Assembly (NCBI RefSeq): GCF_010692395.1
Contig: NZ_JAAHHS010000023.1
Location: 721-41,760, forward strand
DNA: 41,040 nt
Reading direction: 5' to 3'
Origin: Moorena sp. SIO3H5
Lineage (GTDB): Bacteria; Cyanobacteriota; Cyanobacteriia; Cyanobacteriales; Coleofasciculaceae
Below are positions 1 to 41,040 of the stretch, piece after piece. Each line of letters starts with the position of its first letter. Position 1 is the first letter of the stretch. The notes below the pieces were generated by a model. The model was not told where the DNA came from, did no database searches, and worked only from the letters and a program-made list of their open reading frames with translations. The position numbers were made by a program, and so were the translations under genes.

Positions 1-349
1 TGGCTCCTTTGCGCCAAGCGTAAACCAGAGCAATCACAAGAATTGCAATAAAAATTAGGGCTTCCACAAATGCCAGTAATCCCAGCCGATTGAAGGCGAC
101 AGCCCAGGGATACAGGAATACAGTTTCAACATCGAAAATCACGAACACCAGGGCGAACATATAGTAACGAATGTTGAACTGAATCCAAGCACCCCCCACT
201 GGTTCCATACCAGATTCATAGGTGGTGCGCCGCTCTGGCTCCCGATGGCTAGGTCGCAAAAGCTTGGAAGCCGACAGGGCTAGTAGGGGCACTAAGCTGC
301 AAGCTAGTATGAAGCCTAAGAGATACTCGTAACCGCTAAGAACAAACAC
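1..349 (-). CDS. ndhC: NAD(P)H-quinone oxidoreductase subunit 3 (NdhC). GTG start at 347-349; the C-terminus runs off the left edge of the window (about 4 residues missing).
   Basis: Manual reverse translation gives [33 protein letters not shown]...[74 protein letters not shown], near-identical to cyanobacterial NdhC. It is not in the ORF track because it is truncated at the window edge. Confidence 0.8.
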
Positions 350-672
350 AATTGGTCAGTGCCAGGTAAAAACTGGCGTTAGTACTTCTTTACAAACTTT
401 ATTATAGGTGCTCTGCCCCTTTGAACGGTCGTCAGGGGTCAGTGCTTGCTTCTCAAAAGCCAATGACTACCATAGAATTGAAGGTTGCTCGTAGTTGATT
501 GTACTCCCTCTCCCTAGAAGACCCGACTCTTTCAAGGGTTGATCAAAAATCGGGTCAGGCATCTCGGAGAAACTCCTGAGCTTAAATCGAAAGTTAAGAA
601 AATCTGACACTTAGTGTGTGATAATATTTTTTAACATAGTTATTAAGATTTGCTGCTTAAGCTTACAGAGGA

Positions 673-1020
673 ATGACTGAACGAGCCCCAGAGCAAACCC
701 TAGCTGAACAGGCACCCAGCAGCTATGAATGCCGTGCTTGTGGCTATGTTTACGATCCGACCAAGGGAGATAGTAATCGCAAGGTTCCAGCTGGGACATT
801 ATATGAGGATTTGCCAGATGACTGGCGCTGTCCAGTGTGCGGCGCTCCGAAAATTCAGTTTATTAATATTGGTGCTGTTAATGCTCCGTCTGGATTTCAG
901 GAGAATCTTACCTATGGCTTCGGTGTTAACCGCATGACACCAGCACAAAAAAACCTTTTAATTTTTGCCGCTTTAGGATTAGGATTTTTGTTTTTTCTGA
1001 GCCTTTACGGTTTGAACTGA
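673..1020 (+). CDS. rubA: Membrane-anchored rubredoxin RubA (photosystem II biogenesis)
   Basis: Rubredoxin Cys motifs CxxCGY...CPxCG ([12 protein letters not shown]...WRCPVCGAP) plus a C-terminal hydrophobic anchor ([19 protein letters not shown]). The position immediately upstream of ycf48 and psbEFLJ is the conserved rubA context. Confidence 0.85.
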
Positions 1021-1157
1021 AATCAGGGCAGTTGGCTTGTATGCGTGAACGTGAGCAACTGCTGGCATCACCAAAGCTTAGATCTAGAAGCCATCGCCCT
1101 TGGTGGGGTATGAAAACCTACGGAGAACGCTGCCATACTCAAGAAGTTCTGGAAATA

Positions 1158-2162
1158 ATGAGATATTTGATGAAAACGCTGAAACAAATTTTAATATTAC
1201 TGGCGGTGGCATTAATTTGTGTCAGCTGCAAATTTCCTTCATCCATAAGCTATAATCCTTGGGCGGTTATTTCCTTACCTACAGAAGCGACCATGCAAGA
1301 CCTTGGCTTTACCGGGGATCTTAGTCATGGATGGATTGTGGGTAGCTATGCCACAATTTTTGAGACTAAGGATGGTGGAAATACATGGGAACAGAAAGGC
1401 TTGGATCTCGGAGATGAAAATTATCGCTTCTCCTCTGTAAGCTTTGCTGGTGATGAGGGGTGGATTGTTGGTCAACCCTCGATCATGCTTCATACTACTG
1501 ATGGGGGTGAATCTTGGTCTCGCATTCTATTAAGTGAAAAGTTACCAGGTTCACCCAACAGAATCCTGGCTCTCGGACCCACGAGCGCAGAGATGACCAC
1601 TGATGTTGGCGCAATTTATCAGACTAAGGATGCAGGTAAAACCTGGAAGGCACAGGTAGCACAAGCGGTCGGAGTCACCCGTAATATTTCCCGCTCTGAA
1701 GATGGTAGTTACGTAGCTGTCTCTGCTAGAGGGAACTTTTACTCCACTTGGGATCCAGGTCAGAATGCTTGGTTACAGCATAATCGTTACAGTTCCAAGC
1801 GTCTCCAGAATATGGGGTTTACCCCCGATGGTCGTCTGTGGATTTTGGCCCGGGGTGGTCAGGTACAATTTAGCACTGCCGAAAACCAAGAAGAGTGGGA
1901 AGAACCAATTTATCCAGATTTTTCCAACAGCTTGGGATTACTTGACTTAGCTTATCGTACACCCAATGAAATTTGGGTAGCAGGTGGCAGTGGTAATTTG
2001 CTTTGTAGCTTTGATGGTGGAAAAACTTGGCAAAAAGACCGGGATCTTAGGGATGTTCCCTCGAATTTTTACAAAATAGTCTTTGTAACACCAGAACAGG
2101 GGTTTGTCATTGGTCAGAAAGGAGTTTTACTCAAGTATGAGCTGCCTAGCCAGGAAGCTTAG
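1158..2162 (+). CDS. ycf48: Photosystem II assembly factor Ycf48 (HCF136 homolog), 7-bladed beta-propeller lipoprotein. Start chosen at ATG 1158 (ATG 1170 is the alternative); the TTG at 1032 given by the ORF track is unlikely.
   Basis: Sequence NPWAVISLPTEATMQDLGFT..HGWIVGSYATIFETKDGGNTWEQ matches Ycf48. There is a signal peptide with lipobox-like LICVSC after M1158. Product length of about 334 aa from 1158 fits Ycf48. Confidence 0.85.
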   Translation: MRYLMKTLKQILILLAVALICVSCKFPSSISYNPWAVISLPTEATMQDLGFTGDLSHGWIVGSYATIFETKDGGNTWEQKGLDLGDENYRFSSVSFAGDEGWIVGQPSIMLHTTDGGESWSRILLSEKLPGSPNRILALGPTSAEMTTDVGAIYQTKDAGKTWKAQVAQAVGVTRNISRSEDGSYVAVSARGNFYSTWDPGQNAWLQHNRYSSKRLQNMGFTPDGRLWILARGGQVQFSTAENQEEWEEPIYPDFSNSLGLLDLAYRTPNEIWVAGGSGNLLCSFDGGKTWQKDRDLRDVPSNFYKIVFVTPEQGFVIGQKGVLLKYELPSQEA

Positions 2163-2295
2163 GGCTTGGAAATCCCTATGATCGATGCCAGTCAGTTTCG
2201 TTTTATATTTCTACATCGAAGATGTAGAAAAAAACGGCACTTAGAACTATTATAGTTATGGAATTTTAAACGGTTGTTGGTAGGAGGAATCTACG

Positions 2296-2541
2296 ATGGC
2301 AGGTACAACTGGAGAACGTCCGTTTGGTGACATTATTACCAGCGTTCGTTACTGGGTGATTCACAGTGTTACTATCCCAGCCCTATTTATCGCTGGTTGG
2401 CTTTTTGTGAGCACTGGTCTGGCTTACGATGCGTTTGGCACACCCCGTCCTAATGAATACTTTACTCAAGAGCGGATGGAACTACCAATCGTTTCCGACC
2501 GCTACAATGCTAAACAGCAAGTTGAAGAATTTGCTCCATAA
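2296..2541 (+). CDS. psbE: Cytochrome b559 alpha subunit (PsbE)
   Basis: 81-aa product [56 protein letters not shown] matches the PsbE consensus. SD-like taggagg lies upstream. Confidence 0.95.
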
Positions 2542-2567
2542 GGTTTTTTAGATAAAGGCAGACAATC

Positions 2568-2702
2568 ATGACTAGCAGTAATCCCAATCAACCAGTTTCT
2601 TATCCGATTTTCACGGTTAGATGGTTAGCGGTTCATACCCTAGCCGTTCCTTCAGTATTTTTCTTAGGCGCGATCGCAGCCATGCAATTTATTCAACGAT
2701 AG
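2568..2702 (+). CDS. psbF: Cytochrome b559 beta subunit (PsbF), 44 aa
   Basis: Manual translation gives [44 protein letters not shown], the canonical PsbF. It is too short for the ORF track. Confidence 0.9.
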
Positions 2703-2713
2703 GAGAAGCAATT

Positions 2714-2833
2714 ATGGATCGGAATTCCAATCCCAATAGACAGCCGGTTGAACTCAATCGGACGTCTCTTTACTTAGGTCTATTACTGATTTTTGTGCTT
2801 GGTATTCTGTTTTCTAGTTATTTCTTCAATTAA
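2714..2833 (+). CDS. psbL: Photosystem II protein PsbL, 39 aa
   Basis: [39 protein letters not shown], in frame inside track ORF 2621..2833. Matches the PsbL consensus. Confidence 0.9.
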
Positions 2834-3088
2834 CTGATTTAACAGATTCGTCTAAATCTCCATCTTAGAGAAGGCTAGGATGTAGACGGGAAAAGACTCT
2901 TAGTTAATTCCCTGGTAATTTCCGGTTAATCGGGAATTTACTAATTTGCTCCTGAAACGGAGTTGGACAAAACCCTTACCACTAGGGAGGCTTTTCAACA
3001 AAATCACTAGTTATTAAGACTAGTTATTAAGCCTTCTATCGTTAACTGCATCTAAAAAAAACTTGATTTAAAATTGGAGGTATAAGCT

Positions 3089-3208
3089 GTGTCTGGAGGG
3101 GGAAGAATTCCTTTATGGATAGTTGCCACTATCGCTGGTACTGGTGTCCTCGTAGTGGTTGGTCTTTTCTTCTATGGTGCCTATGTGGGAGTTGGTTCTT
3201 CGATGTAA
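3089..3208 (+). CDS. psbJ: Photosystem II protein PsbJ, 39 aa, GTG start
   Basis: ggagg SD followed by GTG, then [39 protein letters not shown]. Matches the PsbJ consensus (..EGRIPLW..FFYGAY.GLGSS.). Confidence 0.85.
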
Positions 3209-3309
3209 AGTAGACCAATTTCTTTGGTTAACACCCCGGCGAGGTTACCTCGCCCACTGGAAGGTTCACCAATAGAAAGACGCTAAATTAAAAACGAAGT
3301 AAATCCACA

Positions 3310-3359
3310 GGTGCGCTCTTACCATTAAGAATTTAATTATTAATGGCAAGAGCGCACCT
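3310..3359. terminator. 20-bp-stem hairpin (AGGTGCGCTCTTACCATTAA ... TTAATGGCAAGAGCGCACCT) between convergent psbJ and the CPBP gene. It is also copy 1 of the GGTGCG..GAATTTAATTC..CGCACC element family.
   Basis: Near-perfect inverted repeat with one G-U wobble. A T9 run lies about 35 nt downstream on the + strand (3396-3404). The T-tract is not adjacent, so it is not a textbook intrinsic terminator. Confidence 0.5.
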
Positions 3360-3425
3360 AAGCATAATCGCTGGTTTAACTTGAGCTGGCGGTATTTTTT
3401 TTTGGTAATTAGCTTTTAAGACTAG

Positions 3426-4271
3426 CTAATTCGACAACATCAGTAATAATAAAGCCCCAACTCCCAATAAACAAAGAAGACCAACTATCCCAGCTAACGG
3501 TTTTCCTCCCAAACCCGTTATCCAAATTGGTCCACTGCCTGTGTAAGCAATTAATTCAGCTGAGTCCAAGCAAGTTAAACCCCAAATCCAACCAGCATGT
3601 AGTCCCCATGCTAAACCCAGACTGCCTCCATCCACCCAACGGGCTAGGACTAATACCATTCCCATTAGCCATAATCCTGGTAACTGAGGGATAGTATCTT
3701 TTTGTTCCCAAACTAGGTGTAACAGGGCAAAAATCCCACTAGAGATGGCTGCTCCTACCCCGATAGAATACTCCTGCTTTAGTTGATTCACTAAGAAGCC
3801 ACGAAAGACTAACTCTTCTGTAACCCCAATCCACAGACCTAATAACATCACTGGGAGTAATATCGGTACCAAACGCTGCCAATTTTCAGAATTCCAGCGC
3901 ACCCAGCCTAGTAATAATTGCCCAGTAAATACTATGATTAAGCTGAAAATACCTACTCCTAGTCCCAATCCTAAAGACCCTAAAACGCTTAATTTCCACT
4001 CCAATCCGTAATCGGAGAAAGGCACCCCCTCTAGTTGAGAAGCTCCCCATAAAATTAGGGGAGCAATTAGGTAAAGTGCTGCGAGTAGTGGTAACTTTTG
4101 GCCTGGTGCTAAAGGCTGATTTGGACGCCACTTTAAAAGTATAGCTATAGGGAGAGCTAAGGGCAGCCAGAAAACTACCCAAGCTAGGAAAAAAGTTCCT
4201 AGCTTCAAAATAGTAGTTGAAGTGATTAATGACACAAACGACCCATTAGTTGCCTGATCAAGAATAGCCAT
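3426..4271 (-). CDS. CPBP family intramembrane metalloprotease (CAAX protease / Abi domain). ATG start at 4271 is preferred over the upstream TTG at 4286.
   Basis: Multi-TM protein carrying the CPBP motifs EExxxR (TEELVFRGFL) and FxxxH (FALLH). Confidence 0.75.
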   Translation of the reverse strand: MAILDQATNGSFVSLITSTTILKLGTFFLAWVVFWLPLALPIAILLKWRPNQPLAPGQKLPLLAALYLIAPLILWGASQLEGVPFSDYGLEWKLSVLGSLGLGLGVGIFSLIIVFTGQLLLGWVRWNSENWQRLVPILLPVMLLGLWIGVTEELVFRGFLVNQLKQEYSIGVGAAISSGIFALLHLVWEQKDTIPQLPGLWLMGMVLVLARWVDGGSLGLAWGLHAGWIWGLTCLDSAELIAYTGSGPIWITGLGGKPLAGIVGLLCLLGVGALLLLMLSN

Positions 4272-4454
4272 TGGCGAGATTTGCAAATTGCTATCAAATT
4301 ACTATCAAATTACTATAAGGTCTCAACTACACTACCATAAGCGGCTGCTTTTTTCCCATAGCAAGTTACCTAACGAGATAGTAAATCGGGCTGGTTAATA
4401 ATAGCCTGGTTTACCGACTCCTCAGGTAGTAGAAAGAAGATTTTTGTTTCTACC

Positions 4455-4500
4455 GGTGCGACAATCACGCGAATTTAATTCTTAATGGTAAGAGCGCACC
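4455..4500. repeat. Copy 2 of the GGTGCG-N-GAATTTAATTC-N-CGCACC palindromic element
   Basis: ccGGTGCGacaatcacgcGAATTTAATTCttaatggtaagagCGCACC. It shares the outer 6-bp stem, the central GAATTtAATTC palindrome and the ttaatggtaagagcgcacc arm with 3310-3359. Confidence 0.6.
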
Positions 4501-4588
4501 TATAATGGTTTTCACAAAGCAAATTAGGGGCCAAATCTGCCCCAGGGTTTGGATTTAAGCTCTAGGTTCTGGTGTGCCGGAAACGAAA

Positions 4589-4672
4589 CCTTAGTAGAGT
4601 GGAGCCTTAGTTAATAAGTTTTGACCCTTTTTCTCATAGCCAGTCCCCTGTAAAGGCTCCACTCTACTTACG
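4589..4672. repeat. Inverted repeat with ~20-bp arms and ~44-nt loop in the CPBP upstream region
   Basis: Arm ccttagtagagtggagcctt pairs with aaggctccactctacttacgg. Confidence 0.5.
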
Positions 4673-4898
4673 GTAACTTCAAACCCCACGGTACCTTTTT
4701 TAGAATGGCAGACAATCAACTTTAATACAATATCTACCTTATTCGTTTCATAGACTCCCAGATCGTTAGACGAAACCGAGGTGCACGTATCATTCTTTTA
4801 ACAGGTTTTTACGTTGTCTACTTATATTCAGGCAAGTTGGTTGTCTGACTTCCTATTATATAGGACAGCGCTAGTTTAGGGATTACCAACAACAGAAT

Positions 4899-4931
4899 AA
4901 AAAAATATCCGTTGACGAATTTATTCGTCAA
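4899..4931 (-). terminator. Intrinsic-terminator-like hairpin on the minus strand (TTGACGAAT a/t ATTCGTCAA followed by a T7 run), about 300 nt downstream of cyabrB
   Basis: Perfect 9-bp palindrome ttgacgaatttattcgtcaa. On the minus strand it is followed by cggata then ttttttt. Confidence 0.45.
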
Positions 4932-5232
4932 GCAAGCTTATATCCCCCGGATCAATCACGGGGGCTTTACCCATCACGTCGCCAATAAATTGTTCAAAGC
5001 TCACGTCCCCAAAGAATCTTCATGGGGAGGCGTCGCTCGCCCCACACTGTCGTTTTTCATCCCCGCTCCCTTAGAGACGGGGGTTTCAAACTCGCAGGAT
5101 TTTCTGTAAGAAGGATTACTTCAAAGCAGTGCGACCCCACGCTTTTTTTTAAGCGAAGCGTGAATGCGCACCAATAGAGCGAAGCGTGAACACACACCAA
5201 GTTGCTGCTTTCTTTGCTTTGTGAGTAGATAC

Positions 5233-5616
5233 CTATTCAGCTTCAGAATCGCCATCCACCTGCTTAAGATGGATATGCTTGTAGCCTAGTTTAATTTCAA
5301 ACTCATCACCAGGCTCTAATCCCATGGACTGAGTGTAGGTTGAACCAATAACAATTTGACCATTCTTATGGACACTCACACGATAAGTCGGTTCACGCCC
5401 CCGACCATCTTTTGTGCCTTCTGGATCCAGGGGAACACCCTTGGCTCCTAAAACCGCATCATAAAAATCTGTTAAATTGACGCGGGTCTGGTCTGTTTTA
5501 GTTATAGTGTAATAGCCGCAACGCTTGGCTGTCTCTCGGCGAGGCAAGTGTGATAGCTCTTTTACTTTTTGAAGTAATGCTTTACCAGTTAGGGGAGTAG
5601 TTGAAATCTCTGGCAT
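5233..5616 (-). CDS. Cyanobacterial AbrB-family transcriptional regulator (cyAbrB / CalA-like) with C-terminal SpoVT/AbrB swapped-hairpin domain
   Basis: N-terminal LTGKALLQKVKEL...KRCGYY..TK.DQTRVNLTDFYDAVLGAKGVPL and C-terminal YRVSVHKNGQIVIGSTYTQSMGLEPGDEFEIKLGYKHIHL match the cyAbrB clade. About 127 aa, the typical size. Confidence 0.8.
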   Translation of the reverse strand: MPEISTTPLTGKALLQKVKELSHLPRRETAKRCGYYTITKTDQTRVNLTDFYDAVLGAKGVPLDPEGTKDGRGREPTYRVSVHKNGQIVIGSTYTQSMGLEPGDEFEIKLGYKHIHLKQVDGDSEAE

Positions 5617-6027
5617 AATCTCACGAGATATCCTTTAAACTTCAGAGTGGTCAAGATCATTAATAGCCAAACTTTGGCTCTATTAAAAATATATCGTTAA
5701 ATCTATCTCAGTTGACAAGATATTTTGGATCATTTGTTTAAATCTTTACGTATTTCAATACTAACAGATCAGACAATCCCTGCCTAACCCTATAGGGGCA
5801 GTAATATGATAACTATGAAAATAATCCAGGAAACATACCAATAGGATTGCACTCTTACACCAGAAGTCAACTAGCGAAGGGTCTTGCTTCCCTAGGGAGT
5901 AGTGAAACAAGTATGGCCTAATTATCAAGAGTAACTAGTTACCTCAACCCTACTCGTGTTGGTCATATCATCCTTTAACCTTACCGATTATCCTTGTATA
6001 TGTTGGAATACTCAAGAGCTTAGTTTT

Positions 6028-7029
6028 ATGCAAGTTGATTTTAAAATCATTCGACAGACTCAAAACACTGCTCCACTACTCCAGACTTATAGGCTAGATG
6101 TCGAGAAAGGAAACACGATTCTGGAATGCTTGAATCGTATTAAGTGGGAACTTGATGGTACTTTAGCTTTTCGCAAAAATTGTCGCAACACGATTTGTGG
6201 TAGCTGTGGCATACGAATTAATGGTCGCTCGGCTTTGGCATGTAAGGAAAATGTGGGCAATGAATTGGGGAAGCAACAGCTCCCAGATGAGTCTAAAATT
6301 CCGGAGATTACTATAGCACCTCTGGGGAATATGCCAATAATCAAGGATTTAGTCGTTGAGATGAGCAGCTTCTGGGATAACTTAGAAGCTGTTGATCCCT
6401 ACGTCAGCACTGCTGCTAGGAAGATTCCCGAACGGGAATTTTTACAGAGTCCTAAAGAGCGATCGCTTTTGGCTCAGGCTGGTAATTGTATCATGTGTGG
6501 TGCTTGTTATTCTGAGTGTAATGCCAAAGAAGTTAATCAAGATTTTGTTGGTCCTCATGCCTTGGCTAAAGCACAGCGTCTGGTGGTAGATTCCCGTGAT
6601 AATACCACAGAAAATCGTTTGGAGAAATATAACGAAGCAATAAAAGGAGTCTGGGGTTGTACCCGCTGTATGATGTGTAATGCGGTTTGCCCGATGGATG
6701 TGGCTCCTATGGATCAAATTGGTAAGATTAAACAGCATATTCTTGAAGGTATTGAGACCTATGATAGCCGTCCAATCCGCCACCGCAAAGTCCTAATTGA
6801 TTTAGTCAAAGAGGGAGGTTGGATTGATGAGCGTAAGTTTGGCTTGCAGGTGGTTGGTAACTCATTTCGAGATATCCAAGGTTTGGTGAGCCTAGGACCA
6901 CTGGGATTACGAATGCTAGTTCGAGGTAAGTTTCCCTTGAGCTTTTCTCCATCAGCAGGAACATCACAAGTGCGATCGCTAATTGAATCGGTAAAAAATT
7001 TGGAGTCTGAAGGATCTGATCAGTCATGA
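6028..7029 (+). CDS. sdhB: Succinate dehydrogenase / fumarate reductase iron-sulfur subunit (SdhB). ATG at 6028 is preferred over the earlier track start at 5956.
   Basis: Three Fe-S cluster Cys motifs: 2Fe-2S (CRNTICGSCGIRINGRSALAC), 4Fe-4S (CIMCGACYSEC), 3Fe-4S (CTRCMMCNAVCP). There is a ~90-aa C-terminal extension. Confidence 0.85.
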   Translation: MQVDFKIIRQTQNTAPLLQTYRLDVEKGNTILECLNRIKWELDGTLAFRKNCRNTICGSCGIRINGRSALACKENVGNELGKQQLPDESKIPEITIAPLGNMPIIKDLVVEMSSFWDNLEAVDPYVSTAARKIPEREFLQSPKERSLLAQAGNCIMCGACYSECNAKEVNQDFVGPHALAKAQRLVVDSRDNTTENRLEKYNEAIKGVWGCTRCMMCNAVCPMDVAPMDQIGKIKQHILEGIETYDSRPIRHRKVLIDLVKEGGWIDERKFGLQVVGNSFRDIQGLVSLGPLGLRMLVRGKFPLSFSPSAGTSQVRSLIESVKNLESEGSDQS

Positions 7030-7214
7030 GTTCTGAAACACCCAATAAGAGTGAATCATCTGAGGAGTCTTTTAACCAACCATTACCAGCTTTTGGTTGG
7101 ACTCCCTATGCTGAGCAAATCAACGGCAGGTTTGCTATGCTTGCCTTAGTTTGTATCGTGTTACTGGAGTTGCTCACTGGTCAAGGTTTGTTGACTTGGC
7201 TGGGTCTACTCTAA
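7026..7214 (+). CDS. High-light-inducible protein (HLIP / Scp, one-helix CAB family)
   Basis: 62-aa product with the Hlip signature FGWTPYAEQINGRFAMLALVCIVLLELLTG. Its start overlaps the sdhB stop (ATGA, 7026-7029). Confidence 0.8.
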   Translation: MSSETPNKSESSEESFNQPLPAFGWTPYAEQINGRFAMLALVCIVLLELLTGQGLLTWLGLL

Positions 7215-7370
7215 GGAATTTCCAACTACTATATAATGATCCCGAGCTTGAGATTTATTTGCTCTTACCATCAGGATTGTTGACGGTTGATTCTTGAGGG
7301 TTGACGGTTATACTACCTCTGGTGGAATTTCCTCCTTGCTCTGACGAGGCAATTACGGCTACAAAAATTT

Positions 7371-7394
7371 AGAGACCTAGGATGCTAGGTCTCT
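7371..7394. terminator. Perfect 10-bp-stem hairpin AGAGACCTAG-gatg-CTAGGTCTCT between convergent hli and mscS. It is T-rich on the minus-strand side.
   Basis: Inverted repeat read directly. On the minus strand it is followed by aaatttttg. Confidence 0.55.
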
Positions 7395-7535
7395 TCAAGG
7401 CTCTTGGCAATGAATTAAATCAATTAATTAAGGTAATTCAACCGGAGTATTGCACCCGGATTTGGTTGTGTTAATTAGATAGATTTTGGACCGCTGCTAT
7501 AGGAAAGTAGGCATTCTACAGATAAGTCTACAGAT

Positions 7536-9338
7536 TCAAGCTGTCTTACCATTGGGGAAAGAGCTATGGGGCTTTGGATTTGCTATTTGGCCATGACTTC
7601 CTGCTCGGGGAAGGTCTTGCTTAGCCATAGCTTCACTGATGTATATTTCCTGCTGAGGCAGTGGGATCACGATCCCCTCTTGTTCAAATCTTTCTTTTAT
7701 AATTCGGCTGATGTCACAATAGGCTGTCCAATAATCTTCCTTCTTAGTATAGGCCATAAACCAAATGTTAACAGCATATTCAGCCAATTCTCCAGTGTCG
7801 ATCCAAGGGCCAGGGTCTTTCAATACTAAAGGATGAGTGTTGGCAATATCCTTAAGAACTTGGATCGCTTGAGTAATACTATTGCTGTAGCTGATCCTTA
7901 CGGTGATGAACATAGCGCGGACGGAGCTACTGGTTTCGTTGGCAATAACATTACCCCAGATTGAGTTGTTCGGTACGATAATGATTTTATTTTCCAAAGT
8001 ATTGATGGTGGTGCAAACTAAGTTGACATCCTTCACCGTACCTTTTACCCCAGCGACTTCAATCATATCCCCCACGTCGAAGGGTTTATAGAGCAAGATC
8101 ATTAACCCATTAGCAAAGTTACCAAGGGTATTTTGGAACGCAAAGGCTACCACAAAACCAGCAGCTCCAATCATGGCCATCAGTGGACCAATACTGACCT
8201 CTAGGGCAGTGATACCTAAAAGAATACCCACCAAAAATAATCCTTGGCGGGTTATCCTAACTACGAACTGACGCAGCATAGCTGACATATTCGGGAACAT
8301 CCACAAAGATTTCTCGAGGACTTTCCCTATAATCAGGGAGAGGATGCTAAAGCCAACGACGATTCCTAAAAATTTGCCAATGTTATTGGCCCAGCGCAGA
8401 CCTCCTTCTTTAGACTGGAGCCAGCCTACGATGGTAATCCAGGTTCCTTCAGTGTCAGTGACGTCAACCTTAATCCCACTGATAGCATCGATGTATTTGT
8501 TGTACAACTCAACATCACCGCCTTTAGTTTCCAGCTCTTCGAGTACCACCTCAAAGCGATCGCTTAAAGCAGTGCGTTCCTCTCGCAGTGTAGTCATGTT
8601 GACTAGCACTTGCTTTTTAACTTCGGTTTTGGCCTCGACCGCTTCTTCTAGGTCATGCTTGGCTTTGTCAATTCCCTGTCCAGTCTTTTTCTGCTCTTGT
8701 TCATCAGTAACGATTTTGTTGCTAATTGTCCCGATCTTATCTTGAACCTTAGCAACATCCTGGTTTGAGGTTTTGGCTTTATCTTTCTCCTGTTCAGTAC
8801 CTTCAACTGCTTTATCAATCGCCCCTTGCAAAGTTTGATCTTGCTTGGTCTTTTCCTCTTCTTTGACTGCTTCTTCTACTGACTCCTGAGCTTTTTCGAG
8901 AGCTTCTTGTGCTTCTTGTGCAGCTTCTAAAGCTTTAAGGCGATCCTTAGCCGAGCCGTCAGTCTCTGTTTTTTGCTTAGTATCTGTCGCTTCCTCAAGA
9001 GCCTCTTTGGCATCTTCTAGGGCATCAACAGCTTCTTTAGTTTGCTCAAGCTCTCGATTTTTGCGCTTGACAGCAATTTCAGCATCGCTAAGTTCTTTAA
9101 CTTTAGTTTTAAGCAAGAACATCCACGCCTCAGCTTCACCATCCAGCTCATCCTTAGTCAAAGGCTTGAGCATTAGCTCTAGCTCCTCAATCGGAATAGT
9201 TGGATCGTCAGTAGTAACGGCTTTCTCTAAGGCTAAATTATTAGTGGTCTGTTTAGCTTGGACAGGTAACCACCATGCCCCAACCATTAAGAGACTGCCA
9301 AACAAAATGTTAATTTTCTTTTGTCGGTAACGAATCAT
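7536..9338 (-). CDS. Mechanosensitive ion channel, MscS family, with signal peptide and long N-terminal E/K/A-rich coiled-coil (MscK/KefA-like) domain
   Basis: C-terminal MscS core (…GNFANGLMILLYKPFDVGDMIEVAGVKGTVKDVNLVCTTINTLENKIIIVPNNSIWGNVIANETSS…). The N-terminal ~300 aa are helical and charged. ATG start at 9338. Confidence 0.8.
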   Translation of the reverse strand: MIRYRQKKINILFGSLLMVGAWWLPVQAKQTTNNLALEKAVTTDDPTIPIEELELMLKPLTKDELDGEAEAWMFLLKTKVKELSDAEIAVKRKNRELEQTKEAVDALEDAKEALEEATDTKQKTETDGSAKDRLKALEAAQEAQEALEKAQESVEEAVKEEEKTKQDQTLQGAIDKAVEGTEQEKDKAKTSNQDVAKVQDKIGTISNKIVTDEQEQKKTGQGIDKAKHDLEEAVEAKTEVKKQVLVNMTTLREERTALSDRFEVVLEELETKGGDVELYNKYIDAISGIKVDVTDTEGTWITIVGWLQSKEGGLRWANNIGKFLGIVVGFSILSLIIGKVLEKSLWMFPNMSAMLRQFVVRITRQGLFLVGILLGITALEVSIGPLMAMIGAAGFVVAFAFQNTLGNFANGLMILLYKPFDVGDMIEVAGVKGTVKDVNLVCTTINTLENKIIIVPNNSIWGNVIANETSSSVRAMFITVRISYSNSITQAIQVLKDIANTHPLVLKDPGPWIDTGELAEYAVNIWFMAYTKKEDYWTAYCDISRIIKERFEQEGIVIPLPQQEIYISEAMAKQDLPRAGSHGQIANPKPHSSFPNGKTA

Positions 9339-9368
9339 TGGTTTTTCGTGTTAGTAAGACGTTAATGA

Positions 9369-9557
9369 CGATGTAACCTGTATAGTTTGCTTGACTGCTG
9401 AGTGTTAACCAGCGATGCCTCAGGTGCGACCCGTGGCGAATTTAATTCCCCTACGGAAAACGCACCATTACGGTCTTGGGGGAAACCCCCACTCGCGTTT
9501 TGGATCAAGACAATGAAGATGTAACCTGTATAATTTGTTTCACTGTTGAGTCTTAAC
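9369..9557. repeat. Composite repeat in the mscS upstream region. Two ~40-bp direct repeats (9369-9410 and 9517-9557, GATGTAACCTGTATA[G/A]TTTG..TGAGT.TTAACC) flank copy 3 of the GGTGCG..GAATTTAATTC..CGCACC element (9423-9466).
   Basis: Direct comparison of the two 40-mers shows about 85% identity. The inner element is caGGTGCGacccgtggcGAATTTAATTCccctacggaaaaCGCACC. Confidence 0.6.
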
Positions 9558-10019
9558 CGTTGAGTGTCAACAGTTGCTCCCCCCATTACCCCCGAAGATC
9601 GGCAGAGCTGTTTCATTTTCGATTTAGACTTAGGGGGGCAGAGTAGCAGAGCAGCGGAGCCGAATTATCCGCAAATATTCGGTTTTGACAGAATTTATCC
9701 CTTTCTAATTCTCTATATCTAACCCTGAAATGAAGAAGCCGGGGGTAGTCAACACTCACCAGTAAACAAGGTATAGATAGCGTTTTATTGGTTCAAATTG
9801 AGCCATGTCCTTATTGTTGCCCAAGATTTTCCATCAATAAACATCTTGAACAAAAATTTTGCAAAATCTTTGCTGAATACCCACTCTGCTTTTATCACAT
9901 CTTTATTTCCCTGGCTGATAATTAATTATTCATGGCTGGTATCATCCATAGCTTATTTATCGGTAATGGTATATTTACCAGCCGCATTTGGTATAATTCG
10001 CTTCTGTAAAATTCGGTAA

Positions 10020-10350
10020 AAATATTTATTTTAATAAAAATTATAATTAGTAAGTAATTAAATAATATAGCCAAAATATTACGAAGTATGGATTACCATT
10101 AGGAATTATCATGATTATGATAGTTTTAATTAAAACTGACTTATAACACTTACTTGCTAATTGCTATTCTAATCAAAATAAAATTAGTCTTCGATTCAAT
10201 CGCGTATAATCCTAATATAGTATCGGTAAATCAAGTTATAAAATCGACAATTATTTTAGTAATAAGAATATAAAAAACTAGTCTCACTTGTTATAGATGT
10301 AATTTATATTTTTTTTAAAAACTGACCTCTAATATCTTTTTACTATTCCC
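10020..10350. other. Strongly AT-rich (~80% A+T), non-coding island
   Basis: Composition read directly. There is no ORF longer than 60 aa without stops and it contrasts with about 55% A+T in flanking genes. A TTGACA hexamer lies at its right end (10360-10365). Confidence 0.6.
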
Positions 10351-10398
10351 TAACAAAAATTGACAATAATATCCGTTAATGCATCTGTCGGCGCGTGC

Positions 10399-10584
10399 AT
10401 GATCGATGAGATTTCTATGGCAGACGGCCCTGGAAAACCTGTTGATAGCAAGTGTACATCCCCACCGCAACCAAATAGTATTTGCACCCTAGACATCAAT
10501 GGGTGTGGCAATTCAAGCATTTGCCAGTGTCCTGAGGGGAGCGAATACAATCAGTTATTTGCGTCCTGCGAAATACCCTTGTGA
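10399..10584 (+). CDS. Hypothetical small Cys/Ser/Thr-rich peptide (61 aa from ATG 10399; the track ORF begins at a TTG at 10360)
   Basis: MIDEISMADGPGKPVDSKCTSPPQPNSICTLDINGCGNSSICQCPEGSEYNQLFASCEIPL with six Cys in about 40 residues. Local GC is higher than the surrounding AT island. It is followed by the strong hairpin at 10657-10694. No recognisable family and no signal peptide. It overlaps an antisense ORF of similar length, so the coding status is uncertain. Confidence 0.3.
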   Translation: MIDEISMADGPGKPVDSKCTSPPQPNSICTLDINGCGNSSICQCPEGSEYNQLFASCEIPL

Positions 10585-10656
10585 TACTAGAACCTGAATC
10601 TGTTAGTAATTCTATCAAGTTCCAGGTGATCACAAGTTAGATAATATCACAATTAA

Positions 10657-10694
10657 CAGTAGAGGGCTCACTGCTGAAAGTGAACCCTCTACTG
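10657..10694. terminator. Perfect 10-bp-stem hairpin CAGTAGAGGG-(18 nt)-CCCTCTACTG between the convergent small ORF and the TerB-like gene
   Basis: Inverted repeat read directly. There is no adjacent U-tract. Confidence 0.5.
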
Positions 10695-10758
10695 AATAGA
10701 TTTAGCTAGTTTTGTCAAAATTATTAATTAAGTTAGTTAATATTAATTAATAATCCTA

Positions 10759-11205
10759 TTACCCTTGATTTTTAATTAACATTACGTCTATAATTTTAAC
10801 AGCAGTATCTTCTGATATCTCTAAAGCATGATAAAGCTCGTTTAAAAACTCTTCTTCATCATCGGTAATTTCTCCATCTGCTAAGATAATATCAGTGGCG
10901 ATCGCAAAGGCTGTTCCTTGTAGTTCATGGGGGAGTGATTTGAGGGCTGCACTAAGAAGAGGATCAGAACCTTGCCGCTGCAGGAGCATCAAAAGTCGTT
11001 CAAACATTCTTGCCATTACATCAGCTGAGTAGCTCCTGAACAGCTGCATTCGAGATAAGGCCGTAATAATGGCTTGTACTTCAGAATTAGTCGCGTATCC
11101 GTCAGCAGCACCAGCAATTAATGCGATCGCAGCAAAGGCTTCAGCTGGTCCGAGTGTTGTTTGGCTGTGTTGACGACTAATTGAAATTTTGTCAAACAGA
11201 CCCAT
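10759..11205 (-). CDS. TerB-like (tellurite-resistance TerB / DjlA-N family) protein. ATG at 11205 (MGLFDKISI...) is preferred over the track TTG at 11328.
   Basis: LGPAEAFAAIALIAGAADGYATNSEVQAIITAL...LPHELQGTAFAIATDIILADGEITDDEEEFLNELYHALEI fits the TerB helical fold signature. Confidence 0.65.
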   Translation of the reverse strand: MGLFDKISISRQHSQTTLGPAEAFAAIALIAGAADGYATNSEVQAIITALSRMQLFRSYSADVMARMFERLLMLLQRQGSDPLLSAALKSLPHELQGTAFAIATDIILADGEITDDEEEFLNELYHALEISEDTAVKIIDVMLIKNQG

Positions 11206-11376
11206 TGTTGTTGTCTCTTGGAAAAGTACCTTAGTTAATACCAAGATGACATTGGTGACCGCAAACGGAATTAGTGGAAATACTGAACTTGTGAGTAGAC
11301 TTTGCCAAAGTTTTCTATTCCACCTCAAGCAGGGCTATAGTTAATCTGGTTAATGTGACCGATAAACTAGAGTTAA

Positions 11377-13485
<2,109 letters not shown>

Positions 13486-13515
13486 GTGAACGTATCCCAT
13501 ACCAAATCTATGTTA

Positions 13516-13560
13516 TCGATTCCCGATTCCCGATTCCCGATTCCCGATTCCCGATTCCCT
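13516..13560. repeat. STRR heptamer tract (CCCGATT)x6
   Basis: Tandem repeat read directly. Confidence 0.9.
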
Positions 13561-13605
13561 TACTGTGGTTGCTTAAACCGTTCAGGTGATAGGGAGTAAG
13601 TCAAC

Positions 13606-13634
13606 CAAAAAACCCCGCGTCTCATGACCGGGGA
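13606..13634 (-). terminator. Intrinsic terminator of rpsU (minus strand): CCCCGGTCATGAGACGCGGGG followed by TTTTTT
   Basis: GC stem and U6 tract lie about 22 nt 3' of the rpsU stop codon. Confidence 0.7.
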
Positions 13635-13656
13635 GTGTTGACAGTGGATTGAAGGT

Positions 13657-13836
13657 TTAGCGGTAACGACGCTTGCGTCTGCGAGCGATCGCTTTGCGCT
13701 TTTTCTTTTCAATGGGAGTCTCAAAATGACGTAGACGCTTCATATCAGCAAAAATTCCAGCTTTAGATACTTGTCGCTTAAATCTACGCAGGGCTGACTC
13801 AATGCCTTCATTTTCACCGACAACCACTTGGGTCAT
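13657..13836 (-). CDS. rpsU: 30S ribosomal protein S21
   Basis: Manual translation of the minus strand gives [59 protein letters not shown]. It is 59 aa and so missing from the ORF track. ATG at 13834-13836, TAA at 13657-13659. Confidence 0.9.
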
Positions 13837-14051
13837 ACTAAATTAATCCTCCTAAATTTGAACAAAAAATTCTAACTATACTATCATACAATTATACTAT
13901 CTAGCAAGATTGCTGATAACAAGACGTCATAAGATATTACCAAGCAGGGTCAATACCCGAAAGAATCTGCCTGGGTGATTATACCCTCAAATACTGGAAA
14001 AAAAGACTATTTCATTAACAATTGCGGTTGATCTCGATGAAGGTAAGGATT

Positions 14052-14158
14052 CAGCTATCAGCTATCAGCTATCAGCTATCAGCTATCAGCTATCAGCTAT
14101 CAGCTATCAGCTATCAGCTGACGGCTGACTGCTGACGGCTGACGGCTGACTGCTGAAC
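14052..14158. repeat. STRR tract (CAGCTAT)x10 followed by (GACGGCT/GACTGCT)x5, abutting the dus stop codon
   Basis: Tandem repeat read directly. Confidence 0.9.
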
Positions 14159-14160
14159 GC

Positions 14161-15201
14161 TTAGTGATGGAGTTTAGCGATCGCATTTTCAATCAACTCA
14201 ACTCCTTGGTCAACCGTCTCTATTGTACTGAGTTTCTTACGCAATTCCCCTGCTCCAGGAAACCCTTTAGCGTACCAACTCATGTGTTTCCGGGATTGAT
14301 AAATACCCCGCTCCCCCTTATAGTGCCATAGACCTTGTAAATGCTCCTTAGCACATTCAAGCAGTTGTACTGGTGTGGTTGGGGGTAACAGTTGTCCGGT
14401 TTTCAGGAAATAGTCTATTTCTCCGACTAGAAAGGGATAGCCCAGGGTTCCCCGAGAACACATTACCCCATCAGCACCGGTTTCTTCCAAGCAGCGCACT
14501 GCTGCATCGACGGACAAAATATCCCCATTAGCAATCACTGGGATAGACAGCACATCTTTTACCCGCTTAATCCATTCCCAGCGAGCGGAGCCATTATACC
14601 CTTGGTCACGAGTACGGCCATGGAGGGTCAACATCTGAGCCCCTGCATCTTCCATACGTTGGGCAAATTCTACGGCATTGATCTCCTGATCAGTCCAGCC
14701 AATACGGGTTTTGACCGTTACAGGTACCTCAACTGCCTTGACTACTGATCGTACAATTGCTTCTGCCGTTTCTGGATCTCGCAGTAAAGCAGACCCGCCA
14801 CCATTTTTAGTAATTTTATTAACAGGGCAACCCATATTAATATCCACAGTATCTGCCCCTTCTGCCACTGCCCTTTGTGCCGCTTGAGCCAGAAATTCCG
14901 GGCGACAGTCAAATAATTGGATACTGATCGGTTTTTCTAATGGGTCTACCTCCATAACCTTGGGCAATTCTCGGAGATACTTTAACTGGCTAGCATGAAC
15001 CATTTCGGTATACATCATGGACTCAGTGGCGTAGCGACGCACTAGGCGACGAAACACCAAGTCGGTTACTCCAGACAGGGGTGACTGTAAAACCCTGCTG
15101 TTGACCTCAACTGAGCCAATTTTAAGGGGTGATGCTAAGCGTTGCTGTAATTGTGGAGATAGAACTGGCATTGGTAATGGTGTTGTTTCCGTCGTGATCA
15201 C
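14161..15201 (-). CDS. tRNA-dihydrouridine synthase (Dus family, DusB-like)
   Basis: FMN-binding TIM-barrel motifs (APMAGVTD-like LSGVTDLVFR; DINMGCPVNKITKNGGGSALL; catalytic Cys in GCP). GTG start at 15201, or ATG 30 nt downstream. Confidence 0.8.
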   Translation of the reverse strand: MITTETTPLPMPVLSPQLQQRLASPLKIGSVEVNSRVLQSPLSGVTDLVFRRLVRRYATESMMYTEMVHASQLKYLRELPKVMEVDPLEKPISIQLFDCRPEFLAQAAQRAVAEGADTVDINMGCPVNKITKNGGGSALLRDPETAEAIVRSVVKAVEVPVTVKTRIGWTDQEINAVEFAQRMEDAGAQMLTLHGRTRDQGYNGSARWEWIKRVKDVLSIPVIANGDILSVDAAVRCLEETGADGVMCSRGTLGYPFLVGEIDYFLKTGQLLPPTTPVQLLECAKEHLQGLWHYKGERGIYQSRKHMSWYAKGFPGAGELRKKLSTIETVDQGVELIENAIAKLHH

Positions 15202-15220
15202 CCTTAGTAATCAGCAATTG

Positions 15221-15258
15221 ATTCTTTATGATTCTTTATGATTCTTTATGATTCTTTA
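15221..15258. repeat. Tandem 10-mer (ATGATTCTTT)x4 in the dus/dnaK divergent spacer
   Basis: Read directly. Confidence 0.85.
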
Positions 15259-15878
15259 AATATATAATAGCGCTGATTATACTTAGCTGATCATACTGCT
15301 GATCATACTTATCAGGTAAAGTCAAGTTTCTTTTCCCTATTCCCGACTCCCGTTTCAGTTTCCTCAACTACTCTCAAGACGGCAAACACAACTGATTTGT
15401 TACGGTTCACACCAATCCCAACAGCTGTTAATTTTCGTAAATTAGACACAGGCAAGGCAACAAAAAGGGGTCAGGAAAAAAACATACATGGGTTTTGACC
15501 ATAGCAGTCCTAATTCAAACGTCACGGAAATCAGAACTCTGGGTGGATTCTTCCCCAACTTCGGTGATCTTCCCTATATTCCGACTCTCACACCTAATCG
15601 AGAATGGCGCTGATTACCCCTAACTGTTTTCTTTCCTGCTGCCCCCTGACCGAAAAAATCAGTAGATAATCGGTTATTCAATTGAGAACCGTCCCATCTT
15701 AGGTTCGGGAAACCACCCTTCATTAGACTGGCAAATAAAGTTCAGTATAAATAATGGTAATCCAACCGATGGTATAAAAACTGGCAACGGTTATTCCTTG
15801 AACCAAAAGGCACGGATCATTCTCTAATCCTCTCCTACCCTACCAGTATTTGTAGTTATAGGCACCCGGAACACTCTT

Positions 15879-17792
15879 ATGGCAAAAGTTGTTGGAATTG
15901 ACTTAGGTACAACAAACTCCTGTGTAGCAGTAATGGAAGGTGGTAAACCCACGGTTATTGCTAATGCAGAAGGTTTTCGGACAACCCCTTCAGTCGTAGC
16001 TTATGCCAAAAATGGCGATCGCTTAGTGGGTCAAATCGCTAAGCGTCAGGCGGTGATGAACCCCGAAAACACTTTCTATTCAGTCAAACGCTTCATTGGA
16101 CGTAGATACAGTGAAGTCACCAACGAGGCTACCGAAGTATCTTACAAAACTCTCAAGGTTGGTGATAATGTCAAGCTAGATAGCCCAGCTCAAGGAAAGC
16201 AATTTGCGCCAGAAGAGATATCAGCTCAGGTGCTACGCAAGCTGGTTGATGATGCTAGCAAGTATCTTGGGGAAACCGTTACCCAAGCGGTAATTACTGT
16301 GCCAGCTTACTTCAATGACTCCCAGCGTCAAGCTACTAAGGCAGCGGGTAAGATTGCTGGTGTTGAAGTGCTGCGGATTATCAACGAACCGACTGCAGCG
16401 TCTCTGGCTTATGGTTTAGACAAGAAGAGCAACGAAACTATCCTAGTGTTTGACTTGGGTGGTGGTACCTTTGACGTCTCTATTCTAGAAGTAGGTGACG
16501 GGGTGTTTGAAGTGTTAGCTACCTCCGGTGACACTCACCTCGGTGGTGATGACTTCGATAAGAAAATTGTTGATCACCTAGCCAAAGAGTTCCAAAGCTC
16601 AGAAGGGATTGACCTACGCAAGGACAAGCAAGCTCTACAACGTCTGACTGAAGCCGCCGAGAAAGCCAAGATTGAGTTGTCTAGCGTTATGCAAGCTGAC
16701 ATTAACTTGCCTTTCATCACGGCTACCCAAGAAGGACCTAAGCACCTGGATATGACCTTGACTAGGGGTCAGTTTGAAGATATTTGCTCTGACTTAATCG
16801 ACCGTTGTCGCATTCCGGTAGAGAATGCCATCAAGGATGCCAAACTCGACAAGAGTGCCATTGATGAGGTGGTTTTGGTTGGTGGTTCTACTCGGATCCC
16901 TGCAGTGCAACAGGTGGTCAAGAAGGTACTTGGCAAGGATCCTAACCAAACTGTTAACCCCGATGAAGTGGTAGCGGTAGGTGCTGCTATCCAAGGTGGT
17001 GTATTAGCTGGTGAAGTCAAGGATATCCTATTGTTGGATGTCACTCCCTTGTCCTTGGGTGTGGAAACTCTCGGTGGCGTGATGACGAAACTGATTCCCC
17101 GCAACACCACTGTCCCCACCAAGAAGTCAGAAACCTTCTCTACTGCTGTGGATGGTCAGACCAACGTAGAAATCCATGTTCTTCAGGGTGAGCGGGAAAT
17201 GTCCTCTGACAACAAGAGCTTGGGAACCTTCAGATTGGATGGTATTCCCCCTGCACCCCGTGGCGTACCTCAGATTGAGGTAACTTTTGACATTGATGCC
17301 AACGGTATCCTGAATGTTACCGCTAAGGACAAGGGCACTGGTAAGGAACAGTCCATCAACATTACTGGTGCATCCACCCTATCTGATCAGGAAATAGACC
17401 GGATGGTGAAGGATGCTGAAGCTAATGCAGAGGCTGACCAAGATCGTCGTGAGAAGATTGACCGTAAGAACCAAGCTGATTCTCTTACCTACCAGGCCGA
17501 GAAACAGATTAAAGAACTCGATGATAAATTGCCAGCAGCTGATAAGGAGAAGATCGAAGGGTTGATCAAAGACCTGCGAGAGGCAATTGGGCAAGAGGAT
17601 GATGAGAAAATCAAGACTCTGACCACTGAGTTACAACAAGCTCTCTACAGTGTTAGTGCTAACCTCTATCAGCAAGCTGAGGGGGCTGCTGAGGCCACCG
17701 ATGCTGGCGCACCAGGTCCTGATGCTGCTCCTTCTGGTAGCTCTGGTAGTGGTGATGATGTCATTGACGCTGAATTTTCTGAAACCAAGTAG
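15879..17792 (+). CDS. dnaK: Molecular chaperone DnaK (Hsp70)
   Basis: Hsp70 signatures [26 protein letters not shown]. 637 aa. Confidence 0.95.
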
Positions 17793-17805
17793 GGATTTGG
17801 CTAAG

Positions 17806-18500
17806 CATTCAGCGGTCAGCGGTCAGCGGTCAGCCGTTAGTCTTTAGCTGTTCCCGTAGCGTGGGCGTAGCCCATGAGCTAAAAGCTGATAGCTAAAAGC
17901 TGTTCGCGTAGCGTGCGCGTAGCGCATAAGCTGATAGCTGATAGCTGATAGCTGGTAGCTGAATACGTACATGGCTAATAGCTAAGGCAGATAATCCTAA
18001 AGCTTAGTCTATCTTTTTCTAAAGTCTAATTAAGGTTGATGAGAATTTGATTACTCATCAACCTTTTGCTTATTGGATTTTAGGGAGTAGGGAATCGGGA
18101 GTAGGGAATCGGGAATAGGGAATCGGGAATCGGGAATAGGGAATAGGGAATAGGGAATAGGAAAAAAATTATCACAATTACGACACGGATTGCTATACTC
18201 TAAATTAGTAGCTAAAGTCTAGGCAAAAGGCAAAGGGCAAGAGGCAATAGTCGTCAGTTATTAGAGTGGATGAATAATAGAGGATATCAATACTTTTAGC
18301 AAAAAAAGTAAATTTTTTAATTAGTTTATCGGTGACATTTTTTAAACATCAAAACATCAAACTAAAACAAAATTTTACCTCTTGCCTCTTGCCTCTCCTA
18401 AATTCCCTGTTCCCTGTTCCCTCTAAACCAAAATACTATATTCCCGATTACCTACTCCCGATTCCCAATTCCCGATTCCCGATTCCCGATTCCCTAATCA
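17806..18500. repeat. About 700-bp repeat-dense spacer: (CAGCGGT)x4, (GCTGATA)n, two CGCGTAGCG hairpin units, then a large nested inverted repeat. (GGGAATC/GGGAATA)n at 18085-18170 faces (TCCCGATT)n at 18440-18500, and GGCAAAGG.. at 18220-18250 faces CTTGCCTCT.. at 18380-18400, around an AT-rich centre.
   Basis: Read directly. Arms are reverse-complementary heptamer tracts. Confidence 0.8.
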
Positions 18501-18515
18501 ACTGAAAACGCTATT

Positions 18516-19838
18516 GTGGATAAACAAACCATTGATTCAATTCAAAACCTCCGCTACCAAGCTGCATCGTTGCTAGTTTATCAGTCAGTCTTGAGTGAAG
18601 AGGTAGGTTTAGCTTTTTTGAAACTATTAGAAGCTATACTTAACAGGGATGTGGATAACATCAGTTGTTTAAAGGCTTATGGTGACTGGTTTCAAGGGTT
18701 AGCTAGCCAAAACCAAAGTTGGCACGATTATCTGTTTAGGCAAATCCTTAGGGCTGATAATTCTTTTACCAGGCAAGTGCAAGGTTCTGAATTAGAAACA
18801 TTACCGCCAGCATTAGTAGACGCGGCTCGTCATGACTTACAAGCTTTACAAAATATCTATAAGTGCAGCAGTAAACAACTTTGTAAGTGGGTCAAAAGAG
18901 CATCTGTTTTACCGGTTGAACTGGTGCCTTGGAATTGTGAGTCAAGTCAATCAAGGTCTGGGTCTGACCAGATTGATAAACGTACTCAATGGCACGCTGA
19001 TCTACAAGCTAAACTAAACAATTTAGACAATTGGGCTGATGGCTTGGAAGCGATCGCGGCATACTATCAAGAGTTTGGGACTGGACTTTTTGCTGACTAT
19101 CAAGGATTTCGTTGGCAATCGGGTCAGTTGTTTGGTATTGCCAATCCCGATCCGATTAGACTCAGTGAGCTGGTGGGCTATGAATTGGCGCGGACGCAAT
19201 TGCTCAAGAATACAGAGTTTCTGCTGAAAGGCTACCGAGCCCTGAATATATTACTTTACGGTAGTCGCGGTTCAGGTAAGTCTTCTTTGGTCAAGGCGTT
19301 GTTAAATGAATACGGTGAGCAGGGATTGCGAATTATTGAAGTCCCGAAATCAGAGATGATCGATTTACCGGTGATTACGGAGCAATTGCGAGACCAGCCT
19401 CAAAAATTTATTATCTTTATCGATGATTTATCCTTTGAAGAGGATAATGATTCCTACAAAGCTTTAAAGGTAATCTTGGAAGGGAATTTAACAGCACGAC
19501 CTGACAATGTTGTGGTTTACGCCACCTCTAATCGACGACACTTGATTCGAGAATTCTTTGATGACCGTCCCCGTCCTAGCAATGAAGAGATCCATGGTTG
19601 GGATACGGTTCACGAGAAACTTTCGTTTAGCGATCGCTTTGGCTTAACCCTAACCTTTGAGAAAGCTGACCAGAAAACCTACTTGAATATTGTCCAACAT
19701 CTAGCTACCCTAGCCCAAATCCCCCTTGAGCCTAGTGAAATCAGACCTCGTGCCTTACAGTGGGCGATCCGAGCCAATGGTTTCTCTGGTAGAACAGCAC
19801 GACAGTTTATTGATTTTTTACAAGCAGAGGAATGCTAA
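18516..19838 (+). CDS. AAA+ ATPase of the DUF815 family (GTG start)
   Basis: Walker A LLYGSRGSGKSSLVKAL and Walker B FIIFIDDLSFEE. This architecture is typical of DUF815 proteins. Confidence 0.65.
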   Translation: MDKQTIDSIQNLRYQAASLLVYQSVLSEEVGLAFLKLLEAILNRDVDNISCLKAYGDWFQGLASQNQSWHDYLFRQILRADNSFTRQVQGSELETLPPALVDAARHDLQALQNIYKCSSKQLCKWVKRASVLPVELVPWNCESSQSRSGSDQIDKRTQWHADLQAKLNNLDNWADGLEAIAAYYQEFGTGLFADYQGFRWQSGQLFGIANPDPIRLSELVGYELARTQLLKNTEFLLKGYRALNILLYGSRGSGKSSLVKALLNEYGEQGLRIIEVPKSEMIDLPVITEQLRDQPQKFIIFIDDLSFEEDNDSYKALKVILEGNLTARPDNVVVYATSNRRHLIREFFDDRPRPSNEEIHGWDTVHEKLSFSDRFGLTLTFEKADQKTYLNIVQHLATLAQIPLEPSEIRPRALQWAIRANGFSGRTARQFIDFLQAEEC

Positions 19839-21028
19839 TTATCCATGGGAAACGCCCCTGGTCGCACGCTGATTAATTTGGTCTTACCGTTACGAAGCAC
19901 TTCCACCTCTAACTGGGCACCCACCTCTGAGGCTTCCACACCCTGCTGAACCTCAGTGGCATTTTTAACTGGTTTCGAACCAACGGTTTTAATGATATCT
20001 CCTGTTTTGAAACCAGCTCTCTGGGCGGGGGAGCCTGGCACCACCCGGACGATTAAAACCCCATCATCTTGGTTGACTTTCAGGTCAAAGTCTTGGTCTT
20101 GATTAATTTTTTCTCTCAACTCTGGGGTCAAGGTCACCATCTGAATGCCTAGGTAAGGATGCTCAACTTTACCTTTAGAAAATAGTTGATTAGCTATCCG
20201 TTCCGCAGTTTCCACGGGGATAGCAAACCCTAAGCCTTGGGCATTGGCTCGAATAGCGGTGTTAATCCCAACGACTTCACCAGTGGCATTCAACAACGGA
20301 CCACCGGAATTACCAGGGTTAATGGCGGCATCCGTTTGGATAAAGCTGACCCGTTTTTCAGGAACCCCGACTTGGGAACTGGAGCGCCCTAAGGCACTTA
20401 TGATACCGACCGTTACAGTATTATCTAAACCGAGGGGATTACCAATAGCGATCGCCCATTCTCCTGGGGTCAAATTCTCTGCTTTACCCAAGTTGACTGT
20501 GGGCAAGTCCGTTGCTTCAATTTTGACTACGGCTACATCGGTAACTGGGTCACTGCCCACGACTTGACCCTCAAAGCTGCGACCGTCTTTTAGAGTGACT
20601 TTAACTTCCTCTGTGCCTTCTACAACGTGGGCATTGGTAATCAAGCGTCCATCGGAGCTGAGGATAAATCCTGAGCCCGTGCCTTGCTCGATGCGCTGTT
20701 TTGGCATAGGCAGGTCATCCCCAAAAAAGCGCCTAAAGAAGGGATTGTGGAACGGTTGTGGGATATCCCGTGATACCTGACGGGCTGCATCGATTCTCAC
20801 CACTGCCGGACCTACTTTTTCTACCGCTTTAGCTATGAAATTGAGGTTTCTCTGGGGTGTAACACTTGATCGTTGTGGCGTGAATGGTTGTAATACTGCT
20901 GGAACGATTTGTGGGCGTCTGATTACCTCTTGCTCTGCCATGAGATAGCGACTACCCAAAACCCCTGCACCTCCGCCCAAGCCCAGCAATGTCAGATAAA
21001 CGGTCAGCTGCTTTAGGGATAAACTCAT
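19835..21028 (-). CDS. Deg/HtrA-family periplasmic serine protease with C-terminal PDZ domain
   Basis: Trypsin-like catalytic triad context (TNAHVV, D, GNSGGPL) and a PDZ region (GVLIVRVVPGSPAQRAGFKTGDIIKTVG). N-terminal signal peptide. Its stop overlaps the DUF815 stop. Confidence 0.85.
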   Translation of the reverse strand: MSLSLKQLTVYLTLLGLGGGAGVLGSRYLMAEQEVIRRPQIVPAVLQPFTPQRSSVTPQRNLNFIAKAVEKVGPAVVRIDAARQVSRDIPQPFHNPFFRRFFGDDLPMPKQRIEQGTGSGFILSSDGRLITNAHVVEGTEEVKVTLKDGRSFEGQVVGSDPVTDVAVVKIEATDLPTVNLGKAENLTPGEWAIAIGNPLGLDNTVTVGIISALGRSSSQVGVPEKRVSFIQTDAAINPGNSGGPLLNATGEVVGINTAIRANAQGLGFAIPVETAERIANQLFSKGKVEHPYLGIQMVTLTPELREKINQDQDFDLKVNQDDGVLIVRVVPGSPAQRAGFKTGDIIKTVGSKPVKNATEVQQGVEASEVGAQLEVEVLRNGKTKLISVRPGAFPMDN

Positions 21029-21130
21029 GGTTTTAGTAATTTCACTAATTGCTTTTGGGGTCCATATACTTACACTTTACTGAAAAATGTTGAGTATTGA
21101 CGGAATAATATTGTTGAGTTACGTGAAATA

Positions 21131-21176
21131 GAGTGTGGGAGGTGTGGGGTGTAGGGTGTGGGGTGTGGGGTGTGGG
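21131..21176. repeat. STRR heptamer tract (GGGGTGT)x6
   Basis: Read directly. Confidence 0.9.
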
Positions 21177-21287
21177 AATAAGATAGGGTAATTTTCCATT
21201 ATAGCGCTATTGTTTCGTTGTTGGGTTGAGAATGCGATCGCGTAGCGTGGCCTACGGCCAATCGCATCCTGTCAATTACAATTCGTT

Positions 21288-21337
21288 TTGATCACTGATC
21301 AGCAGTTATTACTGAATCGCTGGTGATCAGTGATCAA
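21288..21337. terminator. Long imperfect hairpin (TTGATCACTGATCAGC..GCTGGTGATCAGTGATCAA) 3' of the STAND gene
   Basis: 16-bp arms read directly. It lies 45 nt past the STAND stop codon on the minus strand. Confidence 0.5.
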
Positions 21338-21383
21338 AAAATCGCGCAAACTCACCCAATTTATTCCGAATATACCTCAAAAC

Positions 21384-23702
21384 TTAGGTATTATTAAGGA
21401 TATCGTGCAAAATTTGGAGACTATTACGAAACTTTACAGTGTGAGGATGATCTGACCCTAACTTCTTTTCTGCAATCTCCAAAGCCTGGACATAGAGCGG
21501 TTCTGCCTGATGGTAAAGTCCCTGAGTATAGTAGAGTCGAGCCAGGTTGTGGAGACTGCTGGCCACATCGGGATGGTTGTGACCCAGCAGCTGCTTTGTC
21601 ATCTCCAAAGCTTGTTGATAGAGGGGTTCTGCCTGATAGTAGCGTCCCATTGACCAGTAGAGATTTGCCAGGTTGTTGAGACTGATGGCCACATCGGGAT
21701 GGTCTTGACCCAGCCGCTGCTTCAACAGCTCCAAAGCCTGTTGATAAAGGGGTTCGGCCTGGTGATAGCGCCCCATTGACCAGTAGAGTGCACCCAGGTT
21801 GTTGAGACTGGTGGCCACATGGGGATGGTGTTGACCCAGCCGCTGCTTTCTGATCTCCAAAGCCTGTTGATAAAGGGATTCGGTCTGGTCATAGCGCCCC
21901 ATTGACTTGTAGAGTGCACCCAGGTTGTTGAGACTGGTGGCCACACGGGGATGGTATTGACCCAGCCGCTGCTTTCTGATCTCCAAAGCCTGTTGAAAGA
22001 GGGGTTCGGCCTCATCATAGCGCCCCATTGACTGGTAGAGTAAACCCAGATTGTTGAGACTGGTAGCCACATCGGGATGGTTCTGACCCACCAGCTGCTT
22101 TCTGATCTCCAAAGCCTGTTGTAAGAGGGGTTCGGCCTCATCATAGTGCCCCATTGAATTGTAGAGTAAACCCAGATTGTTAAGACTGGTGGCCACATCG
22201 GGATGGTTCTGACCCAGCAGCTCCTTTCTGATCTCCAATGCCTTTTGAGAGAGGGGTTTGGCCTGGTCATAGCGCCCCATTAACCAGTAGAGTAAACCCA
22301 GGTTATTGAAACTTCGGGCTACATCGGTATGTTCCTCACCCAGGCGGCTTCTAGTTATCTCTAAACATTTCTCATACCAAGGTTCAGCCTGGTCATAGAT
22401 ACCTTGATCGTCATAGAATTTTCCTAAGACAGTTAAGAGGGATGGTAAATCTTCATCCCTGAGCCAGTTAGTTAGGACTGTGGCAGCTTCGGCTAAATGA
22501 GGGATGCTGAGATTAACTACTGCAATCTGATCTTGAGTTGGTGTCTCAGGAATTTCCTGGGCTACAGCCACCATTGCCTGACAAAAGCTTTGCTTGTAGC
22601 TATCGGCCTCTGGTAATTGATCGAGTTTGGTCTGGAAAAATTCTCGAATTAGTTGATGGACTTGATAGGTTTGTTTTTCGGTCAGTTTCAAGAGATTACG
22701 ATTGACCAGAAAGCGATCGCGTAATTCTTCTAATTCTTCTTGTTCTTCTTCCCATTCCTCCTCATCGTCCGTTTCGATAACACAAGACTCTACCAGTGAC
22801 CACTCAAAAGGAGCTTGAGCAAACAGACTCAGACGACATCCCAACTGCTGGGCTTCTGGAAAATCTTTCAAATCTTCCCAGGATAAGTCAAAGGCTGCTG
22901 CGACTCCCAACTGGGCTGTCACTTGCCCTTGTTCTTCTTGAGAAAGTAATGCCTTTGCTGCTAATTTCTTTTTCTCTAAACGTTTCTGAACTTTAGCAAT
23001 GGTTAAACTCGGATGTAGATCTAAATATCGTCCTACTAACTCCAAGCCCAAAGGTAAATAACCCAACCATTCACATAGGGCTTCTGCTTCGTTTAGTTCG
23101 TTATCAATGCGCTCTTTTCCAACAAGCGATCGCAATAATTCCAATGCTGCACCAGGTGCTGCTTTTGGCGAAAGTACATCCAAGTCAATTCGTTGGTACG
23201 AAGCTCCTGGACGCTGACGACTGGTAACCAGTACTTTGAAGCGGGATTGGGCTGGAGGCAAATAGGGTTCAATTTTATCTTTATAGTCCTTCCCGAAAGA
23301 AGGAACATCATCGAGCACAATCAATACTGTTCCTTCTGGCCAATTTCTCCAGCAGTGTTCTACCTGTTGTTCGTTTAACTTTAGTTTATCGGGAATGGTT
23401 AATCCTAATTTAGTACGGGCAAAACTGACAATCTGAGTCCCGAGATCTACACCGCGCACTGGAAACCAGCACAACCCACCAGGATACTTATCCTGATATC
23501 TAAGTGCATATTGTAGAGCTAACTCAGTTTTGCCCACACCACCCATTCCAGCAATGGCACAAATCACTAATCGATCCGTCTCTTGAAATTCCCGACGGAG
23601 CTGCTCAAGTTGATCTTCCCTACCAACAAAGTAGGGAGTGCCACGATTAATAATGTTACTGGGGGGATTTAACTTTGTCCGTTCCCGGTCGGACGACTCC
23701 AG
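21384..23702 (-). CDS. STAND NTPase body: NB-ARC (AP-ATPase) domain plus about 8 tandem 42-aa TPR repeats. The reading frame is open up to 23702 but has no ATG/GTG/TTG upstream of the GTG at 23567. It is separated from the next ORF upstream (23703-24143) only by a single in-frame TAG.
   Basis: ...YFVGREDQLEQLRREFQETDRLVICAIAGMGGVGKTELALQYA (P-loop) ...LIVLDDV (Walker B)... then repeated ..NLGLLY.SMGRYDEAEPL.QQALEIRKQ.LGQ.HPDVATSLNN.. units. My codon-by-codon translation of 23568-23702 finds no stop and the same frame as ORF 23703-24143. Confidence 0.75.
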   Translation of the reverse strand: MESSDRERTKLNPPSNIINRGTPYFVGREDQLEQLRREFQETDRLVICAIAGMGGVGKTELALQYALRYQDKYPGGLCWFPVRGVDLGTQIVSFARTKLGLTIPDKLKLNEQQVEHCWRNWPEGTVLIVLDDVPSFGKDYKDKIEPYLPPAQSRFKVLVTSRQRPGASYQRIDLDVLSPKAAPGAALELLRSLVGKERIDNELNEAEALCEWLGYLPLGLELVGRYLDLHPSLTIAKVQKRLEKKKLAAKALLSQEEQGQVTAQLGVAAAFDLSWEDLKDFPEAQQLGCRLSLFAQAPFEWSLVESCVIETDDEEEWEEEQEELEELRDRFLVNRNLLKLTEKQTYQVHQLIREFFQTKLDQLPEADSYKQSFCQAMVAVAQEIPETPTQDQIAVVNLSIPHLAEAATVLTNWLRDEDLPSLLTVLGKFYDDQGIYDQAEPWYEKCLEITRSRLGEEHTDVARSFNNLGLLYWLMGRYDQAKPLSQKALEIRKELLGQNHPDVATSLNNLGLLYNSMGHYDEAEPLLQQALEIRKQLVGQNHPDVATSLNNLGLLYQSMGRYDEAEPLFQQALEIRKQRLGQYHPRVATSLNNLGALYKSMGRYDQTESLYQQALEIRKQRLGQHHPHVATSLNNLGALYWSMGRYHQAEPLYQQALELLKQRLGQDHPDVAISLNNLANLYWSMGRYYQAEPLYQQALEMTKQLLGHNHPDVASSLHNLARLYYTQGLYHQAEPLYVQALEIAEKKLGSDHPHTVKFRNSLQILHDILNNT

Positions 23703-24143
23703 CTAATCAGACCCTTGATGAATATGTATCTCTTGACCAAAATAATTAGTACCACCCTCAATATTGTCAATATTGTTTTGTAAACCTTTACCGTTGTCAT
23801 TAACATTCATAGTCTTGCTGCTGTTGTCGTGTATCTTACCAGTATGAATTTCTTGAGCGATTGCCTGAATTTCTTTAGCAAACTCTGGTTGTTCATTCAT
23901 GATCACTTTCAAGTAATCAGCCACTCGTTCTAAATCACTCGAAGAGCCTTTTTCAACTGCCGTCAGAGCATTTTCAGCTTTATAATTATCCCGTAACTTG
24001 TCCCAGATCATTTTACGGAGTTCTTCCATCTTGGCGATTGCCGCTGTGGTGAAATGTTTGGCTAACTCCCCAGCTCCAGATTCCAGAAACTTCTTGAAAG
24101 CCAGAGTAGCGATCTCTGCTGCTGAAAGTATTGCTAGTGCCAT
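23703..24143 (-). CDS. Small all-helical N-terminal domain ORF (146 aa). It is probably the detached N-terminal adaptor or effector-associated domain of the STAND NTPase, in frame and interrupted by TAG 23703-23705.
   Basis: MALAILSAAEIATLAFKKFLESGAGELAKHFTTAAIAKMEELRKMIWDKL..., then a low-complexity N/G-rich linker before the stop. The downstream frame continues LESSDRERTKLNPPSNIINRGTPYFVGRED. Confidence 0.55.
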   Translation of the reverse strand: MALAILSAAEIATLAFKKFLESGAGELAKHFTTAAIAKMEELRKMIWDKLRDNYKAENALTAVEKGSSSDLERVADYLKVIMNEQPEFAKEIQAIAQEIHTGKIHDNSSKTMNVNDNGKGLQNNIDNIEGGTNYFGQEIHIHQGSD

Positions 24144-24495
24144 AAGCCAATAGAATCAAGCTGCTGTCTACTAACCAAGGTATACAATACTAAGTCTAAC
24201 AAACAGTTCTAAAAACGGATTAAATTTTAATAAAAAATAAGAAGCAATTAAATTGTTTTCAAATAAAATAACCGATTAAATTGTTTTCAAAGAATCTCAA
24301 AGAGTGTTTTGATCAACAGATATGCTCAGGATAGCATTTTCCACGAGATCATTAACCCTAATATAGTCACACCAAAAACTCCTCACTACTCTTGCCTCTT
24401 CCATTTACTCGTAAAAAAAACGCGATTATTTGAAAAAGACGCTACGCGATTGAACGTAGGTCAGACTAAGCGAACCCATTCCAAAATTCCCCTCT

Positions 24496-24530
24496 TTTCC
24501 CTGTTCCCTGTTCCCTGTTCCCTGTTCCCT
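24496..24530. repeat. STRR (CCCTGTT)x5 followed by the A8-CGGGAACG hairpin
   Basis: Read directly. Confidence 0.85.
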
Positions 24531-24769
24531 AAAAAAAACGGGAACGCTAACATTTTTTTTGTGAATTTTACTTTGGCTGTTTGACCTTATGGTGCGTTAC
24601 GTGGCGGACTATACCAAGGCTGGCGCTTGAGCAAAAAATTAGGGCAATTCCGCCCCTAACACACCCTACGCAACTGTTCCCAATTCTTAATTCTTAATTC
24701 TCAATTTTTAATTCTTAATTCTGTACATTTTCTTTCAATACCCCCTCAGAAAATAAATTCTAAAACCCC

Positions 24770-24798
24770 TTGACAATAATAAATATAATCGTTATGAT
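24770..24798 (+). promoter_or_regulatory. Near-consensus sigma70-type promoter TTGACA-N17-TATGAT upstream of the 84-aa ORF
   Basis: ttgaca (24770-24775), a 17-nt spacer, then tatgat (24793-24798), about 32 nt before ATG 24831. Confidence 0.5.
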
Positions 24799-24830
24799 TA
24801 TATTATAAACTTCAAACAAAGGTTTTAACG

Positions 24831-25085
24831 ATGACTGAAGAGTTTATCCCAAACGAAAACAACAATCCTGAAGAGATTACTCCCGCTAATACTCCTCAGG
24901 AACCTTCTCCAAAAAAATACCCAGTTAAGCACATTCTGACAGGATCACGTAAAGCCATAATAAAGACAATGCAAACCCTATATGCGCTGCGTTACGCGGA
25001 AATCTCCGAGTGGAGCCCCCTTCAGCCCACTGGCATCCCAGGAGAATTCATCACCATAATGACCAAATACCTGATTATCGATTAA
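24831..25085 (+). CDS. Hypothetical 84-aa protein (acidic disordered N-terminus, structured C-terminal half)
   Basis: ORF with a consensus promoter upstream. A perfect palindrome GGGGGGGTAACCCCCC lies 9 nt after the stop. No family recognised. Confidence 0.45.
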   Translation: MTEEFIPNENNNPEEITPANTPQEPSPKKYPVKHILTGSRKAIIKTMQTLYALRYAEISEWSPLQPTGIPGEFITIMTKYLIID

Positions 25086-25093
25086 ACTAATTT

Positions 25094-25109
25094 AGGGGGG
25101 GTAACCCCC
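25094..25109. terminator. Perfect palindrome GGGGGGGTAACCCCCC immediately after the 84-aa ORF
   Basis: Read directly. There is no U-tract. Confidence 0.45.
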
Positions 25110-25229
25110 CTGACCGAAACATTAGGTCTCATGACATGGGATTGTGTTTAGGTTTGGTTGAAAAATTGTAGTCATCATTAAAACCTCTAGCCGTGGAAAT
25201 TATTTCTGCGGCTATTTTTTTTGGGAAGT

Positions 25230-25330
25230 TTAAGGTTGTTCGCGTAGCGTGGCCAAAGGCCAAGGTTATTAAGGTTGAAGTTTAGGATGTTGTTCGCGTA
25301 GCGTGGCCTTTTGGCCAAGGTTGAAGGTTA
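25230..25330. repeat. Two copies of the GTTCGCGTAGCGTGGCC-(AAA/TTT)-GGCCAAGGTT hairpin unit (CGCGTAGCG repeat family)
   Basis: Direct repeats about 55 nt apart. Related units occur at 17850-17930, 21236-21262, 34590-34650, 35500-35580 and 39625-39690. Confidence 0.7.
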
Positions 25331-25356
25331 GGATGTTGAATTGAGTACTAAGAATG

Positions 25357-25450
25357 TAGAATCCAGACGGTAGAATCCAGACGGTAGAATCCAGACAGTA
25401 TAATTCTCAATTCTCAATTCTTAATTCTTAATTCTTAATTCTTAATTCTC
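25357..25450. repeat. (TAGAATCCAGACGG)x3 then (AATTCTT/AATTCTC)x7 tandem tracts
   Basis: Read directly. Confidence 0.85.
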
Positions 25451-25665
25451 CCTGTTTCGTTTACTCGATAAGCTTTAGCGGAAGCTCTCAACCAAATGAA
25501 TGCTCCGGTAGCAAATGGAATTAGTAGGAAAAGAGTACCAAATGTCAGGGGATGTTCTCTGACATAGGAGCTGTAAACCATCACTGCTATTGCTGAGCCA
25601 CAATAAATTAATCCACATAGGGGAATAGCAATCACTAGTAAAGCAAATTTAGTATCTTTATCCAT
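25435..25665 (-). CDS. Hypothetical small membrane protein (76 aa, two predicted TM helices)
   Basis: Hydrophobic segments ALLVIAIPLCGLIYCGSAIAVMV and LTFGTLFLLIPFATGAFIWL. ATG start. Its 3' end overlaps an STRR tract, so this is a weak call. Confidence 0.35.
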   Translation of the reverse strand: MDKDTKFALLVIAIPLCGLIYCGSAIAVMVYSSYVREHPLTFGTLFLLIPFATGAFIWLRASAKAYRVNETGRIKN

Positions 25666-25710
25666 GGTATAGCGGTTTTTAAGCTAGTAAAGTACAATTT
25701 TTTTGGTTTT

Positions 25711-25745
25711 AGGGAGCAGGGAGCAGGGAGCAGGGAGCAGGGAAG
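25711..25745. repeat. STRR (GGGAGCA)x5, the left inverted flank of the four-helix-bundle gene
   Basis: Read directly. It is reverse-complementary to the tract at 26218-26247. Confidence 0.85.
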
Positions 25746-25757
25746 GAGAAACAGAAG

Positions 25758-26120
25758 TCATTGTTCTAGCTTTTTAATAAGAGCAATAATCATTCGACTT
25801 TCTTCTTTAAGTAAAGAAACAATTACTTCTATATCTGTTTGCTTAGATAAGCCTACTCTAGAAGATAAAATAAGATGTGTTTCTAATTCGTTAATTGAGC
25901 CTTGGGCAATATTAAGAAATCTGATGTACTCAGCGGTTGACCTTCTCCCATATCCTTCTGCTATGTTAGCCGGAATAGATACCGCAGCTCTCCTAATTTG
26001 TTGAACCATACCATATAATTCGTCTTTAGGGAAAAATTTAGTTAATAAATAACACTTTTCGGCTATATCCATGCCTTTTTGCCAAATTATTAAGTCTTTA
26101 AAATTATTAATATATGACAT
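25758..26120 (-). CDS. Four-helix-bundle protein of the S23 ribosomal / 23S rRNA intervening-sequence protein family (PF05635, TIGR02436; the Avd fold of DGRs)
   Basis: FKDLIIWQKGMDIAEKCYLLTKFFPKDELYGMVQQIRRAAVSIPANIAEGYGRRSTAEYIRFLNIAQGSINELETHL matches the family consensus closely. The gene is markedly AT-rich relative to its neighbours. Confidence 0.8.
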   Translation of the reverse strand: MSYINNFKDLIIWQKGMDIAEKCYLLTKFFPKDELYGMVQQIRRAAVSIPANIAEGYGRRSTAEYIRFLNIAQGSINELETHLILSSRVGLSKQTDIEVIVSLLKEESRMIIALIKKLEQ

Positions 26121-26217
26121 TTATAAACTTATTGATTTTTACAGTATAGTGTTTACGGCGGTTTGCATAACTATCAGGTGCACAGGATTGTTTTCCGTCT
26201 TATGACTTCCCTCTTCA

Positions 26218-26247
26218 CTGCTCCCTGCTCCCTGCTCCCTGCTCCCT
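26218..26247. repeat. STRR (CTCCCTG)x4, the right inverted flank of the four-helix-bundle gene
   Basis: Read directly. Confidence 0.85.
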
Positions 26248-26281
26248 AAAAATCTAGCTCACCTAACTGAAACCCCTATAT

Positions 26282-28144
26282 TCAGCTTTCCCCAACACAT
26301 CGATAAAGCTTATAACTATACTGACCAGCCCACTTAGAGCGCTTTTCTCGAAAACATTGCTGAGACTCTAGGTCAACTTTGGTACGGAAATTAACTAACC
26401 ATAAATCTAGTGGTCGTGGCAATTCATTTAATTGTTGTTGTAATTGTTGGACAGCATCCTCGTAACTGGAACTATTCCGGTCACGACCTACTAAGAAAAA
26501 TTGGGGAAAATCCCTGGAATTATCATTAGAACCATTAGCAACAGTCAGACCTTTCAATCCCCAAGCTAATCCCATCATGCGCCCGGTCTGTCCATGGTGT
26601 TTGTAGGTCGTTGCGATCGCAAGCGGTGCTTCACTTGCTTCCTTAAGAATAGACACTAGTAGATCCGGGCGCTCGTTTTGAAGATAACCAAGATTCGAGA
26701 CTGTCACTAATCCACCCAACAGCCCAATCAACCATACCGCTACCACTATCCTTTTGCCAAAGTAAGACTTATAGCTGTTTTCATCCCGATCAAGTACATA
26801 GGATTTTCTTCTACTTTCCTGTGTTCCCCTCCTGGGAGGGGTTAGGGGTGGGTTCCTGCTCCCTGCTCCCTGCTCCCTGTTCCCTGTTCCCTGTTCCCTG
26901 TTCCCTGCTTGTGCAACAAGTCTAATCTGATTCCAACAACCACCTAAGCTTGCTGCCACCAACAGGATCACTCCTGGAAAGTAGACGAAGTGAAAACGGG
27001 GGGCTGTGCTTAAATCTATACCGAAACCCCAGGTCAAGACTAAACATAACCCAATTGCTGCTAAGACATACTCCCTTAGGATTGTGATAACGGAACGGTT
27101 ATGGTGATCGAGTTGCTGTAATTTCAGTCCATAGCGGAGATGGGATACTATCCAAACCACTAGGATTAAGGTAACTATACCGGAAACAATAATAATTCCT
27201 AGGGATAGGTCATAGAAAGAAGAAGGTAGCAGTAACACCATACTGAACAGCCATAGTAAAAATCGTCCTATGGGTTCAATCCATCGTGCGATCGCATTTT
27301 GGCTATAAATCCATTGGGTAGGGGGACTATCATGAATCGTTTGTAAGGCCGGTATCCACACTAAACATCCCGCTAAGGAACCCATAGCTACTCCATAAAT
27401 TCCCCACCAGTAAGGTTTGATCAAAGCTAGTCGGTCTTGCTGAGTTTCTCGCCAAGCTTGTCCCAATAATGCGATCGCTTCCGCACCTAAAGTCAGGATA
27501 AAGAAATAATGGGTAGCAATGCCCAGACTATTCACTCCCACCCACCCTAACCCTAGCCAACTGGGCAACCGTTCACCACAGTCGATTAACTCTACCGCTT
27601 TCACCAAGCAACCGAGAGATGCTATCACTAGCACAATAGCCAGAGTATAATGACGAGCCTGTTGAGCTAGGAAAATCCCGAAAGGGGAAACAGCCATCAT
27701 TGCTGCTGCTATGTGACCTACCAATAGTGAGCGAAAGGCCAGCCGACCTAGGCAAAAGATAGCAGGAATCGAGATTACTCCCAATAAAGCAGAAAGCGAT
27801 CGCACTGCCCAAATCGAAACTATACCATCCTCTAATGGGAATAGTTTTAGCCACAGATGGGTCAGAGCAAAATAAACTGGGGGATGGGTACTTTCCGTTA
27901 ATAAATAATGAATAACATTACTAATGCCAGCATCAGGAGACGGTTGTAGTGGGCTTAATAGGGTGTCTACTCCCATAAACTGATTCAGAGGTAACGAGTA
28001 AAAACTGTTACCCAAGCTAAATACTGTTGTCGCACATTCATCAGTCCAAGGAGGTAAAACCCCTAAACCAGCAAAGCGCAGCAAAGTCCCAATCGTAATC
28101 CACAGCAGCAATAATAAAACAGTTTGGGATTTTTTTAAGTACAT
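26282..28144 (-). CDS. Polytopic glycosyltransferase of the GT39 / ArnT-like (dolichyl-phosphate-mannose protein mannosyltransferase-like, GT-C) type
   Basis: About 11 N-terminal TM helices with loop motifs typical of GT-C/PMT-like enzymes, plus a soluble C-terminal domain. Assigned from topology and general similarity; moderate confidence. Confidence 0.6.
   Translation of the reverse strand: MYLKKSQTVLLLLLWITIGTLLRFAGLGVLPPWTDECATTVFSLGNSFYSLPLNQFMGVDTLLSPLQPSPDAGISNVIHYLLTESTHPPVYFALTHLWLKLFPLEDGIVSIWAVRSLSALLGVISIPAIFCLGRLAFRSLLVGHIAAAMMAVSPFGIFLAQQARHYTLAIVLVIASLGCLVKAVELIDCGERLPSWLGLGWVGVNSLGIATHYFFILTLGAEAIALLGQAWRETQQDRLALIKPYWWGIYGVAMGSLAGCLVWIPALQTIHDSPPTQWIYSQNAIARWIEPIGRFLLWLFSMVLLLPSSFYDLSLGIIIVSGIVTLILVVWIVSHLRYGLKLQQLDHHNRSVITILREYVLAAIGLCLVLTWGFGIDLSTAPRFHFVYFPGVILLVAASLGGCWNQIRLVAQAGNREQGTGNREQGAGSRNPPLTPPRRGTQESRRKSYVLDRDENSYKSYFGKRIVVAVWLIGLLGGLVTVSNLGYLQNERPDLLVSILKEASEAPLAIATTYKHHGQTGRMMGLAWGLKGLTVANGSNDNSRDFPQFFLVGRDRNSSSYEDAVQQLQQQLNELPRPLDLWLVNFRTKVDLESQQCFREKRSKWAGQYSYKLYRCVGES
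26820..26930. repeat. Heptamer STRR tract (CTGCTCCCT/GTTCCCT)x8 plus the CCCCTCCTGGGAGGGG palindrome, embedded in-frame inside the GT39 CDS
   Basis: The ORF reads through it and encodes ...QAGNREQGTGNREQGAGSRNPPLTPPRRGTQESRRKS... between the TM domain and the C-terminal domain. Confidence 0.8.
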
Positions 28145-28146
28145 AT

Positions 28147-28208
28147 AGGGAAGGGAACAGGGAATCGGGAGTAGGGAATCGGGAATCGGGAATCGGGAAT
28201 CGAGAATC
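28147..28208. repeat. STRR (GGGAATC)x8
   Basis: Read directly. Confidence 0.9.
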
Positions 28209-28437
28209 GGGAATGATTTAGGTTATTTTTTTGAAGGTTTTAGCAATTTATCTTACTTATTTTTTCAACGTTTATTGCTTGATTAAGCATGTAAATTACA
28301 ATGCCTTTAAATTTTAATCAGTTCTAAATCAACAAGTTACATAGCATTTTTAATATTTATAATTTACCTATAAAATTATTAAGCTAATCAGCATTGAAAG
28401 TTTAGATCTATCCACTGCTTAAAAAGCCTTCAATTGC

Positions 28438-28550
28438 TCTCCCCATCTCCCCATCTCCCCATCTCCCCATCTCCCCATCTCCCCACACTTCCCTCTCTCC
28501 CTGTTCCCTGTTCCCTGTTCCCTGTTCCCTGTTCCCTGTTCCCTGTTCCC
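28438..28550. repeat. Octamer tract (CTCCCCAT)x6 followed by heptamer tract (CCCTGTT)x7
   Basis: Read directly. It ends at the stop codon of ORF 28551-29189. Confidence 0.9.
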
Positions 28551-29189
28551 TCAACGACGAAATAAGCGTAAAATTATCCACATTACCAGAGTAGCGATCG
28601 CACCAGTGAGAATACTCCAGGCAAAAGCTGGTGTCATCATAAAGATAGTATTATTTTCAGGGGGTTGTTGTTTAACTAGGACAGTCGCAGTAATGCTACT
28701 GGTTGCTACTCCCACGCCAGCCAGAGCAATGCTTTGGTGTAAGCTACGATTACTCTGGGTTTGGTAAGTTTGGGTCATGCCATCTACTGTCCGAATCATA
28801 TTTTCTAGTAAGGTTAAACCAGACTTTAATCTGCCATGCTCCATCTCCACTTGTTGCAGATATTGGCTAGCTGCTAAATCCCTAAATTCTTCGAGAATGT
28901 GCCAATCACCCCGTTGATCAACCTGTTTTAGTTTAGTCAATCGTTGTTGGTAATGTTCGATATTGGTTTTAATGGTTTGGGCTTGGGAATCGAGAATACC
29001 TAAATTAGTAGCATAACGAGACAATAGAGTGAGGTTATTGCTTAGTATTTCTCGTAACTTTACTGTATTTTGAGATAACATACTGATCTCAGCAATACTA
29101 GTGTTAACTGAAACTAGATCAGCTTTCAATTCTGCTAGTGGTGTGTTAATTTCACCATAAGCCCAAAGAATTTTGTTACGATAATACAA
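28551..29189 (-). CDS. Hypothetical membrane protein (coiled-coil N-terminal part, two C-terminal TM helices). TTG start overlapping the kinase 3' end by 14 nt; start uncertain.
   Basis: The frame is open with no ATG at the 5' end, and the track start is TTG. C-terminal hydrophobic helices IALAGVGVATSSITATVLV and FAWSILTGAIATLVMWIILRLF. Confidence 0.4.
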   Translation of the reverse strand: MYYRNKILWAYGEINTPLAELKADLVSVNTSIAEISMLSQNTVKLREILSNNLTLLSRYATNLGILDSQAQTIKTNIEHYQQRLTKLKQVDQRGDWHILEEFRDLAASQYLQQVEMEHGRLKSGLTLLENMIRTVDGMTQTYQTQSNRSLHQSIALAGVGVATSSITATVLVKQQPPENNTIFMMTPAFAWSILTGAIATLVMWIILRLFRR

Positions 29190-30618
29190 TAGGTAAATTA
29201 AATCTATATAAATGCCAGTAATGGTGTCTATTATAGAGGCTATAACAACGACCCCAATGAGCTTCTGCTAAATTTGAGTTGCTTGCGATCGCTTTTTCGT
29301 AAGTCATCAGTGCTTGCTGGTATTTTTCTGCTTGCCGCAAGCTATCCCCTTGGCTGTTTAATTCTATTGCAGTTGGTTGTGTTTCCGGGTCGGATGGCGA
29401 TTTCGCAGCTGATTCGGTATCCGATTCGGGAATAGTTTTTTGGACTGAGCTGGTAGTAGTACTTTCAGGGGTGTTGCTAACTACGGCTGGGGTTGCAGGT
29501 TTTGACTCAGAGCTGGTGGTCGAACTTTCGGCAACGGTATCGCTAATGTTATCAGTAATGTTGTCAGTTTGAGTGACAGGTTTGGGAACTAGAAAAGTCT
29601 TAGTAGCGATCACAGAAATACCGATACCCATCCCTGCTAAGACAGTAATCATCAACCAAGGCTTCATTAACCATCTTCGGATGATCTCTGATCTGGCCTG
29701 GGTTTGTGCTGATGTTGCTGAAAAAGAAACAGTCTCTTCCGGAACTGTAGCAGACATAGCTATTGTTGGTGCAGCAGTTAGCCTCTGAACTGCTGCCAAC
29801 GCTTCTACTGCCGTCGGGTAGCGGTCACGGAAATCATAGCGCACCATACAGTCGAGGATATCCGCTAATTCTGAGTTAACTTGGGTGTTAAGTTGGATGC
29901 GATTGCGCCAGTTGATTTCCCCTGTTTCGGAGTTTTCTTTTAGTAACTTGGGATGAATTCCGGTTAATGCCTGGATACCTACCATCCCCACCGCATAGAT
30001 ATCGCTGCTAAAACGGGGATTGCCACCGAACTGTTCTTTGGGGGTGTAGCCATAACTGCCAATCGCAATGGTTTTGGTTTGCCCCGTTTCGGGATCGATA
30101 ATCTGGGTGCTAGCTTGCTTAACTGCCCCAAAGTCAATCATGACTATTCTATTATCCTTGCGGCGGCGAATCAGGTTTGGGGGTTTGATATCACGATGGA
30201 TCACACGTTGCTCATGGACAAATACTAGGACTTGTAGGATGTCTTGCAACAGAGCAATCACTCGATTTGATTCCCAAGGCTGACTGATTTCTTGGTTGAG
30301 GGGTTGTCCATCAATAAATTCTTGGGCCAGATAAAACTCGTGATTTTCCTCAAAATGCGCCAGCAACTGGGGGATCTGATCGTGGGTACCCAGCTGGTAG
30401 AGGACTTGGGCTTCTCGCTCAAATAGGCCTTTGGAAATTTCCAAACACTCAGGATCCGTCACCTGAGGTTTGAGCTGTTTAATCACACATTGGGGAGTTC
30501 CTGGCAAGTGCAAGTCCTGTGCCAGAAACGTTTCACCAAAGCCACCTGCTCCCAGCTTGCTGATAATTTTGTAGCGACCGCCTAAGGGCTTTGCGGAATT
30601 TAGCAGTTCATTGTTCAT
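29176..30618 (-). CDS. Hanks-type Ser/Thr protein kinase with one TM helix, an S/T/P-rich linker and a truncated C-terminal TPR-like tail
   Basis: Kinase subdomains GxGxxG (LGAGGFGETF), VIK (CVIKQLKP), HRDIKPPNL, DFG (DFGAVK), GSYGYTPKE. TM helix LMITVLAGMGIGISVIA. The C-terminus ends after about 1.5 TPR helices. Confidence 0.85.
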   Translation of the reverse strand: MNNELLNSAKPLGGRYKIISKLGAGGFGETFLAQDLHLPGTPQCVIKQLKPQVTDPECLEISKGLFEREAQVLYQLGTHDQIPQLLAHFEENHEFYLAQEFIDGQPLNQEISQPWESNRVIALLQDILQVLVFVHEQRVIHRDIKPPNLIRRRKDNRIVMIDFGAVKQASTQIIDPETGQTKTIAIGSYGYTPKEQFGGNPRFSSDIYAVGMVGIQALTGIHPKLLKENSETGEINWRNRIQLNTQVNSELADILDCMVRYDFRDRYPTAVEALAAVQRLTAAPTIAMSATVPEETVSFSATSAQTQARSEIIRRWLMKPWLMITVLAGMGIGISVIATKTFLVPKPVTQTDNITDNISDTVAESSTTSSESKPATPAVVSNTPESTTTSSVQKTIPESDTESAAKSPSDPETQPTAIELNSQGDSLRQAEKYQQALMTYEKAIASNSNLAEAHWGRCYSLYNRHHYWHLYRFNLPIVLS

Positions 30619-30692
30619 GGTTTAGCTTTGATTATACTCGCTATCCCAGAAGTCGCTACAGGTTTACAGGGTTCTATAAGCCGGAGTTTAAT

Positions 30693-31610
30693 TTAACTAT
30701 CAATTTTAACCGTAGACACCCAGTCTTTGTATTTCGGTTCCCGATTTTCGGTAATTGCTGCTAGCATTTCCTTTAGCTTTTCGGTTATTGGTCTGTTTTG
30801 AGATAAATGATAGTTTTCAATTCGTTTAACTGGGGTGATCTTTGCCGCTGTCCCACTCAGAAATACTTCATCCGCAATAAATAGTTCTGATTTATCCACT
30901 GGTCGTTGTATAGTTGGCAAGCCCATGTCTTTAGCAAGGGTCAGAATACTATCCCGAGTAATTCCTTCTAGGATATCCTGATCGAATCCAGGGGTAATTA
31001 GCTGCCCATTTCTGACTATAAAGATATTCATCCCAGAAGCTTCCGATACTTTCCCCTCAGAATTCATCAAAATTGCTTCATCAAAGCCAGACTCTACTGC
31101 TTCTGTTTTTGCCAAGGAAGAGGTAATATAAGCCCCACTAATTTTACCTCTCAAGGGTAAACTTTGGTCTTGTTGTCGATGCCATGAACTAATCCGACAG
31201 TTAACTCCCTTAGGAGATAAAAAATCACCTAATTCTAATCCATACACAAAAAAGTCTTTGTCAATCTTATGGAGTCTCGGGGAAATTCCTAAATCTGACG
31301 TGTAGACAAAAGGGCGGATATAAAACGGTGTAGTTGGTTTATTTTGTTTTATAAAATCAATGATAATAGTCTTGATTTTATCAGCAGGTAAATTGTAGTT
31401 TAATAACCGGGCACTATTACTTAGCCGTTGGCAATGGCGGTCTAACCGAAACAGTAAACATTGCTGTGGGTTTTTCGGGTCAGGGAGAGAGCGTAATCCG
31501 CCAAAAGCTCCAGTGCCGTAGTGTAAGGCATGGGTAGCAATGGAAATTTTGGCGTCAGCAAAAGGGACAAACTTGTTCTGAAAGTAAGCAATGGGCAAAA
31601 AATCAGGCAT
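30693..31610 (-). CDS. ilvE: Branched-chain amino acid aminotransferase (fold type IV PLP enzyme)
   Basis: 305 aa. N-terminal AYFQNKFVPFADAKISIATHALHYGTGAFGGLR and overall fold-type IV BCAT pattern. Confidence 0.85.
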   Translation of the reverse strand: MPDFLPIAYFQNKFVPFADAKISIATHALHYGTGAFGGLRSLPDPKNPQQCLLFRLDRHCQRLSNSARLLNYNLPADKIKTIIIDFIKQNKPTTPFYIRPFVYTSDLGISPRLHKIDKDFFVYGLELGDFLSPKGVNCRISSWHRQQDQSLPLRGKISGAYITSSLAKTEAVESGFDEAILMNSEGKVSEASGMNIFIVRNGQLITPGFDQDILEGITRDSILTLAKDMGLPTIQRPVDKSELFIADEVFLSGTAAKITPVKRIENYHLSQNRPITEKLKEMLAAITENREPKYKDWVSTVKIDS

Positions 31611-31897
31611 AGTTAAAATCAGTGCTTCAAGATTAATTTATCTCAGTTTAACGAGAGGCTGACAGCATGGTCTCCATGGCATAAGCGCCTTGTTGTCACC
31701 CCCTCAGGGGGAACTGGCTCCTACCCATGACCTACCCAAAACCCCACACCCGACACCCTATCTAATTTTCACTCTTGTTGTCAGCCCCTGAGCACCGCTG
31801 GCCATGGTTGACAATAAATTTTTCATGTGCTAAGCAAAACTCAGCACTGACCTACTCAGCACTGATCCACGATGTTCTAGTTAGCAGGAGTGAAATC

Positions 31898-32482
31898 TTG
31901 GCTGAACCTATTTATGTTCAATTGACCTGGGAAGACCCAGAAACCGGCGAGTTAAAGAAACCTGTTCTGAGACCGCCCATTGCTGTTGGTCGAGAAAAGG
32001 ACCATTTGCCAGAACAGTTAGCAGGTCAATCTGTGTCTCATCTGGTACTTCTTGACAAAGAAATTTCCCGCTATCACGCCCTGATCACAGTGGCTAATAC
32101 CCAACTCTATATTACTGACCGCAGCGCCAACGGCACATTTATTAACGGGCGACAGATTCGCTCTGGTATTCAACCTTTTTCAAGCAAGGACACCCTGCGG
32201 ATTGGTCCTTACAAGATTACAGCGACCTTGAAACGGGAAAATGACCTGAACGCCACTGCACAGAACTTTGACCAGACGAGTCTATTAGGTGAGAAAAGTG
32301 TCTCCAACTCTCTGCCCAAGAATAAACCTATGGTTTGGTTGATTGGCTTAGTGGTACTTTTAATAATGGGAGTCGGCACGTGGGTCGTGGTCAGCGGTCT
32401 GCTGGAAGGGTTAAAACCGGAGATGCAAGACGAGGACAACGATTCCTCTACACATCTAGAACGGTTAGTCGTCAACAGCTAG
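31898..32482 (+). CDS. FHA-domain protein with C-terminal TM helix. Start chosen at TTG 31898 (AGGAG SD 7 nt upstream). The track start at 31775 is also TTG, and there is no in-frame ATG.
   Basis: FHA core ...VSHLVLLDKEISRYHALITVANTQLYITDRSANGTFINGRQI... (conserved R, S-x-x-H, N-G-T). TM helix MVWLIGLVVLLIMGVGTWVVV. Confidence 0.65.
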   Translation: MAEPIYVQLTWEDPETGELKKPVLRPPIAVGREKDHLPEQLAGQSVSHLVLLDKEISRYHALITVANTQLYITDRSANGTFINGRQIRSGIQPFSSKDTLRIGPYKITATLKRENDLNATAQNFDQTSLLGEKSVSNSLPKNKPMVWLIGLVVLLIMGVGTWVVVSGLLEGLKPEMQDEDNDSSTHLERLVVNS

Positions 32483-32547
32483 TTAGCTCAATCTTAACCA
32501 TGAGATTCTAATGTTATCGAAAATAGAACCTAAATGGAACGTAACCT

Positions 32548-34572
32548 ATGGAATCTCTTCTGAATGTTCGATTTTCCATTAACCCTTTCCCAAGGGTTAG
32601 GTTTCAGCGTTCCTTGGGATTGGTTTTGCTAGGTGTACTTACCCTACTGCTCACCCTATTACCATGCTCTACCTTAGCACAGGAATCTTTGGCAAATGGC
32701 ACTAAGAAAGCTCCTGTGGTAGTGGATGGTATTGAATTATTTCAAGTGGGCAACGCTGGCAACTTTAGCGCTACTGAGCGAGCCAATCTGATCAATCAGC
32801 GCTTAGCAAGGGAGGTGAAATCCCCACAAAAACCTAAGTATGTGGACATTGAATATGTCGGGCAAAACGAGGGGATTCTTCGTACCAAGTTTACCGAGCG
32901 CATTCTGGTCACCATTACCAAGGCCGATCAAATTCCTGATACTGATCCTCTTGAGCAAGCCCAGAAATGGGAGAAGCTGATTGAAAGGGCAATCCGGCAG
33001 GGCAAACGACAGCGGATGCCAGATTATAGTCGTCAGGCAGTAAGGTTTACAGCCATAGTGCAGGTGTTGTTAATGCTGTTGTACTTGCTGTTACGCTTCT
33101 TCAGGCAATTTGCCTTGCGGAAACTGACCTCTTGGCTAGGGAATCCGGCTTCGCCTTTTTTCCCTTGGCATGACCCAGCCAAATTATTTCTGGGGGCAGC
33201 CCTGTTAGGTTTACAGCTTATCCTGTGGACTACAGCGATCTTAACCATTAGTGACCTATTTCCCCAAGTTCGCAGTTGGCGTTATGACCTGTTAAACTTC
33301 CTCAAGTCTCCTGTCATTGGTGCAGGAGAAAGCAAGTATTCTGCTATCCAAGTGCTGCTGTTGGTGGTATTAACCGTTGTGCTATGGTTTGTGGTTAGTG
33401 CCCTCACCAGGCTATTGAGGCGTTACGTCTTGGGCAAAAGTGGCGCTGATTCAGGGGTGCAAGAGGTTATTGCTATCCTGACCCAGTATGTCCTGACATT
33501 TTTGGGCATGATTATCATACTGCAAAGTTCTGGGTTGGATTTGAGTTCCCTAACCATTTTTGCCAGTGTCTTAGGGGTAGGAATTGGCTTCGGTGTGCAA
33601 AATATTGCTAACAACTTTATCAGTGGCTTAATTATCACCCTAGAGCGACCGATTCAACTGGGGGATTTTATTAAAGTCAACGATTTGGTGGGAACTGTGC
33701 AGCGCATTGGTTCCCGCAGTACAGAAATTTGCACCTTGGATAAAGTGACAATAATTGTGCCCAATGCCCGGTTTTTAGAAACTGAGGTGATTAACTGGAG
33801 TCACGGTAACCCGATTTCCCGGCTCAAGATTCCTGTAGGAGTGGCTTACGGATCTGATGTGGAGCAGGTCAAGAAGGCACTGTTGGCAGCTGCCAAGAGT
33901 CACCCGGAAGTGTTACTGAGGCCCTATCCCCAAGTTTGGTTTCAGGAATTTGGTGAGAGTTCCCTCAACTTTGAGCTGTTGGTCTGGACTGGAGACCCCA
34001 AGCGGCAGCCTAAAATCAAAAGTGACTTGAACTACCGGATTGAGAAAAGTCTGCGTCGCCATGATATCCATATACCATTTCCTCAACGGGACCTCCATGT
34101 GCGATCGCCTCAGTTAGAGAAATTGCTCACGGCTTGGCTGGGGGAGCGTCAGCCAAAACCGCCAGAAAACCAACTCTATATTCCTAATGGATATCAGTCT
34201 GAGCGGCCCACCCAAGATGCTTTAGTTTCAGGTTTCCTAGAGCCGATGGATGAAGTAGATCTAGATTCTTACCCTACGGCTCCTTTGCAAGAGGATATGG
34301 TAACACTAGACATTGAAACCTTGGTCGAGGAAATGCGTCAACCAGGAGGATTGGATATTAAAGACCGTCGCTATCGTCTCAATAGCTATGGATGCTGTTT
34401 TGTTGGCTCAGAAGCCGTAGATTGGTTGGTAAAACGGTGTAATTCTACTCGGGAAGACGCAGTAACTGTTGGACAGATACTAATTAATAGAGGTATTATT
34501 CATCATGTCGCAGATGATCATCCTTTCCGGGATGATTATTTGTTTTACCGTTTTTATTTAGATGAGAATTAA
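32548..34572 (+). CDS. MscS-family mechanosensitive channel with N-terminal signal peptide and periplasmic domain, and a C-terminal DEP domain
   Basis: MscS core (…ASVLGVGIGFGVQNIANNFISGLIITLERPIQLGDFIKVNDLVGTVQRIGSRSTEICTLDKVTIIVPNARF…). The C-terminus RRYRLNSYGCCFVGSEAVDWLVKRCNSTREDAVTVGQILINRGIIHHVADDHPFRDDYLFYRF matches the DEP (Dishevelled/EGL-10/Pleckstrin) consensus, including the terminal FKD..LFYRF. Confidence 0.8.
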   Translation: MESLLNVRFSINPFPRVRFQRSLGLVLLGVLTLLLTLLPCSTLAQESLANGTKKAPVVVDGIELFQVGNAGNFSATERANLINQRLAREVKSPQKPKYVDIEYVGQNEGILRTKFTERILVTITKADQIPDTDPLEQAQKWEKLIERAIRQGKRQRMPDYSRQAVRFTAIVQVLLMLLYLLLRFFRQFALRKLTSWLGNPASPFFPWHDPAKLFLGAALLGLQLILWTTAILTISDLFPQVRSWRYDLLNFLKSPVIGAGESKYSAIQVLLLVVLTVVLWFVVSALTRLLRRYVLGKSGADSGVQEVIAILTQYVLTFLGMIIILQSSGLDLSSLTIFASVLGVGIGFGVQNIANNFISGLIITLERPIQLGDFIKVNDLVGTVQRIGSRSTEICTLDKVTIIVPNARFLETEVINWSHGNPISRLKIPVGVAYGSDVEQVKKALLAAAKSHPEVLLRPYPQVWFQEFGESSLNFELLVWTGDPKRQPKIKSDLNYRIEKSLRRHDIHIPFPQRDLHVRSPQLEKLLTAWLGERQPKPPENQLYIPNGYQSERPTQDALVSGFLEPMDEVDLDSYPTAPLQEDMVTLDIETLVEEMRQPGGLDIKDRRYRLNSYGCCFVGSEAVDWLVKRCNSTREDAVTVGQILINRGIIHHVADDHPFRDDYLFYRFYLDEN

Positions 34573-34579
34573 TTTAAGT

Positions 34580-34745
34580 ATTCAGCTTAAGCGCTACGCG
34601 CACGCGTGCGCGTTCAGCTATTAGCTTATGCGCGCACTTATCACAGGCTAGAAGCCTGTGCCACGCAAACTACGGTAACAGGCAAAGGCCAACGGCTGAC
34701 CACTGACGGCTGACGGCTGACAGCTGACGGCTGACAGCTGAATAC
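34580..34745. repeat. CGCGTAGCG-family palindromic unit (GCGCTACGCGCACGCGTGCGCG) followed by a (GACGGCT/GACAGCT)x6 STRR
   Basis: Read directly. Confidence 0.8.
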
Positions 34746-34759
34746 TTAGATTAATTTCA

Positions 34760-35263
34760 TTAACATCCTAAAGAATCGCGAGTATCAACACCAGTTATAG
34801 TATTAGTACCAGAAGCTTTTTTGCATAGCTCCTGGTCTTGGTTATAATCCAAAATTACAAAGGTGAAGTCAGCGCCAGTAATATCTGCACCCTTAAATTT
34901 AGATTTCAATATCATTGCCTCTTCAAACACTGCATCGGTTAAGTCTGCTTCCTTGAAAGTAGATCCATTAATGAATGCAAAGGTAAAATCTGCTCCATGT
35001 AGGTTAGCATTCGTGAAATCAACTTTGGTAATGTTGGCACCTATAAACTTAGCCTTGCTCAAGTTGGCTGACTGTAAATTGACATTGCTAAAAACATTCT
35101 CACTAAAGTCTTCACCGGATTTATCCTGACCGCTTAGATCCTTGTTTTCATAGGTAGCGTTAATGGTGGCAGCGCTTTGGGCTTGGGCTGGCAGAGGCAA
35201 CACTAGAATAGTTAGTGCTAGTAGAAAGGCTGCCAGGTGTAAAAAGTACTTACCGTACTTCAT
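34760..35263 (-). CDS. Secreted pentapeptide-repeat protein
   Basis: Signal peptide (MKYGKYFLHLAAFLLALTILVLPLPAQA) followed by A(D/N)LxG/F pentapeptide repeats (NVNLQSANLSKAKFIGANITKVDFTNANLHGADFTFA..). Confidence 0.8.
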   Translation of the reverse strand: MKYGKYFLHLAAFLLALTILVLPLPAQAQSAATINATYENKDLSGQDKSGEDFSENVFSNVNLQSANLSKAKFIGANITKVDFTNANLHGADFTFAFINGSTFKEADLTDAVFEEAMILKSKFKGADITGADFTFVILDYNQDQELCKKASGTNTITGVDTRDSLGC

Positions 35264-35395
35264 GAATTGCTCTAATCCTCCTGTTGATTAAACGTTGCTG
35301 ACAAGGGTAACTATATCAATTTTTGTAGGAGTTGTGAATAGGGCACTATAGGGCAATTTTCAGCAAGGTTTGAGGGACATTGTTTATAGTTTTAA

Positions 35396-35445
35396 GGCAA
35401 TAGGCAATAGGCAATAGGCAATAGGCAATAGGCAATAGGCAATAG
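35396..35445. repeat. STRR (GGCAATA)x7
   Basis: Read directly. Confidence 0.9.
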
Positions 35446-35587
35446 CGATGCTTCAGAAAGTAGTATACTAAGATTACGTAATTTTTTTGGGAAGCGATTG
35501 ACCTTGGCCTAAAGGCCACGCTAGGCGAATGGTCACGCTACGCGATGCTCGGTAGGAGCCGCTACGGGAACGCAAAAAAATAGACTT
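35441..35587. repeat. Copy A of a ~150-bp direct repeat (AATAGCGATGCTTCAG..AGTAGTATACTAAGATTACG..GGGAAGCGATTGACC..GGCCTAAAGGCCACGCTA..GAATGGTCACGCTACGC..GATGCTCGGTAGGAGCCGCTACGGGAACGC..AGACTT)
   Basis: Aligns along its length, with small indels, to 39565-39742 in the same orientation. It also contains CGCGTAGCG-family motifs. Confidence 0.75.
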
Positions 35588-35595
35588 TACTGAGT

Positions 35596-35800
35596 AAAAA
35601 TACTTGTTTAATCAATAGGAGTAGAGTGGGCATCCTGCCCGCGCGGAAATAAGGAGGAAACTGGCAAGATGCCAGTTCCACGCAAGATGCCCGCGCGAAA
35701 ATAAGCATGAAACTGGCAAGATGCCAGTTCCACGCAAGATGCCAGTTCCACGCAAGATGCCAGTTCCAGGGCAAGATGCCCATTTTACAGGTGCGACCCA
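35596..35800. repeat. Array of 18-nt units (GCAAGATGCCAGTTCCAC)x4-5 with embedded hairpins (ACTGGCA-aga-TGCCAGT; GGGCATcc TGCCC) immediately 3' of the giant gene
   Basis: Read directly. Track ORFs 35562-35867 (-) and 35707-35982 (+) are artefacts of this array. Confidence 0.8.
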
Positions 35801-35940
35801 AGGGGGATTTACTCGCCCATGGGAAAGGGCACCTAAAAACTCTTAAAATCATTCCATTATTAAGCAACGCCTACTTTTTCAGTATCCTTGAACAACATAT
35901 TGTCAGTGAATTGCAAACCGCTGTATTTTGGTTTTATAAT

Positions 35941-38900
35941 TTACTCTTCAAACTCCTTAATTGTTTTCATGTATTTTTTTGATGCTCCTTCAGATAATTG
36001 AAGTCTTTGTTCTTTTTTAATGCGAAAATATTCATTATAAACTTCCTGACTTTCTTTCTGCTCAAGTAAATAATCATAAGGACCTTTACCAGACAAAAGT
36101 TTAACTAATATAGGTGAGATTTCAATAGTGACGAATAAGGCAGTTATTAGCCAATTAATATTACGAATATTCGGATCGTCTTTAGATAACTCTTCTAAAG
36201 CAACAAGACGAGCTAAGAAGCCATAGGATTTTTTGTCAATTTTTTCTTGATTCAGTTGTTCTAAGTTACTCTCTGGTGACTGCAAAATAAGATTACGTTC
36301 TTTAAGCTTATCTATTTTATCCTCTTTCTCCTTAACTTTATTATCTAATTCAATAAATTTTTGTTTGATCTCATCTGCATAGTTTCGTTTGTCTTGATAA
36401 ACAATTCCTTTTCCAAGTTGGCCTGTTCCCTGTGTACCTTCTGCTTCTGCATTAGCCGCATATTCTGCATTTTGCCATTCATTTTTGTACTTATTTTTTT
36501 CTATATTTAAGGCTTGAATTTCTTGCTCTAGGTCTTTTATTGGTTCGGTAAGTTCTTCTTTGGATAGTTCATTTTTATCTTGTTCTATTTTCTGGTTAAT
36601 TTCTTTTTCAAAGAGCCTCAACTCAAGGGGTTTAGCAACCACAAAGCTTAACAATAATGCTATTAACAATCGAAGACTTGTTGCTGCAATAAATGGCAAA
36701 TTTAAATTTAAGTCCGTTTCTTTTCTCTTAGAGCTTAAAATTAAAAAACGATCTAAGTTAAAAACTATAAAACTCCAAAACGTTCCTCCTAGACAAGAAG
36801 CTGCTACAGAACCAAATACTGTAAAAAGAGCATAACCACCGGAAAAAATAGCCGTTGTTGATGTTAGCAGAACCGTGGTACCAATTGCTGTATATTTATA
36901 TCGTTCTGTCAAACATTCTTTTTGTGCCAAAATGTGATGATCTGCACCAGCACACCATAGCAAAAATTTTTCTAGTGAATTTAAATTATCGTTAATTGTT
37001 GGAGTCTGTATTAGGTGTTGAAGTTCAGCTGGTAAGCCAATTTCGTTTATAAAAGTACCAACCCCTTCAACACCATAAGTATTCAGAGCACTTTTGATAT
37101 ATTCTGTAGCTCTTTCCTGAATTTGCTCCCGTTGTTGTAAGAAGTCTAAAGCATTATAGTCTTGAGCGGAATTACGGAAGTAATTACCAACCATCGATGC
37201 TAAGACCCTATTCACAAGGTTTTTAATAGAGCTATATTTAACCGCACCCTTAGACAAGGGGCTAAGAACTCCTCCTTCTTCCTCAACTTGCTGAAAACTA
37301 TGAGCATTTGGTGAACCCACACGAGAGATCATTTTAGGAGAATTGTTGGGAGCAATATTAATAACCTGGGTGACTTCAAGATTCAAAATAAAGCCATCTT
37401 TTGAGCGAAGCTTTAATGTGTTCAAATTAGAATCATAGTTGGTTGCTGGTTTATCTCTATTCGTCCAGTCCAAAGTTATTTCATGGGCAGGAACTATTAC
37501 TATATTTTTAACTCTTGTATTGATAGGATGTGTTCCCGCTTCTATTGGTATGTTTTGAATCCCTTTATACCCAATTGGAACGATATTAAACTGAGAACCA
37601 TAAGTATTTTGCTCTTGATTGGCGTGGCTATTCTTACCAACATTGGAGATTAAAACTCCAACTGTTCCAGTTTTAATATTAGTTAAAGGAACTTGTTCAA
37701 CTTCCACAAACCAAGGATTTAAACTCCAAAAACCTTCTTCGATAAATTCTTCTTGTAAACCTCGATAGCCACTTTTGTCAATAAACTCCTGTGGCTCCTG
37801 AAACTTATTATGTCCCTCAATAACTGGTCCTGCAATCTCCCCTCTTGGTAAGGGCTTACCATCAAAAGTAGTAACAATACCAATTTTACCTGATTCAACT
37901 CTGTAAACTTTTAATTGTTCTGGTTTCAGTCCATATTGCTTGGCATTGTCAGTAGTAACTACTGTAAATATTTCAGTGTTTATTCTATAGGAACCTTCAG
38001 TAAGAATTGTGCGCTGTTTACCTTGTTGACCACCGTTGTTGACAAAGGCTTCAGCATTCTGAAAATTATCGCAATCTACAGCTTTACCTAGTATTTGTCC
38101 TGGTGGTAGTTCAGCACCATCTTGAGCAATAACTAGCCCTATCTCCCCTGAGCGAATATTAATTACTGGGACATTATTAACTTTAAACAACTCTGTATTA
38201 ATGTAGTGAGTTCCAGGAGGAATAATTCCTAATTGGTTCCCTTGTTGACCGCCGTTTTTGATAAATGCTTCAGCGTCCTGAAAAGTGTCACATTCAACAA
38301 CTTTACCAAAGTTCTGACCAAGTGGAAGTGGCTGACCATCCCTTGCTTCCACTAACCCTACTTCATTAACTCCAATTTTGATAAGTTCAACTCTCTTAAT
38401 TTTGAAAAGTTCTGTATTAATTGCGTATTTGCCAGTAGTAATAATCTTTAACTGTTGTCCCCTATATCCCCCATTATCAATAAATGCTTGAGCGTCTTCA
38501 AAATTGTTGCATTCAACAGCATCACCAAAGGTTTTTCCAATCGGAAGTGGCTTGCCATCTTTCGCTTCTACTAAGCCAATTTCATAGTCATTAATATGAA
38601 TAATTTTCCTGATTTCAACAGAAAAAAGTTGAGTATTAATCCGATAAATACCATTTCTTAAAATGCCTAACTGCCTACCCCGTTGACCACCATTTTTGAT
38701 AAAAGCACGACCATCTTGAAAGTCATCACATTCTTCGATAACTTTCCCAAAAATTTTACCTGTGGCAAGAGAAGCACCATCGTTGGCGGTTACTAATCCA
38801 ATTTCATCTTTATCAATATGTATAGCCATTTGTTTAACAACTTTATAGCTCAAAGGAGAGTGGAAATGTCTTCCAGGACCAAGAGTATCAACCTGCCAAC

Positions 38901-39021
38901 CCATTTCTCCATTAAGAGCGATTTGACGATTAGATGGTAAAGGACTACCAAACTTTTTATAGACAATTCCAACCTCATCTTGAGAGATTACATAAACGCC
39001 AGGTGCCCGATCAATTGCCAT
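35941..39021 (-). CDS. Large (1026 aa) membrane protein. It has an N-terminal SPFH-start-like module plus about 6 tandem ~73-aa repeats, then an SPFH/band-7 (flotillin-like) core, then 2-3 TM helices, a long K/E-rich coiled coil and a terminal hydrophobic helix. It is AT-rich relative to the genome.
   Basis: Repeat consensus E[IV]G[LI]V.A.DG.PLP.G..FGK.VEC..FQDA.AF[IV].NGG..G.QL.I[IL]..G.Y.INTELF.V occurs 6 times (residues ~72-520). Residues ~560-690 (..DGFILNLEVTQVINIAP..NRVLASMVGNYFRNSAQDYNALDFLQQREQIQERATEYIKSALNTYGVEGVGTFINEIGLPAELQ) resemble the C-terminal half of SPFH domains. TM segments YTAIGTTVLLTSTTAIFSGGYALFTVFGSVAASCLGGTFWSFIVF and LPFIAATSLRLLIALLLSFVVA. ATG 39021 with a GGAG SD 9 nt upstream. 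Confidence 0.6.
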   Translation of the reverse strand: MAIDRAPGVYVISQDEVGIVYKKFGSPLPSNRQIALNGEMGWQVDTLGPGRHFHSPLSYKVVKQMAIHIDKDEIGLVTANDGASLATGKIFGKVIEECDDFQDGRAFIKNGGQRGRQLGILRNGIYRINTQLFSVEIRKIIHINDYEIGLVEAKDGKPLPIGKTFGDAVECNNFEDAQAFIDNGGYRGQQLKIITTGKYAINTELFKIKRVELIKIGVNEVGLVEARDGQPLPLGQNFGKVVECDTFQDAEAFIKNGGQQGNQLGIIPPGTHYINTELFKVNNVPVINIRSGEIGLVIAQDGAELPPGQILGKAVDCDNFQNAEAFVNNGGQQGKQRTILTEGSYRINTEIFTVVTTDNAKQYGLKPEQLKVYRVESGKIGIVTTFDGKPLPRGEIAGPVIEGHNKFQEPQEFIDKSGYRGLQEEFIEEGFWSLNPWFVEVEQVPLTNIKTGTVGVLISNVGKNSHANQEQNTYGSQFNIVPIGYKGIQNIPIEAGTHPINTRVKNIVIVPAHEITLDWTNRDKPATNYDSNLNTLKLRSKDGFILNLEVTQVINIAPNNSPKMISRVGSPNAHSFQQVEEEGGVLSPLSKGAVKYSSIKNLVNRVLASMVGNYFRNSAQDYNALDFLQQREQIQERATEYIKSALNTYGVEGVGTFINEIGLPAELQHLIQTPTINDNLNSLEKFLLWCAGADHHILAQKECLTERYKYTAIGTTVLLTSTTAIFSGGYALFTVFGSVAASCLGGTFWSFIVFNLDRFLILSSKRKETDLNLNLPFIAATSLRLLIALLLSFVVAKPLELRLFEKEINQKIEQDKNELSKEELTEPIKDLEQEIQALNIEKNKYKNEWQNAEYAANAEAEGTQGTGQLGKGIVYQDKRNYADEIKQKFIELDNKVKEKEDKIDKLKERNLILQSPESNLEQLNQEKIDKKSYGFLARLVALEELSKDDPNIRNINWLITALFVTIEISPILVKLLSGKGPYDYLLEQKESQEVYNEYFRIKKEQRLQLSEGASKKYMKTIKEFEE

Positions 39022-39173
39022 AAGAAAAACTCCAATTAGATTAACTAGTTAATAATCAAAATCATACTATTTCGCTACCTTAATTCTTATTATTTTAACG
39101 TGAGTTTGACGAACTGGACAAAGGTGAAAGAGGGAGCATGTCACTTATGCAGCAACATTAGTACTAAATTTAG

Positions 39174-39262
39174 AGAATGGGGAATGGGGAATGGGGAATG
39201 GGGAATGGGGAATGGGGAATGGGGAATGGGGAATGGGGAATGGGGAATGGGTAATGGGTAAT
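39174..39262. repeat. STRR (GGGAATG)x11 with degenerate GGTAATG tail, in the giant-gene upstream region
   Basis: Read directly. Track ORF 39141-39389 is an artefact. Confidence 0.9.
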
Positions 39263-39330
39263 AGGTATAGCAGTCGCCAGGGCAGTTAGGACATGACAAA
39301 AGTCTCAAACCTAAGTAAGCGCAAGAGTTT

Positions 39331-39366
39331 GACTTCTGACTTCTGACTTCTGACTTCTGACTTCTG
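39331..39366. repeat. STRR (GACTTCT)x5
   Basis: Read directly. Confidence 0.9.
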
Positions 39367-39564
39367 CTGTAATAGGGGGAGCATCTCACAATAGCCGAGT
39401 ATTTTTACTTTTTCTATAGCCCTCTCATGGGTAATTGCTTGCTAATCATGGTAAATAGTTGATCTGTTTTGCAACTAATACTTGCTCATATCTCGCATTT
39501 TTGTTGTTTTGTCAAGTAGTTCATGTGTTCGCCAAATTTGACCTGCTCCCGATCCATCCGATGA

Positions 39565-39742
39565 CAATAGCGATGTTTCAATAAGTAGTATATAAGTTAC
39601 GGAATTCTGTTGGGACGCGATTGACCTGGGCCTTTAGGCCACGCTACGGGAATGGTCACGCTACGCTCCGGAAGCGATGCTCGGTACGAGCCGCTACGCG
39701 AACGCATTCTGGGGCACTTCCGGTACATGGAAAAACAGACTT
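39565..39742. repeat. Copy B of the ~150-bp direct repeat (see 35441-35587)
   Basis: CAATAGCGATGTTTCAATAAGTAGTATATAAGTTACGGAATTCTGTTGGGACGCGATTGACCTGGGCCTTTAGGCCACGCTACGGGAATGGTCACGCTACGCTCCGGAAGCGATGCTCGGTACGAGCCGCTACGCGAACGC....AGACTT. Track ORF 39621-39947 overlapping it is probably spurious. Confidence 0.75.
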
Positions 39743-40030
39743 GAGCAGTTACATCGAAGCGATCAGGCAAGCATACCCATTCTCAGCCAGGGTAAACCCC
39801 TCGAAATTTGTCTCAAAAGTTACAGCTAAAAGGGAAACCGCCGTAAAAAGATTTGGTCGATTTTTAGAAAGGGGTTTTGACAACCGGATTTGGGCTCATA
39901 TAGTAAATAGGTTAGTTTTCAGTATAAGTTATAACATACTTTTGTAACATTTACTGATATAGGGCTGTCATATCCTGCATGTTTGGCTCTACTACCTATA
40001 CGACATTGAGTTTGAACAAAAATCTAGGAA

Positions 40031-40254
40031 TTTTACATGAGGTTTTACATGAGGTTTTACATGAGGTTTATGAGGTTTTACATGAGTTTTATGAGGTTTT
40101 ACATGAGGTTTATGAGGTTTTACATGAGGTTTATGAGGTTTTAGATGAGGTTTTACATGAGGTTTGACATGAGTTTTATGAGGTTTTACATGAGTTTTAT
40201 GAGGTTTTAGATGAGGTTTGACATGAGGTTTTACATGAGGTTTTACATGAGGTT
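40031..40254. repeat. Minisatellite of alternating 12-nt (TACATGAGGTTT) and 9-nt (ATGAGGTTT) units, about 21 units, about 350 nt upstream of the GT2 start
   Basis: Read directly. All units are multiples of 3, so both strands give open frames (track ORFs 39979-40167 + and 39992-40357 - encoding (KPHV)n). These are judged non-coding. Confidence 0.85.
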
Positions 40255-40603
40255 TATAAGTTGACAAACACTTTGAATTAGATTTAATATATTGAAGCAA
40301 GTTAAATTTCCTTGGTTTAATACAATTAGGAGTTGTGAAACAGATAAAAAAAATCATGCCCTGGCATCTATAGTAAGTACTAAATAATCAGCTATCAGCT
40401 GTTACCTTGTTATCATTTTGCTCAAACCGGGGTGCCGATTAATGGCAAGCTCTATGAGCTATACCAAGAATCAGAAAAGGTGGAAGAATACCGCCAATCC
40501 CAAGGTAAGCTAGATGTATGTGAAGGTTGCACAGTTTGGTGTTATTTGATTCCCAGCTTCTTTATGGGTGTGGACAAATATTGGTGGTTGAATCAAGTTA
40601 CCT

Positions 40604-41040
40604 ATGCCAGCGAATTTCTGGCCCGAAAACGATTCTTACAACGAGCTTGACCCACTCAATTCTCTGTTGTCAGACGTTGATTTAACAGAGGATCTGGAGA
40701 CGGAGGTGGAGACAACTACTTTATCTCTACCATCCCGGTTTCAAGGTCGTAGACGCAAGGCCGCTCTAGTTCTCACAATGGTTTGGAGCGGTACTATTGC
40801 CTTGAATTTACTTTCTTGGGGCTCCTTGTTTGTATTGGGGCTGACTACAATTATGGGTATTCATGCCTTGGTGATAGTTTTTGCTAAACCCAGGGAAAAA
40901 ATTTCCCAGATCCAGGGTGATTATCCCTATGTATCCGTGTTGGTGGCGGCAAAAAATGAGGAAGCTGTCATCGGCAATTTGGTGGAAAATCTTTGTAATT
41001 TAAAATATCCAGATGGAAAATATGAAGTCTGGATTGTTGA
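40604..41040 (+). CDS. Family 2 glycosyltransferase (cellulose-synthase-like / GT-A), 5' part only; it runs off the right edge
   Basis: Manual translation from ATG 40604 gives MPANFWPENDSYNELDPL...RRRKAALVLTMVWSGTIALNLLSWGSLFVLGLTTIMGIHALVIVFAKPREKISQIQGDYPYVSVLVAAKNEEAVIGNLVENLCNLKYPDGKYEVWIVD. That is N-terminal TM helices followed by the start of the GT2 domain (PxVSVLV.A.NEE.VI......L.YP....EV.VVDD). It overlaps track ORF 40432-40650 in another frame, which is therefore probably spurious. Confidence 0.7.
   Translation, partial: MPANFWPENDSYNELDPLNSLLSDVDLTEDLETEVETTTLSLPSRFQGRRRKAALVLTMVWSGTIALNLLSWGSLFVLGLTTIMGIHALVIVFAKPREKISQIQGDYPYVSVLVAAKNEEAVIGNLVENLCNLKYPDGKYEVWIV

Follow-up and report, generated by a model that had tools for sequence, protein, structure and literature searches.

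A 41,040-nt stretch of the Moorena sp. SIO3H5 genome (NZ_JAAHHS010000023.1), referred to here as the window, carries a short ORF on its minus strand that is followed in the same frame by a long NB-ARC/TPR coding region, the two being separated by a single TAG. The locus raises the question of how the protein encoded behind this stop is translated. A sequence-only reading had left three options standing: a recently pseudogenised gene, a sequencing error or stop-codon readthrough site, and a genuine two-part arrangement.

One reading frame interrupted by a stop codon

The short ORF begins with ATG and encodes 146 aa (24143..23706, minus strand, as for all features below) before terminating at the TAG (23705..23703). 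The 45 codons that follow (LESSDRERTKLNPPSNIINRGTPYFVGREDQLEQLRREFQETDRL, 23702..23568) are in the same frame and contain no stop and no ATG, GTG or TTG, and the frame remains open for 772 codons from the TAG to a TAA at 21384–21386. Codons 1–28 after the stop encode a linker (LESSDRERTKLNPPSNIINRGTPY..., 23619–23702) that lacks a start codon and is partly encoded by the pseudoknot described below. Next come an NB-ARC NTPase domain (22959–23618; Pfam PF00931, residues 29–248 after the stop, profile positions 2–227, E = 5.7e-12) with a Walker A motif, GMGGVGKT, at residue 51 after the stop, and a TPR sensor region (21387–22328; Pfam TPR_12/TPR_10, with E = 5e-126 for TPR_12 on the NLR part). 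Within the TPR region, Tandem Repeats Finder identified an array of 6.8 copies of a 126-nt unit (21475–22331, 86% matches). With TPR repeats behind a Walker A-bearing NB-ARC domain, the part after the stop has the features of an NLR-like STAND NTPase. The likeness to Avs-type proteins proposed earlier found no support in a PADLOC search, in which no Avs or other PADLOC family beyond generic TPR models matched the NLR part and none matched the small protein.

The first canonical start codon after the stop is a GTG (23565–23567) that lies inside NB-ARC, six residues ahead of the P-loop. Profile position 2 of NB-ARC aligns at residue 29 after the TAG, 17 codons upstream of this GTG, so initiation there would remove the N-terminal part of the NTPase domain. 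The frame and the Pfam alignment therefore bear out what the sequence-only reading had stated about the layout: both ORFs share one frame, the intervening codons encode the NB-ARC lead-in without a stop or a start, and the GTG would truncate the NTPase fold.

At least five cyanobacterial orders contributed to a set of 52 distinct junctions with a stop at this position. This recurrence in other genomes and in metagenomes indicates that the combination of a stop, a missing start and an in-frame continuation is more than chance. Across junctions the Pfam NB-ARC domain begins at residues 29–37 after the stop, and in 33/41 the sequence from the stop to FVGR, a motif of NB-ARC, is free of ATG, GTG and TTG; a canonical start precedes FVGR in the other 8/41, three of which have a GTG directly after the stop. 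The substitution pattern indicates that the stretch after the stop is evolving as coding sequence in frame 0: among close relatives, differences at nucleotides +45 to +111 after the stop are distributed 41/49/88 by codon position, and the ratio of synonymous to nonsynonymous codons over the same nucleotides is 63:72 in frame 0 as against 15:122 and 19:117 in the other frames. Downstream of the pseudoknot, the linker shares homology with the one translated in classical NLR partners (..SSPPNNIPYRGVANFVGR).

The small protein and its relatives

The small ORF had no sequence match in Pfam, NCBIfam or the PDB, and a Foldseek search of its AlphaFold2 model against the PDB returned nothing below E = 1. 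The model contains six helices across residues 8–101 (pLDDT 83–90), within a Bell-like helical domain with a hydrophobic N-terminal helix (residues 1–104; 23832–24143). An N/Q/G-rich C-terminal motif, TMNVNDNGKGLQNNIDNIEGGTNYFGQEIHIH (residues 111–142; 23718–23813), is modelled as disordered (pLDDT about 40) and corresponds to a divergent amyloid signalling motif of the BASS9 type. The consensus of the homologue family, NNYDNAxGWQTKVEGGTxYIGEIH, matches bass_09 MTQNNSDNAKGWQTKVEGGTAYI, whose entries are residues 110–132 of Bell proteins (Dyrka et al. Table S2), and the same table lists the family of the small protein among Bell-domain proteins; the window copy diverges from the consensus and carries an insertion of 3 residues. 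By these sequence comparisons we assign the small protein to the Bell-domain and BASS9 amyloid-motif family of Dyrka et al.

Bell proteins are short (~120–140 aa), with a helical bundle of ~100 aa, a hydrophobic N-terminal helix and an acidic residue at position 2–3 (the 'MEPIS'-type motif); their topologies are variable according to the authors who described them, the founding Bell domain being that of ONI86675.1. The small protein has 146 aa and its homologues 135–163 aa, and its close homologues are stand-alone proteins in 72/72 cases (97–163 aa). The family has the N-terminal consensus MEPxTLTAxxIATLAF, and all 40+ upstream ORFs at the recoding junctions begin with MEP or MxDP. The Moorena proteins begin instead with MALAILSAAEIATLAF (MALAIL in the window), which is hydrophobic and has no acidic residue at position 2–3. 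By analogy with other family members, the Bell-BASS9 module is itself putatively a membrane-targeting cell-death effector, at odds with the earlier suggestion that it is a death-like or effector-associated adaptor whose effector lies elsewhere.

In its size, helical bundle, C-terminal BASS9 motif and collinear NB-ARC/TPR NLR, the locus resembles the Bell/BASS-NLR pairs of Dyrka et al. 2020 and Bab/Agp of E. coli (Ibarlosa et al. 2024). Nostoc and Nodularia are among the genera whose homologues form textbook pairs, the NLR carrying a second copy of the motif at its N-terminus; the class-B relatives L009, L073, L075 and L080 share this repetition. Unlike in these pairs, the NLR in the window and in 51 other junctions has no motif of its own and continues the reading frame of the Bell gene beyond a stop and a pseudoknot; in the window only ~24 residues separate the stop from FVGR. 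The screen of Dyrka et al. 2020, a paper that does not mention stop codons or readthrough, demanded a motif at the NLR N-terminus and would for that reason miss this class.

Other relatives of the small protein belong either to classical Bell/NLR gene pairs or to stop-free fusions, and both types lack the pseudoknot insert, so the insert goes with the stop. The stop-free fusions P0106 and P0107 (Bell-BASS-NB-ARC-TPR) exist naturally, and the fusion protein is therefore a viable architecture.

A conserved stop codon followed by an RNA pseudoknot

The TAG at 23703–23705, the proposed readthrough site, is accompanied by an identical downstream element in four Moorena assemblies (the window and three others). 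Most relatives have TGA at this position: the 52 junctions comprise 47 TGA, 5 TAG and no TAA. Four distinct TAG junctions exist besides that of the window, and TAG with the same element occurs in two independent lineages, the window included. Position +4, directly behind the stop, carries C in 48/52, G in 4/52 and U in none; CTA (24/52) and CTG (20/52) together account for the next codon in 44/52. Ordinary stops in the same gene family, in contrast, are TAA in 7 of ~50. Readthrough is ranked UGA > UAG > UAA and is suppressed by U at +4 (PMC5289835), and the choice of stop and its 3' context fit leakiness.

The spacing from the stop to the pseudoknot is exactly 8 nt in 52/52 junctions. The spacer (CUGGAGUC, 23695–23702) has the consensus CUR-NAG-UC with C directly after the stop (alignments A2/A3). 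The element is a compact H-type pseudoknot of about 31 nt, with a 5-bp stem 1 and a 4-bp stem 2 that joins the loop to downstream sequence. Stem 1 pairs GUCCG (23690–23694) with CGGAC (23677–23681), and stem 2 pairs GGGA, within the stem 1 loop (23683–23686), with UCCC (23664–23667). An A-rich linker (AAAGUUAAA, 23668–23676), in which AAAG is nearly invariant (alignments A2/A3), connects stem 1 to the 3' arm of stem 2 and might, speculatively, make minor-groove triplex contacts.

Both stems covary. Stem 1 is paired in 92.7% of cells, with compensatory double changes at two positions, and occurs as GUCCG/CGGAC, GCCCG/CGGGC, GUCGG/CCGAC and GUCAG/CUGAC. Stem 2 has changed on both sides in 3/4 pairs, forms the full 4/4 helix in 43/48 sequence types, and occurs as GGGA/UCCC, CGGC/GCCG, GCGA/UCGC, CGGA/UCCG, GGAG/CUCC and GGGG/CCCC. 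Among 41 distinct sequences, 87% of cells were paired as against 79% after shuffling (0/500), 19 cells showed double changes as against 4.5 after shuffling, and slid registers reached at most 51.5% paired, the shuffle-based figures overstating independence because the sequences are phylogenetically related. A partner-permutation test gave 0/5000 for stem 1 and 0/5000 for stem 2, the within-sequence shuffle test being powerless for stem 2. The compensatory changes impose radical amino-acid swaps (Ser to Pro, Arg to Pro, Pro to Ala), from which it follows that selection acts on the RNA. Taken as a single sequence, the window junction has an unremarkable folding energy (z = -0.12), and its nested MFE structure is unlike the proposed pseudoknot, which is small (5 + 4 bp). 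A search of 23300–24300 against Rfam returned no relevant match at the junction even at E <= 10.

We also scanned metagenomes with a pattern consisting of the stem 1 and loop sequence alone, without the 3' arm of stem 2. Among 30 matches, 22 had TGA exactly 8 nt upstream, preceded by a 133–187-aa MEP.. ORF and followed by an in-frame NLR; the other 8 had no such stop and were unrelated chance matches. The 3' arm of stem 2 was present in 22/22 of the genuine matches vs 0/8 of the chance matches.

Translation of the sensor

The case for readthrough is comparative throughout: the stop is conserved, the pseudoknot covaries, the NLR part lacks a start codon, the sequence behind the stop evolves as coding sequence, and the small protein belongs to the Bell-BASS9 family. 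We consider it probable that programmed stop-codon readthrough at this site yields an abundant free effector and a rare Bell-BASS-NLR sensor. The locus would then be one transcription and translation unit that gives rise to two proteins. Most ribosomes would halt at the TAG and release the 146-aa protein, a Bell-type, putatively membrane-targeting cell-death domain with a BASS9 amyloid-forming motif, and a minority would decode the stop, presumably with a near-cognate tRNA, helped by a leaky stop (TGA or TAG, never TAA), by C at +4 within a CUR codon and by the pseudoknot 8 nt downstream. The readthrough product would be a 919-aa Bell-BASS9-linker-NB-ARC-TPR protein, and the NLR sensor would exist only as this fusion, so that sensor and free effector would share one amyloid motif. 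When the TPR array senses its ligand, NB-ARC oligomerisation could bring the N-terminal BASS9 motifs together; the clustered motifs would nucleate an amyloid fold that templates the surplus of free Bell-BASS9 protein, which would then presumably kill the cell. Readthrough efficiency, which like the inserted amino acid is surmised here, would set the ratio of effector to sensor. Readthrough, named only as one option in the sequence-only reading, is accordingly the option that the covarying pseudoknot, the leaky context and the downstream coding signature favour. The two-part arrangement survives in so far as the free 146-aa protein is almost certainly made from the locus; it fails for the NLR part, which has no start codon of its own.

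Two alternatives would make the NLR a separate protein. Ribosomes held by the pseudoknot might restart at an adjacent CUG, CUA, GUG or other non-AUG codon, by termination-reinitiation or structure-assisted non-canonical initiation, giving an NLR that begins LESSDRERTK... and carries neither Bell nor BASS9. The frequency of CTG (20/52) and GTG (3/52) directly after the stop is in keeping with this, as are an NCBI gene call that opens the NLR directly after TAG (L083, gene 2435-4603) and the translational coupling at overlapping or adjacent stop and start codons that is common in classical Bell/NLR pairs (the ATGA overlap in Nostoc). We nevertheless judge reinitiation unlikely: the adjacent codon is CTA, CTC, CCG, CCA or GTA, not known initiators, in 29/52; no other start-like codon is conserved within the first 24 codons; the resulting NLR would have no effector domain or amyloid motif, unlike every classical partner and the natural fusions; and the avoidance of TAA and of U at +4 is predicted by leakiness and not by reinitiation. 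Less likely again is an arrangement of two ordinary genes, with the NLR starting at the first canonical start (GTG 23567) and the pseudoknot serving as a regulatory or stability element (pausing, RNase site, coupling). Gene callers annotate the loci in this way, most loci have a canonical start 21–56 codons after the stop, and a promoter-like match lies within the small ORF (23770–23742). Such a start, however, would cost the NTPase domain its conserved FVGRxxEL helix and the rest of NB-ARC profile positions 2 to ~18, and its position is not conserved; the region upstream of it bears the frame-0 coding signature and the homology to translated NLR linkers noted above.

The remaining alternatives concern the stop itself. 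Dedicated decoding, whether as selenocysteine at UGA with a SECIS-like hairpin, as pyrrolysine at UAG or by a suppressor tRNA, would account for the prevalence of TGA (47/52) and for a hairpin just 3' of an in-frame UGA, as in bacterial SECIS elements. We regard it as very unlikely, since the same element also follows TAG in two independent lineages, neither the window nor 47 related loci contained a stop-anticodon tRNA or tRNA-Sec, the fused relatives have no Cys or other fixed residue at the stop position, and the site has no Rfam SECIS match and falls in a variable linker, not a catalytic site. A pseudoknot 5–9 nt downstream is likewise the classic stimulator of -1 frameshifting, yet the chance of a frameshift or of a translational bypass (hop) across the stop appears slimmer still: the ORF continues in frame 0 after the stop, the 16 different last sense codons before it leave no slippery heptamer, and the junctions have no conserved, matching pair of take-off and landing codons. 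Least credible of all, and refuted by conservation, is a non-functional locus, whether through recent pseudogenisation of a STAND gene or through an error in sequencing or assembly, both raised by the sequence-only reading. Decay or misassembly has affected some copies, the downstream frames of L006, L013, L035 and L077 being truncated or short. The stop, however, is kept in 52 junctions across orders, both flanks are under purifying selection, and a covarying RNA structure accompanies the stop; looking in related strains for a contiguous gene, as had been proposed, returned the identical TAG in the three other Moorena assemblies.

Programmed readthrough, the preferred explanation, has its closest parallel in the gag-pol signal of the gammaretrovirus MuLV, which consists of UAG, an 8-nt spacer and a compact pseudoknot; known readthrough signals also include a UGA-CUA context with 3' structure ~8 nt after the stop (PMC3542737). 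The Moorena junction shares with MuLV the in-frame stop, an 8-nt spacer with sequence preferences and a compact H-type pseudoknot, and the predicted function would be the same, with a short abundant and a long rare product from one ORF pair. It differs in its bacterial host, with 70S ribosomes and RF1/RF2, in the prevalence of UGA followed by C (UAG-G in MuLV), and in its smaller pseudoknot (5+4 bp, about 31 nt), which has no sequence similarity to that of MuLV and no Rfam match. Type II viral readthrough signals (alphavirus, tobravirus, coltivirus; UGA-CGG or UGA-CUA) resemble the junctions in having UGA followed by CUA or CUG (44/52 here) and structure at +8 nt, but their structures are extended stem-loops and their hosts eukaryotes, whereas here a pseudoknot occurs in a bacterial chromosomal gene family. 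The use of TAG, the variable linker and the lack of Cys homologues and of an Rfam match set the element apart from bacterial SECIS.

Among recoded genes, the dnaX -1 frameshift (tau/gamma) and the UGA readthrough that produces phage Q-beta A1 each give a short and a long protein from one mRNA at a fixed ratio, as predicted here, and Q-beta uses a leaky UGA. dnaX relies on a slippery site and an SD-like element, Q-beta A1 is encoded by a phage and has no comparable pseudoknot nearby, and neither belongs to an immune or cell-death system, unlike the present locus. Pseudoknot readthrough signals have so far been known mainly from eukaryotic viruses, and we know of no bacterial cellular gene in which pseudoknot-stimulated readthrough has been demonstrated; the mechanism is for that reason argued by analogy with those viruses. 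Our literature search found no prior description of this arrangement of stop and pseudoknot. If the mechanism holds, this would be, as far as we are aware, the first bacterial cellular gene family in which a dedicated, covarying pseudoknot drives readthrough, and pseudoknot readthrough would become directly testable on 70S ribosomes.

The proposed amyloid-templating logic is that of two-gene Bell/NLR systems and of HET-S/NWD2. The predicted readthrough product has exactly the architecture of all-in-one NLRs (Bell-NLR, fungal HeLo-NLR, plant CC-NLR), with the difference that an excess of free death domain and amyloid motif would come from the same ORF. Readthrough would thus add a third architecture for bacterial NLR/amyloid cell death beside two-gene pairs and all-in-one fusions, in which one ORF supplies a prion-forming effector and a sensor with the identical motif, at a fixed ratio and with no need for two motifs to co-evolve. 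A bolder version, which we think doubtful, is that the stop and pseudoknot form a modular bacterial recoding switch that has spread among Bell/BASS families and NB-ARC, NACHT and kinase partners, with the readthrough level tuned by cell state, so that translation fidelity would be an input that sets or triggers an amyloid suicide pathway. Equally doubtful candidates for such inputs are release-factor or tRNA status, temperature, a ligand bound by the pseudoknot, which is of preQ1-I size, and phage interference with translation.

The compact motif, absent from Rfam, could be curated there and, if it acts as proposed, could serve as a tunable part for two-product expression in cyanobacteria. Current annotation calls the NLR genes as N-terminally truncated ORFs behind 'hypothetical' 140-aa genes, so that the true products, if the mechanism holds, are missing from protein databases.

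The stop codon at the Bell-BASS9/NLR junction

The small ORF begins with an ATG and encodes 146 aa on the minus strand (24143..23706), ending at a TAG (23705..23703). The 45 in-frame codons that follow (23702..23568), encoding LESSDRERTKLNPPSNIINRGTPYFVGREDQLEQLRREFQETDRL, contain neither a stop nor an ATG, GTG or TTG, and the first canonical start is the GTG at 23567. From the TAG the minus-strand frame remains open for 772 codons, to 21384. The NB-ARC domain occupies residues 29–248 after the TAG (Pfam; profile positions 2–227) and is followed by a long TPR array, so initiation at the GTG would leave the NTPase domain without its N-terminal helix. The sequence-only reading described the locus accurately: the 45 codons are in frame, start-free and stop-free, and the GTG lies inside NB-ARC. 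The junction is real.

A Moorena sp. SIO3H5 protein matches the small protein at 100% identity, and all 72 close homologues of the small protein (search among 5.8 billion proteins) are stand-alone, at 97–163 aa. Its AlphaFold2 (AF2) model is a six-helix bundle (residues 8–101, pLDDT 83–90) with a disordered N/Q/G-rich tail. The family consensus of this tail, NNYDNAxGWQTKVEGGTxYIG, is the BASS9 motif, listed at residues 110–132 of Bell-domain proteins paired with NLR N-termini (Table S2, Dyrka et al., bioRxiv 10.1101/2020.01.06.895854), and the family's hydrophobic MEP.. N-terminus corresponds to the 'MEPIS' region of Bell, Bab and Avast2 (10.1101/2024.11.07.622273). The small protein matched nothing in Pfam, NCBIfam, PADLOC or the PDB sequences, and a Foldseek search of the AF2 model, the check proposed earlier for this domain, returned nothing significant in the PDB. 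The fold therefore could not confirm Bell membership, and the assignment depends on the match to BASS9 in the table.

Analysis of 80 genome loci, fetched via the small protein alone, gave rise to two main arrangements. Approximately 50 loci are classical pairs, in which the small gene closes with an ordinary stop and the gene after it, with an SD/ATG of its own, encodes a second copy of the motif at the N-terminus (in Nostoc, ..NQDNAKGWQTKVEGGTVYQGEINIH* and then MNQSNQDNSQGWQNQVGGGTVYQGEINFY..QLQSSPPNNIPYRGVANFVGR). In 28 loci the in-frame sequence beyond the small-gene stop reads L[EQK]S[SP]xxxR[TA]K.NP and continues into an NTPase, with 30–40 codons after the stop that lack a canonical start; the sources include Xenococcus, Scytonema, Tolypothrix, Fischerella, Mastigocoleus, Richelia, Pseudanabaena, Leptolyngbyales and Phormidesmis.

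Pooling of the genome, metagenome and covariance-model sets yielded 52 distinct junctions. The stop is TGA in 47 and TAG in 5, and is never TAA. The following base is C in 48 and G in 4, never U or A, and the following codon is CTA (24), CTG (20), GTG (3), CTC (2), CCG (1), CCA (1) or GTA (1). TAA occurs at 7 of approximately 50 ordinary stops of the same gene family, and the bias against it at the junctions gives a one-sided hypergeometric p of ~0.005 with phylogeny ignored. Readthrough efficiency ranks UGA > UAG > UAA and is suppressed by U at +4 (PMC5289835).

The same TAG and the same downstream sequence are present in three other Moorena assemblies, M. producens among them; the orthologue comparison suggested by the sequence-only reading thus shows the stop in the same place and no contiguous gene. 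That reading had offered recent pseudogenisation or sequencing error among its options. Both are ruled out by the retention of the stop across the Moorena assemblies and the 52 junctions, and we give a pseudogene or an error a vanishing probability.

A compact pseudoknot linked to the stop

The nucleotide alignment reveals a shared layout of stop, 8-nt spacer (CUR-NAG-UC), 5-bp hairpin, A-rich linker and UCCC. The hairpin in the window is GUCCG-ACCGGGAA-CGGAC; the 9-nt A-rich linker holds a near-invariant AAAG, and the UCCC 3' of the linker pairs with GGGA of the hairpin loop. Sequence comparison identifies the element as an H-type pseudoknot of ~31 nt. Luteoviral frameshift pseudoknots resemble it in size and in the A-rich linker. 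It belongs to no curated RNA family: an Rfam scan of 23300–24300 at E <= 10 found no family at the junction and one spurious flavivirus hairpin elsewhere. The motif was not found in viral contigs.

Covariation is seen in both stems. Stem 1 is found as GUCCG/CGGAC, GCCCG/CGGGC, GUCGG/CCGAC, GUCAG/CUGAC and G-U variants, and stem 2 as GGGA/UCCC, CGGC/GCCG, GCGA/UCGC, CGGA/UCCG, GGAG/CUCC, GGGAGC/GCUCCC and GGGG/CCCC. Over 41 distinct sequences (an earlier version was run on 29), 87% of cells are paired under this structure versus 79% in column shuffles (0/500 shuffles reach 87%), double-change cells number 19 against 4.5 expected, and sliding the partner by 1–3 columns reduces pairing to <=51.5%. 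These alignment pair counts understate the pairing, since three groups of loci (L032/74/77, L012/23/78/79 and L060/61/65) are one or more columns out of register in the MAFFT/CM alignments. When partners were permuted across distinct sequence classes, none of 5000 permutations reached the observed 57 of 60 possible pairs for stem 1 or the total of 154 for stem 2. This cross-sequence permutation supersedes a within-sequence shuffle of the 3' segment, which had no power for stem 2 because C-rich shuffles readily form a 4-bp helix. The compensatory changes alter the linker peptide radically (Ser/Pro with Thr/Ala; Arg to Pro; Pro to Ala), and so it is the RNA that is under selection, not the peptide. 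Single-sequence folding energy is unremarkable (z = −0.12) and the MFE structure is a different nested fold; this is expected and uninformative for a pseudoknot of only 31 nt, so the evidence for it is comparative.

The link to the stop was examined independently with a metagenome scan pattern, GTCCGNNNGGGAACGGACAAAG, that leaves out both the stop and the 3' arm of stem 2. The scan retrieved 30 loci. In 22 of them a TGA lies precisely 8 nt before the match, the stem-2 position reads CCC, the preceding ORF encodes 133–187 aa beginning MEP.., and an NLR follows in frame; the remaining 8 lack every one of these features and are unrelated sequences that match by chance. The first 29 junctions were used to build a covariance model, which found 44 sites in 846 kb of fetched sequence, one of them in the window (23640–23714). 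In our judgement the RNA motif is well supported, as is its association with the stop, with little room for doubt.

The model also located second copies at two of the fetched loci, so a neighbourhood may hold more than one system. Locus L085 carries two Bell-stop-pseudoknot cassettes 5.6 kb apart (3995–4069 and 9639–9713). Locus L019 carries a classical Bell/NLR pair (about 5000–5420) and, 3.7 kb further, a cassette (9150–9215) belonging to a different Bell family with a BASS5-like tail, KLAEKIGFVFQGG. At L054 (5400–5415) and L056 (4599–4650), TGA-CTAGAGTCGT.. is kept, but the pseudoknot is otherwise gone, as is the ORF downstream; these are apparently decayed cassette remnants.

Probable readthrough and competing explanations

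Coding signatures indicate that the stretch after the stop is translated in frame 0 without a start of its own. In 33 of the 41 junctions with an FVGR-type motif, no ATG, GTG or TTG lies between the stop and the motif, and NB-ARC profiles begin at residues 29–37 after the stop in every case tested. Between nt +45 and +111 after the stop, an interval 3' of the pseudoknot and ahead of the usual first start, differences among close relatives fall 41/49/88 by codon position, and synonymous to nonsynonymous codon changes are 63:72 in frame 0 versus 15:122 and 19:117 in the other frames. Classical NLR partners have a homologue of this ..PPNNIPYRGVxNFVGR.. stretch as their N-terminal linker and translate it from an ATG of their own.

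We favour programmed stop-codon readthrough, which the sequence evidence makes the probable, though not the assured, explanation. Termination would release the free Bell-BASS9 effector, and occasional near-cognate decoding of the leaky UGA or UAG would yield a 919-aa Bell-BASS9-NB-ARC-TPR sensor, with the C/CUR context and a pseudoknot at the mRNA entrance promoting readthrough. The sensor would gain by fusion the amyloid motif that it otherwise lacks. By analogy with the Bell/BASS and HET-S/NWD2 paradigm, ligand-driven NB-ARC oligomerisation may then nucleate the BASS9 fold and template the free effector, which would be in excess.

Reinitiation at the codon directly after the stop would suit the junctions with CTG or GTG there, but fits poorly with the 29 of 52 that have CTA, CTC, CCG, CCA or GTA, and would produce an NLR with neither effector nor motif; we consider it unlikely. 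We are more doubtful still that the two are independent genes, with an internal NLR start and a purely regulatory pseudoknot, as this conflicts with the NB-ARC domain boundary, the coding signature after the stop and the linker homology to classical NLR partners.

Decoding of the stop by Sec, Pyl or a suppressor is highly improbable: the element is common to TAG and TGA, the site is a variable linker, and tRNA scans of the window and 47 loci found no suppressor or Sec tRNA nearby. A frameshift or a bypass over the stop has even less to commend it, given that the downstream frame is the same as the upstream frame, that there is no slippery site, and that the junctions have no conserved take-off and landing codons for a hop. 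At one locus (L033 5369–5459, minus strand) the stop/pseudoknot junction coincides exactly with an opposite-strand ARAGORN call, a 'tRNA-???' whose anticodon has 4 bases; the call is odd, though probably spurious.

Distribution, related systems and gene neighbourhood

The junction represents a widespread, conserved recoding-type cassette of cyanobacterial NLR cell-death systems. A profile search of 1.84 billion representatives returned mostly ~140-aa proteins and a few stop-free fusions (the homologues P0106 and P0107, Bell-BASS9-NB-ARC-TPR). The ..ERTKLN.. insert is absent from both the classical pairs and these fusions; the pseudoknot insert is therefore found only where the stop is present too. 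Other Bell families, with BASS5-like tails (KLADKI..QGN..), can also stand in front of the cassette, and the cassette lies upstream of a NACHT domain (L037 5403–7175) and of a protein-kinase domain (L042 5415–6941, Fischerella PCC 9431), so it is not tied to NB-ARC/TPR. The homologue P0089 (L114 1501–2682), a Bell-BASS-linker fused to a GUN4-domain protein, is a natural stop-lost derivative with a non-NLR partner: the stop was lost by a frame change that leaves the TGA out of frame (CA-TGA-G), and the pseudoknot is recognisable with one stem-1 mismatch.

The cassette is a variant of two known kinds, the viral-type readthrough signal and the Bell/BASS-NLR system. Type II viral signals combine UGA-CUA/CGG with a structure ~8 nt downstream, and the MuLV signal has an 8-nt spacer and a compact pseudoknot (PMC3542737); the element here would work in a similar way. 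The protein system is of the Bell/BASS9-NLR kind, with one defining feature, the second motif copy on the NLR, replaced by in-frame fusion. Literature searches and text checks turned up no reference to a stop codon, to readthrough or to recoding in such systems. To be picked up in the published BASS screen (Dyrka et al., bioRxiv 10.1101/2020.01.06.895854), an NLR had to carry a motif at its annotated N-terminus, so the stop-plus-pseudoknot loci would have been missed.

The TPR sensor contains a 126-nt x 6.8 tandem array (21475–22331, 86% matches), that is, near-identical 42-aa repeats. Rapidly diversifying NLRs are reported to carry such repeats. As a by-product, the repeat creates a 182-aa 'shadow' ORF in a different minus-strand frame (21722–22270). 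An NCBIfam equivalog, 'FxSxx-COOH system TPR protein', matches 21387–22400 (317.8 bits, cutoff 300). The match involves nothing but the TPR repeats, and the NLR could therefore be misnamed by automatic annotation. A sigma-70-like promoter match (TTGACA-17-AATTAT, 10/12, consensus match only) lies on the minus strand at 23742–23770, within the 3'-terminal part of the small ORF; it is ~35 nt upstream of the TAG and overlaps the BASS9-motif codons.

Directly downstream of the orthologous NLR of Moorena sp. SIO1F2 is an IS605 OrfB/TnpB (Cas12f-like) gene (L082 7216–8436); at this position the window has no TnpB, and an HtrA-type protease gene comes next instead. The window also encodes a 620-aa ORF with no Pfam match (26282–28144), an MscS-type channel with a C-terminal DEP domain (32548–34572) and a 1026-aa protein with SPFH/Band 7 and DUF4407 (35941–39021). 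Its remaining genes are housekeeping (DnaK, NAD-dependent DNA ligase, Dus, HtrA protease and a Ser/Thr kinase).

Follow-up and report, generated by a model that had tools for sequence, protein, structure and literature searches.

A repeat-SPFH::DUF4407 fusion gene of Moorena as a putative oligomeric membrane-tethered scaffold

Introduction

The bacterial and eukaryotic SPFH proteins flotillin/FloT/YqiK, HflK/C, QmcA, stomatin, prohibitin and erlin form cages, which partner with NfeD or FtsH. The major vault protein (MVP) builds the eukaryotic vault shell, a closed 78-mer whose two halves are joined via N-terminal dimerisation. It comprises nine domains of ~55 aa, a cap-helix and a cap-ring. 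The MVP shoulder is itself an SPFH domain, and membrane-bound vaults touch the membrane on the C-terminal side of that domain (PMC13100048). A rod of small beta domains set on an SPFH domain has been called unique to vaults in recent literature. Moorena possesses a separate, true MVP homologue, F4Y3B4 (PMC3762200, 10.1101/872010).

Kaur, Burroughs, Iyer & Aravind (2020, PMC7159879) described Band7-like domains fused to vWA proteins as 'superstructure-forming' modules, noted both Band7-like domains and GUN4 as components of cyanobacterial vWA/VMAP conflict systems, and recorded cyanobacterial fusions of GUN4 with kinase, caspase, trypsin and TIR domains. That paper mentions neither a triad of GUN4, repeat-SPFH and DUF4407, nor MVP-like repeats, nor the word 'vault'. 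DUF4407 members are normally free-standing proteins of 400-450 aa, and the three papers found to mention this family touch on it in passing.

We analysed a 41,040-nt stretch of DNA, hereafter the window (the marine cyanobacterium Moorena sp. SIO3H5, contig NZ_JAAHHS010000023.1, positions 721 to 41,760), in which a single intact open reading frame codes for a protein of 1026 aa related to these systems. In our reading, this is one functional gene that arose by fusion in Moorena, and its product is probably an oligomeric membrane-tethered scaffold stemming from a cyanobacterial conflict or stress module. Unlike MVP, the protein is bacterial, it has five repeats and two partial units of ~73 aa each with a short helix, and it lacks both cap-helix and cap-ring but carries an integral-membrane module. 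Unlike the SPFH cages, it has the first beta-subdomain amplified five-fold or more, it lacks the N-terminal anchor and the coiled-coil cap, and its partner, DUF4407 rather than NfeD or FtsH, is fused in cis.

Results and discussion

Domain architecture

From the N to the C terminus, the protein is composed of a short SPFH-start unit, five repeats of 73-86 aa, and the two Pfam domains Band_7 and DUF4407, arranged as follows.

35941..39021, minus strand: whole gene, repeat-SPFH::DUF4407 fusion of 1026 aa (list of open reading frames and Pfam domains)
38806..38976, minus strand: short SPFH-start-like unit, aa 16-72, without a preceding TM segment
37666..38805, minus strand: five tandem beta-rich repeats, aa 73-452, predicted MVP-like rod
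36994..37665, minus strand: SPFH/Band 7 domain, aa 453-676, whose first beta-subdomain is itself a homologue of the repeats
36919..36993, minus strand: fusion junction, aa 677-701, after the end of the SPFH domain at '..GLPAEL' (alignment with free DUF4407)
36055..36918, minus strand: DUF4407 module, aa 702-989 (PF14362, AF2 model, hydropathy, conserved columns)

Units start at aa 16 (the short one), 73, 147, 220, 293 and 379, which delimits repeats R1 (aa 73-146), R2 (147-219), R3 (220-292), R4 (293-378) and R5 (379-452). The final unit, from aa 453, belongs to the SPFH domain itself as its first beta-subdomain; the first-pass annotation had counted six repeats, of which five are full repeats but the sixth is this unit. 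R1-R4 share 47-58% pairwise identity and R5 is 33-40% identical to them, with a 219-nt periodicity at the DNA level. Pfam PF01145 (Band_7) matches aa 466-676 with 79.3 bits against a cutoff of 23.6, and the predicted fold of this domain is the alpha/beta fold of SPFH. The initial description, an SPFH-family protein whose N-terminal beta unit has been amplified in tandem, is borne out. The suggested resemblance of the unit to the first strands of SPFH itself also held, as in a targeted test the repeat HMM picked up aa 484-516 and the N-terminal unit, and the secondary-structure pattern of the repeats recurs in the AF2 model. The repeats are a tandem amplification of the first SPFH beta-subdomain.

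Hydropathy analysis detected no hydrophobic segment before aa 700, that is, no N-terminal membrane anchor, whereas 61 of the top 120 homologues, among them all the closest unfused ones, possess an N-terminal TM segment. The C-terminal coiled-coil oligomerisation region, or cap, of SPFH proteins is missing as well, since DUF4407 starts directly past '..GLPAEL'; unfused relatives such as P0022 and P0057 keep a C-terminal coiled coil and tail of ~200-300 aa. The region missing from the Moorena protein is the one that holds canonical SPFH cages together, which speaks against cage assembly.

Predicted likeness to the major vault protein

The AF2 model of aa 1-700 has a pLDDT of 86.8. In a Foldseek search of the PDB, full-length MVP made up 11 of the 13 top matches, ranks 1-11 included, with E values of 5.6e-13 to 2.4e-9 over ~800 aligned columns. 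The TMt is 0.64 for MVP R1-R7, and the global TM-score to MVP is low (~0.33) because the rods curve differently. The domain order is that of MVP, a rod of beta repeats followed by an SPFH shoulder, and the front half of the protein is thus predicted to fold like MVP.

At the sequence level, no link to MVP was detected with Pfam, hhalign or the family profile searched against PDB sequences. True MVPs carry the Pfam Vault and MVP_shoulder domains, but the whole protein gave no match to Vault (PF01505 and related) or MVP_shoulder (PF11978) at E<=1, and neither did its single repeats at E<=10. Aligned by hhalign to a vertebrate-only MVP profile, the match had a probability of 0.4% (E 0.14); that profile is shallow, so this is no strong negative. 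The family profile reached E ~0.02 at best among PDB sequences, in the coiled coil only. The window protein also has no counterpart of the cap-helix region of MVP.

It is tempting to speculate that the repeat-SPFH family is a prokaryotic counterpart of the vault shell protein, or a relative of its ancestor, and that the MVP domains arose by tandem duplication of the first SPFH beta-subdomain. Family members might then form tall, half-vault-like membrane cages that, in cyanobacteria, restrain DUF4407 and GUN4-tagged kinases, caspases or TIR enzymes, with the Moorena protein as a hard-wired, 'inverted' cage. This scenario is doubtful. If true, the Moorena cage would be anchored C-terminal to SPFH, as in membrane-bound vaults. 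A large bacterial family with a recognisably SPFH-derived repeat unit and a predicted MVP-like fold offers a concrete, testable route by which an SPFH half-cage could have given rise to a vault-type wall.

Fusion with a normally separate DUF4407 protein

The guess in the first-pass annotation that the TM and coiled-coil tail might be DUF4407-like was right: PF14362 matches aa 702-989 with 220.7 bits (cutoff 31.3, E 3e-65) over profile positions 5-296 of 297, i.e. the full model. Three TM helices are predicted at ~aa 701-803 and a fourth at aa 950-976. Between them, an antiparallel coiled-coil hairpin is predicted at aa 805-914, with the conserved Gly-rich loop EAEGTQGTGQLGKG (aa 859-872) at its tip. 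The AF2 model of the module is of moderate confidence (pLDDT 69 overall, 87-90 in the hairpin) and has no significant structural neighbour.

Free-standing DUF4407 proteins align with their N-termini to aa 677-700 of the window protein, where NLNSLEKFLLWCAGADH in the junction corresponds to their start, 'MKEQLNxLEKFLLWSSGADH'. The best DUF4407 homologues, of 402-454 aa, are of this free-standing kind, and in Waterburya, Microcystis, Nostochopsis and metagenome contigs their genes follow a repeat-SPFH gene at a distance of 51-395 nt. Among 1.84 billion representatives, the Moorena cluster alone spans the junction. Judged from these alignments, the gene is a lineage-specific Moorena fusion of two normally adjacent cyanobacterial genes, and a deletion of ~0.9 kb in the Moorena lineage probably joined these neighbours of a conserved module. 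By the same comparison, neither the N-terminal TM anchor nor the C-terminal coiled-coil cap survived the fusion, and the window protein also lacks the last ~100 residues that its closest DUF4407 relatives carry. The unusual location of the TM region C-terminal to the SPFH core, pointed out at the outset, is thus real in Moorena, but it results from the fusion of two neighbouring genes. Such a natural fusion argues for physical joint action of the repeat-SPFH and DUF4407 proteins.

The loss of the anchor, the cap, the end of DUF4407 and the GUN4 partner (see below) could also be taken to mean that a deletion between two genes left a decaying, non-functional remnant. Although the dN/dS of the fused gene (0.29-0.55) is somewhat above that of two neighbouring genes (0.25), this possibility is largely refuted and very improbable. 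Orthologues are found in at least five independent Moorena assemblies, with the reading frame intact at 1025-1026 aa in all Moorena assemblies seen, and the terminator-like hairpins downstream have been kept. Each of the three regions of the gene has a dN/dS of 0.23-0.56 when orthologues are compared with the window gene, and values of 0.8-0.9 occur solely in the SPFH segment of two low-dS pairs. These codon comparisons indicate that the fused gene is under purifying selection.

The repeat-SPFH family and its genomic neighbourhoods

The first-pass annotation knew of no comparable SPFH protein. The architecture is not unprecedented, however, given its predicted MVP fold and the abundance of repeat-SPFH proteins (4363 database clusters at E<=1e-3 and 497 confirmed metagenome loci), which have 2-12 repeat units. 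Elsewhere in cyanobacteria, repeat-SPFH and DUF4407 genes adjoin, usually with a GUN4-fusion gene (kinase, caspase, CHAT, TIR or trypsin) upstream. In 22 loci, the same strand carries a GUN4-domain gene no more than ~2 kb upstream, and the Pfam-verified partners are Pkinase+GUN4, Peptidase_C14+GUN4, CHAT+GUN4, TIR+CHAT+GUN4, Trypsin+GUN4 and GUN4 alone. The X-GUN4/repeat-SPFH/DUF4407 set represents a previously undescribed conserved gene triad of cyanobacteria. It provides a first functional context for DUF4407 and suggests roles for GUN4 beyond chlorophyll synthesis, as an adaptor or sensor in stress or cell-death modules of bloom-forming and filamentous genera, e.g. Microcystis, Nostoc and Moorena.

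The family resembles vWA/MoxR/VMAP conflict systems in that P0005, P0009 and P0034 are vWA fusions and that locus L012 harbours vWA, PP2C and kinase-GUN4 genes; it is also linked to STAND NTPase fusions. In contrast, no vWA, MoxR ATPase or VMAP gene was found among the scanned neighbours in the window, and no GUN4 gene is adjacent there or among the called genes of Moorena loci. The conflict-system role may therefore not apply to the fused gene.

The recurrent linkage to caspase, CHAT, TIR, trypsin, kinase-GUN4, vWA, PP2C and STAND NTPase genes, and the AT-rich, patchy, island-like distribution, would also suit a membrane-disrupting effector of abortive infection or cell death. DUF4407 would then supply a latent pore- or lesion-forming activity, with the repeat-SPFH part serving as its sensor or latch. 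Charged residues conserved in the predicted TM helices (NLDR, E..P), the conserved tip loop and weak, non-significant structural echoes of the XaxAB/YaxA pore formers and of PspA/Vipp1 point the same way. We nevertheless regard an effector as unlikely: PADLOC-DB 2.0 returned no defence family at E<=1, DUF4407 has neither a significant structural match nor more than those passing mentions in the literature, and the Moorena locus lacks a partner effector gene.

As for a housekeeping role, the Band_7 domain and the JGI label 'YqiK' evoke a flotillin-type organiser of membrane microdomains that plays no part in conflict and whose N-terminal spacer is unusually long. Versions with two repeats (~600-650 aa), common in soil metagenomes, do look like bacterial flotillins, with an N-terminal TM segment and a coiled-coil tail, and their neighbours include neither GUN4 nor DUF4407. 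However, no NfeD gene was found among the window neighbours or the genes called in the related loci examined, the multi-repeat clade of cyanobacteria shows tight linkage to GUN4-effector genes, the composition of the gene is atypical, and the Moorena protein has no flotillin-type coiled coil. This makes a flotillin-type organiser somewhat less probable still than an effector.

We infer that an oligomeric membrane-tethered scaffold is the most likely function. Aa 1-676 make up a flotillin-like SPFH part in which the amplified subdomain is predicted to build a stiff rod of small beta domains ending in the SPFH alpha/beta domain, and DUF4407 (aa 677-1026) adds four predicted TM helices and, on the far side of the membrane, a predicted long coiled-coil hairpin. 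By analogy with SPFH proteins and MVP, such subunits might assemble laterally into a ring or half-cage at the cytoplasmic membrane face. In unfused relatives, the N-terminal TM helix would anchor the cage and the C-terminal coiled-coil cap would close it; the cage might enclose or regulate DUF4407, much as in the pairs HflK/C-FtsH and QmcA-NfeD. The upstream GUN4 protein, with its kinase, caspase, CHAT, TIR or trypsin moiety, might dock on the scaffold or be controlled by it, and the module would then act in stress or conflict, as a cell-death-type system. Moorena presumably lost both the anchor and the cap along with the neighbouring GUN4 partner. With the fusion protein's own anchor placed C-terminal to SPFH, its repeats would project away from the membrane.

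Base composition, flanking repeats and origin of the locus

With a GC content of 0.355 and a GC3 of 0.239, against a mean GC3 of 0.393 (sd 0.062) for the 22 other open reading frames of the window (z = -2.5), the gene is indeed as AT-rich relative to its neighbours as had been remarked. The L001 orthologue has the same GC3. The following elements surround the gene.

39565..39712, plus strand: right (5'-side) direct repeat, with a GC-rich core at ~39620-39697
35440..35580, plus strand: left (3'-side) direct repeat (blastn, alignment)
39175..39366, no strand assigned: heptamer (STRR-type) arrays in the 5' leader region (tandem-array scan)
35636..35780, minus strand: 3' hairpin array of 52-nt and 18-nt units (tandem-array and stem-loop scans)
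35395..35445, no strand assigned: (AGGCAAT)x7.3 heptamer array, abutting the left repeat
39092..39121, minus strand: promoter-like site ~70 nt 5' of the ATG, a consensus match only, such sites being no commoner in the region than in shuffled sequences

The bracketing repeats of ~150 bp in the same orientation are real, at ~140 nt, but the right end first placed at 39742 was somewhat generous. Within the window, the copies at 35440-35580 and 39565-39706 share 82.6% identity over 144 columns (blastn E 3e-37). The 'head' of the repeat is not ubiquitous, with five matches in 185,579 species genomes, three at the flanks of the gene in two Moorena genomes and two that look like chance. The GC-rich core is a dispersed hairpin motif (seven matches in the window versus 0.05 expected), independently inserted or missing among orthologous repeats; that of the right copy is missing from the orthologous copy in L001-L004. 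A transposable element or MITE was considered for the flanks and is not supported, as they are direct rather than inverted repeats, they have no transposase beside them in the window, the head is locus-specific in Moorena genomes, and the core alone is dispersed.

The direct repeats and the atypical composition had suggested a horizontally acquired mobile cassette of ~4.1 kb with the repeats as its ends, which is compatible with the fusion reading as regards origin only. The GC3 of the gene matches that of the homologous operon in Waterburya (0.23 and 0.19, in a locus of 34% GC), the closest unfused homologue rides an element with protelomerase, ParA and integrase, the repeat head is specific to the locus, and direct repeats around an insert are expected when a circular intermediate integrates by one crossover. 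Yet no integrase or transposase adjoins the gene in the window, it occupies the same place by an MscS-DEP gene in at least three other Moorena assemblies (L001, M. producens 3L and Moorena SS36440bin_2), the core of the repeats is dispersed and variably present, and a search below genome-wide scope found no empty site. The case for a cassette, which we consider possible without favouring it, is weak. The two repeat copies diverge by 17%, more than orthologous copies do between species, so any insertion event must be old. In Microcystis, the homologous operon is likewise AT-rich relative to its neighbours, and the low GC may therefore be a trait of the family. Horizontal acquisition probably took place long ago, before the sampled Moorena lineages split.

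Both the STRR-rich leader and the 3' hairpin array described initially were found between the bracketing repeats. The leader holds (GAATGGG)x12.6 at 39175-39262 and (TGACTTC)x5.3 at 39330-39366. The 3' array consists of a 52-nt unit repeated 2.1 times (35636-35743) and an 18-nt unit repeated 3.6 times (35716-35780), and it includes two terminator-like stem-loops, at 35735->35705 and 35679->35657.

Architecture of the gene

The interval holds a single long ORF (35941-39021, minus strand, 1026 aa). Every element listed in the first-pass annotation, from the repeats and arrays to the AT-rich gene and the domains, was found in the window; its observations stand, and its interpretation, a flotillin-like gene in a horizontally acquired cassette bounded by ~150-bp repeats, proved right in part only. 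The features are as follows.

aa 16-72, short N-terminal unit
aa 73-452, five full repeats (R1-R5)
from aa 453, last unit, which is the beginning of the SPFH domain proper
aa 466-676, Band_7 (Pfam, far over cutoff)
aa 702-989, DUF4407 (Pfam, far over cutoff)
35440-35580 and 39565-39706, flank repeats (82.6% identity, 144 columns, E 3e-37)
(AGGCAAT)x7, (GAATGGG)x12.6 and (TGACTTC)x5, heptamer arrays (Tandem Repeats Finder)
3' of the stop codon, 18-nt and 52-nt units (Tandem Repeats Finder)

R1 to R4 share 47-58% pairwise identity, and R5 is 33-40% identical to them. Orthologues of 1025-1026 aa with 90-94% protein identity are found in Moorea/Moorena MAGs, M. producens 3L and marine metagenomes. 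The whole protein has no match at E<=1 among PDB sequences, nothing meaningful in NCBIfam and 0 matches in PADLOC. In PHROGs, the only matches are phrog_200, 'lipoprotein', across the SPFH part (E 2e-10), and weak ones in coiled coil. Pfam matches of R4 to CshA_repeat and ATP-synt_ab_Xtn (E 0.003-0.006) are under the cutoffs and were taken as noise.

A lineage-specific gene fusion

Our analysis establishes that the gene is a lineage-specific fusion of two adjacent genes, derived from an abundant, undescribed family of SPFH proteins with tandem N-terminal beta units, hereafter repeat-SPFH. The homologues of the C-terminal 336 aa are free-standing DUF4407 proteins of 402-454 aa in Waterburya, Nostoc, Microcystis and others, and their contigs agree in length with the contigs on which the repeat-SPFH homologues were found. 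In Waterburya (L006), Microcystis (L007-L009), Nostochopsis (L010) and metagenome contigs, a repeat-SPFH gene is followed on the same strand by a DUF4407 gene, with gaps of 51-395 nt between the two. The N-termini of the free DUF4407 proteins ('MKEQLNxLEKFLLWSSGADH') align to aa 677-700 of the Moorena protein, immediately past the SPFH end, and the alignment shows that the latter is without the final ~100 residues of its nearest DUF4407 relatives. When the junction (aa 560-860) was searched with HMMER against 1.84 billion representative proteins, only the Moorena cluster covered both halves.

The unfused SPFH partners carry a 200-300-aa coiled coil and a Gly-rich tail after the SPFH domain, and of the best 120 homologues half, among them all the closest, have an N-terminal TM segment. 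Both the N-terminal TM segment and the coiled-coil/Gly-rich tail are missing from the Moorena protein. The fusion has been kept in Moorena: among four lineages the dN/dS of the gene is 0.29-0.55, next to 0.25 for two neighbouring genes, and a pseudogene was rejected on these values.

Predicted likeness to the major vault protein

An AlphaFold2 model of the N-terminal 700 residues, built from 43 homologues, has a mean pLDDT of 86.8 and shows one strand pattern recurring in each unit; the alpha/beta domain of SPFH comes next, and then a long helix. In a Foldseek search against the PDB, full-length major vault protein (MVP), the shell protein of eukaryotic vaults whose shoulder is an SPFH domain, took ranks 1-11 and thus 11 of the 13 best matches (E 5.6e-13 to 2.4e-9, ~800 aligned columns), and an MVP R1-R7 fragment matched with a TMt of 0.64. 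Matches to prohibitin, stomatin, erlin, HflK/C, flotillin and QmcA are confined to the SPFH part. The protein is thus predicted to look like the wall and shoulder of MVP and, by analogy, may work like them. This predicted fold match comes without a match at the sequence level: Pfam Vault and MVP_shoulder do not match the protein, comparing the family with a vertebrate MVP profile by hhalign yields a non-significant probability of 0.4%, and the best match of the family profile to PDB sequences reaches only E ~0.02, within the coiled coil. Membership of the MVP family is therefore not established. As for the repeat, the proposal in the first-pass annotation that it is an amplified N-terminal subdomain of SPFH gains support from a targeted test on three sequences, in which the repeat HMM matched the N-terminal unit as well as aa 484-516 (11 bits), the first strands of the SPFH domain itself.

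The DUF4407 half

The model of the DUF4407 half is of moderate quality (pLDDT 69). It comprises three TM helices and then a well-predicted hairpin of antiparallel coiled coil (pLDDT 87-90), after which come the fourth TM helix and a helix at the C-terminus. The hairpin tip is a conserved loop, EAEGTxGTGxxGKG, found in the window protein at aa 859-872 (nt 36406-36447) as EAEGTQGTGQLGKG and nearly invariant; it bears a superficial resemblance to a P-loop (GxxxxGKG). Judging from the positive-inside pattern, both termini would face the cytoplasm, with the hairpin across the membrane from them. Foldseek returned nothing significant for this model (best E 0.13), the matches below significance being ABC-transporter TM domains, PspA/Vipp1, F-BAR and XaxAB, and the literature on DUF4407 yielded nothing informative.

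The wider family and its GUN4 partners

A metagenome scan confirmed at least 497 repeat-SPFH loci. The matches listed include a large set of ~600-650-aa proteins with an N-terminal TM segment, two repeats, SPFH and a coiled-coil tail (L035-L100), which come from soil, rhizosphere and other environmental metagenomes and have no GUN4 or DUF4407 neighbours. This two-repeat subfamily is apparently non-cyanobacterial and may represent the ancestral form of the family. Also among the matches listed are a group with 4-6 repeats in other environmental metagenome samples and six members with 2-4 repeats and 36-39% identity on large IMG/VR contigs classed as viral (L101-L106, 25-310 kb).

At 22 non-Moorena loci, the repeat-SPFH gene is preceded, at a distance of up to ~2 kb and in the same orientation, by a GUN4-domain gene. 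According to Pfam, GUN4 occurs alone or fused to a Ser/Thr kinase, a caspase (Peptidase_C14), CHAT, TIR+CHAT or trypsin, and Trypco1 adjoins the trypsin+GUN4 version. In other members of the family, the fusion partner is a vWA domain (proteins of 1200-1790 aa, up to 12 repeats) or a STAND NTPase. In the window, the gene has no GUN4 gene next to it, and the genes called at the Moorena loci likewise include none. In cyanobacterial conflict systems, vWA proteins bearing Band7-like domains and fusions of GUN4 have been reported (Kaur et al. 2020, PMC7159879), but the GUN4/repeat-SPFH/DUF4407 triad is not described there, nor did our literature searches for DUF4407, GUN4+CHAT+SPFH, vault-like SPFH proteins and Sll1021 find the repeat-SPFH family described.

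Two loci show the context of such genes. The nearest unfused homologue (75% identity; L019, 946-8017) is carried by an element that also codes for a ResT/TelK protelomerase, ParA, a PIN toxin and an integrase; Trypco1 and Trypsin+GUN4 genes are directly upstream of it, and a downstream DUF4407 gene is absent. In L012 (5997-18439), a 1722-aa, 12-repeat family member, named VWA domain-containing protein by NCBI, belongs to an apparent operon in the order TIR+CHAT+GUN4, the 1722-aa protein, two unknown genes, VWA, PP2C and Pkinase+GUN4, with an EAD10 protein and an integrase close by.

Two features stand out: the MVP-like architecture, which is predicted, and the conserved partnership with GUN4 and DUF4407. 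As solved SPFH cages and MVP suggest by analogy, the function would most likely be to assemble laterally at a membrane, forming a ring or half-cage. DUF4407 would be the membrane partner, either enclosed or tethering, and in the relatives the GUN4-fused enzymes would be clients of the scaffold; a role in conflict may be envisaged. In Moorena, the predicted anchor has shifted and now lies C-terminal to SPFH, which is also how membrane-bound vaults were recently reported to be oriented (PMC13100048).

Flank repeats, composition and origin

The flank-repeat alignment took in both copies from the window, L001 and L002 (the latter two being Moorea/Moorena loci). On each side and in all three, the repeat has a ~57-nt head and a tail, with a GC-rich hairpin core between them. 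L001 and L002 lack the core in their right copy, and the left copy of L002 has a shortened one. The core is a dispersed small repeat: the window contains 7 copies of its motif CCACGCTACGSGAAC, versus 0.05 expected, at unrelated intergenic sites. A hairpin-associated motif, ..GGCC(N3-4)GGCCACGCTACGCGAAC.., dispersed at 17850-17916, 21236-21250 and 25238-25306 (all minus strand), corresponds to this variable core. The head is not dispersed: across 185,579 species genomes it turned up only on both gene flanks in M. producens 3L, in one copy in Moorena SS36440bin_2, and in two unrelated genomes whose matches look chance-like. The reading of the entire 150-nt flank as a ubiquitous intergenic repeat was dismissed where the head is concerned and adopted for the core. 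Since the flank copies diverge more from each other than orthologous copies do between species, the duplication is older than the split of these Moorena lineages.

When the two flank copies were folded on either strand, z-scores ranged from -1.4 to +0.1, hence no sign of structured RNA, and Rfam returned nothing on 34500-41040 other than a lone match to MIR1887 (E 0.89). Counts in a promoter/terminator scan were not above those of shuffles, the only noteworthy items being two of the downstream 18-/52-nt units, which form terminator-like hairpins on the gene's strand.

The gene is indeed AT-rich, with a GC of 0.355 and a GC3 of 0.239 versus a mean GC3 of 0.393 (sd 0.062) for the 22 other window ORFs (z = -2.5), equally so across all four of its parts. 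Its GC3 equals that of the homologous operon in the Waterburya locus (34% GC), and the Microcystis operon is likewise AT-rich relative to its own neighbours. Together with the location of the closest unfused homologue on the protelomerase/ParA/integrase element, these features make horizontal acquisition long ago plausible, although a currently mobile cassette is unsupported. Elsewhere in the window, a 23S rRNA intervening-sequence protein gene (PF05635; 25758-26120, minus strand, GC3 0.22) is as AT-rich as the fusion gene, and a second AT-rich patch (GC 0.33) spans ~9.5-11 kb (9500-11000).

Genomic neighbourhood

Pentapeptide-repeat and MscS-DEP genes adjoin the gene in the window, in L001 (Moorea sp. 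SIOASIH), in M. producens 3L and in Moorena SS36440bin_2. The window copy of the latter gene (32548-34572, plus strand) codes for an MscS-type mechanosensitive channel fused at its C-terminus to a DEP domain, which is unusual in bacteria; its position beside the SPFH-DUF4407 gene is conserved in L001, L016 and L017. Upstream of the locus, a long, imperfect tandem array (40031-40255) of ~20 copies of 12/21-nt units (TTTTACATGAGG / TTTTACATGAGGTTTATGAGG) yields spurious ORFs on both strands (39979-40167, plus; 39992-40357, minus). At the four Moorea/Moorena loci L001-L004, a large, divergent SpvB/TcdB/RHS toxin gene lies ~2 kb upstream of the gene. This Tc-toxin-like gene codes for 2005-2197 aa (1938-7955 in L001, 32-6625 in L002), and its equivalent position falls just beyond the window end.
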